Shown one piece after another: positions 1 through 64,000 of a stretch of DNA of 64,000 nt (positions are counted from its first letter, which is position 1; each line of letters opens with the position of its first letter). The translations under genes and the position numbers were made by a program. The notes beneath the pieces were generated by a model. The model was not told where the DNA came from, did not search any database, and worked only from the letters and a program-made list of their open reading frames with translations. This stretch comes from an uncultured bacterium (GTDB lineage Bacteria > Methylomirabilota > Methylomirabilia > Rokubacteriales > DASRDR01), in the NCBI GenBank assembly GCA_964416315.1, contig CAYQDR010000003.1, positions 46,031 through 110,030 of the forward strand. Reading direction: 5' to 3'.

Positions 1-3
1 GGA

Positions 4-1257
4 ATGACCTGGGAGGCATCGAGCCCGGGCGCGGCGACCCTCGCGCTGGCGGCCCTCGTCCTCCTCCTGAGCCTCATCCTGGCGTTCTCCGTGGCCAGAG
101 ACATCAGGGAAGGTGCCCTGAATGGCACTCTCGTCGTCCTGGGCTGCCTCATGGCCGCGATCCTGGGGGAAGTGATCGCCCGGGTTGCCCTCGAACCACC
201 GCCCAAGGTGTATTTCGAGGAAGGACGCATCTCGCTTCCCGATGGGGAGAAGACCCTGCTCGTGGACACGCCACGGGGACGCCGTCACCGTCCCAACATC
301 GAAGTGGTCATCGAAGACCCTCCCTCGAGCCCGAATACCAAAGTGGTCTACAAGACCAATTCCCTCGGGTATCGGGATCGGGAGATCGGCCCCAAGCGGG
401 GACCCCGGATTCTCTTCCTGGGGGATTCCATCACCTTCGGCTTGTGGCTGAACGACGAGCTGACCTTCGTTCGTCTGGTGGAGAAGCTGGCTCGGGAGAA
501 CGGGAAAGTGTGGGAAACCGTCAATGCGGCGGTCCAGGGCCTTGGCATGGATGCCGAGTTGGCCGTCTTGAACGAGACCGGACTGTCCATCGAGCCCGAT
601 GTGGTGGTCCTGGGGTATTACCTGAACGATTTTCAGGAATCTCCCGGGATCTATGCCATCCGGCTGCCGGGCCCGCTGAAGCGCAGCTGGCTGGCCTACA
701 GGGTGGTCAACCTCGTCGCGGCCCTGCCACTGGTCTCCCAGGCCGAAGCCAGTGGCGCCATGTTGAAATCGCCCGAGCTTCAGGCGTGGCGAAAGGAATT
801 CGAGGCCAACTCGCCGTTCATTCCGAGGGATCGAGAACCCGATCCCATCGCCGCTCGGTTCAACCAGGCTGTGCTCAAGAGCTTCGACGACTGGGGCGGC
901 GCCTTCAGCCCCCGCGTCTGGGAAAAGCAGAAGCTCCTCGTGGAGGAATTCGCGCGGCTGGCCCGAGCCCACCGGTTCCAGCCGGTGATCGTCGCGTTTC
1001 CCGTTCGCCACCAGGTCGAAGCCGGGCCTCTCTTTGATGAGCCCCAGCGGCGCCTGGGCGGCATCGCGGCGGACCTTCGGATCCCTTACCTCGATCTGTT
1101 GCCGCTGCTCCGGGCGGAGTACCAAAAGAACAACAAGGACGCCGGGAAGCTCTTTTTTGACCAGTGCCACCTCACGCCCTACGGCAGCCAGATCACGGCG
1201 CGGGCGATCTACCAGGTCCTCGAGGGATGGATCGGAAGGCGCGAGAAGGCAGGATGA
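4..1257 (+). CDS. SGNH/GDSL-type hydrolase with N-terminal membrane anchor
   Basis: GDSxT block (LFLGDSITFG), C-terminal DxxH block (DQCHLTPYG), hydrophobic N-terminus. Start codon sits at the window edge. Confidence 0.65.
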   Translation: MTWEASSPGAATLALAALVLLLSLILAFSVARDIREGALNGTLVVLGCLMAAILGEVIARVALEPPPKVYFEEGRISLPDGEKTLLVDTPRGRRHRPNIEVVIEDPPSSPNTKVVYKTNSLGYRDREIGPKRGPRILFLGDSITFGLWLNDELTFVRLVEKLARENGKVWETVNAAVQGLGMDAELAVLNETGLSIEPDVVVLGYYLNDFQESPGIYAIRLPGPLKRSWLAYRVVNLVAALPLVSQAEASGAMLKSPELQAWRKEFEANSPFIPRDREPDPIAARFNQAVLKSFDDWGGAFSPRVWEKQKLLVEEFARLARAHRFQPVIVAFPVRHQVEAGPLFDEPQRRLGGIAADLRIPYLDLLPLLRAEYQKNNKDAGKLFFDQCHLTPYGSQITARAIYQVLEGWIGRREKAG

Positions 1258-1405
1258 GGGAGGCCACGATGCCCTGCCTCGCGGCCGGACCCCGGAGCCC
1301 GGATACACCCCGGCCGCATTGATTTCCCCGGGCGGGCCGCCGTATCCTACCTTCCACCGGCGGCGGCCCGCCGCGTGAGCCCGAGCCCGAGCCCGGAGGC
1401 GATCC

Positions 1406-2752
1406 ATGAGCAAGCCGCTGATCCAGTCCAGCGTCCTCTACCGCGACCTCCAGCGCGACTACCCCGTGATCGTCCGCGGGGAGGGCGTCTACCTCTGGGA
1501 CGCCGGCGGCAAGCGCTACCTCGACGGCTCGGGCGGCGCCTCCGCCGTCACCTCGATCGGCCACGGGGTCCGGGAGGTCGCCGACGCGATGGCCGCCCAG
1601 GCGCGCAAGGTGGCCTTCGTCCCGATGCACCTGTTCACGAGCGAGCCCCTCCCCGCCCTGGCCGAGGCGATCGCGAAGTTCGCCCCGGGCGACCTGAACA
1701 AGGTCTGGCTCGTCTCCGGGGGCTCCGAGGCGACGGAGAACGCGGCCAAGCTCGCGCGGCAGTACTGGCTCGAGCGCGGCAAGCCCGGGAAGGCGATCGT
1801 CATCGGCCGCTGGCAGTCGTTCCACGGGAACCTCTTTGGGTCGCTCGGCTTCGGCGGCCACACGATTCGCCGCCGGAAGTACCTGCCGATGCTCCAGGAG
1901 GGGAACCACCTCCCGCCGATGTACTGCTACCGCTGCCACTTCAAGCTGACCTACCCGGCGTGCGACACCTACTGCGCCGACTACCTCGAGCGCCTGGTCC
2001 GCATGCAGGGGCCGGAGAACGTGGCCGCCTTCATCGCCGAGCCGGTGGTCGGGGCGACGCTCGGCGCGGTGCCGCCGGTCCCCGAGTACTTCCCGAAGAT
2101 CCGCGAGATCTGCGACCGGTACGAGATCCTGTTCATCGCCGACGAGGTGATGACCGGGTTCGGGCGCACCGGGGCGAACTTCGCCGTGGACCACTGGGGC
2201 GTCGTCCCCGACATGATCGCGACCGCCAAGGGGATCTCGGGCGGCTACATCGCGCTCGGCGCCGTCATCGTGCGGGACGAGATCATCGCCGCGTTCGAGC
2301 GGAACAACTCGAACTTCGTCGGCGGCCACACCTACACCGGCCACCCCGTGGCCGCCGCGGCCGGCCTCGCGGTGCTCCGCTACATCCACGAGCACGACCT
2401 CGTCCGGAACGCCCGGGAGGTCGGCGCCCACCTCCTCCGCGGGCTCCAGGGGCTCCTGCCGAAGCACCCGATCGTCGGCGACGTCCGGGGGCTGGGCCTC
2501 ATGGTCGGGCTCGAGTTCGTCGCGGACCGGACGACGCGCGCCCCCTTCCCGGCGGAGCGCGAGGTCGCGCGGGCGATCGCGCTGGAGGCGCTCGACCGGG
2601 GTCTCGTGACCTACCCGGGGACGGGTTCGGTGGACGGCGTCCTGGGCGACCACATGAAGCTCACGCCGCCGCTCATCCTCACGCGGGAGCAGGCGGACGA
2701 GATCGTGAGCGCCCTGGACGCGGCGATCGGCGCGGTCGAGGCCCGGCTTTAG
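1406..2752 (+). CDS. class III (omega) aminotransferase, PLP-dependent
   Basis: Uninterrupted 448-aa ORF. Aminotransferase class III layout with a lysine-containing IATAKGISGG block and an FIADEVMTGFGRTG block. Confidence 0.85.
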   Translation: MSKPLIQSSVLYRDLQRDYPVIVRGEGVYLWDAGGKRYLDGSGGASAVTSIGHGVREVADAMAAQARKVAFVPMHLFTSEPLPALAEAIAKFAPGDLNKVWLVSGGSEATENAAKLARQYWLERGKPGKAIVIGRWQSFHGNLFGSLGFGGHTIRRRKYLPMLQEGNHLPPMYCYRCHFKLTYPACDTYCADYLERLVRMQGPENVAAFIAEPVVGATLGAVPPVPEYFPKIREICDRYEILFIADEVMTGFGRTGANFAVDHWGVVPDMIATAKGISGGYIALGAVIVRDEIIAAFERNNSNFVGGHTYTGHPVAAAAGLAVLRYIHEHDLVRNAREVGAHLLRGLQGLLPKHPIVGDVRGLGLMVGLEFVADRTTRAPFPAEREVARAIALEALDRGLVTYPGTGSVDGVLGDHMKLTPPLILTREQADEIVSALDAAIGAVEARL

Positions 2753-2789
2753 GCCGCCGCTGAAGATGCGAGGACAGGGTTGACGCGTC

Positions 2790-2897
2790 CGCGCGCTCCT
2801 GAACGAAGCGCTCCGAGCGCGGGCTTTGCCCGCGCAATCGATCCTGGGGGGAGGTTCGGCCCCCCGAAACAAAGGGGGGCGTAGCCCCCCTCCGAGG
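2790..2897. repeat. GC-rich multi-hairpin intergenic repeat, family A copy 1
   Basis: About 105 bp made of consecutive palindromes (gcgctc-c-gagcgc, gcgggc-ttt-gcccgc, gggggg..cccccc, ggggggcgtagcccccctccg). Near-identical copy at 18660-18752. Core hairpin also at 15878-15904 and 31166-31192. Confidence 0.6.
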
Positions 2898-2901
2898 GAA
2901 G

Positions 2902-3591
2902 ATGGTCTGCCCGAAGTGCCAGAAGACGATCCCGGACGAGAGCATCTTCTGCCTGGGCTGCGGCACGCGGCTCCGCTCGGTCGCCCCGGGCGACGGGGGC
3001 GTCACGGTTCGCCCGGCGGCGCCCGCCGCGCCAGGGCCCGCCGCCGCGCGCGCCGGGGCGCCCGGCGGCGCCCGGCCTGTCCCGGCGGCGCCTCCCGGCG
3101 CCGCGCCGGGCCCTGCGACCGCGGCCCCCGCGCCGCCGAAGCCGGCCCCGGGGACGAAGCAGGCGTACGCGCTCTCCTTCCGGTCGATCGTGGACGAGCG
3201 CCTGCGCTACCGCGTGGCGCGCTGGGTCTGCGAGCGGGCGCCCGCGCACGATCTCAGCGAGGTGCAGGAGGGGCTCCTGCGGGGCGACTTCGCGACCTTT
3301 CTCGCGCTGACGGAGGAGGACGCGGAGGTCGCCCGCCAGAAGATCCGGCAGATCGGCGTCCACCCGGCGATGGTGCACTTCGCGCCGGCCACGATGGCGG
3401 AGATGCTCCTGCCCGAGCGGCCGTTGAAGAAGCAGGGGGCCGGGCTCTCGACCGGCCAGATGTTCATGATCGCGGGCCTGATCGTCGCCATCCTGCTCGT
3501 CTTCGGCGCGGCCTCGTACTACTGGTACCAGTCTCGGACGGCGATCCACTACGAGCCGCCCAAGCTGCCGAGGATCGGAGGACAGCCCTGA
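2902..3591 (+). CDS. zinc-ribbon protein with Pro/Ala-rich linker and C-terminal transmembrane helix
   Basis: N-terminal CPKC..x12..CLGC ribbon. C-terminal hydrophobic stretch MFMIAGLIVAILLVFGAASYYWY. Confidence 0.5.
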   Translation: MVCPKCQKTIPDESIFCLGCGTRLRSVAPGDGGVTVRPAAPAAPGPAAARAGAPGGARPVPAAPPGAAPGPATAAPAPPKPAPGTKQAYALSFRSIVDERLRYRVARWVCERAPAHDLSEVQEGLLRGDFATFLALTEEDAEVARQKIRQIGVHPAMVHFAPATMAEMLLPERPLKKQGAGLSTGQMFMIAGLIVAILLVFGAASYYWYQSRTAIHYEPPKLPRIGGQP

Positions 3592-3616
3592 CCGAACGTC
3601 TCCCGTCGCGCCAGGG

Positions 3617-4054
3617 CTACGCGGGCGGGCGGAGGCGGGCCTGGAGGGCGGTGATCCGCTGACGGCGCTCGTCCGGCGTGAGCCGCCTGGGCTCGTGTCG
3701 GAGGCCCCACACGGGCTCGCGCGGCGCCGGATCGTCCGGGAGCCGCGGGATCACGTGCCAGTGGATGTGGGCGATCTGGTTGCCGAGGAGCTCGTAGTTG
3801 ACCTTCCGGGCGCCCAGCGTCGCGGCCAGGGCCTCGGCGACGGCGCTCACCTCCTCGACGAGCCGCCCGCGCTCCTCCCGAGTGAGCTGGAACAGCTCCG
3901 TCGCGTGGCGTTTCAGCACCAGCAGCGTCCAGCCGGGGAAGAACTGGTCGTCGTGGAGGTAGGCGACGGCGAGCCCGAGATCGGCGATCCGCTGCTCCGG
4001 CGCCGGCCACGCGCCGCTACAGGCCGGGCAGTCCAGCGTGCTCACCGGGATCAC
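3617..4054 (-). CDS. HIT-family (histidine triad) hydrolase
   Basis: HIT motif HIHWHVIPR. The longer ORF 3617-4378 has an Arg/Gly-rich non-genic N-terminus. The GTG starts at 4054 or 4045 are in frame. Confidence 0.65.
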   Translation of the reverse strand: MIPVSTLDCPACSGAWPAPEQRIADLGLAVAYLHDDQFFPGWTLLVLKRHATELFQLTREERGRLVEEVSAVAEALAATLGARKVNYELLGNQIAHIHWHVIPRLPDDPAPREPVWGLRHEPRRLTPDERRQRITALQARLRPPA

Positions 4055-4108
4055 CCCCCTTCCCCGCCAGTCTGGCGCTTCGGCTAGAATAGACGCGAAG
4101 GGCCGGCC

Positions 4109-4375
4109 GTGCCAGACGCCTACGGCGAGTTCGAAGCGACGACCCTCTTCTGCCCGCGGTGCCGGCGCCCCGTCACCGTGCGGAAGAAGCTCCTCCTCGT
4201 CCTCCCCACGGGGAACAAGTACGACTACATCTGCCAGGAGTGCGGCGCCCCGGTCGGTGGCAAGCTTGACCACGACCCGACGGCGTTTCACCAGACGTCC
4301 CGGGCCGCCGTCGCCGCGGTCCGCCGCGAGCCGCCCCGCCCGCGCCGCCCCCGGCCTCTCCGGCCCACCCCCTGA
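4109..4375 (+). CDS. small zinc-ribbon protein
   Basis: CPRC..x22..CQEC pattern with a basic Pro/Arg tail. 88 aa. Confidence 0.4.
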   Translation: MPDAYGEFEATTLFCPRCRRPVTVRKKLLLVLPTGNKYDYICQECGAPVGGKLDHDPTAFHQTSRAAVAAVRREPPRPRRPRPLRPTP

Positions 4376-4390
4376 CACGGAGGGACAGCC

Positions 4391-4783
4391 ATGCCGAAGA
4401 CCACCCAGATCACCCTGACCCTGGCCTCGAAGCCCGGCGTGCTCGCCCAGATCGCCGGCACCCTCGCCCGGGCCGGCGTCAACATCACCGCCGTGTGCGC
4501 CGCGGAGGGGAGCGGCGGACGCGGGAAGATCCGGTTGCTCGTGGACAACCCGCAGCGCGCCGTGGAGGCGCTCCGGGCCGCGAAGTTCCGGCCCGGCCAG
4601 GAGGAGGCGGTCACCCTGACCCTCGACAACCGGCCCGGCGCCCTCGCCGAGGTCGCCGAGAAGCTCGGCCGCGCCCGGGTCAACGTCAAGTGCGCCTACG
4701 CGACGACGCAGGGCGCTGGGCCCGCGCTCGTCGTCCTCTCCGTCGCGAACGCGGCGAAGGCCCAGGCGGCCCTCGGCGGGTGA
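4391..4783 (+). CDS. ACT-domain protein (tandem ACT)
   Basis: Two ACT-like ferredoxin-fold repeats (GVLAQIAGTLARAGVNI, PGALAEVAEKLGRARVNV). Its stop overlaps the next gene's start as GTGA. Confidence 0.7.
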   Translation: MPKTTQITLTLASKPGVLAQIAGTLARAGVNITAVCAAEGSGGRGKIRLLVDNPQRAVEALRAAKFRPGQEEAVTLTLDNRPGALAEVAEKLGRARVNVKCAYATTQGAGPALVVLSVANAAKAQAALGG

Positions 4784-6372
4784 GGCCGCCCGGGCCCGCG
4801 GGGGCGGAGGTCGTCGGCGCCCGGGCCTACCACGACGCGACCAAGCACTCGTGGGAGAGCGTTCGCTCGGGGGGGCGCTCCCTCGACTGGGCGAACCGGC
4901 CGTTCCCCTTCAAGGTCTACCCGGACGCCCCGGCGGTCCCGCTCCCGCGCGAGGTCGGGGCCCCGGCCCTGCCCGCGCTGGACGCCGTCGCGCGCGTCCG
5001 CGCGGCGCCCGGCCACGGCCGCCTCGACCTCCCCGCCCTCGCGCAGCTCCTCTTCTTCAGCGCGGGGCTGACCAAGAAGCGGGTCTACCCGGACGGCGAG
5101 GCGTTCCACTTCCGCGCGGCGGCCTCGACCGGCGCCCTTTACGAGGTCGAGGTCTACGTCGTCGCGGGCGCGGTGGCGGGGCTCGAGCCCGGCGTCTACC
5201 ACTTCTGCCCCGGCGACTTCACGCTCCGCCGGCTCCGCGGTGGCGACTGGCGCAGGATGCTCGCGGAAGCGGCGAGTCGGCCGGACGGCGTGCGCGGGGC
5301 TCCGGCGACGCTGGTCCTCTCCGCGATCTACTGGCGGAACACCTGGAAGTACGAGGCGCGGGCCTACCGCCACTTCTTCTGGGACTCGGGCACGCTCCTC
5401 GCGAACCTCCTCGCCGCGGCGGCGGCCGCGGATCTCCCGGCCTCGATCCTCCTCGCCTTCGCCGACGCCGAGGTGAACCGCCTCCTCGGGCTCGACGACG
5501 CCCGCGAGGCCAGCCTCGCCCTGGTCCCGCTCGGCGAGGGGGCGCCGGTCCCGCCGGCGGCACCGCCCCTCGAGCCCCTGGATCTCCGAACGGTCCCGCT
5601 GTCCGCGCGCGAGGTGGACTACCCGCTGGTGCGCCGGGCCTACCACGGCTCGACGCTCGACTCCGGGACAGTGGCGCGCGCGTGGGCGGGCCCGCTCGGT
5701 CCTCGCGCTGACCGCGAGCCGCCCGACCGCCCGCTCGAGCCCGCCCCGGCGCCCGCGCGGGCGCCGCTCGGCGAGGTGATCCTCCGCCGTGGCTCGACTC
5801 GCGTCTTCGCGCGGGAGCCGATCGGCGTCGCCGACCTCGCGACGATCCTCGACGCCGCCGTCCGCGACCTCCCGCTCGACGGCGGCGGCCCGGGGGCGCC
5901 GCTCGTCGACTGCTACCTGCTCGTCCACGCGGTCGACGGCCTCCCGTCCGGCGCCTACCGCCTCGACCCGGTCCGCCGCGGGCTCCGCACGCTGCGGGCG
6001 GGCGAGTTCCGCAACGAGGGCGGCTACCTCTGCCTCGAGCAGGCCATCGGGGCGGACGCGAGCGCGGTCGTCTTCTTCCTCTCGGACCTCCGACCCGTGC
6101 TCGAGCGCTACGGCAACCGCGGCTACCGCGCCGTCAACCTGGCGGCCGGCTTGCTCGGCGGGCGGATGTACCTCGCAGCCTACGCGCTCGGCCTCGGCGC
6201 GTCCGGCCTGACGTTCTACGACGACGACGTCGTCCGCTTCTTCTCCCCGGACGCCGCCGGCAGGGACGCGATCTTCGTGACGGCGCTCGGCCGCGCGCGG
6301 CGGGGCCGGCGGCGGTCCGCTCTCCCCCAGGCCGAAGGGACGCTGCAGCCCCTCCGCCCGGGTGAGTCCTGA
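4780..6372 (+). CDS. SagB-type dehydrogenase / tandem nitroreductase-fold protein
   Basis: YHDATKHS N-terminal signature and two nitroreductase-like halves. Start assigned to GTG 4780 (GTGA overlap with the ACT stop). The ORF-track start at 4495 would overlap the ACT gene by about 290 nt. Confidence 0.65.
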   Translation: MRPPGPAGAEVVGARAYHDATKHSWESVRSGGRSLDWANRPFPFKVYPDAPAVPLPREVGAPALPALDAVARVRAAPGHGRLDLPALAQLLFFSAGLTKKRVYPDGEAFHFRAAASTGALYEVEVYVVAGAVAGLEPGVYHFCPGDFTLRRLRGGDWRRMLAEAASRPDGVRGAPATLVLSAIYWRNTWKYEARAYRHFFWDSGTLLANLLAAAAAADLPASILLAFADAEVNRLLGLDDAREASLALVPLGEGAPVPPAAPPLEPLDLRTVPLSAREVDYPLVRRAYHGSTLDSGTVARAWAGPLGPRADREPPDRPLEPAPAPARAPLGEVILRRGSTRVFAREPIGVADLATILDAAVRDLPLDGGGPGAPLVDCYLLVHAVDGLPSGAYRLDPVRRGLRTLRAGEFRNEGGYLCLEQAIGADASAVVFFLSDLRPVLERYGNRGYRAVNLAAGLLGGRMYLAAYALGLGASGLTFYDDDVVRFFSPDAAGRDAIFVTALGRARRGRRRSALPQAEGTLQPLRPGES

Positions 6373-7001
6373 TGCGCCGGGGCCTCCCTGCCCTCCTCCT
6401 CGCGCTGGCGCTCGGTCCCGGCGCAGCCGTCGCGGCCGCGGAGACGGTGCCCTCGCCCGAGGAGCGGCAGCGTCTCACGCGGGGCGAGGTGGTCTTCCGC
6501 GCGGGCGCCGCGCCCCGCAACGGCGCCGTGGTCCCCGGCGCGCGGGGTGGCGTGGCCTTCGTCCGGGTCCCGACGGGGCCGGAGCCGATCTGGACGATCC
6601 TGACCATGCCGCGGCGCTACCCCGAGATTTTCTCGGGCCTCCGGACGGTGGGGGTGCTCGAGGAGCAGTCGGGGATGTGGCTGCTCCGGACCGACGGCAA
6701 GTTCGGCCCGTTCACCTTCCGCTACCACACCCGCTACGAGATCCGCGCCGACGCGCGCACGACCACGTGGCGCCTGGACCCCACGCGGGAGAACGACGTC
6801 TTCGAGGACACCTGGGGCTCGTGGCAGCTCGTCGCCGAGGACGGCGCCACGCTGATCGTCTACGCGATCGGGTCGATCCCCTCGACCTGGCAGCCGCTGG
6901 CGGGGTACTTCGAGCGGCGCGGGATCATCGAGGCGCTCGGCGCGCTGCGGGAGGCCGCGATCCGCCGGGGGGCATCGCCGGACGGGCCGGCCCAGCCGTG
7001 A
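6372..7001 (+). CDS. secreted SRPBCC (START/polyketide-cyclase-like) protein
   Basis: Signal peptide MRRGLPALLLALALGPGAAVAAA. ATGA overlap with the upstream stop. Confidence 0.55.
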   Translation: MRRGLPALLLALALGPGAAVAAAETVPSPEERQRLTRGEVVFRAGAAPRNGAVVPGARGGVAFVRVPTGPEPIWTILTMPRRYPEIFSGLRTVGVLEEQSGMWLLRTDGKFGPFTFRYHTRYEIRADARTTTWRLDPTRENDVFEDTWGSWQLVAEDGATLIVYAIGSIPSTWQPLAGYFERRGIIEALGALREAAIRRGASPDGPAQP

Positions 7002-7702
7002 TCAGCGTCGTCATCCCCGCGCGAAACGAGGCGATGTGCCTCGGCGAGACGCTCACCCACCTGGCGGCGTGCACGCCGCCGGGCGCGGGCGAGGTCATCG
7101 TGGCGGTCGGCGGCTCGACGGACGGCACGGCCGCGATCGCGCGCCGCCGGGCGCGCCTGATCCTCGCCAGCGACGCGAGCCGCGCCGGGCTCCTCAACGC
7201 CGGGGCCCGCGCCGCCCGGGGCGCCGCCCTCCTGTTCCTGCACGCCGACACGCTGCCGCCGGCGGACTACGTGGCCGCGATCGACGCCACCCTCGGCGAC
7301 CCGGGGGTCGTCGGGGGCGCGTTCGATTTCGAGTTCCGCGAGGGCCGCCGGCAGCTCCGCGCGATCGCCGCCCTGAATCGCGTGCGCTGCCGCCTGACCG
7401 GCAACTTCTACGGCGACCAGGGCATCTTCGTGCGGCGCGAGGTGTTCGAGCGGATCGGCGGCTTCCCGCGACGGCGCCTCTTCGAGGACCTCGTCTTCTC
7501 CCAGGCGATGCGGCGGGAGGGGCGCACGGTCCTCCTGCGGGGCCGGCGCGTCCGGTCCTCCGGCCGCCGCTTCCTCCAGCCCGACTGGGCGCGCGCCGTG
7601 GCGCTGATCACCTGGCTCCTTCTGCTCCACACGCTCGGCCGCGACACCGAGGGCTACGCGGCCCGCTACCACGCGGCACGCGCCACCGGTGGGACGGGAT
7701 GA
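6998..7702 (+). CDS. family 2 glycosyltransferase (short TIGR04283-like type)
   Basis: VISVVIPARNE...GSTDGT...LHADT motifs. GTG start overlaps the upstream stop as GTGA. Confidence 0.7.
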   Translation: MISVVIPARNEAMCLGETLTHLAACTPPGAGEVIVAVGGSTDGTAAIARRRARLILASDASRAGLLNAGARAARGAALLFLHADTLPPADYVAAIDATLGDPGVVGGAFDFEFREGRRQLRAIAALNRVRCRLTGNFYGDQGIFVRREVFERIGGFPRRRLFEDLVFSQAMRREGRTVLLRGRRVRSSGRRFLQPDWARAVALITWLLLLHTLGRDTEGYAARYHAARATGGTG

Positions 7703-8066
7703 GCGCCCCGCGGGACCGCGTACCGCCCGGTCAGGTCGTGACGGCGAAGGGGCCGGTCCTCACCTACGGGCCGGCGCCGGCGGTGAGCGCGGCCCGCTGG
7801 CGCGTCCGGATCTTCGGATTTCGCGGCTGACGCGCTGCCGGTGGGGCGCCCGGGGGAGCGGAGCGGCTCTGGGCCGAGCGGAGGCGCCCGCCACGCGCGA
7901 AGGGCCGGAAGCCGCGCGCGTGCGGCGCCGTCCCGGTTCCCGATCCCGAGAGAGGCCGGCGCCTGCTCAAAGAAGTTGCCGGCGCCGCGGCTTCGTTTCA
8001 CACTGGCGACATGCCGGTTGGAGGCGGAACGGTGGCCGGGCGCTGGGCATCGGATCGCGTTCGTGC

Positions 8067-8999
8067 ATGCTGAAAGCGGTGGTCGGGGCCACCGCCACGA
8101 TTGCCGCGCTCCTGGTGGGCGAGCTGACCCTGCGCGCCGCCCGCTTCGAGTTTCACCTCTACCCGCGGGTCGAGTTCGGCTGGCCTGACCCGGAGGAGCT
8201 GGAGGAGCACTATGAGGACGACCCGGATCTGTTCTGGGTCCCCGAGGACTACGCCGAGAGGCTGGAGATGGCCAGAAAGGCGCCTCCCGGCGTCGTCTTC
8301 ATGGGTGACTCCGTCACCGAGTTCGGGACGTATCCGCAGCAGACGATCCAGCTCCTGCACACACGGCGTCCAGCGCTGGCGAGCGGCGTCTCGCTCGGGG
8401 TCGGCGGGTGGTCATCCGAGCAGGGGCTGGCTCAGCTGACGCGCGACGTCCTTGCCCTCAAGCCGAAGGTCATCACCATCTATTACGGCTGGAACGACCA
8501 CTGGATTGCGCTCGGCCCGCCCGATCCCGAGTTGCGCCGCCTCACCTCGGTCGCCGACCGGTTGAGGCTGGTCCAGCTTGTGAAAAAGACCAGGATGGTG
8601 CTGGCGGCAGATCCCGCGCGACCGAATCGGGTGAGCCTCAGTCGCTATCGCTCGAACCTCGAGACGATGGCGCGGCTCGGTGCGGCGGCCGGGGCCCGGG
8701 TGATCCTCCTCACCGCGCCGTCGAATCATGTGCGGGGGCGGGAGCCGGAGTATCTCGCGCTGCGTCACCTCCGGCGACTGGATGAGCTGGTGCCTCTCCA
8801 TCAGGCCTATGTCGAGGCGACACGCGCCGCGGCGGCGGCCACGCCCGCGACGCTATGCGATATTGCCGCCGACCTCGAGAGCGACGCGGTGGTGCGGTCC
8901 TCCTACTTCCGGGCCGATGGCATCCATCTCGCCGAGGCAGGCGACCGGCGCGTGGCCGAGCTGCTGGCCGAGTGCATCGAGCGCGCGTTCGCGGAGTAG
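8067..8999 (+). CDS. SGNH/GDSL hydrolase
   Basis: FMGDSVTE block I, YGWNDH block III, DGIHL block V. ATG at 8067 lies inside the longer ORF 7689-8999. Confidence 0.65.
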   Translation: MLKAVVGATATIAALLVGELTLRAARFEFHLYPRVEFGWPDPEELEEHYEDDPDLFWVPEDYAERLEMARKAPPGVVFMGDSVTEFGTYPQQTIQLLHTRRPALASGVSLGVGGWSSEQGLAQLTRDVLALKPKVITIYYGWNDHWIALGPPDPELRRLTSVADRLRLVQLVKKTRMVLAADPARPNRVSLSRYRSNLETMARLGAAAGARVILLTAPSNHVRGREPEYLALRHLRRLDELVPLHQAYVEATRAAAAATPATLCDIAADLESDAVVRSSYFRADGIHLAEAGDRRVAELLAECIERAFAE

Positions 9000-9142
9000 G
9001 GCCAGGCTGCCCACCGAGGATCGAGCCCCTCTCGGCTCACCCCGGGCCGTGATTTGGGTGTCGGAGCCGCGAGCTCGACCGCGATCGCCCGCAATTCCCA
9101 GAGTTGCGGAAGACGACTGAGAAACGGGCCCGGAGCCCGGGC

Positions 9143-10483
9143 CTACTCCCACATCGCGTCGAAGATGGAGCCGGCGAGCGTCGGGAAGACGTAGTGCATC
9201 GCGGCGAGATCCTGGCGCGTGAGCCCCCCGCGCATGGCGGCCGAAGCGACGTGGATCAGGTCCTCGGCCCCCGGACCGAGAATGTGGGCCCCAAGGAGCC
9301 GCCCGGTCGACGCCTCGGCCACCACCTTGACGAGGCCCTCGGTTTCCTCCCGCACCGCCGCCGCGGTGCTGTCCTCGAAGGGGACCCGGCTTACTGAGAC
9401 CTCGAGCCCCTGCCGCCGCGCCTCGGCCTCCGTGAGCCCGACCTGCCCGATCGCCGGGATCGTGAAGACGGCCGTGGGGAACCACCGGAGGTCCACCGCG
9501 CGCTGGTTGCCTCGGAGCGCGTTCTCCGCGACGAGGCGGCCCTCGTACCAGGCGACGGGGGTGTGCTGGTGCTGGCCCGTGACGTCGCCCGCGGCGTACA
9601 CATGCGCGGCCGTGGGTGACTGGCGGAACTCGTTGACCTTCACCCCGCCCCGCTCCACCGCCACGCCGGCGGCCTCGAGGCCGAGGCCGGCGGTGTTCGG
9701 GGGGCGGCCGGTCGCCACCAGGACGACGTCGCCCGGGAACCGCTCGGCGCGCCCCCCGACCTCCGCCTCGACCGTGCGGTCGGCGCCGATCCGCGTGACG
9801 CGCGCCCCCGTCCGGACCTCGAGCCCGGCGTCCCGGGCGATCGCGAGCAGCGCCTCGCGGATCTCGTCGTCCAGGGCCGGCAGGACGTGCGGCCCCGACT
9901 GGAGCACGGTGACGCGCGTCCCGGCCCGCGCAAAGGCGAAGCCGAGCTCCATCCCGATGTAGCCGCCGCCGACCACCACCATCCGCGCCGGCAGGGTGGC
10001 GTGGTCGAGCAACTCGTCGCTCGTCATGGCGTGCTCGATCCCGGGGATCGGCGGCCGGGCCGGGGAGGAGCCGGTCGCGATGATGACGCGCTCGGCCGTG
10101 ACCCGGCGCCCGGCGACGTCGAGCTCGCGCGGCCCGCGGAACGTCGCGCGGCCGCGGAGAACCGCGATCCCCTGCCGCTCGAAGCCCGTGTCCTTCCCGG
10201 CCGACCACTCCGCCACCAGGCGGTTCTTCCGCGCGATGATGGCACCCCAATCGAGCCCCAGCCCCGCCGTCCCCGTCACGCCCAGCCCGGCCGCGCGGCG
10301 CGCCCGCCAGGCCAGCTCCACGGTGCTGACCAGCACCTTTTTCGGGATTCAGCCGCGCCCGAGGCAGGTTCCCGCGAAGCCGTCCGCCTCCACGAGCGCC
10401 GTCCGGGCGCCGAGCCCGACGGCCGTCCGGGCGGCGAAGCCCCCCGCCGTTCCCGCGCCGATCACCAGGAGATCGTAGTCCAC
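9143..10483 (-). CDS. MerA-like flavoprotein disulfide reductase; in-frame TGA (10351-10349) at the second active-site Cys, candidate selenoprotein
   Basis: MDYDLLVIGAGTAGG FAD-binding fold. Active site GTCLGRG-[TGA]-IPKK where the family has CxxxxC. Blocks IIATGSSPARPPIPGI, LVATGRPPNT and VYAAGD resemble MerA-core blocks as recalled. Strong SD GGAGAGGAGG 5 nt before GTG 10483. The ORF track shows only the post-TGA part, 9143-10336. Confidence 0.7.
10322..10337 (-). ncRNA. SECIS-like stem-loop GGUGCU-GGUC-AGCACC, 11 nt downstream of the UGA at 10351
   Basis: Perfect 6-bp stem with GGUC loop. Spacing and loop match the E. coli fdhF SECIS apical hairpin as I recall it. Confidence 0.55.
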
Positions 10484-10523
10484 ACGGACCTCCTCTCCGC
10501 GAGTGACCCCGACTGCCGTCCTC

Positions 10524-10706
10524 TCAGCCTCGTCCCTCCACGGGCACGAGGGCCCAGGCGCCGAACTCGTAGGTGACGCGCTGCCGCACTCCGTGGCACT
10601 CGATCAGGTCACCGGGCCGCACGTCGTCCGGCAGATGCACGACGTGCTCCCCCACCGCACAGCTCGCCGTCTTGACCGGGCTGACCGTCCACACGCCGTC
10701 CGTCAC
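10524..10706 (-). CDS. hypothetical 60-aa protein between the redoxin and reductase genes
   Basis: ORF MTDGVWTVSPVKTASCAVGEHVVHLPDDVRPGDLIECHGV... No family recognised. Could be a small beta-barrel protein or non-coding. Confidence 0.3.
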   Translation of the reverse strand: MTDGVWTVSPVKTASCAVGEHVVHLPDDVRPGDLIECHGVRQRVTYEFGAWALVPVEGRG

Positions 10707-10824
10707 GCTCGCCCGGAGCGTGAGCCCGGCTCAGTTGGGTCAGTCGAAGACCCCGCCGTTGGCGATCCCGTCCGGGATCGCGATCTGCTGGCCTCAGCCC
10801 GGGCACCAGGCGGTCGGCATCCGC

Positions 10825-11061
10825 CTACGCGAGCCCGAGCAGCCGCTCGAGCCTGCCCCGGTCGAAGCCCACCACGGCCTCGCCGTCGATGACGGTGACC
10901 GGCGTGGCGCGGTAACCGAGCGCCTGGAGCTCCGCCAGGGCGGCTGGGTCCTGACGGATGTTCCGGTCGGTGAACACGACGCCTTTCTGAGAAAGAAACT
11001 CTTTCTCCGCCTGGCAGGCCCCTCAGCCAGGCTGCGTGTAGACGACGACCGACTTGGCCAT
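10825..11061 (-). CDS. NrdH/glutaredoxin-like redoxin with UxxC motif (TGA at 11025-11023), candidate selenoprotein
   Basis: MAKSVVVYTQPG-[TGA]-GACQAEKEFL..TPVTVIDGE..VGF is the NrdH/Grx fold with the first Cys of CxxC replaced by TGA. SD GGAGGG before ATG 11061. Hairpin GAGAAAG-AGUUU-CUUUCUC at 10989-11007, 15 nt after the UGA. Confidence 0.65.
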
Positions 11062-11227
11062 CACGCCCTCCGTTCGCTCACGCGGCGTTCCCCGCCAGGA
11101 GGCCGCCGAAGATCCGGCGGCCGAGCTTGAACGCTTCGCCCACCGTGGCGCCGGCCCCGGGCACGTCGGGGTGCGCGTCGTGCCAGGCCCGCAGGTGCTC
11201 TTCCGACCGGAAGAAGTTGAGCGTCGT

Positions 11228-11758
11228 TCAGAGCGAGGTGAAAACCTTCCGGTCGATCTCCCCCCGCTTCCCGACCCAGACCATGACCCCGTCGGCACCC
11301 GGACCCGGTCCCTCCGCGTCGGCCTCGAACTCGAGGGGCCCCCCGCAGTGGTGGCAGCGCGAGCGGATCTCCATGCACTGGCCCAGCATCGCCGCCACTC
11401 CGAGCGCGTCGATGGCGCAGCACGCGTACCGGCGCCGGCCGCCCGGGAGCACCACCGCGAACGCCGTCGGCACGGCGGCGAAGGGGTAGGCGAGCTCCAC
11501 CCGCCCCTCGCGGACAAGGATCAGGTCCCGCTCGTCCAGGCCCGCGACCTCCTCCAGCAGGCCATCGCGGGGTCGATCCGGAAACCAGGCCACGATCTCA
11601 TCGATCGGGATCGCTCCCTCCCGCTCGACAAACCGCCGGAGGATGCGCTGGAAGACCGCGTCCAGGCGCTCGGCCCGGCGGGTGGCCCAGCGCGCCTCGA
11701 GCTCCGGATCTACCAGCTCCTCGGCGGTCTTGATCTCCAGCGCCACCCGAGGCCTCAT
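11228..11758 (-). CDS. MerB-family (organomercurial lyase-like) paralogue
   Basis: YACCAIDALG and SRCHHCGG align with the MerB WCAxDTL and CxHxHFF catalytic regions. ATG 11758 directly abuts the merE stop. Confidence 0.6.
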   Translation of the reverse strand: MRPRVALEIKTAEELVDPELEARWATRRAERLDAVFQRILRRFVEREGAIPIDEIVAWFPDRPRDGLLEEVAGLDERDLILVREGRVELAYPFAAVPTAFAVVLPGGRRRYACCAIDALGVAAMLGQCMEIRSRCHHCGGPLEFEADAEGPGPGADGVMVWVGKRGEIDRKVFTSL

Positions 11759-12075
11759 GCGGCTGGACGGGGGGAGCCGCCCACCCCATTGGATTCGGCG
11801 ACCGGGGGCCGCGATTCGCCCGCCGTCCGGGGCGTCCCGCGGTCCGGCTCCCCCCAGGCCCGCAACCCGCGGAGCAGCGAGCCGGCGAAGACGACCGTCA
11901 TGACCGCGAAGGCCGCCGCCGCGTGCTCCCGGAGGACGGCGGCCAGGGCCGTGCCGCCCAACAGGGCGAGCGCCAGCGGAAGGTGGCACGGGCACGTGAC
12001 GGCGGCCACCCCGAGCAGGAGGTACGCCTTCCGTGGCCGCCCCGCCTCCGGTACGCCCCGGGTCATCGCCCGCAT
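11755..12075 (-). CDS. merE: MerE-like mercury transporter
   Basis: LLGVAAVTCPCHLPLALALLGGTALAAV matches the MerE LTCPCHLP transmembrane signature as recalled. Alternative ATG at 12066. Confidence 0.65.
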   Translation of the reverse strand: MRAMTRGVPEAGRPRKAYLLLGVAAVTCPCHLPLALALLGGTALAAVLREHAAAAFAVMTVVFAGSLLRGLRAWGEPDRGTPRTAGESRPPVAESNGVGGSPRPAA

Positions 12076-12082
12076 CGCACGC

Positions 12083-12724
12083 TCACGAACCCGGCAGCCG
12101 CCGCGCTTTGAAGCCCGCCGCTGCGATCGCCTCGACCATGCGCTCGATGGTAACCGAGGCGGGGTCGTACGTCACCCACGCCTTCGCCTGCTCGAAGCTC
12201 ACCTCGGCGTGCTGGATGCCCGGGAGCCCTGCCAGGGCTCGCTCGACCACGGTGGGTCAGGACCCTCAGGTCATCCCGTCCACCTGCAGGATCACGCGCG
12301 CCGCGACGACCGCGCCATGGCCGCCGGACGGACTCGGCCCGGTCCCCGCCTCGTGCTCCATCGCCGCGATTCCGCCCCACGACGCGATGAGCCGTGCCGT
12401 TCGGTCAGGGAACGCCGTCAGGACGACGGCAGCGGCGAGCACAACCGTCGAGATCCCCAGGAGCACTCCGTTGACACGGCCGCCGGCCATGGCGCATCCG
12501 AGCCGCTGGCAGCGCCGCCGTTCCCGCAGGTGGAGGTACCAGCCGAGGCCCGTCCCGAGGACCCCCGCGGGGATGAAGACGTACGTGTACCGCATCGTCA
12601 CCGCCATGAATGCCCCACTCCCCAGGCCGAGCACGACGACCGCGAGGGGGAAGAGGCAGCAGAGCGAGGCAACCGACGCGGACGCCATCGCCACGATGCT
12701 CGACCTCACGTCTGCGAGCTTCAC
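12083..12724 (-). CDS. MerT-like membrane protein fused to a MerP-like HMA domain; metal-binding motif reads GMT-[TGA]-GS-[TGA]
   Basis: TM1 with vicinal CC (ASLCCLFPLAVVVLGLG), loop Cys pair CQRLGC, third TM, then an HMA fold ILQVDGMT-U-GS-U-PTVVERALAGLPGIQHAEVSF..AWVTYDP..IERMVEAIAAAGF. TGA codons at 12268-12266 and 12259-12257. Hairpin GAGCCC-UGGCA-GGGCUC at 12224-12240. Start GTG 12724 overlaps the anti-sigma stop. Confidence 0.6.
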
Positions 12725-13368
12725 GGCCGCACCTGGTCCACCGTCGCGAGGCGTGCGAGCCAGAGGCCGGCGAAGGCCCAGAGCACCGCCCCGAGCCCCA
12801 GCCCCGAGACGAAGGCCACCTGGAGGGTGGGCGCGAACTCGCGGCACTGGATGATCACGTAGGGCGCCAGAATCCCGAGGAACAGCACGCCCGCTTCGAC
12901 CGCCCGGACCGCGGTCCCGTGCCGCAACAGCCACACGCCCAGCGCGACCGGTATCCCGTACGCAGCCCCGGCGACGAGATACGGCAGCGCATCGACGTCG
13001 GACCCCTGGAGCGCCTGCCGACACCAGGCGACCAGGAGGGGATACGGCACGAGCAGCGACAGCACGAGCGAAGCCGCGATCCCGATCAAGGCAGCCTGGG
13101 CGGCTGCGGCCCACCCGCGAAGCGCCAGGACGGACTCCCGGAGGGCGCGGCGGCGTACCTCGCGCAGCACCCGGGTCCTCACCGCGGCCGGGGGCGGCGC
13201 CGCCCCAGGCCAGCGGTCCAGGAGCGCCCAGGTCCCCCGGAGCGCCTCCAGCTCGGCGCGGCAATCCGCGCACGTCTCGAGATGCGACGCCACGTCCCCG
13301 GCCGGGGAGTCCTCCGCACCCCCAAGGCCGACGTCAAGCAGCCGGTCCCTGACCCCATCGCACTCCAT
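12721..13368 (-). CDS. membrane-bound ZAS-type (zinc-binding) anti-sigma factor
   Basis: C3...H29-x3-C33-x2-C36 ZAS motif (MECDG...SHLETCADC) followed by several transmembrane helices. Confidence 0.65.
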   Translation of the reverse strand: MECDGVRDRLLDVGLGGAEDSPAGDVASHLETCADCRAELEALRGTWALLDRWPGAAPPPAAVRTRVLREVRRRALRESVLALRGWAAAAQAALIGIAASLVLSLLVPYPLLVAWCRQALQGSDVDALPYLVAGAAYGIPVALGVWLLRHGTAVRAVEAGVLFLGILAPYVIIQCREFAPTLQVAFVSGLGLGAVLWAFAGLWLARLATVDQVRP

Positions 13369-13411
13369 GGCACGCCCCTCTGCCCTGGGAAACGAAAGGC
13401 GACGCGCTCCG

Positions 13412-13963
13412 TTACAGCTCGCCGAGCAGATCGCGGAGCCGGCGAAGGGCCCGGTGGAGGGTGACCCGCACCGCGCCCGGGGACGCCCCGATGATCTCCG
13501 CGACCTCCTCGGCGCTCAATCCGCCGAACCGGCAGAGGAGGACGACCTCGCGGTGGGAGGGGGGAAGCTCCAGCATCGCCGCCTGGAATCGCTCGCTGAG
13601 CTCGCCCGCCTCGGCCCGCTCCAGCGGCGTCGCGCTCGGATCGGCCAGCGTCTCGGCGAGCTCGCCGCCCTCCAGCACTCGCGCTCCGCTCCGTCGCCGG
13701 AACTCGTCCACGACCAGGTTTCGGGCGATGGTGAAGAGCCAGGTCCTGAACGCGGCGCTGGGACGCCAGCCCTCGCGGTGTGCGAACACCCGGAGAAACG
13801 TCTCCTGGAGGAGGTCCTCCGCCTTCCGCCGCTCGCCGAGGGACCGGAGCAGGAAGGTGAACACCCTTCGATGGTGCCGGTCGTAGAGCGCCTCGAAGGC
13901 TGTCGGGCTCCCCGCCCGCACCTCGTCCATGAGCACTTCGTCCGAGCGAGTCTCGCGCGGCAT
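13412..13963 (-). CDS. ECF-type RNA polymerase sigma-70 factor
   Basis: Sigma-70 region 2 and region 4 (FLLRSLGERRKAEDLLQETFLRVF ... LSAEEVAEIIGASPGAVRVTLHRALRRL). Start ATG at M17 of the listed ORF. Confidence 0.8.
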   Translation of the reverse strand: MPRETRSDEVLMDEVRAGSPTAFEALYDRHHRRVFTFLLRSLGERRKAEDLLQETFLRVFAHREGWRPSAAFRTWLFTIARNLVVDEFRRRSGARVLEGGELAETLADPSATPLERAEAGELSERFQAAMLELPPSHREVVLLCRFGGLSAEEVAEIIGASPGAVRVTLHRALRRLRDLLGEL

Positions 13964-14102
13964 GGCGAATCGGGGCGAAACGTCTTGAGTATACGCAGCG
14001 GCCAACCCCACGTCCGCGGGCGGAGATCGTCGCCGAGAATCCCTGGGCGCCCCGGACCCCTCAGAAGGCGTGAAGGGCAGACAGGACGAAGGAGGTCACG
14101 TC

Positions 14103-14765
14103 ATGAGCAACGTCCGCGCAGCCGAAGCCGTGTGGAAGCTGACCAGCGACGGGAGCGTGCTGGACTACGGACCGGATCTCTCGCACCTGCTCGTCCGCGT
14201 CATGCGGGCGCTCGCCCGGGGCCGTCCGGTCGCTGCCCGGGAAGCGGATCGCATCCGCGCCGCCCTCGGCATCACTCGAGACGAGGCGGAGCGCTTCCTG
14301 AGCGGGGTAGCCGAGCGGAACGCCGACGGTGACGTCGTCGGGATCCTCGGGCTGACGCTGACCGAGACGCGTCACCGCTTCGCCGTCAACGGCGCGAGGA
14401 TGTCCACGTGGTGCGCCGAGGACACGTTGTTCCTGCCCGCCATACTGAACGAGACGGCCACAGTCGAGTCCACGTCCCCGGTCAGCAGCCAAACGATCCG
14501 GCTGACCGTGAGCCCGGACGGAGTGGAGGAGGTCAGCCCGGCCAGCGCGGTCGTCTCGCTGGTCGTCGTCGAGCCGGATCGGGCGGACATGAGCTCGGTC
14601 GAGGCGATCTGGACCACGTTCTGCCACCACATCCACTACTTCGCATCGACGGAGGAAGCCGAGCAGTGGGCCGGCGGCAGGGACGACATCGAAATCGTCC
14701 CGGTCCACGAGGCGTTCGAGCTCGGCCGGCGGGTCTCGTCGAGGTTTCTCGCCTACGCGGAGTGA
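14103..14765 (+). CDS. merB: organomercurial lyase MerB
   Basis: TWCAEDTLFLPAIL (Cys/Asp), FCHHIHYFAS (Cys) and VPVHEAFELG match canonical MerB. SD AGGAGG 7 nt before ATG 14103. Divergent from the sigma factor gene. Confidence 0.8.
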   Translation: MSNVRAAEAVWKLTSDGSVLDYGPDLSHLLVRVMRALARGRPVAAREADRIRAALGITRDEAERFLSGVAERNADGDVVGILGLTLTETRHRFAVNGARMSTWCAEDTLFLPAILNETATVESTSPVSSQTIRLTVSPDGVEEVSPASAVVSLVVVEPDRADMSSVEAIWTTFCHHIHYFASTEEAEQWAGGRDDIEIVPVHEAFELGRRVSSRFLAYAE

Positions 14766-14780
14766 GGGGCGGGAGCCAGT

Positions 14781-15443
14781 CTACCGGCCGAGCGACCGGG
14801 CGAGTCCTTCCAGGTCGGCGACCTCGAGGTCGGGGACGAGGCCGAGCTCCTCGAGCGGCGCGCGGGCTCGGTTCACCCAGACGACGGGGAAGCCATAGGC
14901 CTTGGCCCCCGCCACATCCCAGCAGTTCGAGGAGACGAAGCCCAGCGACTCCTTCGGCAGCCCAAGCCGCGCCGGGCCGAGCGCGTAGACCGCCGGGGCG
15001 GGCTTGAAGATCCGCGCGGCGTCCACGCTGATCACCGCGGGGAGGTGGCGGCCCAGCCCCGTGTGCTCGACGGCGGCCTCCAGCATCCGCGGTGCCCCGT
15101 TGGAGAGGATCGCGCACGGCAGGTCCCCGAGCCGGGCGAGGACGCCGCGCACCTCGGGGAAGGGCTCGAGCCGGAGATACGCCTCCATGAGGCGCCGGCG
15201 CTGGGCCGGGGTCAACTCGAGCCCGAGGCGCCGGCAGGCGAAGACGAGGGCGGCCTCGGTCACCGCCCAGAAGTCCTCGTACCGTCCCATGAGGCTGCGG
15301 AGCCACGTGTACTCGAGCTGCTTCGCCCGCCAGAGGTTCGAGAGCGCTTGGGGGTCGCTCGTCACCGCGCCGCAGGCCTCGATGACCGAGTGGACGTCGA
15401 AGAGCGTCCCGTACGCGTCGAAGAGCAACCCCTGGACCTGCAT
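14781..15443 (-). CDS. HAD-superfamily type II haloacid dehalogenase
   Basis: FDAYGTLFDV nucleophile motif and HAD core. Confidence 0.75.
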   Translation of the reverse strand: MQVQGLLFDAYGTLFDVHSVIEACGAVTSDPQALSNLWRAKQLEYTWLRSLMGRYEDFWAVTEAALVFACRRLGLELTPAQRRRLMEAYLRLEPFPEVRGVLARLGDLPCAILSNGAPRMLEAAVEHTGLGRHLPAVISVDAARIFKPAPAVYALGPARLGLPKESLGFVSSNCWDVAGAKAYGFPVVWVNRARAPLEELGLVPDLEVADLEGLARSLGR

Positions 15444-15508
15444 CGTCCGCCTCCTCGGGGCGATCGCGCCTTGCGGGCGGATCGCCGAGTCCGTACACTG
15501 AGGGCGCC

Positions 15509-15874
15509 ATGCCGCGGACCGTGACCGCCGTGAGCGTGCGGCACCGACTCCTCGCGCTGCTCCTGGCCCCCGCGCTCCTCGCCGCCTGCGCGGCGCTCCT
15601 GCCGCTCCGCGAGCCGCCTCCCGGCGCCTCGGGCGACCCGACCGCCGGCGCGACCACGCGCGCCGAGGCGATCGCGCGGCTCGGACCGCCCATGGAAGTG
15701 CGCGCCTCGGACCTCGGAGAAGTGCTGGTGTACCGGCGCCTGAGCGTCGTGGACGCGAACCCGAACCGCTACTACGGCCAGGACCGCGGCGCCCGCCGCG
15801 ACCGCTACGAGCGGATCCTCCTCTACCTCGACCGCGATGGCCGGATCGTCAGGTGGGCGACGGAACCGGAGTGA
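15509..15874 (+). CDS. hypothetical lipoprotein
   Basis: Signal peptide with lipobox LLAAC. Confidence 0.5.
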   Translation: MPRTVTAVSVRHRLLALLLAPALLAACAALLPLREPPPGASGDPTAGATTRAEAIARLGPPMEVRASDLGEVLVYRRLSVVDANPNRYYGQDRGARRDRYERILLYLDRDGRIVRWATEPE

Positions 15875-15877
15875 ACC

Positions 15878-15904
15878 TCGGAGGGGGGCTCCGCCCCCCT
15901 CCGA
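15878..15904. terminator. GC-rich hairpin tcggagggggg-ctccg-cccccctccga between convergent genes (family A core)
   Basis: 10-bp perfect stem directly after the lipoprotein stop and before the dacC-like stop. No U-tract, as usual in high-GC genomes. Confidence 0.5.
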
Positions 15905-15908
15905 CGAT

Positions 15909-16850
15909 CTAGCGGGAGCTGGTCCGGGTCGTCGGCACGCGGCCCCGCCACCGGTGCGTCGCGCCGCGCGGCTCCGGCACCGGCTCGCCGAAGCCGAACC
16001 GGAGGAGCCGCCGCGCGTCGAGGAAGGACAGCCCCCGGGTCTCGGCCCCGAGGATGATCAACAGCAGCCGGTGCCCGGCCTTCCCGGCCGCCACCGCGAG
16101 GTTGTAGCCGGCCTCGAGGCTGTAGCCGGTCTTCAGCGCCGTCACGCCCCCCGGGTCCCGGAAGAGCGGCACGCGGCGCCGGTAGACCCGCCCGCGCCAC
16201 GCAAACTCGTCCTCGCCGAGGAGTTCGCGGCTGTCCGGGAAGTCGGTCAGGAGCCGCTCCGCGAGCTCGGCCATATCGCGGGCCGTGGAGCGCTGCGCCG
16301 GGTCCGGCAGTCCGTGCGGGTTCGCGAAGACGCTCTGGCCGAGGCCCATGCGCCGGGCCGTGGCGTTCATGCGGACGACGAATGCCTCCTCGCTCCCCGC
16401 GACGTGCTCGGCCACCGCGGTGGCCGCATCGTTCGCCGACGCGATCGCCACGCCCGCCAGGAGGACGTCGAACGGGACGACCCGGCCGGTCACGAGCCCC
16501 ATGCGGAAGGGTGGCGTGTACGCCGCGTTCGGGCTCACGATCACCGGGTCCCCGAGGCGCACCTTGCCCGCGCGGAGATCCTCGTGGGCGAGGTAGAGCG
16601 TCATCAGCTTGACGAGGCTGGCCGGAGCGCGATCGCTCTCCGCGTTCTTCGCGTAGAGGACGCGCCCCGTGTCGAGGTCCACGAGCAGTCCGGCCTCGGC
16701 CGTGACCGCAGGGGGCGGCGGCTCGGCGCCGATCGCCGGGGAGACGGCGAGGAGGATCAGGCCCAGGCCCGCAGCCAGGACGCGGCGGACAGGCTCAGCC
16801 CGCGGGACCGGCAATGCGCAGCTCGGCAGGAACGGGGAGGTCTCGGACAC
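15909..16850 (-). CDS. serine-type D-Ala-D-Ala carboxypeptidase (PBP5/6 family)
   Basis: SLVKLMT (SxxK), SANDAA (SxN) and KTG motifs. Signal peptide. The true start may be internal, around 16790. Confidence 0.75.
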   Translation of the reverse strand: MSETSPFLPSCALPVPRAEPVRRVLAAGLGLILLAVSPAIGAEPPPPAVTAEAGLLVDLDTGRVLYAKNAESDRAPASLVKLMTLYLAHEDLRAGKVRLGDPVIVSPNAAYTPPFRMGLVTGRVVPFDVLLAGVAIASANDAATAVAEHVAGSEEAFVVRMNATARRMGLGQSVFANPHGLPDPAQRSTARDMAELAERLLTDFPDSRELLGEDEFAWRGRVYRRRVPLFRDPGGVTALKTGYSLEAGYNLAVAAGKAGHRLLLIILGAETRGLSFLDARRLLRFGFGEPVPEPRGATHRWRGRVPTTRTSSR

Positions 16851-17116
16851 GGAGGTAGAGGTTCAGGCGGGCCTTGGCGGCGGGAGAGAGCCCCGGCGGC
16901 TCGGTGTCACCCCACCTGAGCCAGCCGTCCAGGCACGAGCCGATCGCGCCGTGACCGCGGGCGAGCGGACAGCGGTGCTCGAGGCAGCGTCCCCCGCTGA
17001 TCGCGCACACCGGAATGCCGGCCACGTCCTCTCCCCTCGCGATGTCGGAGCCCGCGATACGACGGCGCGGTCCCCGCCATTGTAGGCGGAGAGCCCTCCA
17101 AATCAAGAAAAATGGC

Positions 17117-17389
17117 TCAGCGGAGGGCGTTCTTGAGGGCGCGGGAGGGGCGGAAGCGGGCGACCCGGGCCGCCTGGATCGTCATGGGCTGCCCGGTCCG
17201 GGGGTTTCGCCCCTTGCGGCCCTTCCGGCGCGTCACGGTGAACGTGCCGAACCCGACGAGGGTGACGGCCTCGCCCCGGCGGAGGCTCGTCCGGATGCCC
17301 GCGAGGCAGCCGTCGAGGGCCCTCTGTGCCGCAGCCTTGGTCAGCCCGGAGGCGGCCGCCATCCTCGCGACGAGGTCTGCTTTCGTCAT
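17117..17389 (-). CDS. HU-family DNA-binding protein
   Basis: MTKADLVARMA...GFGTFTVTRRKGRKGRNPRTGQPMTI is the HU/IHF fold. ATG lies inside the longer ORF. Confidence 0.85.
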   Translation of the reverse strand: MTKADLVARMAAASGLTKAAAQRALDGCLAGIRTSLRRGEAVTLVGFGTFTVTRRKGRKGRNPRTGQPMTIQAARVARFRPSRALKNALR

Positions 17390-17531
17390 CGGTGCCCTCC
17401 CGACCGTCCGAGGGAATGGCCTGGCGGCTGCGGTGTCCGGGGACCGCTCCGGGCACGAAGGCGGCCGCACTCTAGCAGAGGGCGCGACGGGGCGTCAAGG
17501 CGCGCCGGGGCCTCGTGCTAAGGTATGGGCG

Positions 17532-18377
17532 ATGCGACGGCGCCTCCTGGCACTCGGGGCCGCCCTCGTCCTCCTCGGCGGCCCGCGGGCCGGCGGGACC
17601 GAGCTCGACGAGGCCCCGGTCCCGGTGGTGACGCTCGAGGCCCTGCCCCTCGACGTCCCCACGGCGAGCCTGCCCGAGGCCGCCCGCGCCCGGGCCGAAG
17701 GCGTCCTGGCACGGACCATCTTCGCCCAGCGCGTGAGCGGGATCCGCCACCGGAGCCGCGAGGCCGTCTTCCACTTCCTGGTCGAGCACCCGGACTTCGC
17801 CGCGACGATCGTCCGCGCGCTCCGGCTCGGCGAATACCGGGTGATCCCGGTGGAGGACGGCTACTGGGGGGACGACAACCGCGGCGCGAGCGGCGTGATC
17901 CGCGTTCTCTACTCCGACGAGGGGCGGCGCCTCTTCCACCTCGCCGGGCGCTACGACCGGCGGTTCCTCCCCACGATCGAGGGGGAGATCCTCCTCCTGC
18001 TCGAGTACCGCCACGAGGAGGACGGAGGGGGCGGGAGCGTCGTCGAGTCGAGCCTCACCGGTCACCTCAGGCTCGACACTCCGCTCGCGGGCGCCCTTGC
18101 GCAGACCGTCGCCGCCCTCTCGCGGCCGATGGTCGAGCGGACCGTCGAGCGGAAGGTCCGCCGGTTCTTCAACATGGTGGCCCGCTTGAGCCGATGGGCC
18201 CACGACGAGCCGGACCAGCTCGCCGCCGTCCTGGACGGGCACCCGGAGGTCCCGGACGGACCCCTGCTCGCCCGATTCCGAGCGATCCTCCTCGCGGACC
18301 GTCCGCCGGCGTGGGCGCGCGCGCCGTTCCGCCTGGAAGTGGCCGACCCGCTCGGAACGCCCGCCGAGCCCGAGTGA
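17532..18377 (+). CDS. secreted hypothetical protein
   Basis: Signal peptide MRRRLLALGAALVLLGG. No family recognised. Confidence 0.5.
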   Translation: MRRRLLALGAALVLLGGPRAGGTELDEAPVPVVTLEALPLDVPTASLPEAARARAEGVLARTIFAQRVSGIRHRSREAVFHFLVEHPDFAATIVRALRLGEYRVIPVEDGYWGDDNRGASGVIRVLYSDEGRRLFHLAGRYDRRFLPTIEGEILLLLEYRHEEDGGGGSVVESSLTGHLRLDTPLAGALAQTVAALSRPMVERTVERKVRRFFNMVARLSRWAHDEPDQLAAVLDGHPEVPDGPLLARFRAILLADRPPAWARAPFRLEVADPLGTPAEPE

Positions 18378-18571
18378 CGTCGGCGGTCCTCGCGGGCCTC
18401 CTCGCGTTCGTGGCACTCGCCGTCGCGGCCGGCCTCTTCTACCTCTTCCGCGTCCGGCTGCAGCTCTGCCCGCACTGCAGCTGGGTGGTGAAGAGGGTCC
18501 AGCACGGATGGGCGCGCTGCCCGCGCTGCCACAAGCAGTACGCGCGGCGCACGAAGCTCCGCCCCCACTGA
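18374..18571 (+). CDS. small membrane-anchored zinc-ribbon protein
   Basis: GTGA overlap with the upstream stop. One TM helix, then CPHC..x12..CPRC. Confidence 0.4.
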   Translation: MTSAVLAGLLAFVALAVAAGLFYLFRVRLQLCPHCSWVVKRVQHGWARCPRCHKQYARRTKLRPH

Positions 18572-18659
18572 CCCGGCTCCCGCTTCCCGCCGCGGGGCAG
18601 AGGGGGGAGGGTGAGGGACCCTGTCAACGGCAAGAAACCCGCCGGGGGTCAGGTCATCC

Positions 18660-18752
18660 GCGCGCTCCTGAGCGAACCGCTCCGAGCGCGGGCTTCGCCC
18701 GCGCAATCCCTCCTGGGGGAAGTTCGGAAGGGGGGCGAAGCCCCCCTCCGAG
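18660..18752. repeat. family A multi-hairpin intergenic repeat, copy 2
   Basis: Collinear with 2790-2897 at about 90% identity: gcgctcctgagcgaaccgctccgagcgcgggcttcgcccgcgcaatccctcctggggga...ggggggcgaagcccccctccgagg. Confidence 0.6.
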
Positions 18753-18755
18753 GAT

Positions 18756-19274
18756 CTACATCCCCATCGCGCTCCGCGCCTCGTCCATCACCGCGTCGGT
18801 GATGGTCCCGTAGCCGCGCTCCCGGGCGAAGCGCTCGATCGCCTGCTTCGCCATCGGGCGGATGAAGGCGGGGATCCGATCGATGCGCGCCTCGGCTTCC
18901 GGCGTCCAGGCCGGGGCGTCCCGCGACGCCTCCGCGTCGGCGCCCGGGATCATCGCGGCGAAGGGGCAGCCGGGACCCTCCGCCGGCGCCGCGGGCGCCT
19001 CGCCCGGGCGCGGCGCGGCGTCGTCGACCAGGGCGCCGTCGCGCTGCCGCGCGAGGTTCGCGCGCACCTGCTCGAACGGCGGCGCCTCGCCCGTCGCGCC
19101 GCCGACCTTGACGCCGAGCGAGCGGACGAGCTGCGTCTCCCAGGGATTCGTGAGCATGGCGATGCGGTGCCCGCAGGCGGGGCAGGCGAAGGTCACGGTG
19201 AGCGAGCCCTCGTCCGGGCCGGCCGTGGCCTGGAGCCGCATGGCCGCGTCGCACGTGATGCAGAGGAACTTCAT
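18756..19274 (-). CDS. zinc-ribbon protein with C-terminal PCP-reductase-like domain
   Basis: N-terminal CITC..CPAC. C-terminal AWTPEAEARIDRIPAFIRPMAKQAIERFARERGY resembles the protochlorophyllide-reductase 57 kDa subunit-like (PCP_red) domain. Confidence 0.5.
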   Translation of the reverse strand: MKFLCITCDAAMRLQATAGPDEGSLTVTFACPACGHRIAMLTNPWETQLVRSLGVKVGGATGEAPPFEQVRANLARQRDGALVDDAAPRPGEAPAAPAEGPGCPFAAMIPGADAEASRDAPAWTPEAEARIDRIPAFIRPMAKQAIERFARERGYGTITDAVMDEARSAMGM

Positions 19275-19317
19275 GCGCGCACGCTCCTGACCATCATGGC
19301 GCGCCGGATGCGCTGGA

Positions 19318-19953
19318 TCATTTCGGGCTGGCGCCGGGCGTCACGCCGGTCGGGCCCAGGATCCGCCGCGGCCCCGCCGTCCCCGCGGAGAGGATGACGC
19401 GGATCCCCTCCTCGATCGTGAGGCCGGTGGAGATCACCGAGTCGCGCGGCACCAGGATGATGTCGCCGAGGTAGAGGTGGTTCGTGGGAACGTAGACGGT
19501 GACGAGGTCCTCCGGCTTGGCGCCCTCCACCCGGACGTCGCTCGTGCGGAAGCCGTAGGCGTAGATTCCCTCGCGCGGGTGCTCCACGATGACGAACTCC
19601 CGGAAGCCGCGCTCGCGGCGCGGCGTGAACGCCTCGACGAGCTGCTTCACCGCCGGGTAGACGCGCCCGAAGACGGGCAGGCGGAGGAGGAGCAGGCGCT
19701 CGGCCCAAGTCAGGATGCGCCGGCCGACCACGTTCGTCGCGATCACGCCCATCACGAAGATGATGACGACCGCCGTCACGAACCCGAGCGCGGGAACGGA
19801 TCGACCCAGGATCCGCTCGTAGAGGGGGGAGAGGAAGCCGTCCACCTGCTGGTAGAAGATCCAGAGGACCCAGGCGGTGAGGACGACGGGGACCGTGACG
19901 AAGAAGCCGGTGATGAACCGGACCTTGAACCAGGACTGGATCCGCTGCTTCAT
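19318..19953 (-). CDS. DUF502-family membrane protein
   Basis: MKQRIQSWFKVRFITGFFVTVPVVLTAWVLW N-terminus and DUF502 core. Confidence 0.65.
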   Translation of the reverse strand: MKQRIQSWFKVRFITGFFVTVPVVLTAWVLWIFYQQVDGFLSPLYERILGRSVPALGFVTAVVIIFVMGVIATNVVGRRILTWAERLLLLRLPVFGRVYPAVKQLVEAFTPRRERGFREFVIVEHPREGIYAYGFRTSDVRVEGAKPEDLVTVYVPTNHLYLGDIILVPRDSVISTGLTIEEGIRVILSAGTAGPRRILGPTGVTPGASPK

Positions 19954-20051
19954 CGCCGCGCGCCCCACCCTCCCGTGGCAGGGATGAAACCATACGTCCG
20001 GAGGCGCGTCAAGTTGAGGGCCCGTCGGCACCGTGCTAGGCTCGGTCCTGC

Positions 20052-20945
20052 ATGGGTCGCCCCGGCGCGATGCTCCTCCTGGCCACGGCGATCGCCGGCC
20101 TCGCGCTGGCCGCGGGGGCCCAGCCAGCCGCCGTCACGACCGAGCTCGTCCGGCTGGCGACGCCGGACGGCGGCCAGACGGCCGGGCTCGCCCACACCCC
20201 CGTCGGCCCCCCGCGAGGCGGCGTCGCCCTGATCCACGGCTACGGGTCGAACTTCTACTCGGGGGCCCAGGCCCACCTCGCGCGCGGGCTGGCCGAGCGC
20301 GGCTTCGTCACGATCGCGACCAACCTGCGGGACCACGACGGCGGTCCCAAGACGACGCTCTTCGAGGAGAACCGGTGGGACCAGCAAGCCGCGGTGGACG
20401 AGCTCGCCCGCCGCGGCCTCGCTCCCCTGGCGATGGTCGGTCACAGCCTCGGGACCAACAGCGTCCTCCACTACCTCACCGAGACCCGGGACTCCCGTGT
20501 CCGGGCGGTCGTGCTCCTCGCCGGGCCGGGGAACGCCTTCGAGTGGAACGTCCGGATCTTCGGCCGGGAGCGCGCGACGCGGGTCCTCGAGGACGCGCAG
20601 CGGCTCCAGCGGGAGGGGCGCGGCAAGGAGCTCATGCTCGTGGACCTCGGGCCGCTCGGCAAGGCCCTCTACTCGGCCGACCACCTGGTGAGCCTCCGGG
20701 GGCCCCAGACCAAGTCCGACCCCTACCGCAACGTCGCGCCGGTCACGCTCCCGGTCCTGCTCGTCTACGGCACGGCCGACCGGCTGGTGGACCTCGAGGT
20801 CGGCCGCCGCCTCAAGGCGGCCGCGACGCGCGCGCCGCGCGTGGACCTGGTCGAGATCGCGGGCGCCGACCACGGCTTCTCGCGGCACCCGGTCGAGCTG
20901 GCCGGCCTGGTCGAGCGCTGGCTCGGCGAGGTCCTGGGTCGCTAG
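20052..20945 (+). CDS. secreted alpha/beta hydrolase
   Basis: Signal peptide, GHSLG nucleophile elbow, C-terminal D and H residues. Confidence 0.7.
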   Translation: MGRPGAMLLLATAIAGLALAAGAQPAAVTTELVRLATPDGGQTAGLAHTPVGPPRGGVALIHGYGSNFYSGAQAHLARGLAERGFVTIATNLRDHDGGPKTTLFEENRWDQQAAVDELARRGLAPLAMVGHSLGTNSVLHYLTETRDSRVRAVVLLAGPGNAFEWNVRIFGRERATRVLEDAQRLQREGRGKELMLVDLGPLGKALYSADHLVSLRGPQTKSDPYRNVAPVTLPVLLVYGTADRLVDLEVGRRLKAAATRAPRVDLVEIAGADHGFSRHPVELAGLVERWLGEVLGR

Positions 20946-20954
20946 GAGTCTCTC

Positions 20955-21720
20955 GTGCCCTGGGACCCCGCGCAGTACCTGAAGTTCGCCGGCCATCGTC
21001 TGCGACCGGCGGTCGATCTCCTCAGCCGGATCGACGTCGCCACCCCGGCCGAGGTCTACGATCTGGGCGCCGGCGCCGGCAACGTGACCCGGCTGCTCCG
21101 GGAGCGGTGGCCGAACGCGCGCATCACCGGCGTGGACGAGTCTCAGGAGATGCTGGCGAAGGCGGCCGCCGGGGCCCCGGAGATCGTGTGGCAGCGGGCC
21201 GACCTGGCGGCCGCCGCGGCCGGCCGACGTCATCTACTCCAACGCCGCGCTCCACTGGCTCGGCGACCACGACCGGCTGTTCCCCGGGCTGCTCTCCGCG
21301 CTGGCGCCCGGAGGCGTGCTCGCCGTGCAGATGCCCCGCAATTTCTCGGCCCCGTCCCACACCGCCATCGCCGAAGCGGTCCGGGGGGGACCCTGGCGCA
21401 CCCGCCTCGAGCCGCTGCTCCGGCCGCCGCCGGTGGCCGAGCCGGCCTTCTACTTCGACCTGCTGGTCCCCCGGGCCGCGGCGCTCGACATCTGGGAGAC
21501 CGAGTACCTCCAGGCGCTCGAAGGCGACCAGCCGGTCAAGGAGTGGACCAAGGGCACGTGGTTGAAGCCCTTGCTCGACGCCCTCGACGAGCCGGAGCGA
21601 AGCCGCTTCGAGGCGTGTTACGCGGAGCTGGTGGCGCAGGCCTATCCGCGGCGCCTGGACGGCCGCACGCTGCTTCCGTTTCGACGACTCTTCATCGTAG
21701 CCACAGCTCGCGAAGCCTGA
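20955..21720 (+). pseudogene. trans-aconitate methyltransferase (Tam)-like gene with internal frameshift
   Basis: N-terminal half MPWDPAQYLKFAGHRLRPAVDLL..YDLGAGAGN in the 20955 frame. C-terminal half ..TWRPPRPADVIYSNAALHWLGDHDRLFPGLLSALAPGGVLAVQMP.. in the 21316 frame. The junction is near 21201-21210. Confidence 0.6.
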
Positions 21721-21756
21721 CCGGCGAGCCCGGGCGGTCACCCGGGGCCTTCGCGT

Positions 21757-22437
21757 TCAGGGCAGGACGATCCGGCCGCCTCCCATCGTGCGCAGGAACT
21801 CCGCGAGCCCGATCCGCATGAAGGGGTTCTGGCGCTTCTCGTCGCCGATCGTCGAGGACGGCCCGCCGTAGTTGTGGCCCGGGAGCAGGATCGTGTCGTC
21901 GGGGAGCTTCGCGAGCCGCTGCGTGAGGCTCCGGTGCATCTCGGCGGGATCCCCGCCGGGGAGGTCCGTCCGGCCGCACGCGTTGATGAAGAGCGTGTCC
22001 CCGGAGATCAGGCGGCCGTCCACGTAGAAGCACTGGGAGCCCGGCGTGTGGCCGGGCGTGTGGATGAACGTGACGGTGAAGCGCCCCACGGCCAGCTCGG
22101 TCCCCGCCTCGACCGGCGCCAGGTCCGACCCGAACCCGCGGAGGAGCTCACGCTCGGCCTTGTGGACGTAGACCTTGGCCGGCGTGAGCTCGAGCAGGGT
22201 CTCGACCCCGGGAATGTCCATGCCGAAGAGGTGGCCGCCGACGTGATCGGGGTGGGTGTGGGTGACGAGCGCCCCCGTGATCCGCATCCCGTCCGCCTCG
22301 GCGGCCTGCACGATCGTGTCGAGCTCCCAGGCCGGGTCCACGACGAGGCACTCGCCCGCCTCGCGGTCTCCCACGAGGTAGACGAAGTTCTGCATGGGGC
22401 CGAGCTCGAGCTGCTTGAGGTAGAGACCTTCCGCCAT
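21757..22437 (-). CDS. MBL-fold metallo-hydrolase (glyoxalase II-like)
   Basis: THTHPDHVGG metal-binding motif. SD GGAGGAGG before ATG 22437. Confidence 0.8.
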   Translation of the reverse strand: MAEGLYLKQLELGPMQNFVYLVGDREAGECLVVDPAWELDTIVQAAEADGMRITGALVTHTHPDHVGGHLFGMDIPGVETLLELTPAKVYVHKAERELLRGFGSDLAPVEAGTELAVGRFTVTFIHTPGHTPGSQCFYVDGRLISGDTLFINACGRTDLPGGDPAEMHRSLTQRLAKLPDDTILLPGHNYGGPSSTIGDEKRQNPFMRIGLAEFLRTMGGGRIVLP

Positions 22438-22445
22438 CCCGCCTC

Positions 22446-22498
22446 CTCCCGGAGTCTGTCCCCTCACCCCCGCCCTGTCCCCCAGTGGGGGAGAAGGG
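22446..22498. repeat. family B intergenic repeat (ccctcacccc + ctccc-loop-gggag palindrome)
   Basis: tcccctcacccccgccctgtcccccagtgggggagaagggaa. Related copies at 23289-23337, 28586-28686, 30697-30720 and 35387-35468. Confidence 0.5.
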
Positions 22499-22500
22499 AA

Positions 22501-23286
22501 TCAGCGCCCGGTGAACCGCGGCTCGCGCCGCTCGCGGATCGCCGCCACGCCTTCCCGGAGATCGGCCGTCGTGTAGGTCACGGCCTGGCAGAGGGCCTCG
22601 TACTCCAGCGCAGGCGCCAGGGCACCCTCGAGCCCCTGATAGACCGCGCGCTTGAGCATCCGCAGGACGACCGGGGCGTTCCTGGCGATCGTCCCGGCCA
22701 CCTCGAGGACGGCCGGCATCAGCTCGGCCCGCGGCACGGCGCGGTTGACGAGCCCCAGCGCCTCGGCCTCGCGGCCCGTCACGAGCCGGCCCGTGTAGAA
22801 CAGCTCGAGGGCCCGCGCGAGTCCCACGGCGCGCGGCAGGGTCAGGGTCGAGGCCATGCCCGGATGGATCCCGAGGCGGGCGAAGTTGACGCCCATCTTC
22901 GCGTCCTCGGCGGCGTAGCGGAGGTCGCACGCGAGCGCCAGCGCGAGTCCGCCCCCGATGGCGTAGCCGTGGATGGCCGCGACCGTCGGGAGCGGGAAGC
23001 GCAGCAGGGAGAGGTAGCGCGCGTAGTAGTCGAGCATGACCTGGCGGCTCTCCTGCACGGGCCGCCGCGTGTTCGCCTCGATGAGCGCCATGTCGCCACC
23101 CGCGCAGAACGCCTCCCCCGCCCCCGCCAGCACCAGCACCCGGACGTCCTCCCGGGCTTCGAGGTCCGCGAGCGCCTCGGCGATCTCCTCTCCCATCCGC
23201 GCGCTCATCGGGTTTCGCTTCTCAGGCTGGTCGAGGGTCAGCGTGGCGATCCCGTCGGCGACCTCGAGGCGGATGGTCTCGGGCAT
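22501..23286 (-). CDS. enoyl-CoA hydratase/isomerase (crotonase family)
   Basis: Crotonase fold with oxyanion-hole motifs (FCAGGDM ... GYAIGGGLALALACDLR). Confidence 0.85.
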   Translation of the reverse strand: MPETIRLEVADGIATLTLDQPEKRNPMSARMGEEIAEALADLEAREDVRVLVLAGAGEAFCAGGDMALIEANTRRPVQESRQVMLDYYARYLSLLRFPLPTVAAIHGYAIGGGLALALACDLRYAAEDAKMGVNFARLGIHPGMASTLTLPRAVGLARALELFYTGRLVTGREAEALGLVNRAVPRAELMPAVLEVAGTIARNAPVVLRMLKRAVYQGLEGALAPALEYEALCQAVTYTTADLREGVAAIRERREPRFTGR

Positions 23287-23288
23287 GG

Positions 23289-23337
23289 CCCCCTCACCCC
23301 ACCCCTCTCCCCTGAGGGGAGAGGGAGGTCCTCAGGG
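23289..23337. repeat. family B intergenic repeat
   Basis: ccctcaccccacccctctcccctgaggggagagggaggtcctcagggatc. Confidence 0.5.
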
Positions 23338-23338
23338 A

Positions 23339-25096
23339 TCAGAGCAGGAGATCCTCAGGGGACGACGGGATCTGGCCGAGGCTCTTCGCCTCGATGGCGT
23401 AGAGCGGCGGCTCGCCCGGGACGTGGACGTAGGTCACGTCCGTCTCGCGCCGGCCGACGGCGAGCGTCGCGAGCGTCTTGCCGTCCTTGGCGGTGAGCGT
23501 GATCGTGGTGGCCGGGGGCTCGAGCCCGTATCGCGCGGGCGCCCACCCCTCGGCGGCGACGAGGTCGCGCCACTTGAGGTTCCGGAGTGTCCAGACGACA
23601 TCGCTCACCCGGGACGCCCGCGCCTTGCCTGGCTTCGGGCTCACGAGCTGCCAGTCGTCCTCGCCCCGGCGCGTGAGCTCGAGGGTCTGGCTCCCCTGCT
23701 GGATCCGGACCCCCGTGACGTCGCGCGTGTCGAACGGGGCGAAGAGCGACTTGTCCCGGAGGTCCTGGGCGGAACGGCCCAGGTCGGCCAGCGCGTTCGC
23801 GTCCACCAGGACGACCGGGCCCGCGGCCGTCGCGTAGGCCCGGTCCTTCTCCTTCGCGGGCGCCAGGAGCAGGGCCTTCGGCTCCTTCGCCCCCTGCTCC
23901 CAGAGCACGAGCCGGACCTGCGGCCGGTCGAGCCCGAAGCGGGCGAGCCCCTTCTGGTCCTCGGCGACGAACTCCCTGGCCCGGAGGTCGCGCGCCTTCC
24001 AGAGGAGGTCGTTCATCGCGCCCTCGTCCACCTTCAGGGGCGCGGGCGCCGTGATGCGCCACGCGCCGGCCTGGAGCGCCAGGGTCACCTTGCCCTTCGG
24101 GCTCTCGAGCTCCACGCGCTCGAGTTTCGCGCGGTCGTAGGTGAACACGGCCTTGTCCCGGAAGGCCGTCACCGTCGTCGGCACGGCCTTCAGCAGCTCC
24201 TCTTCGACCGTGAAGATCGTCGGGTCGCCCTCCCGCTGCGCGTAGACGGCCTTCTGGTCCGGGAGCACCTTGCCGAGCCGGAGGGTCTTCGCGACCCGGT
24301 CCTTGCCCTCGCCGAGCCAGAGCGCGAGCTTGAGCGGCCGCTCGAGGCCGTACGGATCCGGGCCCCTCGGCGGCCCGGCGACGAACTCCTTGATCTTCGC
24401 CGACCGGAGCTTCTCGAGGAGCGCGGAGACCTGCTCCCGGTCGCCCGGGACCGCGGCGGGCGCGGTCACCTGCCACTCGTCCGTCCCCTTGAGCTGGAGC
24501 GCGACCGTGGGGCCGCCGCGGACCTGCACCTCGATCCCCTTGACGTCCTTCCGGTCGAAGGCGAGCAGCGTGCGATCACGGAAGTCGGCGGCGGGCTTCT
24601 GCGCGTCGCGGAGCAGCGCGTCGGACACGAGGAAGACCGCGGGCTTCCCCGCCTCCTGGGCGTAGACCCAGATCCCCGTCGGGCTCTTCGCCCCGAGGCG
24701 GAGGCGGCGCTCCTGGCCCTTCGCGCGGAACGCGATCTCGGCGGCCGGCGGCTCGAGCCCGAACTCCGCGGGCTTCGCCGGGCTCGGATCGATCTCCCGC
24801 TCCATCCGGACGGTCGCGAGCGAGAGGAGCAGGTCGTCCACGGGCCGGGCCTCGGCCCGCGCCTCGACGGGAGCGGCGAGCGCCCAGTGGTCGCCGGCCT
24901 TCTTGAGCCGGATCGTCTCGGCCCCGCGCGTGATCGTGAGCTCCTCGATCTCCTTCGACTCGATGTCCTTGAAGACCCGGTCCTTCTCGGCGGCGGCCTT
25001 TTCCCGAGCGGGGCCCTGGCGAACCTCGTAGACGTAGAAGAAGGTCCCGAGGCCGACGAGGAGCAGGGCGAGGACGGCGGTCGTCTTCCAGCGCAT
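23339..25096 (-). CDS. DUF4340-domain protein (accessory to GldG-type ABC system)
   Basis: N-terminal TM, then repeated DUF4340-like modules. Follows the gldG-like gene. Confidence 0.65.
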   Translation of the reverse strand: MRWKTTAVLALLLVGLGTFFYVYEVRQGPAREKAAAEKDRVFKDIESKEIEELTITRGAETIRLKKAGDHWALAAPVEARAEARPVDDLLLSLATVRMEREIDPSPAKPAEFGLEPPAAEIAFRAKGQERRLRLGAKSPTGIWVYAQEAGKPAVFLVSDALLRDAQKPAADFRDRTLLAFDRKDVKGIEVQVRGGPTVALQLKGTDEWQVTAPAAVPGDREQVSALLEKLRSAKIKEFVAGPPRGPDPYGLERPLKLALWLGEGKDRVAKTLRLGKVLPDQKAVYAQREGDPTIFTVEEELLKAVPTTVTAFRDKAVFTYDRAKLERVELESPKGKVTLALQAGAWRITAPAPLKVDEGAMNDLLWKARDLRAREFVAEDQKGLARFGLDRPQVRLVLWEQGAKEPKALLLAPAKEKDRAYATAAGPVVLVDANALADLGRSAQDLRDKSLFAPFDTRDVTGVRIQQGSQTLELTRRGEDDWQLVSPKPGKARASRVSDVVWTLRNLKWRDLVAAEGWAPARYGLEPPATTITLTAKDGKTLATLAVGRRETDVTYVHVPGEPPLYAIEAKSLGQIPSSPEDLLL

Positions 25097-25121
25097 GGGA
25101 ACCTGCCGCGGTCGCCCGGCC

Positions 25122-26684
25122 CTACCGCCTCCGTTTTCGGACGACGGCGTACACGCCGGCCACGACCATCAGGAGCGGCATCACGACGACGGGCACCCAG
25201 AGGACGACCTGGCCCTGGGCGGCCGTGAGGAACACGGGGGTGTTGCGCGGCTCCTTCGGCCGGATGGCGATGAGGCTCTCCTCCTCGCCGAGCCAGGCCA
25301 GCACGTTCAGGACGAAGTCCCGGTTCCCCTGGACGTTGACGAAGAGGTTCGTGACGAAGTCCGAGTCGCCGATCACGACCAGCCGCCCCTTCGCGCCCTT
25401 CCCGGGTTCCGCGGGCTCCCTCGGGGTCACCGTCGCGGCGGCGCCGAGCGTCAGCGGGCCGCGCGGTTCGTTGGGGTCGCGCTTGACCTGGCCGCTCCGG
25501 TACTCGGCCTGGTTCAGCTCTGCCCAACTGTCGGTTCCGGTGCGCGCGAGCGCCTGGGCCGTCACCCCCTCCGGCAGCTTCTCCCTGACGGCGACGGTGC
25601 GCGCCTCGGGGAAGATCGTGGCCAGCCGGAACCCCTGCGTGATCGGGTGCGCGGGGTAGTCGGCCACCACCGGGATCTCGGGCCCCGCCTGGAACATCCG
25701 CCCGAGGGGGTTGATGTCGATGATCACGTCGTTGCCGAGGCCGAGCCCGTAGCGGTCGAGGAGGGTCCCGAGGCCGGAGGCCTGGAACGGGTCCACCATG
25801 AGCAAGAGCTTGCCCCCGCGCCCGACGTAGGCGTGGAGGGCGTCGAGCTCGTTCGCCAGGGGGTCCTTCTGCGGCCCCGCCAGGACGACGATCGCCGCGT
25901 CGTCGGGGACCTTCGGCTCGCGCGCCAGCAGGAGGTCCTTGACCTCGTAGTGCTGCTTCTCGATGGCGGCCTTGAGCTGCGCGAGTCCGGTGCGCTCGCT
26001 CGACTGGAGGTCGCGCTCGCCGTGGCCCTTGACGAAGTAGAGGACCCGCTTCCCCTCGCGGAGGACGCGGAGCAGCGCGTTCGTGAGCTTCTCCTCCTCG
26101 GCGTCGAGGATCTTCTCCTCCTTGACCTGACCCTCCTTCGGCGTCGCCTCGAGAACGACCGTGCCGTAGGTCTCGACCCCGTAGCGCCGGGCGAGGCTCG
26201 GGTTCCGGTCGGCGTCCACGATCTCCCAGGTGAACTTGCCCTCGGCGTAGGTCGCGTACTGCTTGAAGAGGTCCTCGGCCGTGCGCTTCCCCGGCTGATC
26301 GGGCCGGAAGAACCCCGTCGCCTTGACCGGGACCTTCAGCTCCTTGAGCACCTTCACCGTCTGTGGGGAGAGGCTGTGGCGCCGGTTCTCGGTGAGGTCG
26401 AGGCGGTAGCTGTGACGGTACGAGACCGCCTCCACCAGGGCGATGATACCGAGGACGAGGACGATCATCACGAGCGCGTTGAGCCCGTACCGCGTCGTGC
26501 GCCGCCCCCAGACGTCCCGGAAGCTCGAGAAGCTCGCATAGAGGGCGAAGAGGACGAGGAGGCCGCCCGCGATCAGGGCGACCGGCCAGGCCGCGGTCCA
26601 CGACGGCCGGTAGACGCGGAGGATGCCGCCGGCGGCGATGCCGACGAGGCCCAGGACGAGCGCGGGGGTCGCCAGGCGTTCCAT
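25122..26684 (-). CDS. GldG-like ABC transporter auxiliary protein
   Basis: N- and C-terminal TM helices flank a large periplasmic domain typical of GldG/ABC-type uncharacterized transport auxiliary components. Confidence 0.7.
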   Translation of the reverse strand: MERLATPALVLGLVGIAAGGILRVYRPSWTAAWPVALIAGGLLVLFALYASFSSFRDVWGRRTTRYGLNALVMIVLVLGIIALVEAVSYRHSYRLDLTENRRHSLSPQTVKVLKELKVPVKATGFFRPDQPGKRTAEDLFKQYATYAEGKFTWEIVDADRNPSLARRYGVETYGTVVLEATPKEGQVKEEKILDAEEEKLTNALLRVLREGKRVLYFVKGHGERDLQSSERTGLAQLKAAIEKQHYEVKDLLLAREPKVPDDAAIVVLAGPQKDPLANELDALHAYVGRGGKLLLMVDPFQASGLGTLLDRYGLGLGNDVIIDINPLGRMFQAGPEIPVVADYPAHPITQGFRLATIFPEARTVAVREKLPEGVTAQALARTGTDSWAELNQAEYRSGQVKRDPNEPRGPLTLGAAATVTPREPAEPGKGAKGRLVVIGDSDFVTNLFVNVQGNRDFVLNVLAWLGEEESLIAIRPKEPRNTPVFLTAAQGQVVLWVPVVVMPLLMVVAGVYAVVRKRRR

Positions 26685-26687
26685 TTC

Positions 26688-27455
26688 CTACCCCCGCCAG
26701 CGCTTCGACTCGAGCGAGCGCAGGGTCAGGAACAAGCTCAGGATCGTGAGGTTCAGGTAGTAGATCACGTCCTTGGTGTCGATGACGCCCTTGGCGAAGG
26801 AGTCGAAGTGCTCCGTCAGGGACAGGTGTGAGAGGATCCGGCCGAGCATCCCCCCGGCCGAGTCCGCGGCCCACGAGATGACCCAGAAGATGAGGAGCGT
26901 GCCGAACGTGGACACCGCGGCGACGACCTGGTTCTCGGTCAGGGAGGAGATGAGGATGCCGACGGCGATGAACGCCGCCCCCTGGAGCAGCAGCCCGAGG
27001 TAGCCGGTCAGGAGCGGCCCCCACTCCATGCCGGCCGTCCAGAGGACCAGCGCCGGATAGACGGCCGTGAGCGCGAGCATCCCGAGGAAGATCACGAGGG
27101 CCGCCAGGTACTTGCCGAAGAGCACCTCGCCATCGCGCACGGGATAGGTGAGCAGCAGCTCGATGGTCCCGCTCTTCTTCTCCTCGGCCAGGAGGCGCAT
27201 CGTGAGGATCGGCATCATGAGGAGCAGGATGACGCTGATGTTCTGGAAGAGCGGGCGGATGACCCCCTCCGTGACCGACAGGTCGCGCGCCATCATCGGA
27301 TTGAACGCCGCCTGCATGCTGACCAGCGTGTAGAAGGCGAAGACGTTGTAGAAGAACCAGCCGGAGACGAGCGTGAAGATCGCGAACACGGCGTATGCGA
27401 TCGGCGAGACGAAGTAGAGCCGCATCTCCTTCTTGAAGACCGCCCAGGCCCTCAT
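26688..27455 (-). CDS. ABC-2 type transporter permease
   Basis: Six predicted TM helices, ABC-2 family pattern. Start overlaps the ATPase stop. Confidence 0.75.
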   Translation of the reverse strand: MRAWAVFKKEMRLYFVSPIAYAVFAIFTLVSGWFFYNVFAFYTLVSMQAAFNPMMARDLSVTEGVIRPLFQNISVILLLMMPILTMRLLAEEKKSGTIELLLTYPVRDGEVLFGKYLAALVIFLGMLALTAVYPALVLWTAGMEWGPLLTGYLGLLLQGAAFIAVGILISSLTENQVVAAVSTFGTLLIFWVISWAADSAGGMLGRILSHLSLTEHFDSFAKGVIDTKDVIYYLNLTILSLFLTLRSLESKRWRG

Positions 27456-28495
27456 GCCGGGGGTTCCTCCCCGGACTCCCGTGCCTGATTGTCCATCTGG
27501 TCGCGACGGCTCCGGCCTGCGGCCTGCGCGACGTCGCTCCCTTCTTCACCTGCCTCTTCGTGCTCCTCGCCGGTCACGACCCGGATGAAGAGGTCCTCCA
27601 GAGAGAACCCGACCGGCCGCAGCTCGAGCAGCCCCCAGCGCTGCTCCGTCACGAGCTGGACCAGGTCGCGCCGGATGTCCCGCGCCCGTTCCGCCTCGAC
27701 GACGAACGTCCCGACGCCGTCGGCCACCCCCCGGCTTTCCACCCGGGTCACGCCGCGCAGGGCCCGGAGCGAGGCGGAGACCAGCTCGGGGGGGCCCTCC
27801 ACCTGCACCTGGACGCGCGCGACCGGCGAGAGCTCCTCCATCAGCCGATCGAGGGTGCCCGAGGCGACGATCCGCCCCCGATGGATGATCACGACCCCCT
27901 CGCACACCATCGAGACCTCGGGCAGGATGTGCGTCGAGAGGATGACCGTGTGCTCGCCTGCCAGCGACTTGATCAGGGCGCGGATCTCGATGATCTGCTT
28001 CGGATCGAGGCCGATGGTCGGCTCATCGAGGATCAGGACCTCCGGGTCGGCGATGAGCGCCTGGGCGAGCCCGACCCGCTGCCGGTAGCCTTTGGACAGC
28101 CGGCCGATCAGGCGGCCCGCTACGTCCTCGATCCGGCAGCGCTCCGTCACGTCGCCGATCCGGCGGCGCCGCTCGGCCCGCCCGAGCCCCTTGGCGTCGG
28201 CGACGAAGTCGAGGTAGGCTGCGACCGTCAGGTCGCCGTAGAGCGGCACGTTCTCCGGCAGGTACCCGATCCGCCGGCGGACCTCGAGGGAGTGCTCGAA
28301 GACGTCGTAGCCAGCGACGCGCGCAGTCCCGCTCGAGGCGGGCATGTAGCAGGACAGGATCCGCATCGTCGTCGTCTTCCCCGCCCCGTTCGGGCCGAGG
28401 AAACCGACGATCTGGCCCTTCTCCACGGAGAAGGAGACGTCGCGGATGGCCGCGACCGGGCCGTAGTACTTCGTCAGGCGATCGACCTCGATCAT
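27452..28495 (-). CDS. ABC transporter ATP-binding protein
   Basis: Walker A GPNGAGKTT, signature LSKGYRQR, Walker B ILILDEPT. Confidence 0.85.
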   Translation of the reverse strand: MIEVDRLTKYYGPVAAIRDVSFSVEKGQIVGFLGPNGAGKTTTMRILSCYMPASSGTARVAGYDVFEHSLEVRRRIGYLPENVPLYGDLTVAAYLDFVADAKGLGRAERRRRIGDVTERCRIEDVAGRLIGRLSKGYRQRVGLAQALIADPEVLILDEPTIGLDPKQIIEIRALIKSLAGEHTVILSTHILPEVSMVCEGVVIIHRGRIVASGTLDRLMEELSPVARVQVQVEGPPELVSASLRALRGVTRVESRGVADGVGTFVVEAERARDIRRDLVQLVTEQRWGLLELRPVGFSLEDLFIRVVTGEEHEEAGEEGSDVAQAAGRSRRDQMDNQARESGEEPPA

Positions 28496-28585
28496 CGCGC
28501 GCTCCGGTCAGGGCTCGGGATCAGGCGTCGGGGCTCCCTGAAGTTGAAGCAGTGTCCGGCGAGGATTATAGCACGTCGCCGATTT

Positions 28586-28686
28586 CCCTCTCCCCGCCGG
28601 GGGAGAGGGTGGGGTGAGGGGGACCCAGCACCCGCGCGCCTCCCTCACCCTGGCCCTCTCCCTCCCAGGAGGGAGAGGGAAGAATC
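28586..28686. repeat. two inverted family B repeat units
   Basis: ccctctccccgccgggggagagggtggggtgaggggg ... cctccctcaccctggccctctccctcccaggagggagagggaag. Confidence 0.5.
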
Positions 28687-28691
28687 CAGCG

Positions 28692-30347
28692 TCAGATGAG
28701 CCCAGTGATGGTGCCGGCCGCGTCGACGTCGATCCGCTCGGCGTTCGGCGAGCGCGGGAGGCCCGGCATCGTCATGATCTCGCCCGTGATCGGCACGAGG
28801 AACCCCGCCCCGGCCGAGATCCGCACTTCGCTCACGGTCACCGCGAAGTCCCGCGGCCGGCCGAGGAGCGCCGGGTCGTCCGAGAGCGAGCGCTGGGTCT
28901 TCGCCATGCAGATCGGCAGCCCCGCGTACCCGAGCGCCTCGGCCTGGGCGATCTGCGCCTCGGCGCGCTTCGTGTAGACGACCCGCTCGGCCCCGTACAT
29001 CCGCGTCGCGATCGTCTCGATCTTCGCCCGGATCGGCGCTGCCCAGTCGTAGAGCGGCCGGAAGCGCGCGGGCTCGCGCGCGAGGAGATCCACGAGCGCG
29101 GCAGCCAGGCCCTCGCCCCCCGCGCCGCCCTGCCGGAAGACGTCGGCGACCTCCGCGCGGACGCCCAGGCCCGCGCAGTGCTCGGTGATCGCGGCCAACT
29201 CGGCATCCGTGTCGGAGGGGAAGCGGTTCAGCGCGACCACCAGCGGCACGCCGAAGAGTCGGATGTCCTCGACGTGCTGCTCGAGGTTCGCGATCCCGCG
29301 CTTGATCGCCGGGAGATCCTCCTGGTCCACCCCGCTCATGGGCACGCCGCCGTGGTACTTGAGCGCGCGCGCCGTGGCGACCAGCACGACGGCGTCGGGG
29401 GCGAGACCCGCGTAGCCGCACTTGATGTCGAAGAACTTCTCGGCCCCGAGGTCGAAGCCGAACCCTGCTTCCGTCACGCAGATCTCGCCGAGCTTGAGGG
29501 CGAGCTTGGTGGCGACGACCGAGTTGCAGCCGTGCGCGATGTTCGCGAAGGGCCCGCCGTGGATCAGCGCCGGCGTGCCCTCGAGCGTCTGGACGAGGTT
29601 TGGGTGGATCGCGTCGCGGAGGAGCGCCGCCATCGCGCCGGTGACCTTCAGGTCCGCCGCGTGGACGGGGCGGCCGTCGAAGGTGAAGGCGAGCAGGATC
29701 CGACCCAGGCGCGCCTTGAGATCCGTCAAGTTCTCGGCCAGGCAGAGGAGGGCCATGACCTCCGAGGCGGCCGTGATGAGGAAGCCCTCTTCCCGGGGAT
29801 AGCCCTGGAGGCGGCCCCCCAGCCCCAGCACGGTCTGGCGGAGCGCCCGGTCGTTCATGTCGAGCGCCCGCCGGAAGAGGATCTGCCGCGGGTCGATCCG
29901 GAGCAGGTTGTCGTGGAAGAGGTGGTTGTCGAGGCACGCCGCGAGGAGGTTGTGGGCACTCGAGACGGCGTGGAGATCGCCCGTGAAGTGGAGGTTGATC
30001 TCGTCGGCGGGGACCACCTGGGCGCGGCCGCCGCCAGTCCCGCCCCCCTTGACGCCGAGGCAGGGGCCGATCGAGGGCTCGCGGAGGGCGACCACGGCGC
30101 GCCGCCCGACGCGGGCGAGGGCCTGGCCGAGGCCGATCGTCACGGTGGTCTTGCCGTCCCCGGGCGGCGTCGGCGTGATCGAGGAGACCACGACGAGCTT
30201 CCCGTTCGGGCGGTCGCGCCGCGTCTCCAGCACCCGCAGGTGAACCTTGGCCTTGGCGTGGCCGTAGGGGATGAGGTCGGCGTCGCCGAGGCCGAGGCCG
30301 GCCGCGACCTCGCCGATCGATCGGATCGTGGACACCCGCGCGCTCAC
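28692..30347 (-). CDS. fhs: formate--tetrahydrofolate ligase
   Basis: TPTPPGDGKTTVTIGL (PTPAGEGKTT signature) and full-length FTHFS homology. GTG start at 30347 chosen by N-terminal alignment to known Fhs proteins. The rest of the 671-aa ORF overlaps arsC in another frame. Confidence 0.85.
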   Translation of the reverse strand: MSARVSTIRSIGEVAAGLGLGDADLIPYGHAKAKVHLRVLETRRDRPNGKLVVVSSITPTPPGDGKTTVTIGLGQALARVGRRAVVALREPSIGPCLGVKGGGTGGGRAQVVPADEINLHFTGDLHAVSSAHNLLAACLDNHLFHDNLLRIDPRQILFRRALDMNDRALRQTVLGLGGRLQGYPREEGFLITAASEVMALLCLAENLTDLKARLGRILLAFTFDGRPVHAADLKVTGAMAALLRDAIHPNLVQTLEGTPALIHGGPFANIAHGCNSVVATKLALKLGEICVTEAGFGFDLGAEKFFDIKCGYAGLAPDAVVLVATARALKYHGGVPMSGVDQEDLPAIKRGIANLEQHVEDIRLFGVPLVVALNRFPSDTDAELAAITEHCAGLGVRAEVADVFRQGGAGGEGLAAALVDLLAREPARFRPLYDWAAPIRAKIETIATRMYGAERVVYTKRAEAQIAQAEALGYAGLPICMAKTQRSLSDDPALLGRPRDFAVTVSEVRISAGAGFLVPITGEIMTMPGLPRSPNAERIDVDAAGTITGLI

Positions 30348-30691
30348 GAGAGCCCACCCAGCGCGCGCCGATAGAGCTCCTCGGTGAAGCCCCGCACGAG
30401 GAGCCCGCCGTCCACGAGGACCGGTACCCGCATCCAGCCGTCCTCGTGGATCAAGTACGTCGCCACCTCCTGGTCCGTCATCGCGCCCCCCTCCGCCGAG
30501 AAGTGCAGGATCTCCTGCCCCGCCTTGACCCAGAGCTCCCGCGCCGCCCAGGCCAGCGCCAGCGTCACCGCGCGCCCGACCGGCCGCTCCTCGACGTAGC
30601 GGTTCTCGAACGCGATGCCGTGAGCCGAGAGGAACCCTCTCGCGCCGGTGCAGGTCGGTCAGTTGTGGCGGTTGTAGAGGATCGCGGTCAT
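30344..30691 (-). CDS. ArsC/Spx-family protein with catalytic Cys replaced by in-frame TGA (30661-30659), candidate selenoprotein
   Basis: MTAILYNRHN-[TGA]-PTCTGARGFL...MRVPVLVDGGLLVRGFTEELY aligns with the ArsC/Spx fold (IYHNPAC / NCDT region, C-terminal RPIVV.DG...GF). Hairpin CGAGAGG-AAC-CCUCUCG at 30626-30642, 16 nt after the UGA. Stop overlaps the fhs GTG as GTGA. Confidence 0.6.
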
Positions 30692-30734
30692 TCCGGTCCC
30701 CCCTCACCCCAGCCCCCTATCAAGACAGCCTGTC

Positions 30735-31163
30735 TCATGCCGGGGGCCCGGGCGCCGGATCGGGCTCGGGCACGAGGAGCGCGCCGAGCCACTCGGGGAT
30801 GGCGATCATCTTCTGGGTCTCCGGGTGCCAGCAGGCGTGGCGGGTCTCACCGGTCGCGACGAGCTCGCCCGTCTCGGCGTGCCGGATCTCGTAGCGGAAG
30901 AGGAAGGAGGCGCGCCTCCGCTCGCCGATCCAGCAGCGCACGCGGAGGAGGTCGTCGAGCCGCGCGGCCCGGACGTAGCGCACGCTCGCTTCGACGACCG
31001 GCATGTGGATCTTCCGGTCCACCTCCGCCATCGGGAAGCCGTTCTGCCGGAGGAACTCGACGCGCCCGACCTCGAAGTAGACGAGGTAGTTCGCGTAGTA
31101 GACGACTCCCATCGTGTCGGTCTCGGCGTACCGCACGCGCATCGTCGTCTCCCCGATCATCAC
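30735..31163 (-). CDS. hotdog-fold acyl-CoA thioesterase (YbgC/4HBT family)
   Basis: RVRYAETDTMGVVYYANYLVYFEVGR is the 4HBT thioesterase signature. Confidence 0.75.
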   Translation of the reverse strand: MMIGETTMRVRYAETDTMGVVYYANYLVYFEVGRVEFLRQNGFPMAEVDRKIHMPVVEASVRYVRAARLDDLLRVRCWIGERRRASFLFRYEIRHAETGELVATGETRHACWHPETQKMIAIPEWLGALLVPEPDPAPGPPA

Positions 31164-31165
31164 TT

Positions 31166-31192
31166 CGGAGGGGGGCTACGCCCCCCTCCGAC
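31166..31192. repeat. family A core hairpin tcggagggggg-ctacg-cccccctccga
   Basis: Same palindrome as 15878-15904 and the 3' part of 2790-2897. Immediately upstream of the thioesterase start. Confidence 0.5.
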
Positions 31193-31373
31193 GGCCCTCC
31201 CGGCAAAGCCGGGCCGTTCGCCCTCCGGCGAACGGCTCGGGCCTGCCTCCCCCCAGCATTCCCCGGCAAGGCGACACCGCGAACCCGATCATGGCGTCAG
31301 GGTCGCGCGGGCAGACCGCGGGGGTGGCGCCGGGCGAGCCGCAGAGCGCCCGCGCGCAGTGGGACCCCTTTAG

Positions 31374-31406
31374 CTCCTCCCGCGATTCCGCGAATCGCGG
31401 GAGGAG
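31374..31406. terminator. 33-bp near-perfect palindrome ctcctcccgcgattc-ccg-cgaatcgcgggaggag
   Basis: 15-bp arms. Lies downstream of the AAA ATPase gene and upstream of the thioesterase-arsC-fhs unit. Confidence 0.45.
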
Positions 31407-31468
31407 GTAAACGGGTGACGCGCGCGGGCGCGGCCGTCGGCGAGCCCGGCGACAGGACCCCCGCGCTC

Positions 31469-32395
31469 TCACAGGTACTGGCCGTAGCGGATCTTGACCA
31501 CGACGTCGCGGACCCGCCGGAAGTCGTCCACCGCCTGCAGGAGGTTCGCCGTGCTGACGAGCCCCGGGTCCGCGCCCGACCCCGCGAGCTGCACCTTGGC
31601 CTCGAGCGCCCGGCGCAGCACCTCCGCGATATCGCCGCCGCTCATGCCCGCGAGCCGGGGCGAGAGCGCGTCGAAGTCCAGCGGCTCGAACAGCGGCCGC
31701 TCCGCCCGCTTCTCCGCCCGCACCCGATGGATCTCCAGGATCTCCCGGAGCGCCGCGCCCTCGGGGAGCGGCACCTCGATGAGGCGGTCGAGGCGGCCCG
31801 GCGCGATCAGCGCGGACTCGATCCCGTCGGGACGGCTCGTGGACGCGAGCACGAAAAGGTTCGGGAAGGCGTCGAGCCCGTCGAGCAGGTCACAGAGCCC
31901 GCTGACGAGCGGGGCCGCGGCTTCGCGGGCGCGCTCCAGGGGCAGCACGTGCTCGAGCGACACGGCGTCGGCGTCATCGAAGAACACGACCCCTTTCCCC
32001 TCCGACGCCGCGAGCTGGAAGACCTCCCGGACGACCTCCACGGCGCCGGGCCCGACGCGGGAGGTCAGCGTCGCGAGCCGCAGGTGGTAGAAGAGCGCTT
32101 CGGCGGCGGTGGCGAGCGCCTTCGCGAGCAGCGTCTTGCCGTTCCCGGGCGGCCCGTAGAGCAGGGCGCCGCGCGGGGGCGCGATGCCCCAGCGCCGGTA
32201 GAGCTCGGGGGTGCGCAGCGCGTACGAGAGCCCGCTGACCACGCGCTTGGCTGGCTCGGCGCCCCCGATCATCTCGAACGTCACGGCGGGGCGCGGCACC
32301 ACCTCGATCCGCCCCCGCAGGTCGCCGAATTTCGGCTCGAGCTTCGTCAGCAGGTCGTCGAGGCGGCGCTGGACCGTCCACTCGAGGGCCGGCAC
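31469..32395 (-). CDS. AAA+ ATPase
   Basis: Walker A GPPGNGKT and Walker B VVFFDDAD. Confidence 0.7.
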   Translation of the reverse strand: MPALEWTVQRRLDDLLTKLEPKFGDLRGRIEVVPRPAVTFEMIGGAEPAKRVVSGLSYALRTPELYRRWGIAPPRGALLYGPPGNGKTLLAKALATAAEALFYHLRLATLTSRVGPGAVEVVREVFQLAASEGKGVVFFDDADAVSLEHVLPLERAREAAAPLVSGLCDLLDGLDAFPNLFVLASTSRPDGIESALIAPGRLDRLIEVPLPEGAALREILEIHRVRAEKRAERPLFEPLDFDALSPRLAGMSGGDIAEVLRRALEAKVQLAGSGADPGLVSTANLLQAVDDFRRVRDVVVKIRYGQYL

Positions 32396-32417
32396 GGCCA
32401 GGCTCAGACCTGGGGCT

Positions 32418-32945
32418 CTAGAAGTGAGGCGTGGGACCGATCTTCGGCATCACCCGCTCCGCCTTGTCGAAGACGCGGTCCTCCACGAGGATCGGGACCT
32501 TCGCGCGGAGCGCGAGGGCGATGGCGTCGGAGGGGCGTGAGTCCACGGTGCGCTGGGCGCCGTTGACGTCCAGGTGCAGCACCGCGTAGTAGACGTCGTC
32601 CTTCAGGTCCGTGATCACGATGCGCCGCAGCGAGACCTTGAGGTCCGTCAGGAGCGTCAGCATGAGGTCGTGCGTCAACGGGCGCGGCGGCGTCACGCCC
32701 TGGAGGGGGATCGCGATGCCGTTGGCCTCGAAGTGGCCGATGGTCATGACCAGGTGGCGCTTGTCGCGCTTGCCCTGGAGGATGACGACCGGCTGCCGCG
32801 ACTGCGGATCGAGCACGACCCCGGTGACCTCGGCCTCCTGCGGTCCCGTGGCCGGCCCGGTTTTCTCGGCGATGTCCTTTGCCCCCAGGGTGATCAGCCC
32901 GATCACCATCAGGACCCCGACCGTACCGCCCCGGCGCATCCGCAT
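32418..32945 (-). CDS. bifunctional nuclease (BFN/DUF151) domain protein
   Basis: PVVILQGKRDKRHLVMTIGHFEANGIAIPLQG..THDLMLTLL matches the BFN domain. Start chosen at the internal ATG before the hydrophobic signal. Confidence 0.6.
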   Translation of the reverse strand: MRMRRGGTVGVLMVIGLITLGAKDIAEKTGPATGPQEAEVTGVVLDPQSRQPVVILQGKRDKRHLVMTIGHFEANGIAIPLQGVTPPRPLTHDLMLTLLTDLKVSLRRIVITDLKDDVYYAVLHLDVNGAQRTVDSRPSDAIALALRAKVPILVEDRVFDKAERVMPKIGPTPHF

Positions 32946-33004
32946 GGCCCGCTCCTTCCCGCGACTCGACGCGGCCGCCTGCGTCGCGGGCTCAGTATAC
33001 AACC

Positions 33005-34180
33005 TCACCGCTCGAGCCGGAAGGCCAGCACGCCCGCCGCCCCGAGCATTCCCGCGAGGATGGTGAACATCGGGCCGTGGCCCAGCGCCTGGACCAGCCA
33101 GCCGAAGCCGATCGCGCCGGTCGCGTTGCCGGTGAGGATGAAGGCGCTGAAGACGCCCAGGACCTGGCCCCGCGCCTCGGCGGGGGTCCGGTCGATGACG
33201 AGGGCCGTGAGGGCCGGGTAGAGGAAGCCGTGCGCCGCGCCGGCGACCAGGCCCGTCAGCGCGAGCAGCGGCAGCGCCGACAGTCCGGTCCCGGCCACGA
33301 TCGGCCCGAGCGCCGCCAGCAGGGCCGCCGCCCCCGCCTGGAGCCCGAGCGCCGGGATGATGACCGGCCGCCGTCCCAGGGTATCGATCAGCCGGCCCCC
33401 GAGCGCCCGCACGGCCAGGGCCGCCAGCGAGTAGGCCACCGCGAAGAGGCCGATCCGCTCGACGCCGAGCACCGCGGCGTGCGTGGGGAGGAACGTGAAG
33501 ACCGCGCCCATCCCGAGGCCGAACGCGAAGGCGAGCGCCATCGGGATCCGCGGCGCGCGCAGGACTCCCCGGACGAGGCGCCCCAGGGCCACCCGCTCGG
33601 CCCGGGGCCCGCCCAGCGGCGCCTCGAGCCGGGCCGAGACGATCAGCGCCGCCCCCGCCACCGCCGCGGCGGTCGCGAAGAACACCCGGAAGCCGAACGC
33701 CCGGACCACGGCCTCGCCGAGCGCGGGACCGACCGCCGTCGAGGTCAATCCCGAGATCCCGAAGATCCCGATGGCCTGGCCGCGCCGGTCCGGCGGGACG
33801 AGGTCCACCACGAGCGCGAAGTTCGCCACGAAGTAGGCCGAGAAGGCGACGCCCTGGAGGGCACGCCAGAGGGGGAAGAGCGCCATCGCGTCGGGGGCGG
33901 CGGCGAAGGCGAGGGAGGCCGCCACGCCCAGGGCGGCGCCAGCCAGGAGGAACGGCCGCCGCCCGGCGCGGTCCACCCAGGCGCCGACCAGCGGCTGACA
34001 GACGATCGCCACCGCGCTGTAGGCCCCCATGATCAGCCCGAGCTGGACCTCGGTGGCCCCGAGGCGCTTGATGTGCAGTGGCAGGAGGAAGAAGGCGGAA
34101 AGGTTCGTGAAGAAGAGGAAGTTCGCGACGGCCGCGGTCAGAAAGGCCGGGGAGAGGATGCGCGCGCGGCCCGCCGTCAC
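33005..34180 (-). CDS. MFS transporter
   Basis: 12 predicted TM helices, MFS loop motifs. Confidence 0.8.
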   Translation of the reverse strand: MTAGRARILSPAFLTAAVANFLFFTNLSAFFLLPLHIKRLGATEVQLGLIMGAYSAVAIVCQPLVGAWVDRAGRRPFLLAGAALGVAASLAFAAAPDAMALFPLWRALQGVAFSAYFVANFALVVDLVPPDRRGQAIGIFGISGLTSTAVGPALGEAVVRAFGFRVFFATAAAVAGAALIVSARLEAPLGGPRAERVALGRLVRGVLRAPRIPMALAFAFGLGMGAVFTFLPTHAAVLGVERIGLFAVAYSLAALAVRALGGRLIDTLGRRPVIIPALGLQAGAAALLAALGPIVAGTGLSALPLLALTGLVAGAAHGFLYPALTALVIDRTPAEARGQVLGVFSAFILTGNATGAIGFGWLVQALGHGPMFTILAGMLGAAGVLAFRLER

Positions 34181-34295
34181 GCTTGCTTGCCTTTCCCGGC
34201 CCGATTCCTTATGATGCCCTCACCGTTCGCCAGGCGCAGGACGCGAGCCTGGTCGCCCGACCGGCGCCCCGTCCGACAAAGAGCGGAGGTCGGCC

Positions 34296-35357
34296 ATGGG
34301 TCTCTTCAGCTTCATCAAGAAGCAGTTCATCGACATCCTCCAGTGGACGGAAGACGACGACCAGACCCTGGTCTGGCGCTTCCCGACCCAGGACTTCGAG
34401 ATCCAGCAGGGCGCCCAGCTCATCGTCCGCGAGACGCAGATGGCGCTCTTCGTCCACCAGGGGCAGGCCGCCGACCTCTTCGGCCCCGGTCAGCACACGA
34501 TCAAGACCCAGAACATCCCCATCCTGACCGACCTCATGCACTGGGACAAGATGTTCGAGTCGCCGTTCAAGAGCGACGTCTACTTCTTCTCCACGCGCCT
34601 GCGCATGAACCAGACGTGGGGGACGTCGAACCCGATCACGATCCGCGACAAGGAGTTCGGCGCCGTCCGCCTCCGCGCCTTCGGGATCTACACCTACAAG
34701 ATCGCCGACCCGAAGCTCTTCTTCACGAAGGTCTCCGGCACGCGCGAGCGCTACCTGATGGCCGACGCCGAGGGGCAGCTTCGGAACTCCATCGTCGCCA
34801 CGCTGACGGACCACTTCGCCGAGAGCGGGGTGCCCTTCCTCGACATGGCCGCCAACCAGGTCGAGCTGGGGAACGCCGTGGCGCCGAAGCTGGCGCCGGG
34901 CTTCGCGGCGCTGGGCCTCTCGCTCGAGGGCTTCCAGGTCCAGAACATCTCGCTCCCCGAGGAGCTCCAGAAGCGGCTCGACGAGCGGATCGGGATGGGG
35001 GTCGTCGGGGACCTCGGCCGTTACACCCAGTTCCAGACCGCTCAGTCGATCCCGGTCGCCGCGGCGGCCGAGGGCGGGGCGGCGGGGGCGGGCGTGGGGC
35101 TCGGCGCGGGCATCGCCATGGGCCAGGCCATGGGCCAGGCGATGAGCCAGGCGGCGCAGGGCGCCGGCGCGGCGGCGCGACCGGCGGCACCGGCCCCGGC
35201 GACGGTGGCGTGTGTCAAATGCGCCAAGCCCATCGCGGCGGGCTCCAAGTTCTGCCCCGAGTGCGGCGCGAGCCAGGTGCTCGCCTGCCCACGCTGCAAC
35301 GCGCGGCTCGATCGGCCCAGCAAGTTCTGCCCGGAGTGCGGCCAGGCGATCCAGTAG
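34296..35357 (+). CDS. SPFH/band-7 domain protein with C-terminal double zinc ribbon
   Basis: SPFH-like core, then Gly/Ala-rich linker and CVKC..CPEC..CPRC..CPEC. Confidence 0.7.
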   Translation: MGLFSFIKKQFIDILQWTEDDDQTLVWRFPTQDFEIQQGAQLIVRETQMALFVHQGQAADLFGPGQHTIKTQNIPILTDLMHWDKMFESPFKSDVYFFSTRLRMNQTWGTSNPITIRDKEFGAVRLRAFGIYTYKIADPKLFFTKVSGTRERYLMADAEGQLRNSIVATLTDHFAESGVPFLDMAANQVELGNAVAPKLAPGFAALGLSLEGFQVQNISLPEELQKRLDERIGMGVVGDLGRYTQFQTAQSIPVAAAAEGGAAGAGVGLGAGIAMGQAMGQAMSQAAQGAGAAARPAAPAPATVACVKCAKPIAAGSKFCPECGASQVLACPRCNARLDRPSKFCPECGQAIQ

Positions 35358-35386
35358 GCGGCGGAGGGCCCGGCGCCCGGCGGCGG

Positions 35387-35468
35387 GGGGTGTGAGGGGA
35401 CCTGACGACATGCCCGGTCCAGCACGGCCCCCATCCCCCCTCAGGGTGGGAGGGGACGGGGGTGCGGG
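35387..35468. repeat. family B intergenic repeat
   Basis: ggggggtgtgaggggacc...cccccatcccccctcagggtgggaggggacgggggtgcggggggaccc. Confidence 0.45.
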
Positions 35469-35480
35469 GGGACCCGAATA

Positions 35481-36110
35481 ATGCGTGAGGTCTCCTGCCC
35501 CTCCTGCGGGGCGGCGGTGAAGTTCGTCTCCCGGGTCTCCCTCCTCGCCGTGTGCGGCTACTGCCGGGCCACCCTCATCCGTCGCGACCTCGACGTCGAG
35601 CAGGTCGGGACGATGGCGGAGCTCGTCGCCGATCCGACGCCGCTACAGCTCGCGGCCGAGGGTAGCTACCGCGGCGTCCACTTCGCCGTCGTGGGCCGGA
35701 TCCAGGTGCAGTACGACGCGGGCGCCTGGAACGAGTGGTTCCTGGTGTTCGACGACGGGCGGCCCGGGTGGCTCGGCGAGGCGGCCGGCGAGTACAGCGT
35801 CTCCTTCGAGACCCCCGTCAAGGAGCCCCTGCCGGACTGGGAGAAGCTCGAGCCCGATGTCGACGTGACGCTGAACGGGGTCCGGTACGTGGTGGCGGAC
35901 GTCCGGGAGGCGCGGGTGGTGGGCGGCGAGGGGGAGCTCCCGTTCCTGGTCGCCGGCGGGTACGAGATCTACGTCGCGGACCTCCGCAACGCCACGAACC
36001 AGTTCGCGACGCTCGACTACAGCGAGGATACGCCGCGGGTCTATGTCGGCGAGGTCGTGGAGTTCGCGACACTCAAGCTTCGCGGGCTCCGGGAGCTCCC
36101 CGGGTGGTAG
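35481..36110 (+). CDS. DUF4178-domain protein with N-terminal zinc ribbon
   Basis: CPSCG..CGYC ribbon then DUF4178-like beta-rich domain. Confidence 0.6.
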   Translation: MREVSCPSCGAAVKFVSRVSLLAVCGYCRATLIRRDLDVEQVGTMAELVADPTPLQLAAEGSYRGVHFAVVGRIQVQYDAGAWNEWFLVFDDGRPGWLGEAAGEYSVSFETPVKEPLPDWEKLEPDVDVTLNGVRYVVADVREARVVGGEGELPFLVAGGYEIYVADLRNATNQFATLDYSEDTPRVYVGEVVEFATLKLRGLRELPGW

Positions 36111-37417
36111 CGAAGCCGGCCGCGCCCGCCGCGCCGGCGGCCAAGACGCTGGCCTGCACGAGCTGCGGCGCCTCCCTGACGGTGCGCGCGCCCGGCCACA
36201 CGGTGTCGGTGGCCTGCTCGGCGTGCGGCGCGGTCCTCGACGCGCAGGACCCAGACTTCACCGTCATCGCGAAGTACGAGCAGAAGACCAAGATCAAGCC
36301 CGACATCCCCCTCGGCTCTCGCGGCAAGCTCCGGAACGAGATGTACGAGGTCATCGGCTTCCTCGTCCGCCGGATCAAGGTCGAGGGGGTCTACTACTCG
36401 TGGCGGGAGTTCCTCCTCTTCAATCCCTACCTCGGGATGCGCTGGCTCACCGAGTACGCGGGGCACTGGGTGTTCGCGAAGGCCGTGTCCGGCCGCCCAC
36501 AGAAGAACCCCGACACCACGGTGACGTACCTCGGCGCGACGTTCCGCCACTTCCAGACGGCGATGGCCGAGGTCGCCTACGTGCTGGGCGAGTTCCCCTG
36601 GCGGGCCAAGGTCGGCGAGACGGCGGAGGTGTCCGACTACGTCGATCCGCCACGCGTCCTCTCCTCCGAGAAGACGGCGGAGGAGACGACCTGGTCCATC
36701 GGCGACCACATCGAGGGCGCCTACCTCTGGGAGGCCTTCAACCTGAAGGGTGAGCCCCCCGTGGCGCGCGGGGTCGGGATCGCCCAGCCCTCCCCCTACG
36801 AGCCCCAGGCGCGGCCGATGCGGCGGATGTTCTGGGGGTTCCTGGGGGCGGCCGTCCTGATCCAGGTGGTCTTCAGCATCCTCGCGCAAGGCAAGCTCGT
36901 CTTCGAGCAGACGTTCGCGTTCGACCGGACGCGCGCGAACGCCGCGGTGGTCACCGAGCCCTTCGAGCTCGGCGGGCGGCGCTCCAACGTCCAGATCGAC
37001 ATCCGGACCGACCTGTCGAACAACTGGGCCTACTTCAACCTGGCGCTGATCAACGAGCAGACGGGGCGCGCGCTCAACTTCGGGCGGAATGTCGAGTACT
37101 ACTTCGGCCGCGATTCGGACGGCTCGTGGTCCGAAGGCGCGAAGTGGGACCGCGTCTACCTCCCGAGCATCGAGTCGGGTCGCTACTACCTCCTCATCGA
37201 GCCGGAGACCGGCGCGGCCCAGTTCACGTACGCCGTCGAGGTCCGCCGCGACGTCACGCGGTCGAGCTATCTCTGGTACGTCCTCGGCCTCCTCGTCATC
37301 CCGATGCTGATCTTCTGGTACCGGAAGCGGAGCTTCGAATACAAGCGCTGGGCGGAGAGCGACCACCCGATGTGGAGCGTGAGCGACATGGCGTCGGACG
37401 ACGACGATGATGACTAA
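36104..37417 (+). CDS. DUF4178-domain membrane protein
   Basis: GTG start overlaps the upstream stop. CTSCG..CSACG ribbon, DUF4178-like domain, TM helices, acidic tail DDDDDD. Confidence 0.6.
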   Translation: MVAKPAAPAAPAAKTLACTSCGASLTVRAPGHTVSVACSACGAVLDAQDPDFTVIAKYEQKTKIKPDIPLGSRGKLRNEMYEVIGFLVRRIKVEGVYYSWREFLLFNPYLGMRWLTEYAGHWVFAKAVSGRPQKNPDTTVTYLGATFRHFQTAMAEVAYVLGEFPWRAKVGETAEVSDYVDPPRVLSSEKTAEETTWSIGDHIEGAYLWEAFNLKGEPPVARGVGIAQPSPYEPQARPMRRMFWGFLGAAVLIQVVFSILAQGKLVFEQTFAFDRTRANAAVVTEPFELGGRRSNVQIDIRTDLSNNWAYFNLALINEQTGRALNFGRNVEYYFGRDSDGSWSEGAKWDRVYLPSIESGRYYLLIEPETGAAQFTYAVEVRRDVTRSSYLWYVLGLLVIPMLIFWYRKRSFEYKRWAESDHPMWSVSDMASDDDDDD

Positions 37418-37592
37418 GGTCTACGCGGTCGTCGGGGCCCTCGTGCTCTCCGCCCTCGGTTGGGCCCACTTCACCGGCTGGGCCCCGACCGACGTCGACG
37501 AGGTCAAGAACGTGCCGAAGTCGATCCGCGACAACCCGGGGTCGTACCGGTCGGCCTACGGCTGGGCGCGCCCCTACACGGGAGCCAAGTGA
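37407..37592 (+). CDS. small membrane protein
   Basis: 61 aa, one TM helix, overlaps the upstream gene end. Confidence 0.35.
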   Translation: MMTKVYAVVGALVLSALGWAHFTGWAPTDVDEVKNVPKSIRDNPGSYRSAYGWARPYTGAK

Positions 37593-37593
37593 C

Positions 37594-37812
37594 ATGACGC
37601 TACCGGACCTCCACTGGATGACCATCGTCGCCGCGCTCTTCTACGCCGTCATGGGGCTGCTCGTCTTCGCGCTGGCCTTCTGGCTCGTGGACCGCTTCAC
37701 GCCGTACCAGCTCTGGAAAGAGATCGTCGACGAGCACAACACGGCCCTGGCGATCATCGTGGCCGGGCTCTCGATCGGCATCGCGATCATCATCTCCTCG
37801 GCCATCCGCTGA
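37594..37812 (+). CDS. DUF350-family small membrane protein
   Basis: Two TM helices, 72 aa, typical DUF350 size and hydrophobicity. Confidence 0.5.
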   Translation: MTLPDLHWMTIVAALFYAVMGLLVFALAFWLVDRFTPYQLWKEIVDEHNTALAIIVAGLSIGIAIIISSAIR

Positions 37813-37831
37813 CCCGGCCGGCCCTGCGCCG

Positions 37832-39334
37832 GTGTCCTACGCCATCTATGCCACGATCGTCGTCATCGCCACGGCGGGGCTCGTCTACGAGCTCGTGGCC
37901 GCGACCGCCGCCTCCTACCTCCTGGGCGACTCGGTCACGCAGTTCTCGACCGTGATCGGCGCGTACCTGTTCGCGATGGGCATCGGCTCCTTCCTGTCGC
38001 GCTACGTGGCCACGGGGCTGGCGGCCCGCTTCGTCCAGGTGGAGATCCTCGTCGGGCTCGTCGGCGGCTGGGGGGCGCCGCTCCTCTTTCTCGCCTTCGT
38101 CCAGACCCAGCATTTCCGCCTCGTCCTCTACGGGCTGGTCCTCGTCGTCGGCATCCTGGTGGGCCTCGAGATCCCGCTCCTCCTCCGGCTCCTCCGCGGG
38201 CGGCTCACGTTCCGGGAGCTCGTGGCGCAGGTGCTCTCGCTCGACTACATCGGGGCGCTCGCCGCCTCCATCCTCTTCCCCCTGCTCCTGGTCCCGCGCC
38301 TCGGGCTCGTCCGGACCTCCCTCCTCCTCGGGCTCGGCAACGCGGCGGTCGGCCTCTGGTCCACGTGGATCTTCCGGGCGCAGCTCCCCGCGGCCGGGTT
38401 CCTCCGCGCGCTCGCCGCGGTCGCGATCCTGTCCCTGGGTGCGGGCGTCGTCGGAGCGGACCGGATTACGGAGTGGTCGGAGGACCGACTCTACGCTGAC
38501 GAAGTCATCCTCGCCCGCTCCTCCCCCTACCAGCGCATCGTCCTGACGCGGTGGCGTGACGACGTGCGGCTCTACCTCAACGGCCACCTCCAGTTCTCCT
38601 CCCGCGACGAGTACCGCTACCACGAGGCGCTCGTGCATCCGGCGCTCGCCGCCCACCCCGCGCCGCGCCGGGTGGTCGTCCTCGGCGGGGGCGACGGCCT
38701 CGCCGTCCGGGAAGTTCTCAGATACCCGACGGTCGCTTCGGTCACGGTCGTGGACCTCGATCCCGAGATGACACGCCTCTTCGCGACGAACCCGCTCCTC
38801 ACGGCGCTCAACGAGGGCGCCCTCACCGATCCCCGGGTGCGGATCGTCAACGAGGACGCCTTCGTCTGGCTGGACCGGAACGCGGGCGAGTTCGACGTCG
38901 CGATCGCGGATTTTCCCGACCCGCACAACTTCTCGCTCGGCAAGCTCTACACGCGCTCCTTCTACCGGCTGCTCCGGACGCGCCTCGCCCCGGACGGGAT
39001 CGCCGTCGTCCAGGCGACCTCGCCGATGTTCGCGCGCCGCTCCTTCTGGTGCATCGTCGAGACCCTCCGCAGCGCCGGGTTTGCGCCGCGCCCGTACCAC
39101 GCCTACGTCCCCTCGTTCGGCGAGTGGGGGTTCGTCCTGGCCCCGAAGGCCGGCTGGAGGCCCCCGCGCGCCTATCCCGCCGGGCTCCGCTTCCTCACGG
39201 CGGAGGCGACGCCGGCCCTCTTCGCCTTCCCCCCCGACATGGCGCCGGTGCCCGTCGAGGTGAACCGCCTCGACAACCAGGTCCTCGTCCAGTACTACGG
39301 CGCCGAGTGGCAGCGGATCGCGCCGTCCTCGTGA
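37832..39334 (+). CDS. membrane-anchored polyamine aminopropyltransferase (spermidine synthase) homologue
   Basis: Multi-TM N-terminal half. C-terminal SpeE fold VVVLGGGDGLAVREVL...DVAIADFPDP. Confidence 0.75.
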   Translation: MSYAIYATIVVIATAGLVYELVAATAASYLLGDSVTQFSTVIGAYLFAMGIGSFLSRYVATGLAARFVQVEILVGLVGGWGAPLLFLAFVQTQHFRLVLYGLVLVVGILVGLEIPLLLRLLRGRLTFRELVAQVLSLDYIGALAASILFPLLLVPRLGLVRTSLLLGLGNAAVGLWSTWIFRAQLPAAGFLRALAAVAILSLGAGVVGADRITEWSEDRLYADEVILARSSPYQRIVLTRWRDDVRLYLNGHLQFSSRDEYRYHEALVHPALAAHPAPRRVVVLGGGDGLAVREVLRYPTVASVTVVDLDPEMTRLFATNPLLTALNEGALTDPRVRIVNEDAFVWLDRNAGEFDVAIADFPDPHNFSLGKLYTRSFYRLLRTRLAPDGIAVVQATSPMFARRSFWCIVETLRSAGFAPRPYHAYVPSFGEWGFVLAPKAGWRPPRAYPAGLRFLTAEATPALFAFPPDMAPVPVEVNRLDNQVLVQYYGAEWQRIAPSS

Positions 39335-40983
39335 ACGCCCGTTTCGGGCCCGCGCTCACCCGCCGGGAGCTGCTCACGGGCGGGCTCGCGGCGACGGCGG
39401 CGGGCCTCCTGCCCGGGTGCGGGGCCGCCGCGCGGTCGGGCGACGCCGGGTCGGCGATTCAGGGCGGGATCGTCGGGGCGTCCCAGGCCCTCGGCCACCT
39501 CCTCCGCGACGGCTTCGCCTTCCCCGCAGCGGCGCGGACCGAGCGCGTCGCCGCGGTCGTCGTGGGTGGCGGGGTCGCCGGCCTCGCCGCTGCGTGGCGG
39601 TTCGCCCGGAACGGGTTTCCCGACTTCCTCCTCCTCGAGCTCGAGGAGACGGTGGGCGGCAACGCGCGCGCCGGGCGCTCCAGCGTGACCGCCTACCCGT
39701 GGGGGGGCCACTACCTTCCGCTCCCCGGCCCCGAGACGCGCGCGGTGCGGGAGCTCCTCCTGGACCTCGGCGTCATCGAACGGTTCGATCGGAGCGGGCG
39801 ACCCGCCTACGACGAGCGGTCCCTCTGCTTCGCACCGCAGGAGCGGCTCTTCCTTCACGGCCGGTGGCAGGAGGGGCTCTTCCCGGTGACCGGGGCGACG
39901 GAGGCGGACCTCGCGCAGCTCGCCGCGTTCCGGCAAGAGATGGAGCGGCTCCGACGGCTGCGCGACGGGAGCGGGCGGCGGCCGTTCGCCATCCCGCGCG
40001 CCGCCGGGGCGCCGGGCGCCTTCCGGGAGCTCGACCGGGTCTCGATGGCCGACTACCTCGTCGCCCGCGGCTGGACCTCCCCGCGCCTGCGCTGGTACGT
40101 CGAGTACGCCTGCCGCGACGACTTCGGCACGGGCCTCGCCGAGACCTCGGCGTGGGCGGGCGTCCACTACTACGCGGCTCGCGTCCCGGACCCGGAATAC
40201 GGCGACGTCGTCCTGACCTGGCCCGAGGGCAACGGCTGGCTGACGGAGCGCCTGGCGGCGCCCGCGCGGGAGCGGATCCGCGCGGCCCAGCTCGTCTTCA
40301 ACGTCGAGCCGGCGGCGGACGGCGTCCTGGTCGAGGCCTACGACGCCGGGACGCGGCAGGCGACGCGCCTCCTCGCGCGCGAGGTGATCCTGGCGTGCCC
40401 CGTCTTCGTCGCCGCGCGGATCTTCCGGCCCTGGCGCGAGCGCCCGCCGGCGTTCCTCCCCGCCTTCCGCCACGCGCCCTGGCTCGTCGCCAACCTCCAC
40501 CTGGCCCCCGTCCCGCCCGACGGGGAGGGCGCCCCCCCGGCCTGGGACAACGTCCTCTACGAGAGCGCGGGGCTCGGCTACGTCGTCGCCACCCACCAGT
40601 CGCTCCGGACGCACCACGGCGCAACGGTCTGGACCTACTACCGCCCGTTCGCCGGGCGCGATCCCGTCGCCACGCGGCGCGAGCTGGCGGCCACGCCCTG
40701 GGCCGTGTGGCGCGACCGGATCCTCGCCGACCTCGGCCGCGCTCACCCGGAGCTCGCGCGATCCGTCCGCCACCTCGACGTCATGCTGTACGGCCACGCG
40801 ATGGTGCGCCCCGAGGCCGGCTTCGTGTGCGGCCCCGCCCTCGCTGCGGCCGCGACGGCGCTCCGCGGGCCCGTCCACCTCGCCCACTCGGACCTGTCGG
40901 GCTTCTCGCTCTTCGAGGAGGCCTACGAGTGGGGAACACGGGCCGCCCAGCGAGTCCTCAGGCGGCTCGGGTCCGTCGCGTGA
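39331..40983 (+). CDS. Tat-exported FAD-dependent amine oxidase-like oxidoreductase
   Basis: Twin-arginine signal RRELLTGGLAATAAGLL. GxGxxG VVGGGVAGLAAAW. GTGA overlap with the speE-like stop. Confidence 0.7.
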   Translation: MNARFGPALTRRELLTGGLAATAAGLLPGCGAAARSGDAGSAIQGGIVGASQALGHLLRDGFAFPAAARTERVAAVVVGGGVAGLAAAWRFARNGFPDFLLLELEETVGGNARAGRSSVTAYPWGGHYLPLPGPETRAVRELLLDLGVIERFDRSGRPAYDERSLCFAPQERLFLHGRWQEGLFPVTGATEADLAQLAAFRQEMERLRRLRDGSGRRPFAIPRAAGAPGAFRELDRVSMADYLVARGWTSPRLRWYVEYACRDDFGTGLAETSAWAGVHYYAARVPDPEYGDVVLTWPEGNGWLTERLAAPARERIRAAQLVFNVEPAADGVLVEAYDAGTRQATRLLAREVILACPVFVAARIFRPWRERPPAFLPAFRHAPWLVANLHLAPVPPDGEGAPPAWDNVLYESAGLGYVVATHQSLRTHHGATVWTYYRPFAGRDPVATRRELAATPWAVWRDRILADLGRAHPELARSVRHLDVMLYGHAMVRPEAGFVCGPALAAAATALRGPVHLAHSDLSGFSLFEEAYEWGTRAAQRVLRRLGSVA

Positions 40984-41207
40984 GCCTCCCAGGGAGCCAG
41001 CGATGAAGAGCGTCCAGGCGTTCGCCGAAGGACTGTCCCGGATCCCGGAGCCCTTCCGCGCGAGACCCGTCCGCGGTATGCTCTCGGCCTGGACCGCAAC
41101 TCGACCGCTCCAGGGAGGGCCCATGGCGCGCATGCTGGGTTGGCGTGAGGTGAGGACACAACTGGCGCCGGGGGGGGGGCGCAGCGCGGACCCTGCTGAG
41201 CCGGGCG

Positions 41208-42236
41208 GTGCTGCTGGGCGTGGCGGCGGCGGTGCTCGGCTGGCTTCCGGCGGTTGACGCCGCCGGGTTCGTGCTGGACCAGGCCGACTACGTGTACAAC
41301 CCGAGCGCGCCGGCAGAGCCCGACGCCGCGGTCTGGCAGAAGTCCGGGAACATCACCCCGATCCTCGGCGCCGACTCGCTGGTCTTGGTCGACCCGGACA
41401 GTTCCTCGTCGCTCCTCTATGCTCATTCGGTCGCGCAAATCCCGGTCGGAGCGACAGCGAGCTTCCGCGTGACCCTCAGGATTCCTTCGGTCTCCGACTC
41501 CTCCCCCGCGTTTGACGGCAATGTAACCGGCGGGCGAGTGATTCTCGATGACGGCGTGAAACGCGCGGAGCTGCAGTTCGCTCGTGACGCTACCAACAGC
41601 AATACGCGCATCCTTGGATTGGGTGGCGCCGCCACGGGTCAGCCCATTCCATGGATCTGGGACAACAACATCGCCACGACCTACGCGATCGCGCGTGCGT
41701 CCGATGGCAGCATGACCGTGACGATCACCAGCAGCGATCCGACCATCGCGCCCATCTCGAAGACATACTCACCAGGCGACCTGACCGGGACGAGTGGCCA
41801 AGCCCACTTTGCCTTCGGCACGGGGGATCTCGGCGGTGGCGCCTTCGCGTTCAGCGAAGTGCACGGCGTGATCAGTGATGAGGTTGTTCTGGTCGCCATC
41901 GACATCAAGCCGGGCAGCGACGATCCCGCCACTGTCAATCTCGGCTCGGCGGGCGTCATCCCGGTGGCCATCTTGAGCAGCCCGAGCTTTGATGCCACGC
42001 AGGTCGTCCCGGAATCGGTGTCGCTGGCGGGGGCCAAGGTCAAGCTGATCGGCAAGGCCGGGCGCTACTCATGCGCGACCACGGACGTGAACACCGACGG
42101 CCTCCTGGACCTGCTCTGCCACGTGGAGACGGCGCAGTTCTTCCTGGAGCCGGGCGAGTCGCTGGCCGTGCTGGAGGCGGAGACCCTGGGCGGGCGCGCG
42201 ATCCGGGGTCAGGAGATGGTCCGCATCGTCCCCTGA
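41208..42236 (+). CDS. secreted hypothetical protein in a lower-GC segment
   Basis: Ser/Thr/Gly-rich beta-type sequence. Upstream poly-G tract separates a plausible signal-peptide start (ATG about 41125) from this frame. Confidence 0.45.
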   Translation: MLLGVAAAVLGWLPAVDAAGFVLDQADYVYNPSAPAEPDAAVWQKSGNITPILGADSLVLVDPDSSSSLLYAHSVAQIPVGATASFRVTLRIPSVSDSSPAFDGNVTGGRVILDDGVKRAELQFARDATNSNTRILGLGGAATGQPIPWIWDNNIATTYAIARASDGSMTVTITSSDPTIAPISKTYSPGDLTGTSGQAHFAFGTGDLGGGAFAFSEVHGVISDEVVLVAIDIKPGSDDPATVNLGSAGVIPVAILSSPSFDATQVVPESVSLAGAKVKLIGKAGRYSCATTDVNTDGLLDLLCHVETAQFFLEPGESLAVLEAETLGGRAIRGQEMVRIVP

Positions 42237-42251
42237 CGGCGTCGGCCGGCT

Positions 42252-42638
42252 TCAGGATCCAGGCCGCGCCCCCGTCTCGACGGGTGCGGGCGGCTGGGCG
42301 GCGGGGTGCAGGACCCCAATCGCCCAGTCGAGGTCGAGGCGCTCGCCGAGCCAGCTCGGGCACCCCGTCCGCGCGTCGATCGCGAGCCCGCGCGCCCGGT
42401 GGGTCGCAACCAGCGCGTCGGTCGGGTCGCCCGGGACCGCCGGCGCCCGCGGGACTGCGGGAATCGGCCGGCCGTCCGGCGTGGCGAAGCGAAGCGTGCC
42501 GTCGCCGTCGCGCGTGACCTGGTAGCCCTCCTCGTGGACGGCCCGGTGATGGCGCCGGCAGAGCAGGGCGAGGTTCTCGAGCCGGGTCGGCCCGCCGTTC
42601 GCCCAGTGGTGGAGGTGATGCCCCTGGGCGTGGCGCAC
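42252..42638 (-). CDS. HNH endonuclease domain protein, possibly a fragment of a DUF222-type gene
   Basis: HHLHHWANGGPTRLENLALLCRRHHRAVHE HNH motif. Only the C-terminal region of typical DUF222/HNH proteins is present. Confidence 0.45.
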   Translation of the reverse strand: MRHAQGHHLHHWANGGPTRLENLALLCRRHHRAVHEEGYQVTRDGDGTLRFATPDGRPIPAVPRAPAVPGDPTDALVATHRARGLAIDARTGCPSWLGERLDLDWAIGVLHPAAQPPAPVETGARPGS

Positions 42639-42639
42639 G

Positions 42640-44500
42640 GCTTACCGATGATCTCTCGGCGTCAAGCATGCGCAGCGCCAGGATAGCGGACCGTGCCGAA
42701 CAACCGATGCAGCCCGAGCCCCCTCAGCCAGCCGAACGACCACCGGGAGATCGCCGCGTGCCGGTCCCGCAGACCGTGACGCCGGGCCAGAAACAGCCCG
42801 AGCCGTTGCCGCACGTAGTGATCGATCTGGTTGAACTTCAGGGTGGCATTCCCAGCCGCGCGATGACGACCCGCACGTCCTTCACCCCGCTGTGCCGCGC
42901 GTCCGTCAGCTCTCGAATGCGAGCCCCGAAGCCGCTTCATGCTCCTCGGCGACGGCCATCGCTGCAAAAACATCCGGCCGGGATACCGCACCGACCGGCA
43001 CTTCTTCAGCCGACATCCGAGGAACTCGAAGCCCTCCTGCCCGCCCCCGAGCGCCACCAGCCGCGTCTTCTCCGGATGCGCCTCCAATCAGCCCCACCCG
43101 CCTGAGCGCCTCCCGCGCCTGCCCCTCGGTGCGACAGAGCACCACGAGATCGTCGGCGTAGCGAACCAACACGCCGAGCCCCGCGCACCGCTGCTGCCAG
43201 ATCCGATCGAGCCCATGCCGGGAGATGTTCGAGAGCAGCGGCGAGATTACCCCACCCTGCGGCGTCCCCACCACCGTCGCCTCTCGACGCCCTTCCTCCA
43301 GCACCCCGGCCTTCAGCCATCGCCGGATCAGCTTCAGCACCCGCCGGTCCGACACCCGCCGCCCCACTTCCCCCATCAGCCGGTCGTGGTCGATGCGGCC
43401 GAAGTAGTCCTGAATGTCGACCTCTACCACATGATCGTGCCCCTGGTTCGCTGTGACCCGAATGGTCTCCAGCGCCTCCGTGGCGCTTCGCTTCGGCCGG
43501 AACCCGTAGGACACCGGCAGAAAATCGGCCTCGAAGAGCGGCTCGATCACCAGCTTGGTCGCCATCTGCACGACCCGGTCCCGGACTGTCGGAATGCCCA
43601 ACGGCCGTCGCCGTCCATCCGCCTTCGGGATGTACCGCCGCTCCACCGGTGCCGGTCGGTACCGCCCAGCCTTGAGGTCGGCCTGGATCTCGTGAAGAAA
43701 CCCCTCGACCCCCCGCTGCTCAATGGCCGCGATCGTCTCGCCGTCCACCCCCGCAGCGCCCCGATTCGCTCGCACCCCGCGCCACGCTTCCCACAGGACG
43801 TCACTCCTGTAGATCCGGTCGTACAGCGCGTGGAACCGCCGCCCCCGACTCCGCTTGGCCGCACGCCACAGCGCCCGCTGGAGTTCTCGCACTTTGCCGT
43901 CCGGGTCGTTGGAGCTTGCGCTCATGCCCTCGCGCTTACCCCCAGGCGGACGCATGACCAAAGCAGGGGCCCTTCCCTCCAGGCGATTGTCTCGCCCTTC
44001 CCCGGTACTCCGACCCCCTCGGACGCCCTCCCGACGCCCCGCCGTTTCGGACTCGCCTTATCGACGTGGCCGTGCTCTGACTTGAGCCGTCGGGGAGGGC
44101 CTCTCCAGTTCCGCACCGGGCCATGGACACGTGCCGCTCCCCGTACCCCGGAGGGGTCCAGCGCCGCGCCGATCCTTACGCGCTGTCTGTGGCCTTCGCC
44201 GTGACATGCCCGGCTCGGCCCCCTCTGCCTTTCGGCTGATAATCTGACGAGGCGGCAGGATTCACGTGATGTTGCGGCCCGCGCCCTCGCTCCCTCCGTA
44301 GAGGCTCTTGACGCCCTGCTCAGCGTCGAGGCTCTCACCTCGCCGCCAGGGCCTGCTACTGAGCGCATCGGCGCTTACTCAGGCGGGACTTCCACCCGCA
44401 GGTCCGGTGCAGCTTGGCTGGACGCAGCACGGGAACAGCATACCACTCGCTCCCCTGGACTGGACCCCAAGGGCGCCGTCCGTGGGTGATCCAGGATCCG
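42640..44500 (-). mobile_element. group II intron (boundaries approximate) with degenerate intron-encoded protein
   Basis: Intron-encoded protein has RT motifs [30 protein letters not shown] and YADDLVV. The maturase/X domain [11 protein letters not shown]...NQIDHYVRQRL continues in a different frame. About 550 nt of non-coding 5' sequence fits domains I-III. Confidence 0.55.
42662..43925 (-). pseudogene. group II intron RT/maturase with frameshift between RT and X domains
   Basis: RT domain in frame of ORF 42906-43961 (start ATG 43925). X domain in frame of ORF 42662-43087. Confidence 0.55.
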
Positions 44501-44509
44501 GAGGGTTGC

Positions 44510-46231
44510 TCAAAGCAGCGGCGGCACGTACGCCTGGCGCTTGACGTCGAGGAGGCCGCGGGCTGTGAGGCGGAGCGCCGGGATGGCGGTGAAGGTCAGC
44601 GTCTGGAGGGTCAGCAAGGGGCGCGGGAGCCGACAGCCGAGGGCGCGCGCCGCCTCCTCGATCGCCTCCAGTCCGCGCGCGACCTCGCGGAGGGGCAGAT
44701 CCGAGGCCACGCCGCCGAGCGGGAGCGACAGGTCCGCGCGCACGGCGCCGGTGCCATCCACGACCGCGAGGCCGCCTCGCAGCTCCACCACTCGGCGCAG
44801 GGCCGCGCTCAACGCCTCGGGGGAGGCGCCGAGGACGACGAGGTCCGCCGTGTCGAAGGAGACCGTCGAGGCGAACGCGCCCTCGCGGAGCCCGAAGCCC
44901 CGGACGATCCCCAGTGCGCGGCGCCCCGCGACGCGGCGATCCAGCGCCGCCGCGACGAGGCAGTCCCGCCCGGGATCGGCGACGACGGCACCGTCCCGCA
45001 CGGGGAGGGTCACCGCGTCCTCCGCGGTCAGGATGTCGCCCGCGATCCGGATCACCCGCACCCGCGCCGTCGGCCCCGGGGCCGTGAGCCGCAGCGTCGC
45101 CGGCTCGAGCGGCCCGGCGCACAGGCCGGCGTAAACGCCCGCCGGCAGGACGGCCGGCTCGAGGGGCGCCAGGCACTGCCCCTCGCGGGCGACGACGCGG
45201 CCCCGCGCGACGACGACCTCCGGACGCACCGTCCGGAGGCCCGGCAGCAACACGAAGTCCGCGAAGCGCCCGGGCGCGATCCCCCCGAGGTCGCCGTCGA
45301 GCCGGTAGTGCTCGGCGACGTTCAGGCTCGCCATCCGGTACGCCGTGACGGGCGGGATGCCGAACTCGATCGCCTTCTGGACGATCCCGTCCATGTAGCC
45401 GTGGGCAAGGAGGTCGGCCGGCCAGACGGCGTCCGAGGCGAGTGCCGCGCGCCGGAAGTCCACGCCGTCGTGGCGGACCCCCGCAACGGCCGCGAGGTCG
45501 CGGCGCACCGAGCCCTCGCGCACGAACACGAACATCCCGAGCCGGAGGCGCTCGAGCGCCTCGGCGGCCGTGATCGGCTCGTGGCAGGAGCCGACGCCAG
45601 CCCCCACGTACGCGGCGAGCTTCGCGCCGCGGGCCCCCGCCGAGTGGCCCTCCACGGTCTTGCCGAGCACTCGGGCCCGCTCGATGAGCCCGCCGAGCCG
45701 TTCGGGCTCCGGGAGGAGGCGGTGCCAGTAGACCTCGCCGAGGCCCAGCACGGCCGGGTCGTCGAGGAGCGCCCGCATTTCGACCTCCCCGATGACCGGA
45801 GCCCCCGTGCCGTCGTCCGTCGAGAGGAACGAGATGACCGGCGCCGTCGCGAAGGCGTGGATCGGCTGCGCGCGGAGACAGTCGAGGAACCAGCGGGCGC
45901 CCGCCGACCCGAGCGCGGAGGTGAGCTGCCCCATCTCGGTGACCAGGGCCGTGAGCCCGCGCGGGATCGCCTCGCGCAGCAGCTCGGGGAGGCTCACCAG
46001 CGTGTCCAGGTGGGTGTGGCCGTCGATGAAGCCGGGCACGAGGACGTGCCCCGCGGCGTCGAGCCGCGCCGTCGCCGGCCCGGCGAGCCCCCCGAGGTCG
46101 GGTCCCGTGGCGGCCACCCGCTCGCCCGCGACCGCGACGTCCCAGCGGATGAGCTCGCCCGTGTAGACGTTGACGACCGTCGCGCCCGTGACGAGCAGAT
46201 CGGCGGGCGCCTCGCCCAGGGCGACCCGCAT
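44510..46231 (-). CDS. ade: adenine deaminase
   Basis: FIDGHTHLD metal-binding motif and amidohydrolase fold. Full-length match to the adenine deaminase family. ATG 46231. Confidence 0.8.
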   Translation of the reverse strand: MRVALGEAPADLLVTGATVVNVYTGELIRWDVAVAGERVAATGPDLGGLAGPATARLDAAGHVLVPGFIDGHTHLDTLVSLPELLREAIPRGLTALVTEMGQLTSALGSAGARWFLDCLRAQPIHAFATAPVISFLSTDDGTGAPVIGEVEMRALLDDPAVLGLGEVYWHRLLPEPERLGGLIERARVLGKTVEGHSAGARGAKLAAYVGAGVGSCHEPITAAEALERLRLGMFVFVREGSVRRDLAAVAGVRHDGVDFRRAALASDAVWPADLLAHGYMDGIVQKAIEFGIPPVTAYRMASLNVAEHYRLDGDLGGIAPGRFADFVLLPGLRTVRPEVVVARGRVVAREGQCLAPLEPAVLPAGVYAGLCAGPLEPATLRLTAPGPTARVRVIRIAGDILTAEDAVTLPVRDGAVVADPGRDCLVAAALDRRVAGRRALGIVRGFGLREGAFASTVSFDTADLVVLGASPEALSAALRRVVELRGGLAVVDGTGAVRADLSLPLGGVASDLPLREVARGLEAIEEAARALGCRLPRPLLTLQTLTFTAIPALRLTARGLLDVKRQAYVPPLL

Positions 46232-46248
46232 GAGGCGAGCCCGATCGC

Positions 46249-46821
46249 TCACGCGCGTGTGATCAGGAGCGTCCAGTTCCGCCGCCGCGCCCAGCTCGCT
46301 TCGAACGCCGCGTAGGAGGCCACGCGGTAGGGCGTAGTCCCCGAGTGGAGGACGACGACGCCGGCCCGGTCGTCGTAGCCCAGGAGCACGGCGAAGTGCG
46401 GAACCGGGTAGCCCGGAAGGCCGAGGTCCTGGAAGACGATCAGCGGTCGGCCCCGCCGCAGCTCGTCCCGCACGCGGTCGAGGGTCCCCTGGAAGGCGCG
46501 CGCCTGGAAGCCGCGACGGCGCGCGTAGAACTCGAGGTCGAGGTTCAGCGTGCCCCGGATCGAGGGGAGGTAGATCTCCCGGGCGATCTCGTCGTGGTCC
46601 ACGGCCGCCCCGTAGAACCGGAGGACCATGGCCAGCGCGGCCGGGCCGCACTGGAACTCCTCCTGGGCGATGAAGGGGACGCCGGTGATCAGATGACCGT
46701 GGCCGGCCGCGACGTCGCGTCGCACGTCGTCGAGGCCCGGGCGCACGCAGGCCGCGGCGCCGAGGAGGATCGCGACCAGGAGCGCGCGGACGCGAGGATT
46801 CCCTTGAATCGCTCCGCGCAT
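46249..46821 (-). CDS. secreted C39-like (papain-fold) peptidase domain protein
   Basis: Signal peptide, QCGPAALAMVL catalytic Cys context, downstream His. Confidence 0.55.
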   Translation of the reverse strand: MRGAIQGNPRVRALLVAILLGAAACVRPGLDDVRRDVAAGHGHLITGVPFIAQEEFQCGPAALAMVLRFYGAAVDHDEIAREIYLPSIRGTLNLDLEFYARRRGFQARAFQGTLDRVRDELRRGRPLIVFQDLGLPGYPVPHFAVLLGYDDRAGVVVLHSGTTPYRVASYAAFEASWARRRNWTLLITRA

Positions 46822-46850
46822 CGCCCTTACTATAGCACCCGGGCCACGCC

Positions 46851-46967
46851 ATGGTCGGGCAGCGCGACGCCTATCTGTGCTGGGTCTGCGGTGCCGTGAT
46901 GCGGGAGATCAAGTGCAAGATCGTCTGCCCGCATTGCGGCTACATGCGGGATTGTTCTGACCCGTAG
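46851..46967 (+). CDS. 38-aa zinc-ribbon peptide
   Basis: MVGQRDAYLCWVCGAVMREIKCKIVCPHCGYMRDCSDP. Below the ORF-track size cutoff. Confidence 0.35.
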   Translation: MVGQRDAYLCWVCGAVMREIKCKIVCPHCGYMRDCSDP

Positions 46968-46995
46968 CGCCCGGGCCGACCACGGGCTCCGACCT

Positions 46996-47871
46996 GTGAC
47001 CATCGAGGATGCGCTGCGGCAGGCGCTCGTCGAGGCGCCGCAGGGGCGCGTCACGTTCCCGCGCGACCTCCGCGGCTTCCCCGACACGACCCACGGCGGC
47101 GCGGTGGCGGCCCTCTTCTACCGCACGACGACCCCGCGCGCGCCCGTCCACCTCCGGATGAGTCTCCTGCGCGGCGTCCCGACCGAGACGCCGCTGCGCC
47201 TGACGACCGGGAGCGTCGGCACGGAGGCGCGCCTCGCGCTCGCCCAGGACGACCGCCCGGTCGCCGAGGCGACGCTTTCCCGCGCCGCGGTGCCCGCGGT
47301 GGATCCGACGCCCGTCTTCGCCACGTGGCGGGCCGGGCGCGTCGCGCAGGGCGAGCTCCCCGGCACGAACACGTGCCTCGCCTGCGGCGGCCTGAACCCG
47401 CTCGGCCTCCAGGTGCGCTTCGCCTTCGACGACCGCTTTCTCTGGCGCGAGTACTCGCCGCGCGAGACGTACCGGGCCGCCGACGGCTCGCTCCACCCGG
47501 CGCTCGCGACGATCATGCTCGACGAGCTCGGGTGGTGGCTCGGCGCCCTCGCGCAGCAGGAGTGCGGCGTGACGACGGAGGTCGCGATCAGCGTCTACGA
47601 GCGGCTGCCGTTCGCGCCGCTCCTCGTCATCGGCGACCGCGCCGCCGCCCGGGCGGATGACGACGACCCGCGCGGTCGCTACTCCCGCGTCGGCGGGCTC
47701 TTGCTCACGCCCGCGGGCGATCTCCTCGCGGCGGCCGACGTCCGCTTCGCGGGGAGCCGCGCCTACACGAAGCGGCTGCTTCAGCCGTTCCTCGAAGCGA
47801 CCGACTCCGAGAGCCTCTTCCGGCTGTTTCCCAGTGCTCGGACCCTGACGGCGGCCGACCGCGCGCCCTGA
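46996..47871 (+). CDS. tandem hotdog-fold (PaaI-like thioesterase) protein
   Basis: Two hotdog repeats with an HGG-like motif TTHGGAVAALF. Confidence 0.55.
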   Translation: MTIEDALRQALVEAPQGRVTFPRDLRGFPDTTHGGAVAALFYRTTTPRAPVHLRMSLLRGVPTETPLRLTTGSVGTEARLALAQDDRPVAEATLSRAAVPAVDPTPVFATWRAGRVAQGELPGTNTCLACGGLNPLGLQVRFAFDDRFLWREYSPRETYRAADGSLHPALATIMLDELGWWLGALAQQECGVTTEVAISVYERLPFAPLLVIGDRAAARADDDDPRGRYSRVGGLLLTPAGDLLAAADVRFAGSRAYTKRLLQPFLEATDSESLFRLFPSARTLTAADRAP

Positions 47872-47953
47872 AAACGTCCGTCCGCGGACAGCAGATTTTT
47901 CCTTGCAAACTCGGGCGGATGCGGCGAAAATGACTGGCCGAGGCCCCCGGCTG

Positions 47954-48367
47954 ATGAAGAACATTATCGTCTATACCCGACATGTAAGGCCTCAGAATCT
48001 TTATCCGAAACGGATCATCTCCCCGCCGGCGCCCAACAAGTGCTGCGCCAGCCGGATGGAGGTGCTGGGCCGGCCGCGCGTCGATCCGCAGGGACGCCGA
48101 TTCTGCTATAAACGATGCAGAGTTTGCGGCTTCGCCCTCCGCTACTTCCTCGAGCCGGTGCCCTCCGTCTTCGTCTCCCCCACGGGCGAAGCCAAGGCCC
48201 GTAAGCCCGCGCCGGTAAAGGCGGCGAGCCCGATCCACCTCCCGGCGCGCCGGACCCGGCCCGCCCCACGCAAGCCGGCGCGGAGCCGTCACATCCGGCG
48301 GAAGCCGCCTGGCCGCCGGCCCCACGCCCGGGCCACCCGGCGCAGCGCCGCACGGCGCCGCCGGTAA
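47954..48367 (+). CDS. Cys-rich, highly basic small protein; AT-richer 5' part
   Basis: MKNIIVYTRHV...CCASR...CYKRCRVCG then an Arg/Lys/Pro-rich tail. Local GC is well below the window average. Confidence 0.35.
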   Translation: MKNIIVYTRHVRPQNLYPKRIISPPAPNKCCASRMEVLGRPRVDPQGRRFCYKRCRVCGFALRYFLEPVPSVFVSPTGEAKARKPAPVKAASPIHLPARRTRPAPRKPARSRHIRRKPPGRRPHARATRRSAARRRR

Positions 48368-48434
48368 GAGGGGCCGGCAGCCCCGATCCTCACCGGGGCC
48401 CGGCGCCGTCACCGAGCCGAGAGGAGGACTCGCC

Positions 48435-48533
48435 GTGCTGACCGAGTTCAAGAAGTTCTACTGCCTGTCGGTCATCCCCCTGAGAGCCACCCGGTGCGCG
48501 CACTGCACGGCCGAGGTGGCGGCGGCCCGCTAG
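48435..48533 (+). CDS. 32-aa Cys-containing peptide
   Basis: SD GAGAGGAGG 8 nt before GTG. MLTEFKKFYCLSVIPLRATRCAHCTAEVAAAR. Confidence 0.25.
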   Translation: MLTEFKKFYCLSVIPLRATRCAHCTAEVAAAR

Positions 48534-48637
48534 CTCCGGAGCCGCCGAGTGTCTTTCGCCGTGGGTCGCACATCACGTAGTCGGGATCGGGCAATCTTGT
48601 CGCTCCCCGGCGGGGAGCCGCGTTCAGGTGAAAGAGC

Positions 48638-51133
48638 ATGGACAAGCCGATCGAGTGGCACCTTTGGTCTGCCGAGCAGATCGTCGACGTGTTGCCTGAC
48701 CTCGTCCGTGAGGTGGAGTCCCGCCTCGCGGACTTCCCGGAGGAGCATCGGGAGAAGAACCGCGGCGCCGCAGAGTCGCTGACGGCCGCGCTTCCCACCC
48801 CGGCGCAGGTCCGCGACGCCTCGCGAAGCCGGGAGCTCGTGACGCTCGGCTTCGCCCTGGATGTCCTCGGGCGCCGCACCGCCCGCGACGGCGCACTCGA
48901 GTCGAGCCTCCGCCTCTTCCAGGCCGCGCACGAGCTCTTCCGCGGGGGGAATCCGCTGCTCCGCGCCACCAAGCCGATGCGGCAGACGCTCGGCAACGCG
49001 CTGAGAGCCCTCGTCGTCCACGACGTCGAGCGCCTCCGGGCGGGTGAAACCACCGCACGGGCGATCCGCGAGGGGCTCCTCACCTTCGTGACCTCCGCCT
49101 GGGGCGCCGTGCCGCCACAGCTCGCGCTCGGGATCAACGAGCTGACCCTCGGGGAGCTCGAGCGCGTCCGCGCGGCCGCCGAGTCCGACCCGGGCCTCCA
49201 CGAGCGGGTCGTGCGCGACAACTTCGAAACGGTCCTCGCGATGGAGCTCCCGACCCGGCTCGAAGCCCTCCGCAAGGAGTGGGAGACGCTGGGCGCCCAG
49301 ATCGCCCCGGAGGCCGCGCGCCGGGCGCAGCGCGCGCTGCGCCGGGCCGAGCCCCTCTCGACCCTGCTCCCCCCGAGCGCCTGGACGGAGATCCAGCAGG
49401 CTGTGGAGCGGGGCGACGCCGAGGCGCTCGGCCACACGCTCGCCGAGATGGAAGACGTGCTCGAGGCGAACCTGCGGCTCCGCCTCGACGCGAAGGCGGA
49501 GTACCGCGAGCCCGTCTCGGAGGTCCGGCTCACCGGGGGGCCGGACCCGGCGTTCGTGGAGGCCCGCGGGTTGCTGCTCCGTCGCGACCCGGAGGCCCTC
49601 GACCGCTTCAACAACATCCACTACCGCCGGAGCGCCAACACGATCGCCAAGGAGTGGTACGCGTACGCCCTGAGTGTCTTCGGCCGACCGACCGACATCC
49701 ACGACATCATCGAGCTCCTCGAGGAGGCGATCGCCTCCGAGCACTACCGGCTGGAGCGCGGCTGGACGGCCCGCTGGAATCTCGCCTGCGCGCTGCGCCG
49801 GCTGCCGTCCCGCGCGGGCGAGGCGCTCGACGTGCTCCTCCCCGTGCTGGACCAGGACGCCCACCCGGCCGAGGCCTTCGAGCTCTGCCTCCTCTGGGCG
49901 CTCGAGCAGAACCGGCAGGACGTCCTCGCCGGCCTCTTCCTCCGGGCGCGCTACCACGAGGCCCACCTGCTCGCGGCGCTGCAGGACGCCGAGACCCTCG
50001 ACGACCGGAGCGCGCCCTCGGCCTTCCGGGACCACTTCCGGCGGCTCAACCGGATCCTGCGGGACCCCGATCGGATCTTTCCCGACCCGAAGGAGCGGCT
50101 GACCTTCAACGAGCTCGACCAGCTCATCCGGGACTTCATCGAGGCCTCGCTCGTGGCGGCCGGCGTCGAGTGGTTTCGCCAGCGGGTCTCCTACGGGCAC
50201 GAGCGCGGCGTGTTCAAGAACTGGGAGTGCGCGGCCAGCCTCCATGAGGCGGCCGGGGACCTCGCCGCCGCCTGGCGCTGCCGGCAGCAGAGCTGGCGCG
50301 CCACCCAGCACAAGAAGAACGTGGACCCGCGGAAGAAGGCGCAGGTGCTCCGCGGGCTCCTCGTCTGGGCGCAGCGCAACGGCTTCCGGGAGGATGCGCT
50401 CCGGCTGCTCAAGCAGAGCTGGCGGGACACGAGCATGACCGACGCCGACGCCCGCGTCTGGGAACAGCGGCTCGGCGCCGCCGGTCCCGGCGGCGAGCCG
50501 GCGCGCGACGCCAACGCCGAGGTCGCGCGGCCCACGGCGCCGGGCGCCGCCGGCGCGCGCCTGCGACCCCCCGGGACCCCGCGCGACGACGCGCGCCGCC
50601 GGCCGCTCGCCCTCATGCTCGACTGGGAGAACGTCAAGATCAGCCTCGCCGAGCTGCTCGACGAGATGCCCGAGGCGCGGGCGCAGGTGCTCCGCCCGCG
50701 GCTCGCGGGGGCGGAGCTCGCCGGGCGGCTCCTCGACGCCGCCTGGCGCCACGGGTGGCCGCGCGAGCGGTGGGCCGTGGCCGACTGGGATCGGCCGTTC
50801 TTCGAGGGAGACCAGAAGGCGGTCAAGGCCGCGCGGTACGCCCCCGACATCGCCGGCCGGGAGAAGTTCAACTCGTCCGACCACGTGCTACGCGAGAAGA
50901 TCCATCTCGTCCTGCGGGAGCACCCGGACATCCAGGTCTACGTCGTCGGGACCGGGGACGCCGACTTCCACGAGGCGATCCGGACGCTCCAGCAGGAGGG
51001 CAAGCAGGTGATCCTCTGGGCGACCCGGCGCGCCATCAGCGAGGTCTACGGCGAGAGCCTCAAGGGGCCCGACCGGATCCAGATCGAGTGGCTGGAGGAC
51101 CTGGTGTTCGGGGAGGACGCGATCCAAGGCTGA
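48638..51133 (+). CDS. large helical protein with C-terminal NYN/LabA-like (PIN-related) nuclease domain
   Basis: C-terminal MLDWENVKISL...IQVYVVGTGDADFHEAIRTLQQEGKQVILWA matches the NYN pattern (D..N...SGDsDF...G..V). Confidence 0.55.
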   Translation: MDKPIEWHLWSAEQIVDVLPDLVREVESRLADFPEEHREKNRGAAESLTAALPTPAQVRDASRSRELVTLGFALDVLGRRTARDGALESSLRLFQAAHELFRGGNPLLRATKPMRQTLGNALRALVVHDVERLRAGETTARAIREGLLTFVTSAWGAVPPQLALGINELTLGELERVRAAAESDPGLHERVVRDNFETVLAMELPTRLEALRKEWETLGAQIAPEAARRAQRALRRAEPLSTLLPPSAWTEIQQAVERGDAEALGHTLAEMEDVLEANLRLRLDAKAEYREPVSEVRLTGGPDPAFVEARGLLLRRDPEALDRFNNIHYRRSANTIAKEWYAYALSVFGRPTDIHDIIELLEEAIASEHYRLERGWTARWNLACALRRLPSRAGEALDVLLPVLDQDAHPAEAFELCLLWALEQNRQDVLAGLFLRARYHEAHLLAALQDAETLDDRSAPSAFRDHFRRLNRILRDPDRIFPDPKERLTFNELDQLIRDFIEASLVAAGVEWFRQRVSYGHERGVFKNWECAASLHEAAGDLAAAWRCRQQSWRATQHKKNVDPRKKAQVLRGLLVWAQRNGFREDALRLLKQSWRDTSMTDADARVWEQRLGAAGPGGEPARDANAEVARPTAPGAAGARLRPPGTPRDDARRRPLALMLDWENVKISLAELLDEMPEARAQVLRPRLAGAELAGRLLDAAWRHGWPRERWAVADWDRPFFEGDQKAVKAARYAPDIAGREKFNSSDHVLREKIHLVLREHPDIQVYVVGTGDADFHEAIRTLQQEGKQVILWATRRAISEVYGESLKGPDRIQIEWLEDLVFGEDAIQG

Positions 51134-51149
51134 GGGGGACTCGCCCCTG

Positions 51150-54100
51150 ATGCGCTGCCCGCACTGCCAGCACGAGAACGCGGCGGAGGCCCGCTTCTGC
51201 AACGCCTGCGGCGCGCGCCTCGAGGGGGTCTGCCCGGCGTGCAGCCACGCGAACGCGCCCGGGAGCCGCTTCTGCAACCAGTGCGGGCAGGCCCTCGCAC
51301 CGGCCGCGCCGGCAGCCCCGCCGACCTCCGCCGCCCCGCGCTTCGCCTCCCCGCAGACCTACACCCCGCAGCACCTCGCCGAGAAGATCCTGAGCTCGAA
51401 GGGCGCCCTCGAGGGCGAGCGCAAGCAGGTCACCGTCCTCTTCGCCGACCTCAAGGGCTCGCTCGAGCTCCTCGCCGACCGCGACCCCGAGGACGCCCGG
51501 GCCCTCCTCGATCCGGTGCTGAAGCGCATGATGGAGGCCGTCCACCGCTACGAGGGGACGGTCAACCAGATCATGGGTGACGGGATCATGGCGCTCTTCG
51601 GCGCGCCGGTCGCCCACGAGGACCACGCCGTCCGGGCCTGCTACGCGGCGCTCCGGATGCAGGAGAGCGTCAGCCGCTACGGCGATGAGGTGCAGCGCAC
51701 ATACGGCGTCCCCATCCAGATCCGCGTCGGGCTCAACTCGGGCGAGGTCGTCGTCCGCGCGATCGGCTCGGACCTCCACATGGACTACACGGCTGTCGGA
51801 CAAACGACCCACCTCGCCGCCCGGATGGAGCAGATGGCGAAGCCCGGCTCGGTGCTCATCACGGCCGACACGCAGAAGCTCGCCGAAGGGTACGTCCAGG
51901 TGAGACCCCTCGGGCCGGTTCCCGTGAAGGGGCTGGACGCGCCCATCGACGTCTGGGAGCTCGTCGGGGCCCAGCCCGTGCGCTCGCGCCTGCAGGCCGC
52001 GGCCCCGCGGGGGCTCACCCCGTTCGTCGGCCGCGAGGTCGAGATGGCCGAGCTCCGTCGGGGCCTCGCCCGGGCGCGTACGGGCCACGGCCAGGTGGTC
52101 ACGCTCGTGGGCGGCCCGGGAGTCGGCAAGACGCGGCTCTTCTACGAGTTCACGCGCCAGGCAAGGGCCGACGGCTGCCTCATCCTCGAGGGGAGCGCGG
52201 CCTCGTACCTCGCCGCGACGCCCTACCAGCCGCTGATCGACCTCCTGAAGGCGTACTTCGAGATCGAGGAGCAGGACACGCCGCAGACCGTCCTCGACCG
52301 CGTCACGGCCCGCGTCCTCGCGCTGGACGAGCGGCTCCGGGACGCGGTCGCGCCGATCCTCTGGCTCTTCGACGTCCTCCCCGAGAGCGACCCGCTCCGC
52401 GCGCTCGAGCCGCCGCAGCGCCGCGCCCGCACCCTCGACGCGCTCAAGCACCTCCTGCTCCGCCAGAGCCGCGAGCAGCCGCTCCTCCTCGTCCTCGAGA
52501 ACCTCCACTGGCTCGACACGGAGACCCAGGCGCTCCTGGACACCCTGATCGAGAGCCTCCCCGCCAGCCGCATCCTGCTCCTCGTGAGCTACCGGCCCGA
52601 GTACCAGCACGCGTGGGGGAGCCGGAGCTACTACACGCAGCTCCCGGTCGAGCCCCTGCCGCCCCCGAGCACGGCCGCGCTCCTCCGGGCGCTCCTCGGG
52701 GACGATCCGGGCCTCGAGCCCCTCAAGCGCCTCCTCGCCGAGCGGACCGAGGGGCACCCGTTCTTCCTGGAGGAGAGCGTCCGTCGCCTCGTCGAGACGC
52801 GCGCGCTCACGGGGAGCCCCGGCGCCTATCGCCCGGCGAAGCCGCTCGGGGCCGTCCAGGTCCCGGCCACGGTCCAGGCCGTCGTCGCCGCGCGCATCGA
52901 CCGGCTCCCCCCCGACGAGAAGCGCCTGCTCCAGGCGGCGTCCGTCATCGGCAAGGACGTGCCGTTCGCGCTGCTCCAGGCGATCGGGGAGCTCCCCGAC
53001 GACGAGCTGCGCCGGAGCCTCGGGCACCTCCAGGCCGCCGAGTTCCTGCACGAGACGAGCCTCTTCCCCGACCTCGAGTACACGTTCAAGCACGCCCTCA
53101 CCCACGACGTGGCCTACGGCTCCCTCCTCCACGACCGACGGCGCGCGCTCCACGCCCGGATCGTCGCCGCCATGGAGTCCCTCGACGGGAGCCGGCTGGG
53201 CGAGCAGGCGGACCGGCTCGCGCACCACGCGCTCCAGGGGGAGCTGTGGGAGAAGGCGGTGGCCTATTTCCGGCAGGCGGGCGCCCGCGCCGCCGAGCGC
53301 TCGGCGAGCCAGGAGGCGGTGGCGCGCTACGAGCAGGCGCTGGCCGCGCTCGGCCGGCTGCCCGAGACGCCCGCGCGCGTGGCCCTCGGGATCGACCTCC
53401 GCTTCGAGCTGCGCCCGCTCCTGGTACGGCTGGGCCGGCTGCAGGAGCTGCTCTCCCTCTCCCACGAGGCCGAGCGCATGGCCCGCCAGATCGGGGACGA
53501 GGCGCGGCTGGCGAGCGGCTACACCTACCTGATCAACTACCACTACCTGAAGGGCGAGCCGGACCGCGCGCTGGAGTACGGCGAGCGCTGCCTCCAGATC
53601 GGCGAGGCGCGGAACGACCTCGCGCTCCAGGCCCTCGCGCGCCGCTACATGGGGCACAGCTACCACGCGCAGGGGCGCTACCGGCTCGCGGAAGACGTCC
53701 TGCGCCAGAACATCGAGGCGCTCGAGGTCGCGGGCGACGGGGCCCTCGCATCCCAGGACGAGCTCTCCTACGTCGGCTCCTGCGCCTGGCTCGCCTTCAG
53801 CCTGGCGGAGCGAGGCGAGTTCAACCAGGCCCAGGGATACCTCGCGAAGGCGCAACGCGCGGCCGATCAGACCCACCACGCCTACAGCCAGGCGATCGCC
53901 TGGACGCTGGCGGGGATCGTCTGGGCACGCCGCGGCCACCTCGAGGGGGCGGTGCCCCTCCTCGACCGGAGCCTCGAGACCTGCCGCGACAAGCACCTGC
54001 CCGTCTGGCAGCCGATCCCTTCGGCGTGCCTCGGGCTCACGCTCGCGCAGCTCGGGCGTGTCGCCGAGGGGCTCCCGCTCCTCGAGGAGGGCGTGCGGCA

Positions 54101-54752
54101 GAGCGAGGCGCTCGGCATCCGGGCCTACCTCGCACTCTGGACCGCGCAGCTCGGCGAGGGGTTGCTCCACGCCCGCGACGTCGAGCGCGCGCGGGCCACC
54201 GCAGAGCAGGCGCTCGCGCTCGCCCGCGCGCACGGAGAGCGCGGGCACGAGGCCTGGGCGCTCCGGCTCCTCGGCGACGTCCTCGCCCAGTGCGACCCGC
54301 CGGCCATCACCGAGGCCGAGGGCTACTACCACCAAGCCCTCGAGCTCGCCGAGGAGCTCGGGATGCGCCCGCTCCTGGCTCGCGCCTGCCTCGGGCTCGG
54401 CCGGCTCCACCGCCGCGCCGGGAACTCCGGGGCCGCCCAGGAGCCCCTCACGACCGCGATGACGCTCCTCTGCGAGATGGACATGCGGGCCTGGGTCGAA
54501 CAGGCCTGGCCGGAGCTGAAGGAGCTGGGGCGGCTCCTGATCGTGGCCCAGGACCGGCGGAGCCTTTACGACTACCTCACGCAGATGTTCGGGGGGAACG
54601 GGGAGGTCGTGGTCGTCCTCGACCGCCGGCACGGCGAGCGGCGCCAGCGCGCCGAGCCCTCGGCCCCGGACCAGCGACGGAGCGACCGCCGCGCCCAGCC
54701 GCTCCCGGGAGACTTCCCCGCGCGCGGCCTCGTCATCATTGCCAAGCGCTGA
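51150..54752 (+). CDS. double zinc ribbon, class III adenylate/guanylate cyclase, AAA/STAND NTPase, TPR protein
   Basis: CPHC..CNACG / CPACS..CNQCG ribbons. Cyclase motifs VTVLFADLKGS and MGDGIMALFG. Walker A GGPGVGKT. Long TPR array. Confidence 0.85.
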   Translation: MRCPHCQHENAAEARFCNACGARLEGVCPACSHANAPGSRFCNQCGQALAPAAPAAPPTSAAPRFASPQTYTPQHLAEKILSSKGALEGERKQVTVLFADLKGSLELLADRDPEDARALLDPVLKRMMEAVHRYEGTVNQIMGDGIMALFGAPVAHEDHAVRACYAALRMQESVSRYGDEVQRTYGVPIQIRVGLNSGEVVVRAIGSDLHMDYTAVGQTTHLAARMEQMAKPGSVLITADTQKLAEGYVQVRPLGPVPVKGLDAPIDVWELVGAQPVRSRLQAAAPRGLTPFVGREVEMAELRRGLARARTGHGQVVTLVGGPGVGKTRLFYEFTRQARADGCLILEGSAASYLAATPYQPLIDLLKAYFEIEEQDTPQTVLDRVTARVLALDERLRDAVAPILWLFDVLPESDPLRALEPPQRRARTLDALKHLLLRQSREQPLLLVLENLHWLDTETQALLDTLIESLPASRILLLVSYRPEYQHAWGSRSYYTQLPVEPLPPPSTAALLRALLGDDPGLEPLKRLLAERTEGHPFFLEESVRRLVETRALTGSPGAYRPAKPLGAVQVPATVQAVVAARIDRLPPDEKRLLQAASVIGKDVPFALLQAIGELPDDELRRSLGHLQAAEFLHETSLFPDLEYTFKHALTHDVAYGSLLHDRRRALHARIVAAMESLDGSRLGEQADRLAHHALQGELWEKAVAYFRQAGARAAERSASQEAVARYEQALAALGRLPETPARVALGIDLRFELRPLLVRLGRLQELLSLSHEAERMARQIGDEARLASGYTYLINYHYLKGEPDRALEYGERCLQIGEARNDLALQALARRYMGHSYHAQGRYRLAEDVLRQNIEALEVAGDGALASQDELSYVGSCAWLAFSLAERGEFNQAQGYLAKAQRAADQTHHAYSQAIAWTLAGIVWARRGHLEGAVPLLDRSLETCRDKHLPVWQPIPSACLGLTLAQLGRVAEGLPLLEEGVRQSEALGIRAYLALWTAQLGEGLLHARDVERARATAEQALALARAHGERGHEAWALRLLGDVLAQCDPPAITEAEGYYHQALELAEELGMRPLLARACLGLGRLHRRAGNSGAAQEPLTTAMTLLCEMDMRAWVEQAWPELKELGRLLIVAQDRRSLYDYLTQMFGGNGEVVVVLDRRHGERRQRAEPSAPDQRRSDRRAQPLPGDFPARGLVIIAKR

Positions 54753-54880
54753 GCAACCGGTCCGAGCCCGCGAGATTCCGACCGCCCTCGGCAAGCCCAT
54801 CGGGACCTACCGGGGCGCGGCGCCCGGCTTCTTGGCGAGACAGTTTGACAAAGTAACCACCGGTGACTACAATGCCGCCG

Positions 54881-55186
54881 ATGGCCAAGGCCGTTGGAGT
54901 CAGGCAGCTCAAGGCGCGGCTCTCCGAGTACCTCCGCCTGGTGCGGGCCGGGGAGACCGTGCTCGTGACCGACCGCGACGAGGTGATCGCCGAGTTGCGG
55001 CCCGCACGGCGTCAGGGGCGCCCGCTCGATGCGCTCGAGGAGATCCTCGACACCCTGGCGGACGCCGGTGAGGTCACGCGGGCGAGCCTCCCCAAGGGTG
55101 GCTGGACCTGGAAGGTCCCCGGGCTCGGGCTCGCGCCGGGCACGGCGCGCGTGCTGATCGACGAGTTGAGGGCCGAGCGGGGGTGA
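54881..55186 (+). CDS. vapB: VapB/Phd-type antitoxin
   Basis: LKARLSEYLRLVRAGETVLVTDRDEVIAEL matches the Phd/YefM-type antitoxin. Overlaps the PIN gene start. Confidence 0.6.
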   Translation: MAKAVGVRQLKARLSEYLRLVRAGETVLVTDRDEVIAELRPARRQGRPLDALEEILDTLADAGEVTRASLPKGGWTWKVPGLGLAPGTARVLIDELRAERG

Positions 55187-55602
55187 GCGCGGCGGCCGGC
55201 AGCCTGTACCTCGATACCTCCGCCGTCCTTCGGGCCGTGCTCGAGAGCGGCACGACCCCGGAGGTCGAAGCCCGCGTCCGGGACGCCCCCGTGCTGATCA
55301 CCTCGCGCCTGGCCCTGGTGGAATCGGCACGCGCCCTCCACCGGTTGCGGCTCGGGGGGCGCGTCCCTGAGGCGCGGCTCGCGGATGCCGAGCAGGCCCT
55401 AGCGGCGGTGTGGGCGCGCTGTGAGCTGTGGGAGCTGACGCCGGCCGTCTGCGAGACGGCCCGCCACGTGGCCCCCGGCATCCCGCTGCGCACACTCGAC
55501 GCCCTCCACCTCGCGACGTACCTGCTGGCGCGGCGCCGCATCGAGGCGCTCGAGCTACTCACCGTCGACGACCGTCTCAGAGCTGCAGTCCAAGGCGCCT
55601 GA
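55183..55602 (+). CDS. vapC: VapC PIN-domain toxin
   Basis: LYLDTSAV N-terminal Asp, PIN acidic residues and a C-terminal DxxL block. Confidence 0.7.
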   Translation: MSAAAGSLYLDTSAVLRAVLESGTTPEVEARVRDAPVLITSRLALVESARALHRLRLGGRVPEARLADAEQALAAVWARCELWELTPAVCETARHVAPGIPLRTLDALHLATYLLARRRIEALELLTVDDRLRAAVQGA

Positions 55603-55701
55603 CCGCTCAGGTCACTCCTGGTCGGGGCGAAACCGCACGCACTCAGGGTTACAAGTTCCGCGTCGAGCGCGAGCGCGAACAGCTCGTCAGCTCGCCTCCC
55701 C

Positions 55702-57525
55702 CTATTGGAACGCGAGGCTGTCGAGGAGGCGCTCGATCTCGGCGCGGATCGCCGAGTCGCGCCAGGCGTCCTTCTCCGCCGTCACGTCCACCACGAAGAC
55801 CCAGTTCCCGCGGGCGACCGCGGCGACGTAGTGTTCCATGCGGACTCCGCCCGACCGGTACTCGATCTGCCGCGAGATCCCCGTCCGCCCGCCCACCCGG
55901 GCGCTCCGGTTCTCTCGGACGAGCGTCGGGGTCGCGCCACCGAGGCGCTCCCGCACGGCCTCGTCGAGCCGCGCACCGAGATCCTGCGGCGCCCCGTAGT
56001 CCTGGGAGGCGACGCGCAAGGTCACGACGGGGTCCTCGCGGCGGAGGACGACCTCGCCGCCGCGGCGGCCGCTCCGCTCTTCGGCCACCTGCCAGGTCGC
56101 GGGCACCCGGAGCCGCGCGCGCACGGTCGCGTTCGAGTACGACTCGGCGCCGGTCGCGGACAGGGCCTGGAGCCGCTGGCGCGCCTGGCGCCCGAGGTCG
56201 GTGTCGGGCGCCGCGGCGAGCTGCGCCCGCCAGGCGGCGGCCGCCGCCCGCGGGTTGCCCGTGGCCTCGTACGCCTGGGCGAGGACGCCGTGGACCTCGG
56301 GGTGCTTCGGTGCCGCCTCGGCCACCGCGCGGAGGTGGGGGATCGCGGGCGGGTAGGCCCCCGTGCCCACGAACGCGAGCCCGAGGACATAGCGCGACGG
56401 GAGATGGCCCGGCACGAGCTGGAGGCTCTCCTGGAGCGCGGGCACGGCCTGCCGGGGACGGCCGAGCCGGTACTCGGCCACCCCGAGGCCGTAGAGCGCG
56501 GGCTGGTAGCCGGGGTAGCGGGCGAGGGCGCGCGCGAACGCGTCGCGGGCCTCGGGGAAGCGCCGCTCCCGGAACAGGATCGCGCCCTGGAGCGTGGAGA
56601 ACTGGGCCTGGTCGCCGAGCCGGAGCGCCTCGCCGACCTCCCGGTGCGCGGCGGCGAGCGCGCTCCGCCGGTAGGCGACCCGGGCGCGGTCGTAGTGCGC
56701 GTAAGCCGGGGCGAGGGCGCGGATCGTCGCCGTCCACTGGGCCCAGCGACCTCCGAAGCGCCCGTCGCCCTGGGTGCGGACGTCCGCCGGCGGGAGCTGC
56801 CGGGTGAACGCCTCCAGGTCGGCGAGCCGCGCCTCGTGGCGCGGGTGGGTGGAGAAGAGCTCGTCGAGCGCGCCGGGCTCCTCGCGGCGGCGGCCGACGT
56901 TCTGGAGGTACTGGTCGATCGCGCGGTTCAGGACCTCGTGAGCGCGGAGGGCTTCGCGCGGGTCGTAGCCCGCACGCGCCATGTAGAGCACCCCCAGCCG
57001 GTCGGCCTCGATCTCCTGAGCGCGGTCGTAGCGGAGGAGGACGAGGCCGGTCCCCAGCGCGAGTCCGCCGGCGGCCAGCTCCCCGAGGCCGCCGTCCCCG
57101 AAGACCACGGCCCCGAGCCCCACGAGGCCGCCGCCCACCATCCCCCAGGTCTGACGCTTGGCCGTGTGGCGCGCGGCCACATGCCCGAGCTCGTGCCCCA
57201 TGACGAACGCGAACTGCGCCTCGTTCTCGAGCGCCTGAAGGAGCCCCCGGTGCATCGCGGTGTGGCCCGGGATCGCCCACGCGTTCGGCACCGAGGCGCT
57301 GTGGAGCGTGAAGTCCACGGGGAGCTGCGGTCGGTGGGACACGAGGTGGAGGTTGCGGACGATGCCGGCGAGATAGGCGGCGGTGACGGAGCGCCGGGTA
57401 GGCCTCGCGCCCGAGGGCGAGACGAGCATGAACTCGGACTCGCCCGTCACGGGGTTCACCGCGCAACCCGCGAGGGCGGCGACCCAGACCACGAGCCCGA
57501 CCGCGCGCGCCAGCCGGGAGGTCAT
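55702..57525 (-). CDS. M48-family zinc metallopeptidase lipoprotein with TPR repeats
   Basis: Lipobox LAGC, HExxH in FVMGHELGHVAARH, C-terminal TPR region. Confidence 0.8.
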   Translation of the reverse strand: MTSRLARAVGLVVWVAALAGCAVNPVTGESEFMLVSPSGARPTRRSVTAAYLAGIVRNLHLVSHRPQLPVDFTLHSASVPNAWAIPGHTAMHRGLLQALENEAQFAFVMGHELGHVAARHTAKRQTWGMVGGGLVGLGAVVFGDGGLGELAAGGLALGTGLVLLRYDRAQEIEADRLGVLYMARAGYDPREALRAHEVLNRAIDQYLQNVGRRREEPGALDELFSTHPRHEARLADLEAFTRQLPPADVRTQGDGRFGGRWAQWTATIRALAPAYAHYDRARVAYRRSALAAAHREVGEALRLGDQAQFSTLQGAILFRERRFPEARDAFARALARYPGYQPALYGLGVAEYRLGRPRQAVPALQESLQLVPGHLPSRYVLGLAFVGTGAYPPAIPHLRAVAEAAPKHPEVHGVLAQAYEATGNPRAAAAAWRAQLAAAPDTDLGRQARQRLQALSATGAESYSNATVRARLRVPATWQVAEERSGRRGGEVVLRREDPVVTLRVASQDYGAPQDLGARLDEAVRERLGGATPTLVRENRSARVGGRTGISRQIEYRSGGVRMEHYVAAVARGNWVFVVDVTAEKDAWRDSAIRAEIERLLDSLAFQ

Positions 57526-57562
57526 GACGCTCCTAGTCTAGCCCCACCACCCGGGTGCTAGA

Positions 57563-58729
57563 GTGGAGGTCGTGCCCGCTGCGCCCGGCCTGTGGAGCCT
57601 GGCCGCCGCCCGGCTCTGGATCGCGAGCTTCCTCGTCTTCCTCTCCTTCTTCCTGCTCATGCCGGTGCTCCCCCTCTATGCTCTCCGCGAGGGCGTCCCC
57701 GAGTCCGCCATCGGGCTCATCATCGGCGTGTTCGCGCTCACCGCAATGGTCGGGAAACCGCTGGTGGGCTGGCTCCTCGACTGGCGCGGCCGGCGGGGGT
57801 TCCTCTGGACCGGGGCCGCGCTATTCGGCGTGGCCTCGGCGCTCTACCCGATGGCCCACTCCACGGCCCCGCTCCTGCTCGTGCGCATGCTCCACGGCGC
57901 CGGGATGGGGTTGTTCCCGACAGCCGGCGTCGCCGTCGCGGTGGACCTCGCGCCGCCGGAGCGGCGCGGCGAGGCGTTGGGGCTCTTCGGCATGGCGGGG
58001 ACGCTCGCCCTGGCGGTGGGGCCGCTCGCCGGCGTCGCGCTCGACCGCGCGCTCGGGTTCCCCGCGCTCTGCCTGAGCGCAGCGCTCCTCGCCGCGCTCG
58101 GCACCGTCCTCTCCCTGTGGGTCCCCGAGACGGGCGTGCCCGCGGACCCTCCGCCGTTCCGCGTCGGCGGCCTCTTCGCGCCGGCCGCCTTTCGCCCGGC
58201 CGCCATCGCGCTCGCGCTCTGTCTGACGTACGGGGCGCTTGCCTCCTTCCTGCCGCTGCTCACCCAGGCGCGCGCGGCGGGCAACCCCGGCGCCTTCTTC
58301 GGCCTGATGGCACTGGCGCTCCTCGTCGTGCGTGCCTACGCCGGACGACTCTCGGACCGCTACGGGCGGCGCGCCATCGTCCTGCCGGCGACGGTGCTGA
58401 CGGCGGGATCGCTCGCGCTCCTGGCGTGGGGGCCTTCGGCGTCGTGGGTCTACGGCGCGGGGTTCGTGTTCGGGCTCGGCTTCGGCTCGGCCCAGCCGGC
58501 GCTCCTGGCGTGGGCGGCCGATCGTGCGCGACCGGGGGAACGCGGGAAGGCGATGGGGACGTTCTACACCGCGTGGGAGCTCGGGATCGGCGGGGGGTCG
58601 ATCTTCGCCGGCCTCCTGCTTCCCTACGCCGGTTTCGGCGGCGTCTTCGGCCTCGCCGGGGTCGTCGCGCTCGCCGGCGGGGCGCTCGCCACGCGGGGCG
58701 CGGCCGAGCCGCTCGTCGCGCGGCGCTAG
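57563..58729 (+). CDS. MFS transporter
   Basis: 12 TM helices, MFS fold. Confidence 0.8.
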   Translation: MEVVPAAPGLWSLAAARLWIASFLVFLSFFLLMPVLPLYALREGVPESAIGLIIGVFALTAMVGKPLVGWLLDWRGRRGFLWTGAALFGVASALYPMAHSTAPLLLVRMLHGAGMGLFPTAGVAVAVDLAPPERRGEALGLFGMAGTLALAVGPLAGVALDRALGFPALCLSAALLAALGTVLSLWVPETGVPADPPPFRVGGLFAPAAFRPAAIALALCLTYGALASFLPLLTQARAAGNPGAFFGLMALALLVVRAYAGRLSDRYGRRAIVLPATVLTAGSLALLAWGPSASWVYGAGFVFGLGFGSAQPALLAWAADRARPGERGKAMGTFYTAWELGIGGGSIFAGLLLPYAGFGGVFGLAGVVALAGGALATRGAAEPLVARR

Positions 58730-58912
58730 CTCCTCATACCAGCCCCTCCTTTGGCGGCCCCGAGCGGCCGCGCCAACGTGCGCCCACGATAGACTGGACC
58801 CCGCGCCCGGGCAAGGGTCGCCGGCGGGCGGCCTCGAGTCCGGGAGCGCCGGTCCCGCGGCGATTGACGGCGGTGCCTCCGATGCGTATCATGTGACCAC
58901 TGGGGTGGTCAC

Positions 58913-59176
58913 ATGAAGGTCGCAACCGTCAGGCAGTTCCGTGACCGGGCCACGACCCTCCTCAAGCAGCCGGAGCCGATCCTCGTGACGCGCCGCGGAA
59001 GGATCGTCGGGTTCTTTCTCCCCGCCGGCGGCGAGTCCGTGCCGCTCGAGGCGAAGCGTGAGCTCTTCTTCGCGCTCACGGACGCCATCCGCAGCCTGAT
59101 GAAGCGCCGACGCCTCTCCGAGGAGTCGGTCGTTGCCGACTTCGAGAAAGCCCGAGCGGCTCGTCGTCGACGCTAA
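58913..59176 (+). CDS. type II antitoxin (Phd/YefM-like)
   Basis: MKVATVRQFRDRATTLLKQPEPILVTRRGRIVGFFLP is an antitoxin N-terminal fold. Overlaps the following PIN gene. Confidence 0.55.
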   Translation: MKVATVRQFRDRATTLLKQPEPILVTRRGRIVGFFLPAGGESVPLEAKRELFFALTDAIRSLMKRRRLSEESVVADFEKARAARRRR

Positions 59177-59570
59177 TCCCATCCTGGCCGCCCTGCTCGG
59201 CGGCCAGGCCCGGCGGGTCTTCTTCGAGGCCGGGGTCCAGGAGTTCGCAGTCCCCGAACCCGTGATCGACGAAGTCAGCCGGTATGTGCCAAGTCTGGCC
59301 CGCAAGCTTGGCGTGGACGTCGCGCTCGTACAGTACGCGCTCGAACTCCTCCCCCTGCGCCGCTATCCTGCGGGTGCATACGCTCGCGCGCTCGGGGAGG
59401 CCAGGCGGCGCCTCGCGGGGCGGGACCCCGACGACGTCGCCCCGCTTGCGCTTGCCCTACAGCTCGGGATCCCCCTGTGGTCGAACGATCGGGACTTCGA
59501 GGGCACCCGCATCGAGTGGTTCACCAGCGCGCAACTCCTGGCGCTCTTCTTCCCGCCCTCCACGCGCTGA
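59133..59570 (+). CDS. PIN-domain toxin (VapC-like)
   Basis: LVVDANPILAAL ... LWSNDRDF PIN motifs. TTG/internal start uncertain. Confidence 0.6.
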   Translation: MPTSRKPERLVVDANPILAALLGGQARRVFFEAGVQEFAVPEPVIDEVSRYVPSLARKLGVDVALVQYALELLPLRRYPAGAYARALGEARRRLAGRDPDDVAPLALALQLGIPLWSNDRDFEGTRIEWFTSAQLLALFFPPSTR

Positions 59571-61674
59571 ACAGCGGTTCTCCAGCGCGCCGTCCACGCT
59601 GCGCTCGGGATCCGGAAGGCCCTGGAGAGCTATCAGGAGGAGCTCCGGCGCGAGAGCGGGGTGAGCTTCCAGGCGCGTCAGGGGCTCAATACGGGTCTCG
59701 TCGTGGTGGGGAGCATCGGGAGCGACCTCCGGATGGACTACACGGCGGTCGGCGACACGACCAACGTGGCCGCGCGTCTCCAGCAGGCGGCCGGCCCGGG
59801 ACGGATCGTCATCGCCGAGGCGACGCGCCGGCTGGTCGAGGGCTATTTCTACACCCGGCCCCTCGGGCCGATCCCCCTCAAGGGCAAGGCCGACCCGGTC
59901 CGGGCATGGGAGGTGGTCTCAGCCCGCGTGGCCCGGACACGGCTGGAAGTGGAGGCCGAGCGAGGGCTGACCCCCTTCGTGGGCCGCGAGCGCGAGCTCC
60001 GGCTCCTCGAGGAGTGCTTCGAGAAGGCCCACGCGGGCCACGGGCAAGTCGTCTTCCTGGTCGGCGAGGCGGGAATCGGTAAGTCGCGGCTCCTCTTCGA
60101 GCTCCACCGCCGCCTCGGCGACCGCGCGACCTGGGTCGAAGGTCACTCGATCTCCTTCGGGCAGTCGATCGCGTTCCACCCGCTGACCGACCTCCTCAGG
60201 CGGACCTTCAGGATCGAGGAAGGGGACACCGACGCGGGCATCGGCGAGAAGATCGACCGGAACGTGCTGCTCCTGGGCGAGGACCTTCGGCCGATCCTCC
60301 CGTTTCTCCGCTTCCTCCTGTCCGTGGACCCGGGTGATGCTGGCGTGAGCAAGATGGACCCGAAGGAGCGCAGGCAGGGGATCTTCGACGCCGTCCGGCG
60401 CCTCACGCTCCGCGCGTGCGAGGTGCGGACGCCGGTCGTGGTCTTCGAAGACGGCCACTGGATGGACAAGGCAACGGAGGAATACCTCGTCTTCGTCGGT
60501 GACAGCGTCGCGGCCAGCCGGCTCCTGGTCGTCCTCACCTACCGGCCGGGCTACACCCATCCTTTCGGCGAGCGCACATATCACACGCGGATCGCGCTGG
60601 ACAGCCTGCCCGCGGAGGCCAGCATCGCCATGGCACAGGCGATGCTGGCGACCGAGGGCCTCCCCGAAGAGCTCAAGTCCCTGATCGCTCGCAAGGCCGA
60701 AGGCAATCCCTTCTTCGTCGAGGAAGTGGTCAGGTCCCTCCAGGAGGTCGGCGCCATCCGACGGGTCGGCGACCGATATGTCTTGGCGAAGCGCCCGGAG
60801 GAGCTCGTCGTCCCGGACACGATCCAGGATCTGATCATGACCCGGATCGACCGCCTTGCGGAGGCCCCGAAAAAGACCCTGCAATTCGCCTCGGTCATCG
60901 GCCGGGAGTTCACGCGGCGGCTGCTCGACCGGATCGCGGAGATCCGGGAGCGCACGGACGAGGTCCTGCGGGAGCTGAAGGCGATCGAGCTGATTTACGA
61001 GCGACGGCTCTTCCCCGAGCTCGCGTATATGTTCAGGTGCAGCTCCTTGCGCCGCCCGACGAGCAGGGAGTTGTAGGCCACCTCGTGGGTCAGCGCGTGC
61101 TTCCTCGTCGGGGTCGCGATCGAGGAACTCTACGCGGACCGGCTGCCCGAGCAGTATGAGGGCCTCCCCCATCACTTCTCGAAGGCGGGAGAGTGGGCCA
61201 AGGCAGTCGCGACTACCTGTTCCGGCGACGTGTCGCGGGCCAATGAGGCATGCGAGGCAGTGAAGCGGATCCAGCGTCACACCTTCCTGGGCTGCAGCTT
61301 CGAGGACGCCGCCGCCGTCGGGTTCCACTACTTGCGGCAGGGTGCATGGGACGGCGCCAGAGAATATCTCGAGGGGACCCTACAGGTCCATCGTGAGCGC
61401 AACAACATCGGTGCCGTGGGCGCCTGCTGCTTCTCCCTGGGTGCACTCCACATGGAGCGAGACGGCGCTCGCCATCAACAAGCGGTACGGACTGCCCTGG
61501 GACGAGGCGAAGGTCCTCTCCGAGTGGGGCCGCATGCACCTGGCCCGGGGTAGGGCGCGCGACCGTCAGAACGGCCGGGAGAAGCTCGGCGTAGCGCTCG
61601 CGACCTTCGAGCGGATCGGCGCCCGGACAGACGCCGAGAAGGTTCGAGCCGAGATCGCAGGGCTAGGAGCCTGA
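59571..61674 (+). pseudogene. 5'-truncated, 3'-degraded paralogue of the cyclase/AAA/TPR gene at 51150-54752
   Basis: Reading frame opens directly after the vapC stop, in the middle of a cyclase domain (AVHAALGIRKALESYQ..GLNTGLVVVGSIGSDLRMDYTAVGDTTNVAARL). Intact AAA part to 61076. TPR remnants in two other frames (61230-61553, 61342-61674). Confidence 0.6.
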
Positions 61675-61690
61675 TAGGGCTAGGAGCCTG

Positions 61691-63202
61691 ATATGGAAGG
61701 ACCGTCCGTCAAGCGGGTTCTTCATGGGTCCGGTTCCGGGCTGGAGCGGAGTGATTCCTGAGGGCGCCAACGTCGGTCCCGATGAGGCGGCTTCGACGAC
61801 GAATCAGGCTGATATGCGCGGGTTACTCCGAGGAGCAGAGCCGCATGACCGTGGTTCGTCGGGAGCGGCCTCCGTCTAGGAGCGCGAGTCGTCCCAGTGC
61901 GAGGACCAGGCGTCGCATAGGTTCGGCGAGGGCTCTCCAATCGTGCCTGCATCGTGCCCGCCGCGACGCCGCTCAGGAAGCTCATGTCCACGAGTTCGGT
62001 GTTGCCGTGCCTACGCCACTGCGGTGCGCTGAGTCATGGCGGCCCAGATGAACCCGACGAGTTCGCGGGCGATGGCCGTCACCGCGACGGGCGGGCGTTT
62101 GCCGTGCCCGACGAGATGTCGGTAGCGACGATGCAGGCGTTGTTGCGCGCGCCACGCCTGCGCACGACACTCCGGGGGGTTGGCCGTCACTGCGGGCCGC
62201 CAAGCCCCGGCCCAGTGTGGGGCGGTGGCGATCGTGCCACGCGGCCTCTACGAGCACACGCCGCGCGTGGGTGTTGCCGGCCTTGGTGATGGCCCCGCGA
62301 CGCTGGGCCTCGCCGGAGGAGTACTCACCGGGGACCAGACCGAGGTAGGCCATCAGCTCCCGGGGGTGCGTGAACCGCTGGAAGTCGACGATCTCGGCGA
62401 GGAGGATCATGGCCGACAGGGTGTCGATCCCCCGGAAGCAGCGCAGCCAGCCGACCGGCTCGCGATAGGGCGCCTGCTCGGCGAGCGCCGCGATCTCCTT
62501 GTCCAGCTCGGCCTGGTGGGCGAGCGCCTGCTCGAGGGCGAACAGGGTGGCGTCCAACGTCCGTTGCAGCGCCGGCAGATCGAACCGCTGGGTCCGGATC
62601 CAGGCCCAGTGGCGCCGGCTCCAGTTCCTCCCCGTGACGTAGAGGCGCCCGTGCCGATCCAAAAACTTCAGCAGCCGATGGCGCCACCGCAGGACGTCCC
62701 GGCGCACGTCCTCCCGACACCGCGTCAGGTCGCGGACCGCTTCCTCGGCCTCGTCGGGGACATGGATCGCCGTCAGCTCGCCGGCGCGGAAGAGCCGGAC
62801 CAGCTTGACGGCATCGCGGCGATCGGTCTTGATCCGCTGGCCTGGCCGTCGTGGGGGTCAACGCTGGCGCGATCGCCTGACAGGTCACCCCGCAGGCGGA
62901 GATCTGTCGGTAGAGGTCGTACCCCGACACTCCGGCTTCGTAACAGACCGCGACGGTGCCCTCGCGCGCCAGTCGGCGAAACAACCGCTGGATCAGATGC
63001 GGCTCCTTCGGCATCTCCCGCTGCTCCGGCTCTCGTTCCCCGGGGCGCAAGATCGCCACCACGAGCTTCCGCTTGCTGTCATCGAGCCCCACGTAGGTCG
63101 TAGTATCCTTTTCCATGACCGGCCTCCTTTCGCATGTGGCTCTGTTCCGTGCTCGGAACAACCCACGCTACTCTGCGATAGGTCAGGCCGGTCCTTCCAT
63201 AT
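61691..63202 (-). mobile_element. IS110-family insertion sequence with frameshifted transposase
   Basis: 14-bp terminal inverted repeats atatggaaggaccg (61691-61704) / cggtccttccatat (63189-63202). Transposase N-term MEKDTTTYVGLDDSKRK (frame of ORF 62325-63161). C-term ..PRRPGQRIKTDRRDA...GIDTLSAMILLAEI...ITKAGNTHARR (frame of 61982-62707). Confidence 0.7.
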
Positions 63203-63221
63203 GGTCTAGGCGCCCGCCGAG

Positions 63222-63608
63222 CTACAGCCCGTAGGCGGGGATCCGCAACGCGTGCGCCGCGGCGAGCAAGCGATCGTCGTAGCTCGCCAGCGTCACAGCC
63301 TGGCCGTGGGCTCGCAGGAACTCCATCGACGCCAGGTGCAGCGCGTCGAGCGTCCGCACCGGAGCGGGGAAGGGTTCCAGGGCCCGGGCCAGTACCGGCG
63401 GGGCCAACTCGAGGAGGGCGATGCGACCCACGAGTGCCCGGACGTGGTCGCCATGCGACGGGCCGAGCCGGCGCGCATGAATCCGCGTCCAGATCTCGCA
63501 CTCGAGCAGCCGGCTCGAGATCAGCGACTCCTGCCAGAGTCGCTCGGGCGGCGCCTGGTCCTCGGCGAGCAGTTGAGCCAGCGCGACCGAGGTGTCGAGG
63601 TAGATCAC
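63222..63608 (-). CDS. vapC: VapC PIN-domain toxin
   Basis: MIYLDTSVALAQ..., conserved PIN acidic residues. Confidence 0.7.
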   Translation of the reverse strand: MIYLDTSVALAQLLAEDQAPPERLWQESLISSRLLECEIWTRIHARRLGPSHGDHVRALVGRIALLELAPPVLARALEPFPAPVRTLDALHLASMEFLRAHGQAVTLASYDDRLLAAAHALRIPAYGL

Positions 63609-63895
63609 CGCCCGTTCCGGTCTTCCCGCAACTCGGCGAGCAGCTCGGCCAACGGCGCGACGGGTGCCCGCGGCGGTGCCCCGGCCACGGGCAGGACCGG
63701 GGGAACGACCCAGCCGTGGCGGACCGCCTCCGCCAGGAGCGCGTCGGCCAGCAGGACGCTCCGCCCTGCCCGAGGGGGCACCAACTCGGCCACCACGCGG
63801 TCCCGGTCCGTGACGAGGACGGTCTCCCCGCCCGCCGCGAGCCGGACGTACTCGCTCAGCCTGTTCTTGAGGACCTTCAGCCCGACGGCCCGCAC
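63605..63895 (-). CDS. vapB: VapB/Phd-type antitoxin
   Basis: LKNRLSEYVRLAAGGETVLVTDRDRVVAEL. Paralogue of the antitoxin at 54881-55186. Confidence 0.65.
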   Translation of the reverse strand: MRAVGLKVLKNRLSEYVRLAAGGETVLVTDRDRVVAELVPPRAGRSVLLADALLAEAVRHGWVVPPVLPVAGAPPRAPVAPLAELLAELREDRNGR

Positions 63896-63901
63896 GCCCC
63901 C

Positions 63902-63925
63902 AAAGTAGCTTCCGGAAGCTACTTT
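63902..63925. promoter_or_regulatory. 24-bp perfect palindrome aaagtagcttcc/ggaagctacttt upstream of vapBC, candidate antitoxin operator
   Basis: Perfect inverted repeat 7-30 nt upstream of the vapB start. Confidence 0.4.
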
Positions 63926-64000
63926 GTCAATCGGGGGCGGCCGTTGGGGCGCACGTCAGGGTTGTGAGGGAGGCGGACGATGCGGGTTGCGTCTTGGTGG

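Follow-up and report, generated by a model that had tools for sequence, protein, structure and literature searches.

Probable Selenocysteine Recoding in a Mercury-Resistance-Type Gene Cluster of a Candidatus Rokubacteria Genome

Introduction

What do in-frame TGA codons encode when they fall on the metal-binding and redox-active cysteine positions of mer-type genes, and do such genes still handle mercury? These questions are raised by a chromosomal cluster of mercury-resistance type found in a Candidatus Rokubacteria (Methylomirabilota) genome, within a 64-kb stretch of DNA hereafter called the window. The host, a member of the Rokubacteria group, is described as a soil or groundwater bacterium. 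The original prediction held that active-site cysteines are recoded as TGA in three proteins of the cluster, and that these proteins could form a selenocysteine (Sec)-based uptake and relay system for Hg or organomercurials. We consider a Sec-recoded cluster of mercury-resistance type, working on Hg as proposed below, to be the best overall reading and a probable one.

Organization of the Cluster

The cluster spans positions 9143-13963 of the minus strand and codes, in this order, for an ECF sigma factor, a ZAS anti-sigma factor, a MerT-HMA fusion, MerE, a MerB-like lyase, a glutaredoxin-like protein, a small Cys/His protein and a flavoprotein disulfide reductase (FDR). A canonical merB diverges from it on the plus strand. 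Domain profiles confirmed the gene order initially proposed, including the divergent merB. The minus-strand genes apparently form a single transcription unit starting from the sigma/anti-sigma pair. The sigma factor gene (13412..13963, minus strand) matches Pfam Sigma70_r2, Sigma70_r4_2 and Sigma70_ECF. The membrane anti-sigma factor (12721..13368, minus strand; DVASHLETCADC) carries the ZAS motif Cys3 ... H29-x3-C33-x2-C36; its matches to NCBIfam anti-sigma models are weak, and the two factors are conserved together in three related loci (L030, L085 and L111). Sigma followed by anti-sigma genes also lie upstream of Sec-form MerB-like genes in other Rokubacteria loci. At the opposite end, a G+C-rich 7-bp hairpin followed by GUUUCUC directly 3' of the reductase stop codon (9127..9143, minus strand) is a possible, weak operon terminator, which a consensus terminator scan did not flag.

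Two genes code for membrane proteins of mercury-transport type. The first (12083..12688, minus strand) specifies a MerT-like three-helix transporter followed by a C-terminal HMA (MerP-like) domain bearing the motif GMT-U-GS-U. The HMA domain scores 59.8 bits with Pfam; the Pfam MerT score (17.7 bits) is below cut-off, as are those for NCBIfam UxxU_metal_bind (92.3, cut-off 95) and MerTP_fusion (74.8, cut-off 180). The sequence of the MerT-like part shows two adjacent cysteines (CC) in helix 1 and a loop reading CQRLGC. The small MerE-like product of the second gene (11755..12075, minus strand) contains a CPC motif; its MerE scores are 41.6 bits with Pfam (cut-off 22.8) and 59 bits with NCBIfam (cut-off 80). 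The TGA stop of this gene overlaps the ATG of the MerB-like gene.

The MerB-like lyase (11078..11758, minus strand) carries Cys114, Asp117 and Sec177 as equivalents of MerB Cys96, Asp99 and Cys159, together with a family-specific CxHC motif. An AlphaFold model of a Cys-form homologue matched MerB crystal structures only; as judged from this model and from the aligned residues, the family keeps the MerB fold and catalytic triad. The canonical, Cys-type merB (14103..14765, plus strand; Pfam MerB 106.6 bits; NCBIfam MerB 189.9 bits, cut-off 193) displays the motifs WCAED and FCHH and shares 38% identity over 95% of its length with annotated plasmid merB genes. The redoxin (10825..11061, minus strand; Pfam Glutaredoxin 53.9 bits) has a U-G-A-C active site. 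It had been labeled NrdH-like; its best score is to YruB-type glutaredoxin-like proteins (NCBIfam YruB 68.9, Uxx-star 55.6, both below cut-offs). Next to it, the 60-aa Cys/His protein (10524..10706, minus strand) weakly resembles LysW-type zinc ribbons (NCBIfam LysW domain, E 2.7e-4), a resemblance more pronounced in its 102-aa homologue from locus L007 (E 1.7e-14). This gene adjoins the Sec-form redoxin gene in more than 12 loci; the frame upstream of it contains several stops, and no hidden extension was found there.

The last gene (9143..10483, minus strand) codes for a class-I FDR (Pfam Pyr_redox_2 and Pyr_redox_dim) with the redox center C-LGRG-U, in which Sec stands for the second cysteine. 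Based on glutathione reductase, lipoamide dehydrogenase and MerA, we take this second CxxxxC cysteine to be the flavin-proximal charge-transfer thiol. The best solved relative of the enzyme is MerA (5x1y, E 6e-81). Its family scores place it no nearer to MerA than to lipoamide dehydrogenase or glutathione reductase, and all are below the cut-offs, that of MerA included. NmerA (the N-terminal HMA domain), the C-terminal Cys pair and the HPT-His/Glu dyad are all absent from its sequence, and the gene stands alone, at a distance from mer-type genes, in some three quarters of the related loci. The label MerA-like was thus abandoned, and identification of this protein as a bona fide MerA was rejected.

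In-frame TGA Codons

Across-stop translations (asterisk, TGA) agree with the TGA positions initially reported: both cysteines of GMTCxxC in the HMA domain (12266..12268 and 12257..12259; DGMT*GS*), the first cysteine of the redoxin CxxC (11023..11025; TQPG*GAC) and the second cysteine of the FDR CxxxxC (10349..10351; GTCLGRG*IPKK), all on the minus strand. One more had been missed, at the MerB Cys159 position of the MerB-like gene (11228..11230, minus strand), which brings the count to five TGAs in four genes. Pfam matches run uninterrupted across each of them, covering residues 3-440 of the FDR (Pyr_redox_2 and Pyr_redox_dim), 5-63 of the redoxin and 134-194 of the HMA domain, as well as MerB profile positions 1-126 of 126.

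Such codons could arise by nonsense mutation as an operon decays, through errors in sequencing or assembly, or from a genome-wide reassignment of TGA. TGC or TGT becomes TGA by a single-base change, gene callers split all four genes, and a few related FDR copies (L084, L086 and L104) look split or frameshifted. Yet TGA terminates 30 of the 50 GC3-supported ORFs of the window, among them those for the anti-sigma factor and canonical MerB, as had been noted of other genes at the outset, and all five in-frame TGAs lie on functional cysteine positions only. Identical TGAs occupy the five positions in two or three separate assemblies (L001-L003, of which L001 and L002 may be one sample assembled twice). 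They were found again in dozens of species-level genomes, mostly of Candidatus Rokubacteria/Methylomirabilota, with intact and conserved downstream coding, a recurrence that is not due to chance.

Codon columns across related loci reveal exchange with cysteine. In the MerB-like gene, 63 of 74 loci have TGA, 8 TGC and 3 TGT, and aligned Cys-form proteins have cysteine at the Sec177 column. The first HMA column contains TGA in 10 cases and TGC or TGT in 5, the second TGA in 12 and TGY in 3, L030 and L034 having CxxU forms of the motif. The redoxin column is TGA in 19 of 20 related matches, the twentieth being an overlapping second alignment in L030. For the FDR, every Sec-type relative has TGA at this column and the MerA-type ones have TGC or TGT; outgroups and Cys-containing homologues in general have Cys codons where the window has TGA. 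Database entries bear the mark of these codons: all of the 120 best FDR matches (71-92% identity) and 100 of the 120 best MerB-like matches begin just past the TGA. In metagenomes, the FDR TGA-plus-loop pattern yielded 49 matches, all 49 at the U-IPKK site of FDR genes whose frame continues downstream, the few split or frameshifted copies named above being among them. In L007, a neighboring AhpD-like gene exhibits a classic CxxU with TGA.

SECIS-like Hairpins

A hairpin with a G-rich loop lies 11-16 nt downstream of the TGAs, save for the first HMA TGA, at 25 nt. The spacing initially given holds, with starts at 11 nt for the FDR (GGUGCU-GGUC-AGCACC, 10322..10337), 15 nt for the redoxin (GAGAAAGA-GUU-UCUUUCUC, 10989..11007) and 16 nt for the second HMA TGA (GAGCCCU-GGC-AGGGCUC, 12224..12240). 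The MerB-like gene has its own hairpin 12-13 nt after the TGA (UUCUUCC-GGUC-GGAAGAG, 11198..11215); all four are on the minus strand. The single HMA hairpin is predicted to serve both UGAs of the motif. Folding energies over the 70 nt after each TGA, a check suggested along with the original prediction, were no better than those of shuffled sequences (z -0.75 to +0.62).

The hairpins are kept in related loci, through either compensatory changes or frozen synonymous sites. In the FDR, 97.2% of cells are paired, with covariation in 3 of 6 pairs and three stem classes (24 distinct sequences); in the HMA domain, 98.2% are paired, with both-side changes in 3 of 7 pairs (8 distinct sequences). The redoxin hairpin, unusually A/U-rich for a genome of 72% G+C, has 95% of cells paired, and its pair 20-36 is CG in 11 and AU in 4 of 15 sequences. 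Among 51 distinct Sec-form MerB-like genes, the synonymous sites are frozen (Arg CGG 51/51, Ser TCG 49/49, Glu GAA 45/51). In Cys forms, hairpins are absent or degraded. Together with the recurrence of the TGAs, this covariation effectively refutes decay, error or codon reassignment.

Since the TGAs recur in relatives, face Cys codons in outgroups, precede conserved hairpins and coexist with TGA stops elsewhere, their decoding as Sec is very likely. Selenoproteins are reportedly abundant in this phylum (PMC13188914; PMC13582414). A search of the window and of 1.3 Mb from related loci detected none of selA, selB, selD and tRNA-Sec. Alternatively, the UGAs might be recoded via SECIS/SelB but read, at least partly, as cysteine by a non-canonical tRNA (tRNA-ReC); the products would then be normal Cys proteins, with the recoding machinery controlling their expression. 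The operon has a UxxU motif, and tRNA-ReC-like genes are reported to be significantly enriched in genomes with UxxU-type hydrogenases (PMC13582414). However, no such tRNA was seen in the window or related loci, a tiny coverage, and long-term retention of TGA and hairpin in many species is hard to explain if plain Cys codons sufficed. We regard this scenario as improbable.

Mercury as the Putative Substrate

The proposal of a Sec relay for Hg has two parts: comparisons with related loci strongly support the recoding of active-site cysteines, a fourth protein now being included, whereas Hg or organomercurial handling is suggested by homology and neighborhood. Judged on these, the chances that mercury or organomercury is the substrate are about even. 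Several features point to it: MerE exceeds its Pfam cut-off, the HMA motif is of the GMTxxxx type, both MerT-like Cys pairs are present, a canonical merB adjoins the operon and the MerB-like family has the fold and triad of MerB. In L006/L007, a MerR-type regulator is divergent from genes for MerB-like(U), Grx(U), ZnR, MerT and MerP(UxxU), and these genes reappear, their order rearranged, in L013, L030, L056, L085, L087, L108 and L111. Against it, no MerR was found within the 64-kb window, MerT-family scores are below curated cut-offs and the FDR fails the tests for MerA.

According to the model that we propose, the five UGAs would be read as Sec with the aid of the short bacterial SECIS hairpin downstream. 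The extracytoplasmic U-x-x-U domain would capture Hg(II) or RHg+ and deliver it to the Cys pairs of the MerT-like channel to which it is fused, with MerE as a putative second entry route. In the cytoplasm, the MerB-like lyase (Cys114/Asp117/Sec177) and canonical MerB would cleave carbon-mercury bonds. The redoxin selenol (UxxC) and the small Cys/His protein could take the tightly bound metal off the lyase via ligand exchange, and the NAD(P)H-dependent FDR (C-x4-U) would re-reduce the redoxin selenenylsulfide or reduce the bound metal. The thiol-rich anti-sigma factor may sense the same soft electrophile, thereby freeing the sigma factor.

The same Sec recoding could instead serve a sigma/ZAS-controlled defense against thiol- and selenol-reactive stress in a broad sense, whether from soft metals other than mercury (Cu(I), Ag, Cd or Au, for example), from organometal(loid)s, or from disulfides and electrophiles. 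The FDR and redoxin would then work as a Sec-dependent pair for disulfide reduction, with the MerB-like protein acting on another substrate. An ECF sigma factor paired with a ZAS anti-sigma factor is the architecture of thiol-stress regulons such as SigR-RsrA, and the equidistant, often solitary FDR fits this alternative. The Sec-form MerB-like gene is nearly universal in Rokubacteria and often solitary, a pattern closer to that of a housekeeping gene than to mobile mercury resistance of the classical kind; in some clades it adjoins a 3-mercaptopyruvate sulfurtransferase gene. Haft and Gwadz likewise considered that the Sec-containing SaoL need not act on mercury (10.1101/2022.07.06.499078). 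Nevertheless, five mer-type families occur together (MerT-like, MerP-like HMA, MerE, MerB-like and canonical MerB), L007 has its MerR-type regulator, and in L010 a Cys-form MerB-like gene lies downstream of a true MerA (TIGR02053 560 bits, cut-off 454). A non-mercury role appears rather unlikely, and we retain the mercury-type reading.

Comparison with Known Systems

The original prediction knew of no characterized example. Taken as a denial of any known example, this goes too far: the literature and NCBIfam contain predicted, if not biochemically characterized, Sec versions of MerT, of the UxxU HMA metal-binding protein, of a MerT/CopZ fusion and of glutaredoxin, as well as the MerB-like SaoL. 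SaoL (NCBIfam NF040728) is a MerB-like selenoprotein encoded by the selenocysteine-assisted organometallic (SAO) locus, which occurs in anaerobes including Clostridioides difficile (Haft and Gwadz, bioRxiv 10.1101/2022.07.06.499078). Both SaoL and the window protein belong to the MerB family, have Sec at the MerB Cys159 column, keep the Cys96 and Asp99 equivalents, are shortened at the TGA in databases and have other selenoproteins nearby, which for SaoL include a thioredoxin-fold UxxC protein. Unlike SaoL, the window protein scores 59 bits against the NF040728 cut-off of 140 and has an L-U rather than a C-U dipeptide and an extra CxHC motif. Its Rokubacteria gene is accompanied by a sigma/anti-sigma pair and by transport genes of mer type, whereas SaoL belongs to a nine-gene locus with an ABC importer and an efflux pump.

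The HMA domain resembles the UxxU metal-binding (seleno)protein NF041115 in fold and in having Sec for both metal-ligand cysteines; an NF041115 protein from an Olavius symbiont is listed as a 'putative mercuric reductase'. Sec-MerT (PF02411, C/SxxU or CU) and the MerT/CopZ fusion-like NF045683 are earlier Sec forms of mercury-type transporters, including a MerT and HMA fusion. In the window, the UxxU domain is fused after helix 3 and the pairs of the MerT-like part itself stay Cys, and the fusion falls below the cut-offs of NF041115 (92.3 vs. 95) and NF045683 (34.8 vs. 375). Locus L007 encodes the UxxU domain on its own, as a protein whose hydrophobic N-terminal stretch looks like a signal peptide.

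With the classical mer operon (merR-merTP(C)-merA-merB-merE, Tn21/Tn501 type), the cluster shares MerT-like, MerP-like, MerE and MerB functions, a pyridine-nucleotide disulfide oxidoreductase and a canonical merB. It differs by its ECF sigma and ZAS anti-sigma factors in place of MerR, by a reductase devoid of NmerA and of the C-terminal Cys pair, by Sec at five ligand or redox cysteines, by the added glutaredoxin-like and small Cys/His proteins, and by being chromosomal and lineage-wide, not transposon-borne. Finally, known Sec FAD/NAD(P)H oxidoreductases also have Sec in their redox center; in the window FDR, unlike in these, it is the second cysteine of an N-terminal CxxxxC, and no class-I CxxxxU enzyme is among the 119 families of the 2026 selenoprotein-family inventory. 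The CxxxxU FDR and the non-SaoL MerB-like clade are new with respect to this inventory, two Sec types that public protein databases hold in shortened form.

Architecture of the operon

The mer-type operon lies in DNA of about 72% G+C and comprises eight closely packed minus-strand genes (13963-9143). In order, these encode an ECF sigma factor (13963-13412), a membrane-bound anti-sigma factor (13368-12721) whose Cys/His motif, C3 ... H29xxxC33xxC36, is of ZAS type, a fusion of a MerT-like three-helix protein with an HMA domain (12688-12083), MerE (12075-11755), a MerB-like protein (11758-11078), a glutaredoxin-like protein, hereafter the redoxin (11061-10825), a 60-aa Cys/His protein (10706-10524) and a pyridine-nucleotide disulfide oxidoreductase, hereafter the reductase (10483-9143). 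A G+C-rich hairpin on the same strand directly follows the last stop codon of the operon. A canonical Cys-type merB diverges from it on the plus strand (14103-14765); annotated plasmid merB genes share 38% identity with it across 95% of its length, and its product scores 106.6 bits against PF03243 (cut-off 27). The MerR gene divergent from the structural genes that characterizes classical mer operons is missing from the window, which carries the sigma and anti-sigma genes instead. No sigma-70 promoter was found in a promoter and terminator scan, as expected for an ECF-driven operon. The sole intrinsic terminator proposed by the consensus scan (10322-10337, plus strand) is an artefact, being the reverse complement of the SECIS-like hairpin of the reductase followed by TTTTT.

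MerE is readily recognized (PF05052, 41.6 bits; cut-off 22.8) and has its CPC motif in TCPCHLP. The MerT-like part scores below the cut-offs of both Pfam PF02411 (17.7 bits; 32.9) and NCBIfam NF010314 (23.4 bits; 150) and has both Cys pairs, SLCCLFP in helix 1 and the cytoplasmic CQRLGC. The HMA domain is placed after the third helix of this part, and the charge distribution suggests that it should face outwards; in the related locus L007, the UxxU HMA forms a protein of its own, with an N-terminal stretch resembling a signal peptide. Against NF041115, the model for UxxU metal-binding selenoproteins, the fused domain with C scored for U reaches 92.3 bits (cut-off 95). The redoxin matches PF00462 (53.9 bits; cut-off 22.9) through a PG-U-GA-C motif in which Sec takes the place of the leading Cys of CxxC, and stays under the cut-off for every specific NCBIfam subfamily scored (YruB, NrdH and Uxx-star). 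No TGA-extended start was found for the small Cys/His ORF, which has several stops in frame upstream.

In-frame TGA codons at conserved cysteines

Five in-frame TGAs occur in four of these genes, each at the site of a metal-ligand or redox Cys. Translated across the stops, the HMA domain reads DGMT-stop-GS-stop (motif GMT-U-GS-U), the redoxin TQPG-stop-GAC and the reductase GTCLGRG-stop-IPKK; translation and alignment with Cys-containing homologues thus agree with the original prediction, which had placed TGA at both Cys of the HMA domain, the N-terminal Cys of the redoxin and the second Cys of the reductase CxxxxC. That prediction counted three such proteins and overlooked the MerB-like gene, where a TGA in the context FTSL-U (S-L-U-T-T) falls opposite the Cys in the TFCHHIHYF segment of the neighboring canonical MerB, i.e., MerB Cys159. 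All five TGAs sit on Cys columns that carry TGC or TGT in the Cys forms. Once Cys replaces the stops, the Pfam domains run uninterrupted at every TGA, and the MerB profile is covered from 1 to 126 of 126. A scan of the window for in-frame TGAs recovered the reductase and MerB-like sites only, as it required at least 30 codons on each side and missed the redoxin and HMA sites, as it would other short-flank cases.

Codons at the Sec columns were counted by tblastn of the window proteins against all related loci fetched. The MerB-like Cys159 column holds TGA in 63 cases and TGC or TGT in 11, the Cys forms coming mostly from outgroups (Rhodobacteraceae, Actinomycetes, Acidobacteria). For the first Cys of the redoxin, 19 of 20 hits have TGA and none TGC or TGT, the twentieth being a second, overlapping alignment within one locus (L030). 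The first and second Cys columns of the HMA domain hold TGA in 10 and 12 cases and TGC or TGT in 5 and 3, respectively, with a CxxU motif in L030 and L034. Finally, the second Cys of the reductase is TGA in all Sec-type relatives and TGC or TGT in MerA-type relatives. The TGA/TGC exchange that the original prediction proposed to look for is found among the relatives.

Decay, sequencing error or reassignment of the genetic code could be invoked to explain these TGAs, and all three are effectively excluded. Against decay and error, the same locus with identical TGAs is present in three assemblies (two from JGI metagenome samples and a third, from ENA, that possibly re-assembles one of the JGI samples), the TGA columns are conserved across related loci, and coding downstream of them is conserved as well, with tblastn alignments crossing the TGAs in more than 60 loci. 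Genome-wide reassignment is excluded since TGA is an ordinary stop elsewhere: as anticipated, it ends 30 of the 50 GC3-supported ORFs of the window, and within the operon it terminates merE and both the MerT-HMA and the MerB-like genes. Among metagenomic Sec-type reductases, a few copies (L084, L086 and L104) are split or frameshifted, and the stem is disrupted as well in L104; assembly errors or occasional decay may account for them.

Gene callers split all four TGA genes in the three assemblies, and database entries of their relatives are cut at the same places. The best 120 hits of the reductase (71-92% identity), several of them named Candidatus Rokubacteria, are 380-401 aa long, nearly all 391-401, and all begin right after the TGA. 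Among the best 120 hits of the MerB-like protein, 100 are about 172 aa long and stop at the TGA, while 20 are full length; of 12 full-length hits that were aligned, 11 carry Cys and one carries Ser at this column. With each species represented by one genome, a scan found 66 MerB-like loci, nearly all in Rokubacteria/Methylomirabilota. The truncated entries of both families indicate that annotation pipelines do not yet recognize them.

SECIS-like hairpins downstream of the TGAs

A short hairpin with a G-rich apical loop follows the TGA in each of the four genes. It lies 11 nt past the TGA in the reductase (GGUGCU-GGUC-AGCACC), 13 nt in the MerB-like gene (UCUUCC-GGUC-GGAAGA), 15 nt in the redoxin (GAGAAAGA-GUU-UCUUUCUC) and, in the HMA domain, 16 nt past the second TGA and 25 nt past the first (GAGCCCU-GGC-AGGGCUC). 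The interval of 11-16 nt originally given for the redoxin, the reductase and the second HMA TGA is thus confirmed. In bacterial SECIS elements, the apical loop lies about 16-37 nt from the UGA and has a G early in the loop. The loops here (GGUC, GGUC, GUU and GGC) begin 17-23 nt past the nearest UGA, so that, judged by distance and loop, all four predicted hairpins fit this consensus.

The folding energy of the 70 nt past each TGA does not differ significantly from that of shuffled sequences (z from -0.75 to +0.62), a comparison that is uninformative because the DNA is 72% G+C, and Rfam returned no SECIS or other family in the operon region at E up to 5. Comparative analysis was used in place of the energy test and revealed conserved or covarying hairpins. 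In the redoxin, 95% of cells are paired (15 sequences), with one pair switching between CG and AU. In the HMA domain, 98.2% are paired (8 sequences) and three pairs covary. For the reductase, a metagenome scan in which the stem was left free yielded 49 loci, every match falling on the U-IPKK site of a reductase gene; pairing holds in 97.2% of cells, both sides change in three of the six pairs, and the stems fall into three perfectly complementary classes (GGUGCU/AGCACC, GGCCUU/AAGGCC and GGCCCU/AGGGCC). In the MerB-like gene, the stem is invariant, and 51 distinct Sec-form genes show frozen synonymous sites (Arg CGG 51/51, Ser TCG 49/49, Glu GAA 45/51), when other invariant Arg columns have a codon entropy of 1.7-1.9 bits; pairing is lost in several Cys forms. 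On the comparative evidence, SECIS-dependent recoding of all five UGAs in the four genes is very likely.

Selenocysteine machinery

The 64-kb window contains no tRNA, and no tRNA-Sec was found in 54 related loci. SelA, SelB and SelD domains were not detected among the ten largest unassigned ORFs of the window, nor did E. coli SelA, SelB and SelD match by tblastn in 1.3 Mb of related loci. These searches cover too little sequence to count as negative, and they leave a gap in the case for recoding. Indirect support comes from the same phylum, in which one Methylomirabilota MAG is cited in a 2026 review (PMC13188914) as having 63 predicted selenoprotein genes and Sec-type hydrogenases have been reported (PMC13582414). 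In L007, an AhpD/CMD-like gene (6508-7308, minus strand) beside the MerR-type regulator has an in-frame TGA in NVCEY-stop-IVAH (CxxU); as a known selenoprotein type, it shows, on its predicted reading, that Sec would be used elsewhere in the L007 genome. The same locus carries a DUF3179 gene (1835-2932), a family with known Sec forms. A rival within the recoding hypothesis, raised by the hydrogenase study (PMC13582414), is that tRNA-ReC decodes UGA as Cys in a SelB-dependent manner; genomes that carry UxxU motifs are enriched in this tRNA.

The reductase

The best solved relative of the reductase is MerA (5x1y, E 6e-81), with glutathione reductase and lipoamide dehydrogenase behind. Its redox-active center next to FAD is present as C-LGRG-U, with Sec at the second Cys of CxxxxC, which corresponds to the charge-transfer thiol nearest the flavin in glutathione reductase, lipoamide dehydrogenase and MerA. 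An identification as MerA was rejected; the reductase, originally labeled MerA-like, lacks the hallmarks of MerA. First, the protein scores 352.8 bits against TIGR02053 (equivalog cut-off 454), about equal to its 349.5 bits for the lipoamide dehydrogenase profile; the true MerA of the related locus L010 reaches 560 bits. Second, MerA of Tn501 has an N-terminal HMA domain and a C-terminal vicinal Cys pair. The reductase begins at the FAD-binding fold with no NmerA, and its C-terminus, ...GSIFDAMWE, is without Cys. Moreover, MHYVFPTLAGS (9146-9200, minus strand) replaces the HP(T/S)xSE acid-base dyad that is kept in Cys-type relatives and in the other Sec-type ones, so that only the Sec clade of the window reductase has lost the catalytic His and Glu.

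With the 397-aa fragment of the reductase as query for representatives of 50%-identity clusters, the nearest clusters (33-45% identity) likewise begin right after the active site, some with CCG or CC tails; CxxxxU reductases are therefore a diverse group. Proteins P0245-P0247, P0266 and P0248 start just past the active site and end in CCG or CC, as MerA or high-Mr thioredoxin reductase tails do. The sequence of P0248 opens with MNTGCIPTK, which may point to a UxxxxC variant where Sec occupies the first rather than the second Cys position.

The MerB-like lyase

The MerB-like protein scores 95.9 bits against PF03243 (cut-off 27). C114 and D117 are invariant and align with MerB Cys96 and Asp99, and column 177, matching Cys159, is Sec or Cys; the roles of these three MerB residues are those described by Haft and Gwadz (bioRxiv 10.1101/2022.07.06.499078). 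The AlphaFold model of a Cys-form homologue (P0123, 59% identical, pLDDT 85.9) matches only MerB/MerB2 crystal structures (TM 0.65-0.75). By profile, catalytic triad and the predicted fold of this homologue, the protein is a member of the MerB family. It also has a family-specific C-x-H-C (11335-11356, minus strand; residues 135-138), with C135, H137 and C138 invariant, that canonical MerB lacks and that could be a second metal-binding or hand-off site.

Gene neighborhoods in related loci

A core module composed of the Sec-form MerB-like gene, the redoxin, the small Zn-ribbon (Cys/His) protein, MerT and a UxxU MerP is repeated in L006/L007, L016 and L023, and in L012, L015, L017, L043 and L067 either as parts on shorter contigs or with a Cys-type MerB-like gene. 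In L006/L007, this module is divergent from a MerR-type regulator (132 bits against TIGR02051 for the L007 gene; cut-off 151). The fuller set of the window, including the reductase and all five TGAs, recurs in shuffled order in L013 and partly in L030, L056, L085, L087, L108 and L111, arranged for instance as redoxin, Zn-ribbon protein, reductase, sigma, anti-sigma and MerE in L085, or canonical MerB, redoxin, Zn-ribbon protein and reductase in L087.

In most Rokubacteria, the Sec-form MerB-like gene is found without transport genes. One clade combines an ECF sigma factor, a 545-aa ZAS anti-sigma factor and this gene (L045, 5798-9615; similar in L035, L037, L041, L046, L053, L055, L060, L064 and L065); in L045, the only locus of that clade read gene by gene, a 3-mercaptopyruvate sulfurtransferase follows. 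About three quarters of the close relatives of the reductase also stand alone, and in L010 a CxxxxU reductase adjoins a true MerA and a Cys-type MerB-like gene. This distribution argues that the function is chromosomal and shared across the lineage, unlike mercury resistance of the classical mobile kind. The main rival to a mercury function accepts the same recoding and assigns the genes to general soft-metal or thiol/selenol stress.

Other features of the window

A group II intron occupies 42252-44401 on the minus strand. It is the only Rfam match in the whole window (RF02003, group-II-D1D4-4, 44267-44401, 90.5 bits), and its ORFs encode a reverse transcriptase/maturase with a YADD motif (42906-43961) and an HNH-like protein (42252-42638). 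Two pairs of small overlapping ORFs (54863-55602 and 63222-63895) are putative antitoxin/PIN-toxin genes, with ...YLDTS... N-terminal in each second member. A HAD protein is encoded at 14781-15443. A formate-tetrahydrofolate ligase gene (28692-30707, minus strand; Pfam FTHFS, 818 bits) lies about 18 kb from the operon.

Proposed pathway and its significance

On a mercury reading of the operon, the outward-facing UxxU domain would capture Hg(II) or RHg+ and pass the metal to the paired Cys residues of the MerT-like channel, with MerE providing a possible second entry route. Both MerB paralogues would cleave C-Hg bonds. The selenol redoxin and the small Cys/His protein would strip tightly bound metal from the Cys/Sec site, the flavoprotein would feed NAD(P)H electrons to the redoxin selenenylsulfide or to the bound metal, and the thiol-rich anti-sigma factor would sense the same electrophile.

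We consider it possible, though somewhat short of probable, that the CxxxxU reductases, in which the flavin-proximal redox Cys is Sec, and a second clade of MerB-type carbon-metal lyases, distinct from SaoL and carrying Sec at Cys159, are both undescribed, widely mis-annotated and core to Rokubacteria, an abundant soil and groundwater phylum, and that together with the UxxC redoxin and the UxxU domain as metal binder in the periplasm they make up a complete, selenolate-based pathway of mercury and organomercurial uptake and detoxification, tying mercury cycling there to selenium supply. If, as the comparative evidence indicates, the recoding is real, hundreds of public truncated entries named 'NAD(P)/FAD-dependent oxidoreductase' and 'alkylmercury lyase' would be full-length selenoproteins, and Cys-x4-Sec next to FAD would represent a new selenoenzyme chemistry, with a selenenylsulfide replacing the classic redox disulfide. 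A selenolate mer-type system, binding Hg(II) more tightly than thiolates do, would link selenium availability to Hg and methylmercury turnover by an abundant uncultured phylum, and make the long-known selenium-mercury antagonism testable at the molecular level.

Comparison with known systems

The original prediction knew of no characterized Sec mer-type system. Sec forms of MerT, the UxxU HMA protein, the MerT/CopZ fusion, glutaredoxin and a MerB relative (SaoL) are in fact already recorded in the literature or NCBIfam, and the concept is therefore not new. A 2026 inventory of 119 prokaryotic selenoprotein families includes no class-I CxxxxU flavoprotein disulfide reductase, and SaoL is the one MerB-like family it contains; both families might be listed in Deng et al. 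2026 (Cell Rep) or Haft and Tolstoy 2025 (mSystems). A full-text literature search for a Sec-containing mercuric reductase returned nothing further.

The fused MerT-HMA protein differs from the MerT/CopZ fusion-like selenoprotein of NF045683, against which it scores 34.8 bits (cut-off 375) through its HMA part only. An assignment of the MerB-like protein to SaoL (NF040728) was likewise rejected, with 59 bits over residues 39-145 only (equivalog cut-off 140). SaoL belongs to a nine-gene SAO locus with the ABC importer SaoPABX, the efflux pump SaoE, SaoC and SaoT, none of which is among the genes called within 10 kb here. Finally, the active site of SaoL is a C-U dipeptide, whereas the MerB-like protein of the window has S-L-U-T-T and its Cys forms have S-I/L-C.

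Follow-up and report, generated by a model that had tools for sequence, protein, structure and literature searches.

Known SECIS elements and selenium-containing flavoenzymes

SelB recognizes the loop G/U of the SECIS, and in the element of fdhF, the gene of a molybdopterin formate dehydrogenase, a bulged U is important for the SelB of Escherichia coli. Among the FAD-dependent pyridine nucleotide-disulfide oxidoreductases, mammalian thioredoxin reductase carries its selenocysteine (Sec) in a C-terminal GCUG. The published bSECIS model describes a loop of 3 to 9 nt, an upper stem of 4 to 16 bp, a distance of 16 to 37 nt from the UGA to the loop, and an energy of −7.5 kcal/mol or lower; loop position 1 or 2, or both, should be G, and a G or U usually comes next (PMC13188914). 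The same work lists a selenoprotein of the CoA-disulfide reductase/NADH-oxidase type (TIGR03385, 'UGxP'), an FAD-dependent relative with a redox Sec, as well as 63 predicted selenoprotein genes in a metagenome-assembled genome of Methylomirabilota, and the deep-Sep supplement also covers Sec-containing relatives among the FAD-dependent disulfide oxidoreductases. A search of the literature on Rokubacteria or Methylomirabilis with selenocysteine returned nothing relevant.

The enzyme studied here, a MerA-like flavoprotein disulfide reductase of Rokubacteria and Binatia, belongs to the same superfamily as these Sec-containing relatives but differs from them in the place of the selenium. The known relatives either come from another subfamily (COG0446), where only one redox residue is present, or have their Sec in a C-terminal tail, whereas the predicted Sec of the MerA-like enzyme is part of the N-terminal CxxxxC pair and adjoins the flavin. 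A reductase family with Sec inside CxxxxC is absent from the table of PMC13188914, from the deep-Sep reference set, and from the selenoprotein models of NCBIfam 20.0.

A SECIS-type hairpin follows an in-frame UGA

The window (the whole 64,000-nt stretch of DNA that was analyzed, from an uncultured Candidatus Rokubacteria [Methylomirabilota] relative) contains, on its minus strand, an in-frame UGA at 10351-10349 that is the candidate Sec codon 45 of the MerA-like gene. It is followed by an 11-nt spacer (10348-10338, minus strand; ATCCCGAAAAA = AUCCCGAAAAA), which reaches to the hairpin base and consists of codons I46, P47, and K48 plus the first two bases of K49, and then by the hairpin GGUGCU-GGUC-AGCACC (10337-10322, minus strand). 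Its 5′ arm GGTGCT occupies 10337-10332, its loop GGTC 10331-10328, and its 3′ arm AGCACC 10327-10322, all on the minus strand, and the six base pairs of the stem are all Watson-Crick, with no mismatch. An earlier note on this DNA had described a UGA, an 11-nt spacer, and a perfect 6-bp stem with a GGUC loop, and we recovered each of these elements on the minus strand at 10351-10322.

The same note likened the hairpin to the fdhF element, a comparison that holds in part. In E. coli genomes, TGA followed by CACGGCCCATC (11 nt) and GGTTGCAGGTCTGCACC matches annotated fdhF at an identity of at least 99% in 5,413 E. coli records (100% among those listed), so that the 11-nt spacing and the GGUC apical loop are indeed the same here as in fdhF, whose element has been defined by experiment, and the arms are nearly alike (GGU-GCU/AGC-ACC here, GGU(U)GCA/UGC-ACC in fdhF). 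On the other hand, the upper stem of fdhF has in its 5′ arm a bulged U that the MerA-like hairpin lacks, the loop-closing pair here is U-A instead of A-U, there is no conserved lower helix taking in the UGA region, and the host protein is a flavoprotein disulfide reductase rather than a molybdopterin formate dehydrogenase. The comparison with bacterial SECIS models proposed in the note likewise gave a divided result. The hairpin lies within all four constraints of the bSECIS model (4-nt loop and 6-bp stem, GGU in the loop, 17 nt from UGA to loop, −8.0 kcal/mol), the energy threshold of −7.5 being passed narrowly; the Rfam covariance models gave no match at the gathering threshold over the whole window and none at an E value of 10 or lower over 10200-10450.

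The bSECIS model is permissive, as 7 to 8% of random sites in the window pass a comparable filter. The filter used for this estimate asked for a perfect stem of at least 6 bp, a loop of 3 to 5 nt with G at position 1 or 2, a distance of 16 to 37 nt from the UGA, and an energy of −7 or lower, and in this window of 72% GC it is passed by 7.1% of all other TGA trinucleotides and by 8.2% of arbitrary positions. More specific features are rarer: among 128,000 positions, 31 carry a stem of 6 bp or more capped by a GGNC tetraloop, or about 0.5% per 22-nt placement window, and the palindrome GGTGCTNNNNAGCACC has one exact copy in the window, where 0.09 would be expected with up to one mismatch. The fold energy is −7.8 kcal/mol for the 16-mer and −8.0 kcal/mol for the 30-mer, and the isolated element has a z score of −2.07, with 8 of 200 shuffled sequences folding as well. 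In its 52-nt context, ViennaRNA favors an alternative pairing with nonconserved downstream sequence. The canonical fold also fails for the real fdhF element as a 31-mer, and in view of both results we did not rely on minimum free energies in longer contexts. Taken by itself, the MerA-like hairpin is suggestive, and its significance arises from the comparative data below. The 80 other sites in the window where a TGA is followed by such a hairpin were checked; eight of them have high GC3 both before and after the TGA, but these lie in Arg-rich, high-GC2 noncoding frames and were rejected as selenoprotein candidates.

The UGA occupies the position of the flavin-proximal cysteine

The MerA-like gene (9143..10483, minus strand) encodes a class I pyridine nucleotide-disulfide oxidoreductase of 446 codons including the UGA, with a TAG stop and a GTG start preceded at 5 nt by the ribosome-binding site GGAGG. 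Both the GxGxxG motif that binds FAD and the first redox Cys are encoded by the first 44 codons, and the UGA replaces the second, flavin-proximal Cys (GTC-LGRG-[U]-IPKK), giving the pair C40-LGRG-U45. In alignments with solved structures of mercuric reductase (MerA), glutathione reductase (GR), and dihydrolipoamide dehydrogenase (DLD) and with the family models, the UGA falls on the second member of the redox-active Cys pair (CxxxxC); in the solved mercuric reductase 5x1y, its counterpart is the Cys of GTCVNIGCVPSK. Public annotation, by contrast with the start given above, places the start at a GTG at 10336, inside the hairpin and with no ribosome-binding site, and all 240 close relatives listed are annotated as truncated proteins starting at the hairpin GTG. 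Relatives of about 397 residues number in the thousands among database matches with an E value of 1e-60 or lower.

MerA resembles the enzyme in several respects. Among solved structures, 5x1y matches best (276 bits, E = 6e-81), and among NCBIfam models MerA TIGR02053, with 352.8 bits, a score below its cutoff of 454.45 and nearly equaled by the GR and DLD models. The two proteins have in common the class I fold with a CxxxxC-type redox pair next to FAD, and they both lack the His of the GR/DLD 'HPT' motif (FPTL here); moreover, the gene shares an operon with homologues of MerT-HMA, MerE, and MerB. Unlike MerA, the MerA-like protein has no N-terminal HMA (NmerA) domain and no C-terminal vicinal Cys pair, as it ends in ...FPTLAGSIFDAMWE, with no Cys, and its alignment stops about 30 residues short of the 5x1y C terminus; and where MerA has its flavin-proximal Cys, it has the predicted Sec. 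The substrate may be Hg(II) or a disulfide/selenenylsulfide of a partner protein, because the operon here is mer-like but the Binatia-type orthologues have the same enzyme, with the same hairpin, outside mer operons.

The hairpin is under selection at the nucleotide level

The earlier note had named absence from related sequences as a refutation of the hairpin; we found an identical stem in all 19 distinct TGA-type orthologues. These are of the Rokubacteria and Binatia types, belong to two phyla, and reach down to about 57% amino acid identity; all keep the TGA, and common to all of them is TGA, 11 nt, and GGTGCT-NNNN-AGCACC, with an invariant UGA-to-loop distance of 17 nt. RNAalifold finds the hairpin de novo from the orthologue alignment, and the 16-mer GGUGCUGGUCAGCACC is nearly invariant. 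The spacer has the same length in every orthologue, and its synonymous sites vary freely (ATC/ATA/ATT, CCG/CCC/CCT, AAA/AAG), as in codon K48, which is AAA in 8 and AAG in 11 sequences; the adjoining K49 is AAG in all 19. Of 33 degenerate codons that encode the same amino acid in every sequence, just four have no synonymous variation, and these are the four with a wobble base paired in the stem (P = 2.4e-5); the other 29 all vary. The loop is GGUN in 18 of the 19 sequences and CGUG in one, so that position 1 is G in 18/19, whereas position 4 may be C, U, A, or G. At the nucleotide level, the stem and loop position 1 are thus under purifying selection, of which the neighboring codons bear no sign. 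The loop pattern, with G-G-U kept at positions 1 to 3 and position 4 free, would fit the recognition of the loop G/U by SelB.

TGA and hairpin strictly co-occur in the MerA-like orthologues. The Cys-type orthologue L018, the single close one available for comparison, has TGT at the UGA position, a single open reading frame (ORF), the peptide VPKKILVST, and no hairpin. Two sequences were left out of the comparison as indel ridden or unrelated: L041 and L036, the latter a clearly decayed copy with indels and TGG replacing TGA. All six stem pairs are invariant in the 19 sequences, with no compensatory changes even when a second, more divergent branch was added, and the conservation of structure and that of primary sequence are therefore inseparable for this hairpin. 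A conserved lower stem was looked for below it in the orthologue alignment and not found.

Parallel hairpins in a mer-like operon

The reductase gene belongs to an operon on the minus strand that is headed by an ECF sigma factor gene (13412-13930) and the gene of an anti-sigma factor with an HxxxCxxC motif (12721-13368), whose stop overlaps the start of the MerT-HMA gene (GTGA); such a sigma/anti-sigma pair also precedes the operon in L010 and L042. The MerT-HMA fusion gene (12083..12724) has two in-frame UGAs (12268-12266 and 12259-12257; GMT-U-GS-U), served by the one hairpin GAGCCCU-GGC-AGGGCUC (12240-12224). Its HMA part reaches 92 bits, against a cutoff of 95, with the model NF041115 ('UxxU metal-binding (seleno)protein'), and L001 keeps both TGAs and the hairpin, one A-U pair having become G-U. 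A MerE-like membrane protein gene (11755..12075; PF05052, NF010310) encodes a CPCH motif and has no UGA. The MerB-like gene, of the alkylmercury lyase family (11078..11758; PF03243, 96 bits), has a UGA at 11230-11228 (SL-U-TTLNFF) and the hairpin UUCUUCC-GGUC-GGAAGAG (11215-11198), both identical in L001.

The glutaredoxin-like gene (10825..11061; PG-U-GAC) has a UGA at 11025-11023 and the hairpin GAGAAAGA-GUU-UCUUUCUC (11007-10989), which L019 keeps at 51% amino acid identity, its pair 7 being C-G in place of A-U, a compensatory change. In the gene of a zinc-ribbon protein (10524..10820; CPG-U ... U-PN-U), three UGAs (10796-10794, 10742-10740, and 10733-10731) are accompanied by the hairpins GCGAUCCC-GGAC-GGGAUCGC (10781-10762) and UCACGCUC-CGGGC-GAGCGUGA (10723-10703), all, like the features above, on the minus strand. 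At each of its three UGA positions, Cys stands in for the TGA in some orthologue: the second is Cys in L001, and all three are in L019 and L010. These all-Cys orthologues still have the hairpin of the second and third UGA, and across the operon the tie between hairpin and TGA is therefore imperfect.

Altogether, five further hairpins stand after the operon's other seven in-frame UGAs, two of them each serving two UGAs 9 nt apart, which makes six independent UGA sites. Their loops (GGUC, GGAC, GUU, GGC, and CGGGC) fit the bSECIS model, and the third UGA of the zinc-ribbon gene is 15 nt from its loop, just below the range of 16 to 37 nt. All six independent sites have a comparable hairpin, against a background of 7 to 8%, for a joint chance of about 3e-7, and the same filter found no hairpin at the operon's five terminating TGAs. 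All eight UGAs lie at Cys positions, and the HMA domain and the glutaredoxin match families curated as selenoproteins. Public annotation fragments the neighboring operon genes as it does the reductase. A genome-wide reassignment of TGA (codes 4 or 25) was rejected, as 29 of 42 ORFs stop at TGA and genes of the operon end at TGA too; the recoding is thus local.

Discussion

At this locus, a UGA stands in frame at the position of a catalytic Cys, the hairpin behind it has the anatomy described above, and parallel hairpins follow the other UGAs of the operon. We consider it highly probable that the MerA-like hairpin is a genuine bacterial SECIS, the kind of SECIS itself being already known. With the UGA in the A site, SelB tethered to the hairpin would deliver Sec-tRNA in competition with release factor 2, and through this delivery the full-length 446-residue flavoenzyme would be made, in which Sec, lying next to the flavin, is the partner of Cys40. 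This implies that SelB binds the hairpin, that the residue inserted is Sec and not another, and that selA, selB, selC, and selD are present in this Candidatus Rokubacteria relative, all of which we infer from the comparisons above. The 64-kb window and the related loci examined contain no tRNA-Sec, selA, selB, or selD; ARAGORN detected no tRNA either in the window or in any of ten related loci, and Pfam searches of the window's ten largest other ORFs gave no Sec machinery. That the TGAs are decoded as Sec, as the earlier note proposed, is supported by the Cys alignment, the orthologue conservation, and the operon hairpins, and it stays an indirect conclusion, as the sequence available holds no selA, selB, selC, or selD. 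The note saw in the hairpin the strongest single evidence for Sec; we would give that place to the Cys alignment, the conservation, and the operon-wide pattern, which are stronger.

Because Sec and Cys insertion cannot be told apart from sequence alone, it has to be considered that the hairpin recruits a SelB paralogue with a tRNA(Sec)-like Cys-tRNA(UCA), so that the UGAs are recoded as Cys. Such a system, with selC* tRNA(Cys), SelB*, and CysRS*, has been documented as a proposal for some Deltaproteobacteria on the basis of bioinformatics and, in part, E. coli assays (PMC5389517), and it would suit the eight UGAs at Cys positions and the existence of Cys-type orthologues. We nevertheless regard it as quite unlikely here: the selC*/selB* loci have been reported from Syntrophobacterales, Desulfobacterales, Thermodesulfobacteria, and Thermodesulfovibrio, not from Rokubacteria, and always beside a complete Sec system (PMC5389517), the window has no such tRNA or selB copy, a UGA would have no evident benefit over an ordinary TGC codon, and the curated families matched by the HMA domain and the glutaredoxin are families of selenoproteins.

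The uniform public annotation of close relatives points to another reading, in which the gene is split, a 44-codon upstream ORF ending at the TGA and the enzyme starting at the GTG in the 5′ arm, with the hairpin regulating re-initiation or translation downstream; melting of the hairpin could in principle gate such initiation. The product of 397 residues would, however, be devoid of the GxGxxG element of the FAD-binding fold and of the first redox Cys, although the homology to MerA, GR, and DLD continues in the same frame, without a break, through a TGA that falls exactly on the catalytic Cys. The good ribosome-binding site precedes the upstream GTG and none precedes the internal one, a TGA at a Cys position recurs with a hairpin at five other sites, none of which involves a start codon, and L018 is one ORF; we therefore hold a split gene to be very unlikely. 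Most improbable of all, and hardly credible in our view, is that the palindrome arose by chance, or follows from GC-biased codon usage and the conserved peptide KVLVST, the gene being a pseudogene or one that is read through nonspecifically. A single hairpin of this class is indeed expected at 7 to 8% of sites in GC-rich DNA, the stem shows no covariation, and the encoded peptide is conserved, but the synonymous sites of the stem do not vary, those of the 29 other comparable codons all do, and L018 encodes nearly the same peptide with no hairpin. The TGA and the intact frame are conserved across two phyla and hundreds of database clusters, which is not how pseudogenes behave, and the truly decayed copy, L036, looks different.

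With the hairpin taken as a SECIS, the mechanism is textbook, and what is new to the selenoprotein catalogues checked is the host protein family. The data support UGA-to-Sec recoding for a family of flavoprotein disulfide reductases in which selenium would sit against the flavin, making it a new chemical variant within an enzyme class that has been studied in great depth, and they point to a systematic annotation error, the hairpin GTG being taken as the start in each of the 240 closest public entries listed. The MerA-like hairpin also anchors a reading of the whole mer-like operon as rich in predicted Sec at metal-binding positions. According to this wider reading, which we judge to be evenly poised between right and wrong, the mercury-resistance-type operon has six SECIS elements, and eight metal-ligand or catalytic Cys are encoded by UGA as Sec, in a selenolate-based pathway for handling heavy metals and organomercurials under the control of an ECF sigma factor and a ZAS-type anti-sigma factor; the reductase would be an uncatalogued selenoprotein family, widespread in Rokubacteria and Binatia, and the first flavoprotein disulfide reductase of class I to have Sec within CxxxxC. 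If this is true, the reductase is misannotated as N-terminally truncated in hundreds of database entries, and the antagonism of selenium and mercury becomes directly testable in a bacterial system, as the affinity of Hg for selenolates is very high. The nearly invariant 16-mer offers a handy probe for such genes and a defined substrate for work on SelB binding in two uncultured phyla.

In the operon-wide reading, Sec would be found in the UxxU of MerT-HMA, at the equivalent of Cys159 in MerB, in the UxxC of the glutaredoxin, at three of the four zinc-ribbon ligands, and in place of the flavin-proximal Cys of the MerA-like reductase.

A UGA within a MerA-like flavoprotein gene

The hairpin lies in a minus-strand gene (10483-9143) that, when its UGA is read through, encodes a 446-residue MerA-like class I pyridine nucleotide-disulfide oxidoreductase (Pyr_redox_2, 211 bits; Pyr_redox_dim, 104 bits). 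Its top NCBIfam model is MerA (TIGR02053, 353 bits, under the cutoff of 454), with the lipoamide dehydrogenase and glutathione reductase models scoring little below, and its top solved-structure match is the mercuric reductase 5x1y (276 bits). Because it has neither a C-terminal Cys pair nor an NmerA domain, the protein is MerA-like, not MerA by the family's defining features. The UGA, codon 45 (10351-10349), stands in GTC-LGRG-U-IPKK and is aligned to the second Cys of MerA GTCVNIGCVPSK, in this enzyme class the flavin-proximal, charge-transfer Cys. The FAD-binding GxGxxG motif and the first redox Cys are both encoded by the 44 codons upstream, which are preceded by a GGAGG ribosome-binding site; the gene-caller start, a GTG at 10336 (minus), sits within the hairpin, in its 5' arm, and lacks a ribosome-binding site of this kind.

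Read on the minus strand, the anatomy described in the earlier note is exact: the UGA is followed by the 11-nt spacer AUCCCGAAAAA (10348-10338), the 5' arm GGUGCU (10337-10332), the loop GGUC (10331-10328), and the 3' arm AGCACC (10327-10322), which form a perfect 6-bp stem (−8.0 kcal/mol, z = −2.07 when folded as an isolated element). In 5,413 Escherichia coli records, TGA followed by CACGGCCCATC and GGTTGCAGGTCTGCACC occurs at ≥99% identity to annotated fdhF (100% among the matches listed), and the MerA-like hairpin has the same spacing (11 nt) and loop (GGUC), as that note states, and shares most of the sequence of its arms; it lacks the bulged U of fdhF, and its loop-closing pair is reversed. 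Comparison with covariance models, which the note had proposed, gave no Rfam match. As an RNA element, the hairpin is an ordinary bacterial SECIS, unusually close to the fdhF minimal element.

The note also held this hairpin to be the strongest single piece of evidence for selenocysteine (Sec). The Sec reading is supported, but the hairpin taken alone is above chance only weakly: of the 1,123 other TGA trinucleotides in this window of 72% GC, 7.1% have, 16 to 37 nt downstream, a perfect stem of 6 bp or more whose loop of 3 to 5 nt contains G (E ≤ −7), and for arbitrary positions the figure is 8.2%. A GGNC tetraloop closed by 6 bp or more turns up 31 times in 128,000 positions. Its significance comes from the Cys position of the UGA, the operon, and conservation.

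Conservation of the hairpin

Scans of genomes and metagenomes, together with contig look-ups, brought the number of distinct TGA-type orthologous sequences to 19, the window included. They fall into two branches—one of Candidatus Rokubacteria-type contigs, including a 92% identical, syntenic locus (GCA_016188565.1), and one labelled Candidatus Binatia or Deltaproteobacteria, with protein identity down to about 57%. TGA, the 11-nt spacer, and GGTGCT-NNNN-AGCACC are kept in all 19, the conservation in relatives on which the earlier note had made its reading depend, and RNAalifold found the hairpin de novo as the sole consistent structure downstream of the UGA. The first loop position is G in all but one of the 19 sequences; at the fourth, all four bases occur. 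Since all six pairs are invariant, the stem shows no covariation among the 19 sequences, and evidence of selection was therefore taken from synonymous sites. The first 122 codons include 33 degenerate ones whose amino acid never varies. All 29 of these outside the hairpin vary (mean minor-codon count, 7.6 of 19), the adjoining K48 being AAA in 8 sequences and AAG in 11, whereas only K49 (AAG), V50 (GTG), S53 (AGC), and T54 (ACC) do not—exactly the four whose wobble bases are paired in the stem (hypergeometric P = 2.4e-5). In the one close Cys-type orthologue (TGT), a near-identical peptide, VPKKILVST, is coded by AAGATTCTTGTTAGCACT, which does not form the hairpin.

Other UGAs of the mer-like operon

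The MerA-like gene is the last of an operon on the minus strand (about 13930 to 9143), which runs from an ECF sigma factor and an anti-sigma factor (HxxxCxxC) through a MerT-HMA fusion (12083-12724; GMT-U-GS-U), a MerE-like gene, a MerB-like gene (PF03243, 11078-11758; SL-U-TTLNFF, TGA at 11228-11230), a glutaredoxin-like gene (PG-U-GAC), and a zinc-ribbon gene (10524-10820; CPG-U...U-PN-U) to the MerA-like gene itself (C-LGRG-U); the sigma factor, anti-sigma factor, and MerE-like genes have no in-frame UGA. Each of the eight in-frame UGAs is at a Cys position. They make up six independent sites, because two hairpins each cover two UGAs 9 nt apart, and all six have a perfect 6- to 8-bp hairpin downstream with G at loop position 1 or 2 (loops GGUC, GGUC, GGAC, GUU, GGC, and CGGGC, 15 to 32 nt from their UGAs), for which the background rate gives about 3e-7. 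The five gene-terminating UGAs of the operon have no comparable hairpin.

The MerT-HMA hairpin (12224-12240, minus) is common to both UGAs, whose distances to its loop are 23 and 32 nt; this implies that spacing is less tightly constrained than in E. coli fdhF, where it is strictly 11 nt. The MerB-like UGA, which we presume to be equivalent to the catalytic Cys159 of MerB, is followed at 11198-11215 by a hairpin with a GGUC loop, which L001, a locus with the same operon, has in identical form; the known MerB-like selenoprotein SaoL, in contrast, has the listed motif CU. In the zinc-ribbon protein, TGA codes three of the four Cys ligands, the third UGA being only 15 nt from the loop of the 10703-10723 hairpin, just short of the usual range. 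L001 keeps the TGAs except for Cys at the second zinc-ribbon position, and two further loci, L019 (1022-1297) and L010 (196-471), have an all-Cys zinc ribbon (CPDC...CPHC), so that Cys/TGA pairs exist at all three positions. The glutaredoxin-like hairpin survives in L019 (51% identity), where one A-U pair has been replaced by C-G in a compensatory change. The hairpin of the first zinc-ribbon UGA is absent from the all-Cys genes; oddly, that of the second and third is still present there, with compensatory changes, and may be older than the Sec codons or have outlasted them.

The operon head (12721-13930, minus) has the sigma/anti-sigma pair and no MerR regulator in that place. HxxxCxxC is a thiol/zinc switch motif of the ZAS type. 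In another locus (L046, 5944-7346), a sigma/zf-HC2 anti-sigma pair also adjoins the MerA-like orthologue. The start-stop overlaps GTGA (12721-12724) and ATGA (11755-11758) suggest translational coupling.

Related loci

L023 (1700-3058), from a metagenome of lower GC, is a distant relative (36% identity) with TGA at the first Cys (GT-U-PNYGC) and its own 8-bp hairpin, GCCAGCAA-GGCA-UUGCUGGC, 25 nt downstream; it appears to be a second Sec form, independent of the first, of a class I flavoprotein disulfide reductase. Directly downstream of the orthologue on Binatia-type contigs (L043, 6908-7435; L044, 1470-1997) is a TlpA/thioredoxin-fold gene with WTYG-U-INC, called as two abutting genes (66 and 108 aa in L043), and then a hairpin, CCCGC-AGUU-GCGGG, with a G-U loop. 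On such contigs, the orthologue stands beside GMC oxidoreductase, glyoxalase, glycoside hydrolase, MFS, and peroxiredoxin-type genes and no mer genes. The MerA-like enzyme may therefore be a general disulfide/selenenylsulfide reductase that was recruited to the mer-like operon in Rokubacteria.

Sec decoding and alternative explanations

The MerA-like UGA is best explained by a SelB-dependent SECIS, and we infer SelB binding and Sec identity there; selA, selB, selD, and tRNA(Sec) were not found in the window or the fetched loci. Sec decoding is indirectly supported by a Methylomirabilota MAG with 63 predicted selenoproteins (PMC13188914), by the near-threshold match of the operon HMA domain to NF041115 (UxxU metal-binding (seleno)protein), and by the TlpA-like gene with its hairpin. 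Sequence by itself does not tell Sec from Cys inserted at UGA by a selC*/SelB* system, but the reported taxonomic range of that system is wrong for this host (PMC5389517) and its components were not seen in the window or loci, which makes Cys recoding very unlikely.

Even less credible is a MerA-like gene genuinely split at the UGA, which conflicts with fold requirements, with ribosome-binding-site positions, and with the single ORF of the Cys-type orthologue. Least probable of all is a chance hairpin or a pseudogene, as conservation is broad and synonymous sites vary in the pattern described above; a copy that has truly decayed looks different. That copy (L036, 4001-4260) spreads over three reading frames in 260 nt, with TGG where TGA is expected and GGTGCTGGTCAGCACC still present, and is a pseudogene in decay or else the product of error-prone assembly. 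A change of genetic code is ruled out, TGA being the usual stop (29 of 42 ORFs in the window). Since the window also holds no further in-frame TGA with a hairpin, recoding is local and context dependent. The hairpin is confirmed as an observation, and its interpretation as a SECIS for Sec is supported.

Novelty and annotation

The hairpin itself is of moderate interest; more lies in what it helps establish, a mer-like operon rich in Sec and a selenoprotein family that is uncatalogued. A class I (Lpd/MerA/GR-type) flavoprotein with Sec in CxxxxC is absent from the prokaryotic selenoprotein family table of a 2026 review (PMC13188914) and from the deep-Sep reference set, in which the entry "putative mercuric reductase" is just a small HMA protein and the FAD oxidoreductases are of the COG0446 and COG1252 types; no selenoprotein model of NCBIfam 20.0 captures the protein. 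The newer part is the host protein family, uncatalogued as a selenoprotein in these sources and probably not described before. The best 240 public matches (380 to 401 residues, 85 to 90% of the query) go by the names NAD(P)/FAD-dependent oxidoreductase, dihydrolipoamide dehydrogenase, or glutathione reductase. All 240 are cut short at the UGA, with the hairpin GTG as annotated start, and are unrecognised as selenoproteins. Likewise, in GCA_016188565.1 (L042), the entire operon is annotated as pieces split at the TGAs (e.g., HMA, 55 aa; MerB, 172 aa).

Elsewhere in the window, an AAA_16/adenylate-cyclase ORF (59661-61076, plus) matches the cyclase domain from model position 100 only, and upstream of it lies in-frame sequence of high GC3 after a TGA (59568-59570, plus) that has no SECIS-type hairpin; the start may be misplaced or the gene disrupted. 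A group II intron domain match (RF02003, 44267-44401, minus; 90.5 bits, E = 1e-18) lies near an HNH-motif ORF (42252-42638, minus), a mobile element unrelated to the SECIS finding.

Follow-up and report, generated by a model that had tools for sequence, protein, structure and literature searches.

What kind of reductase accompanies the mer-like selenoprotein genes in this stretch of Rokubacteria DNA (64,000 nucleotides; hereafter the window), and is mercury its substrate? The gene in question occupies positions 9143..10483; a first-pass annotation gave the same positions, but the strand has to be read as minus (10483→9143). It comprises 446 codons, one of them for selenocysteine (Sec45), and is identified as a class-I flavoprotein reductase by its Pfam matches (Pyr_redox_2, 210.7 bits; Pyr_redox_dim, 104 bits) and by orthologues that align with it over residues 1-446, straight through an in-frame TGA. 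Translation starts with GTG at 10483 and stops with TAG at 9145-9143. The N-terminus, MDYDLLVIGAGTAG, is already the FAD Rossmann fold, and an N-terminal HMA/NmerA extension is impossible, because in the ORF listing no start codon of this frame lies between 10483 and the in-frame stop upstream of it; the earlier statement that the protein lacks NmerA and starts directly at the FAD-binding fold is thereby confirmed. At the other end the chain (...MHYVFPTLAGSIFDAMWE) runs 13 residues beyond Phe433, to be compared with 26 residues past Tyr605 in Bacillus MerA and 11 past the catalytic His in Escherichia coli Gor, which means that the MerA tail is missing in its entirety and not the cysteines alone. 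Cys40 is the sole Cys and Sec45 the sole Sec of the entire protein, and the C-terminal vicinal Cys pair is indeed absent, as had been claimed.

The redox motif is GTCLGRG-U-IPKK, of the class-I CxxxxC type, and holds the single in-frame TGA of the 446 codons, which bears out the earlier placement of Sec in the active site. Cys40 (TGC codon, 10364..10366, minus strand; from the alignment) is the interchange member of the redox pair, and Sec45 (TGA codon, 10349..10351, minus strand; from the translation and orthologues) takes the place of the flavin-proximal (charge-transfer) Cys, the second of the motif; its counterpart in Bacillus MerA is Cys212, and the residue is Cys in all reference enzymes aligned. 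We collected 17 orthologous loci from other genomes (L001-L017, of which L001 and L008 are the same contig). Of the 16 intact orthologues among them, 15 have TGA as codon 45; L015 is a Cys form of the family, with TGT at this position, and the reductase gene of L013 is frameshifted, with the TGA retained. L018, which is only a C-terminal piece without codon 45, was left out of the count. The 15 intact TGA orthologues show 57-93% identity, with the protein conserved on both sides of the TGA. This TGA is not there by chance. Four genes neighbouring the reductase terminate at TGA as an ordinary stop, so TGA is not generally reassigned in the genome.

A SECIS-like hairpin (GGUGCU-GGUC-AGCACC; 10322..10337, minus strand; centroid fold) starts 11 nt after the UGA; with its GGUC loop it resembles that of fdhF. 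Its stem is invariant in all 16 TGA-carrying sequences, four synonymous third-codon positions included, whereas six of the seven flanking codons compared do vary, and L015, the Cys form, has lost it. Since the stem is identical throughout, no covariation is to be seen; the folding energies of four post-UGA regions are not better than those of shuffled sequence (single-sequence folds, 72% GC DNA), so the case for a SECIS rests on the synonymous-site invariance. An Rfam search of the window at the gathering threshold gave no SECIS or other RNA at the reductase locus. Indirect support for Sec decoding comes from three other genes of the same cluster, which carry conserved TGA codons at Cys positions.

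These observations leave hardly any room for the reading in which the TGA is a true stop and the locus a pseudogene or two ORFs, with no selenoprotein gene. That reading would agree with the gene callers, which give ORFs of ~44 and ~397 a.a. in every database record (120 out of the 120 best database clusters matching the protein are N-truncated at the TGA point, and all database entries examined are truncated there and named dihydrolipoyl dehydrogenase or glutathione reductase), with the 64-kb window, where no tRNA gene was found and hence no tRNA-Sec, and with folding energies that do not beat shuffles in GC-rich DNA. But the TGA sits on an essential redox Cys position in all 15 intact orthologues, the hairpin beside it is kept at synonymous sites and missing from the Cys form, a 44-a.a. 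piece with the GxGxxG motif would be non-functional when severed from the remainder of the FAD domain, and the TGAs of the three further cluster genes are conserved across up to 22 loci.

Is this selenoprotein a MerA? The MerA signature consists of Cys207/Cys212, Tyr264, Tyr605 (bacterial) or Phe605 (the normal state in archaeal MerA) and Cys628/Cys629, in Bacillus RC607 numbering (PMC8261052). The redox pair is present, Cys40/Sec45 aligning with 207/212, with Sec instead of Cys as the second member. Position 264, which is Tyr in five out of five reference MerAs, is here Lys97 (MAFFT) or Asp98 (HMMER against 5x1y). Position 605 is Phe433 (codon 9185..9187, minus strand; alignment, and HMMER against 5x1y and 4dna), in agreement with the signature, with a flanking motif F-P-T vs Y-L-T; the orthologue in L017 has Tyr. 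Cys628/Cys629 have no counterpart. Phe433 is also the site of the catalytic His of disulfide reductases, and Gly438 stands in the alignment where the dyad partner Glu would be, so that the His-Glu dyad (HPxxxE) is replaced by FPTLAG, vs H...E in Lpd, Gor and RclA. The class-I architecture itself is intact (Pyr_redox_2 and Pyr_redox_dim, with CxxxxC in the FAD domain), and with no Cys or Sec after residue 45 there is no tail of the high-Mr thioredoxin reductase type (GCUG/CC). The enzyme is therefore not a canonical MerA (Tyr264, the C-terminal Cys pair and NmerA are all absent), nor is it a canonical disulfide reductase, having Phe433/Gly438 in place of the His-Glu dyad.

Profile scores and phylogeny give a similar picture. 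The protein is under every curated NCBIfam cutoff, and its MerA score is about equal to its lipoamide dehydrogenase score: 352.8 bits (cutoff 454.45) for TIGR02053 (MerA; the top model), 241.4 (600) for NF010311 (MerA), 349.5 (408.8) for TIGR01350 (lipoamide dehydrogenase), and 321.9 (480) and 286.1 (501) for NF004776 and NF005884, which belong to the DLD/glutathione/mycothione reductase equivalog models. The best PDB match is a MerA (5x1y, 276 bits), and MerA is the top-scoring characterised relative. A neighbor-joining (NJ) tree recovers the family as its own clade with 100% bootstrap, and bit scores drop from 583 to 315 on leaving it; the family branches outside the MerA clade and within no clade of known substrate, with all deep nodes below 30% bootstrap and support for the deep placement below 20%. 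The description "MerA-like" thus holds as a statement of similarity only. That the protein is nonetheless a MerA proper, merely stripped of its accessory domains, is very improbable: the rank of 5x1y and TIGR02053, the mer-like gene context and an aromatic non-His residue at position 605 would all fit, but the TIGR02053 score is below cutoff and on a par with Lpd, Tyr264 is replaced by Lys, the CC tail is gone with the entire C-terminal extension, the family lies outside the MerA clade (NJ) at a roughly equal distance from all groups compared, and most of its members are unlinked to mer genes.

The first-pass annotation drew attention to the missing NmerA domain and CC tail. Both absences are common: among the 150 nearest cluster representatives (50% identity), 53 are short and have neither the His nor the CC tail, and the characterised GbsMerA (8K40) also lacks these parts. 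What sets the protein apart is its Sec next to the flavin. Canonical MerA (Tn501/Tn21, Bacillus RC607) shares with our protein the fold, the redox pair next to the FAD and an aromatic residue instead of the catalytic His at position 605, but it also has three features missing here: Tyr264, a tail of ~26 residues that carries the Cys628/629 relay and, often, NmerA. High-Mr thioredoxin reductase belongs to the same superfamily and has a catalytic Sec; its Sec, however, sits on a mobile C-terminal extension (GCUG), well away from the flavin, with the flavin-side Cys-Cys and the His-Glu dyad kept, whereas the enzyme of the window has Sec as the flavin-proximal residue itself, no tail and no dyad. 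Enzymes of the RclA/HOSCN-reductase type (E. coli RclA; NF040477, NF041853), which are often mis-annotated as mercuric reductase, are likewise short and lack NmerA and the CC tail, but they keep the His-Glu dyad (HPSMSES) and have no Sec, and their models score lower on our protein (230-238 bits).

The nearest sequence relatives are uncharacterised Sec reductases with the motif GGT-U-LNRGC (P0124-P0126; L091-L095), at a mean distance of 1.17. They too are class-I enzymes with Sec in the CxxxxC centre that are truncated in databases; their Sec, however, is at the first (interchange) position, they keep the dyad (HP[ST]xSE), and in several the C-terminus carries a CCG pair, while the enzyme of the window has neither dyad nor pair. 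One of these relatives is found in an ArsD-HesB-ArsA metalloid-resistance context.

The reductase clade is apparently an uncatalogued selenoprotein family of Rokubacteria. A class-I reductase with flavin-adjacent Sec is absent from a catalogue of 119 prokaryotic selenoprotein families (2026, PMC13188914), although Haft & Tolstoy 2025 may mention the family, and NCBIfam has no model for it. The clade is found chiefly in Rokubacteria/Methylomirabilota, and in almost every Rokubacteria genome sampled.

Directly upstream of the reductase in the window, on the same (minus) strand, lies a module whose genes match genuine Hg-type families in profile searches. Its nearest member encodes a 60-a.a. Cys/His-containing protein of unknown family (10524..10706, minus strand; no Pfam match), whose stop is 40 nt upstream of the reductase start and which is kept beside the module in L002, L003, L096 and metagenome loci. 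It is followed by a glutaredoxin-like (YruB/NrdH type) selenoprotein gene (10825..11061, minus strand; PG-U-GAC, TGA at 11025-11023; TIGR02196 at 68.9 bits, Uxx-star models and PF00462), whose UxxC is conserved in every module locus where the motif was found, and by a gene for a MerB-like organomercurial lyase homologue with Sec (11078..11758, minus strand; TSL-U-TTLNFF, TGA at 11230-11228; PF03243 at 95.9 bits). The TGA of the latter is conserved in 22 loci, and we take its Sec to correspond to the catalytic Cys159 of MerB. Further upstream, again on the minus strand, are a MerE-like small membrane protein with a CPC motif (11755..12075; PF05052 at 41.6 bits, above cutoff; NF010310 at 59 bits) and a MerT-like membrane protein with a C-terminal HMA domain (12083..12724; GMT-U-GS-U, TGAs at 12268-12266 and 12259-12257; NF041115 at 92.2 bits, the MerTP fusion model at 75.4 bits, and PF00403), the UxxU of which is conserved in 11 other loci. 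A membrane anti-sigma factor with an H-x3-C-x2-C (ZAS-type) motif (12721..13368, minus strand; weak matches to anti-sigma models) comes next, and an ECF sigma factor (13412..14011, minus strand; Sigma70_r2, r4_2 and ECF; start codon uncertain) heads the cluster; metagenome loci of the module carry MerR-type regulators with C-x8-C-P.

The Sec redoxin next door and the UxxU HMA domain noted earlier are thus both present, and either had been proposed to hand Hg(II) to the reductase. Such a hand-off is plausible for the redoxin and not for the HMA domain. The UxxU follows the third membrane helix of the MerT-like protein, on the side opposite the K/R-rich loop, and the domain is probably a periplasmic MerP-like domain, which would be unable to pass Hg(II) to a cytosolic reductase; we rejected it as an NmerA substitute on this membrane topology (hydropathy and the positive-inside pattern). 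The UxxC redoxin is left as the only plausible cytosolic donor.

The redoxin could also be the substrate: the reductase might be its dedicated recycler, acting in the manner of thioredoxin reductase, with the redoxin then servicing the Sec-MerB and the transporter. A Grx-like gene adjoins the reductase or lies near it in the window, L002, L096 and L003, another adjoins the canonical MerA in L015, and a MerA-like enzyme of Synechocystis is described, in work cited in PMC8261052, as Grx1-dependent. We nevertheless consider this role quite unlikely. In 21 module loci the UxxC redoxin is kept although the reductase is absent, and most members of the reductase family have no Grx-like neighbour. Known class-I reductases that act on proteins use an accessible auxiliary redox tail (e.g. 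GCUG or CC), and here there is no such tail, the sole Cys and the Sec together forming the flavin-side redox centre.

How tightly, then, are reductase and module associated? The two are neighbours only in this sublineage, namely in the window, L002, L096 and L003; at these four loci the reductase is co-oriented and starts 40 nt past the module, with two different internal gene orders. The idea that the module always travels with the reductase was rejected, as the module is mostly found without the reductase (in 21 out of 21 metagenome loci of the MerB-Grx-60aa-MerTP module, several having 2-5 kb of flank) and the reductase mostly without the module. Within Rokubacteria the chromosomal location of the reductase family is conserved, and as a rule it has no mer genes around it: none are nearby in 12 of the 16 family loci examined, nor in L097. 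Downstream synteny (GT2, SRPBCC, nitroreductase and ACT) is common to loci with and without the module, while the upstream neighbours of most orthologues are unrelated (Trx2/B3_4; cytochromes with AhpC and DUF302; SBP; or a pilin-like gene). The mer-linked reductases do not form a separate paralogous subclade, an arrangement that we also rejected: L004, which has no mer genes, nests with the mer-linked L003 (90% bootstrap). A promoter/terminator scan of the locus returned nothing on the coding strand, and the upstream regions of the orthologues have no visible common promoter.

Because most family loci lack mer genes and L004 groups with L003, the adjacency of reductase and module may reflect one insertion beside a housekeeping gene. 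The enzyme would then be a small-molecule reductase of Rokubacteria with no Hg role, acting on a low-molecular-weight disulfide or selenenylsulfide, or on selenium species (selenite-derived selenotrisulfide, selenocystine) that feed a very large selenoproteome, and the module would merely have been inserted alongside it in one sublineage. We regard this as a real possibility, though short of an even chance. The fixed site with its constant downstream and unrelated upstream genes, the interleaving of mer-linked and unlinked orthologues in the family tree and the usual occurrence of the module without the reductase are all in its favour, as are the up to 63 selenoprotein genes reported for Methylomirabilota MAGs (PMC13188914). 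Against it are the co-orientation and 40-nt spacing at four loci in two gene orders, the missing His-Glu dyad of characterised class-I disulfide reductases, and the neighbourhoods examined, none of which contains sel or selenium-metabolism genes; nor do the data name a candidate substrate.

The reading we prefer, to which we assign a probability of roughly 45%, is that the protein is a class-I selenoenzyme of a non-canonical clade that reduces a small thiophilic substrate directly and is probably co-transcribed with the module. Its observed basis is the gene structure, Sec45 with its SECIS-like hairpin, the separate clade, the failed MerA and dyad signatures and the genomic context; the electron path, the kind of substrate, co-transcription and a possible part in reducing Hg(II) are what we infer from it. 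The enzyme consists of FAD and NAD(P)H Rossmann domains and a dimerisation domain, with a single redox centre, Cys40-x4-Sec45, whose Sec would be decoded from UGA by means of the hairpin 11 nt downstream. Electrons would pass from NAD(P)H to FAD and on to the Cys40-Sec45 selenenylsulfide, giving a thiol and a selenolate; these two would bind and reduce the substrate, with no relay site and no acid-base catalyst. A selenolate, being always ionised, would spare the enzyme the need for a proton-abstracting His or Tyr. Co-transcription is probable because the module, presumably under control of the ECF sigma factor and encoding MerT-MerP(UxxU), MerE, Sec-MerB, the UxxC Grx-like protein and the 60-a.a. 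protein, lies directly upstream on the same strand.

Whether mercury is the substrate is a separate matter. Judged from sequence, Hg(II) reduction by this enzyme is plausible; it may alternatively be a reductase of the selenol/disulfide type. No second merA and no second flavoprotein disulfide reductase were found in the 64-kb window, so no separate canonical merA is present there, and the Sec reductase would be the sole candidate for the Hg(II)-reducing step at this locus, with the cytosolic UxxC protein as its likely donor. Elsewhere, canonical MerA is present in some Rokubacteria (PMC8261052), and one Desulfobacterota genome combines a Cys form of the reductase family with a separate canonical mer operon that includes a CC-tailed MerA.

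The precedent for a short mer-operon enzyme is GbsMerA (Gelidibacter salicanalis; PDB 8K40/8K41, Sci Rep 2023), a measured Hg(II) reductase that confers Hg resistance in E. coli and in which Tyr437 is reported essential, the Y437F variant being inactive (PMC10587081). It matches our protein with 229 bits and resembles it in several ways: it is a short (~450 a.a.) class-I reductase that lacks NmerA and the C-terminal Cys-Cys, its gene lies in a mer-type operon beside MerT/P, and both the dyad (Tyr437/Ser442) and the Tyr264 equivalent (Val96) are replaced. It differs in having Cys-Cys vs Cys-Sec, Tyr vs Phe at the 605-equivalent position and Asp vs Ile after the second redox position, and in belonging to a different clade; the family of the window, moreover, is mostly unlinked to mer genes. 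The precedent speaks for an Hg role, and the inactivity of Y437F, given that the reductase family has Phe there, speaks against it. We hold a physiological Hg role as a tentative proposal, leaning somewhat away from it.

A broader scheme seems to us rather doubtful. It supposes a Hg pathway of Rokubacteria in which every Hg-binding thiol pair has become a selenol: a MerP-like UxxU domain in the periplasm, Sec-MerB and a UxxC carrier in the cytosol, ending in a constitutive analogue of MerA, fixed in the chromosome, with Sec as the ligand next to the flavin. Selenolate, which binds Hg with much higher affinity and stays ionised, would take the place of NmerA, the C-terminal Cys relay and the proton-abstracting Tyr/His, and the reductase would complement in trans the many module loci that have none of their own.

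The reductases described here make up a seemingly overlooked selenoprotein family, and the enzyme would be a natural selenolate-flavin charge-transfer catalyst without an acid-base dyad, a useful contrast both to thioredoxin reductase, with Sec on a distal tail, and to the sister group, with Sec at the interchange position. If it reduces Hg(II), selenium chemistry is able to stand in for the MerA relay architecture, signature-based merA surveys overlook the mercury reductase of a whole phylum, and the finding is relevant to the old question of Hg-Se antagonism and to figures for how much Hg is reduced in the environment, in soils and groundwater. Should it not do so, it is still a conserved redox enzyme of an abundant uncultured soil phylum.

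The gene cluster as a whole can be compared with SAO (Sec-assisted organometallic) and other multi-selenoprotein metal operons (Haft & Gwadz, bioRxiv 2022.07.06.499078; PMC13188914), with which it shares a Sec MerB-like lyase, a Sec redoxin and Sec metal-binding/transport proteins. SAO systems, however, use ABC transport, belong to anaerobic Firmicutes and include no flavoprotein reductase selenoprotein, and their lyase, SaoL, has a CU motif; the MerB-like protein of the window scores 59 bits against the SaoL cutoff of 140.

The reductase gene (9143–10483, minus strand) has a GTG start at 10483, a TAG stop at 9145–9143 and 446 codons, with a single in-frame TGA at codon 45 (10351–10349, minus strand). 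This codon lies within GTCLGRG-U-IPKK, the CxxxxC redox motif typical of class-I flavoprotein reductases, and TGA occurs at exactly codon 45 in 15 intact orthologous loci of other genomes (57–93% identity), the protein being conserved on both sides; one orthologue (L015, Desulfobacterota) has cysteine in place of Sec45. The best 120 clusters of a large protein database are all truncated at the TGA (380–401 aa, 85–90% query coverage), with labels such as dihydrolipoyl dehydrogenase family protein and glutathione reductase. TGA is the normal stop codon of four neighbouring genes, so it is not generally reassigned. A hairpin (GGUGCU-GGUC-AGCACC, 10337–10322, minus strand) begins 11 nt after the UGA; its stem is identical in 16/16 TGA-carrying sequences, four synonymous third-codon positions included, while variation is seen at six of the seven flanking codons compared, and it is destroyed in the Cys form L015 (AGATTCTTGTAAGCACT). 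Folding energy by itself is uninformative for this hairpin (the DNA is 72% GC), and an Rfam search gave no match for it. In the orthologue L004 (JACPHL010000048.1, 10133–10150) both redox positions are TGA (GT-U-LGTG-U) and there is no cysteine; this is a single MAG, where sequencing error is possible.

The first-pass annotation had described a MerA-like protein that starts at the FAD-binding fold and lacks both the NmerA domain and the C-terminal Cys-Cys pair, an architecture confirmed by the start and stop, the tail and a census of cysteines. The N-terminus is an FAD Rossmann fold from the outset (MDYDLLVIGAGTAG), and no start codon was found upstream of 10483 in the open frame, so an NmerA domain is impossible. 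The C-terminus (...MHYVFPTLAGSIFDAMWE) extends 13 residues beyond Phe433, compared with 26 residues past Tyr605 in Bacillus MerA and 11 past the catalytic His in E. coli Gor; the entire MerA tail is thus absent, not the cysteines alone. Apart from Cys40 and Sec45 the protein has no Cys or Sec, and Pfam assigns it Pyr_redox_2 and Pyr_redox_dim. Immediately 3' of the stop is a GC-rich hairpin (GCCCGG-GCTC-CGGGC, 9127–9142, minus strand) followed by three T residues only, which fell below the criteria of the terminator scan.

The label 'MerA-like' does not hold as family membership. NCBIfam scores are all below cutoff: 352.8 bits for MerA (cutoff 454), 349.5 for lipoamide dehydrogenase (409) and 321.9 for glutathione reductase (480); no selenoprotein-specific NCBIfam model matches. 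The best match among solved structures is Lysinibacillus MerA (5x1y, 276 bits), followed by a GR-like protein (249 bits) and DLD E3 (247 bits), with Tn501 MerA at just 208 bits. A search through all of 1.84 billion cluster representatives gave one full-length representative of the reductase family (583 bits), the next match scoring 315. In a neighbour-joining tree of 179 sequences, with Tn21-type, Bacillus, Xanthobacter and Desulfobacterota MerA, E. coli Lpd, Gor and RclA, and SthA as references, the family forms a separate clade (100% bootstrap); all deeper nodes are below 30%, so that phylogeny sets the family apart without placing it. Mean distances from the family to the compared groups are 1.16–1.40. 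The published MerA signature comprises Cys207/Cys212, Tyr264, an aromatic residue at 605 (Phe being the archaeal state) and Cys628/629 (PMC8261052). The reductase has the first pair as C40/U45 and the aromatic residue as Phe433 (Tyr in orthologue L017), but has Lys97 for Tyr264 and no Cys628/629. It also lacks the His-Glu dyad, with FPTLAG where disulfide reductases have HPxxxE. Judged from these sequence features, namely the below-cutoff scores, its own clade, the failed signature and the absent dyad, the reductase belongs neither to MerA nor to the canonical disulfide reductases, and 'MerA-like' may survive as a working analogy.

Cys40/Sec45 align with Cys207/Cys212 of Bacillus MerA and with the redox pairs of Lpd, Gor and RclA. 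In glutathione reductase, lipoamide dehydrogenase and Tn501 MerA the first Cys serves as interchange thiol and the second, next to the flavin, as charge-transfer thiol; Sec45 therefore occupies the flavin-proximal position. The closest relatives outside the family (P0124, P0125 and P0126) are selenoproteins too, their Sec occupying the first position (GGT-U-LNRGC); unlike the reductase they retain an HP[ST]xSE dyad, and some have a CCG tail. These nearest outgroup loci (L091–L093 for P0125, L094 for P0124, L095 for P0126) encode unannotated selenoproteins, several with C-terminal CCG; P0125 lies in an ArsD/HesB-like/ArsA context and P0126 adjoins an ArsR-type regulator. A more distant reductase group in Actinomycetota MAGs (L019 and L021) also has Sec first (GGT-U-PNYGC), with E-L-T at the usual His/Tyr site.

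The short architecture alone is unremarkable: 53 of the 150 nearest 50%-identity cluster representatives are short, have Tyr/Phe for His and lack the CC tail. A characterised case, likewise short, tailless and dyad-less, is the Gelidibacter salicanalis enzyme GbsMerA (PDB 8K40/8K41), with a match to the reductase of 229 bits. Its gene belongs to an ArsR-MerT/P-MerA operon. Neither NmerA nor the Cys-Cys segment is present, Tyr437/Ser442 stand where the dyad would be, and Val96 replaces the second Tyr; GbsMerA is active in Hg(II) reduction and confers protection on E. coli (PMC10587081). What is new in the reductase is the selenocysteine and where it sits. In a 2026 catalogue of 119 prokaryotic selenoprotein families the only FAD enzymes are of the CoA-disulfide-reductase type and a sulfide:quinone reductase subtype, and class-I reductases with CxxxxU or UxxxxC are absent (PMC13188914); none was found in the other literature accessible to us. 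Class-I flavoprotein reductases with a flavin-proximal Sec apparently constitute an uncatalogued selenoprotein family, and this is the finding to carry forward, here within a cluster of four selenoprotein genes with five Sec codons.

The other three selenoprotein genes lie upstream on the same strand, as do genes for a MerE-like protein, a ZAS-type membrane anti-sigma factor and an ECF sigma factor. One of the three (12083–12724, minus strand) encodes a MerT-like protein to which an HMA domain is fused, with two Sec residues in GMT-U-GS-U (TGA at 12268–12266 and 12259–12257); 11 further loci keep the UxxU, and one (L073) has CxxU. A MerB homologue (11078–11758, minus strand; TGA at 11230–11228) has Sec in TSL-U-TTLNFF, which we take to be the catalytic Cys159 of the MerB motif. 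Conservation of the TGA extends over 22 loci (window, L002, L003, L070–L087 and L096) within (S/G)(L/Y)-U-TxLNFF. The protein is distinct from the catalogued SaoL, which has a CU motif: it scores 59 bits where the cutoff is 140. The third gene encodes a YruB/NrdH-type glutaredoxin-like protein (PG-U-GAC), its Sec codon conserved in every module locus where the motif was found. A 60-aa Cys/His protein with no family assigned (10524–10706, minus strand; stop 40 nt from the reductase start) accompanies the MerB-Grx-MerT/HMA module in all loci of sufficient length. Both the UxxU HMA domain and the UxxC redoxin had been proposed to hand Hg(II) to the reductase. The HMA domain comes after the third hydrophobic segment and lies on the other side from the K/R-rich loop RERRRCQRLGC; it also gives a partial match to a MerTP-fusion model. 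From this topology it is probably periplasmic and MerP-like, and hence no substitute for NmerA; hand-off from it is unlikely, and hand-off from the redoxin is possible.

For the chemistry, we propose that electrons would pass from NAD(P)H to FAD, and that FADH- would reduce a Cys40-Sec45 selenenylsulfide. The resulting thiol and selenolate, the latter in charge-transfer contact with the flavin, could act directly on a small thiophilic substrate. A redoxin reductase would have the neighbouring UxxC protein as a candidate partner; the reductase has no auxiliary thiols, dyad or tail, which speaks against both ordinary disulfide exchange and the direct reduction of folded proteins, and we consider the redoxin-reductase role improbable. 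By analogy, the tailless, dyad-less protein fits the kind of chemistry that MerA or GbsMerA performs on a bound soft electrophile. Being ionised at neutral pH, a selenolate would dispense with the proton-abstracting Tyr/His proposed for GbsMerA and RclA, although Phe is at that position also in the Cys form L015. Hg(II) released by the Sec-MerB or imported by MerT/MerE could reach the reductase via the cytosolic UxxC protein.

Evidence that the reductase belongs to the module, as read from gene neighbourhoods, is mixed. The two adjoin each other in the window, L002 (93% identity), L096 (83%) and L003 (80%; internal module order differs), and no second flavoprotein reductase or merA was found within the 64-kb window. 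L004 groups with L003 (90% bootstrap) and has no mer genes within 10 kb. The orthologous loci L010 and L012 share the window's downstream genes (glycosyltransferase, SRPBCC, nitroreductase-domain protein and ACT protein), with cytochromes, an AhpC-like gene, DUF302 or other unrelated genes upstream. A second orthologue group neighbours Trx2, a B3_4-domain gene and a transporter, and L097 a pilin-like gene. A metagenome scan with the MerB-like protein gave 21 loci (L070–L090) of conserved order MerB-Grx-60aa-MerT/HMA, several with a MerR-type regulator (C-x8-C-P, often divergent). The reductase is absent from all 21, including contigs with 2–5 kb of flank, and the module there looks like a MerA-less selenium-based mer module. 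In L015 the Cys form lies 5 kb from a full canonical mer operon (15925–19461) of ArsR, MerT, MerP, a Grx-like gene (CAYC) and a 615-aa MerA ending SCCAT. For a physiological Hg(II) role we estimate a probability of roughly 0.3–0.4, and a housekeeping role unrelated to mercury is about as probable. On the most economical interpretation, a mobile MerA-less selenoprotein mer module landed in one sublineage beside the reductase, itself a conserved Rokubacteria chromosomal gene; the module may use this enzyme, in cis here and in trans elsewhere.

Several other features were observed at these loci. The 615-aa MerA of L015 has a Cys-rich zinc-ribbon/YHS-like N-terminus rather than HMA, and Phe at 605. 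The metagenome locus L074 also has a serine recombinase. At the mer-less orthologous locus L062, a 91-aa AhpC-TSA fragment amid cytochrome c genes (4436–4711) may be a TGA-truncated selenoprotein. In the window, group II intron domains D1–D4 are matched at 44267–44401 (minus strand; RF02003, 90.5 bits), and a long minus-strand ORF upstream of the match (44510–46870) could encode the intron protein.
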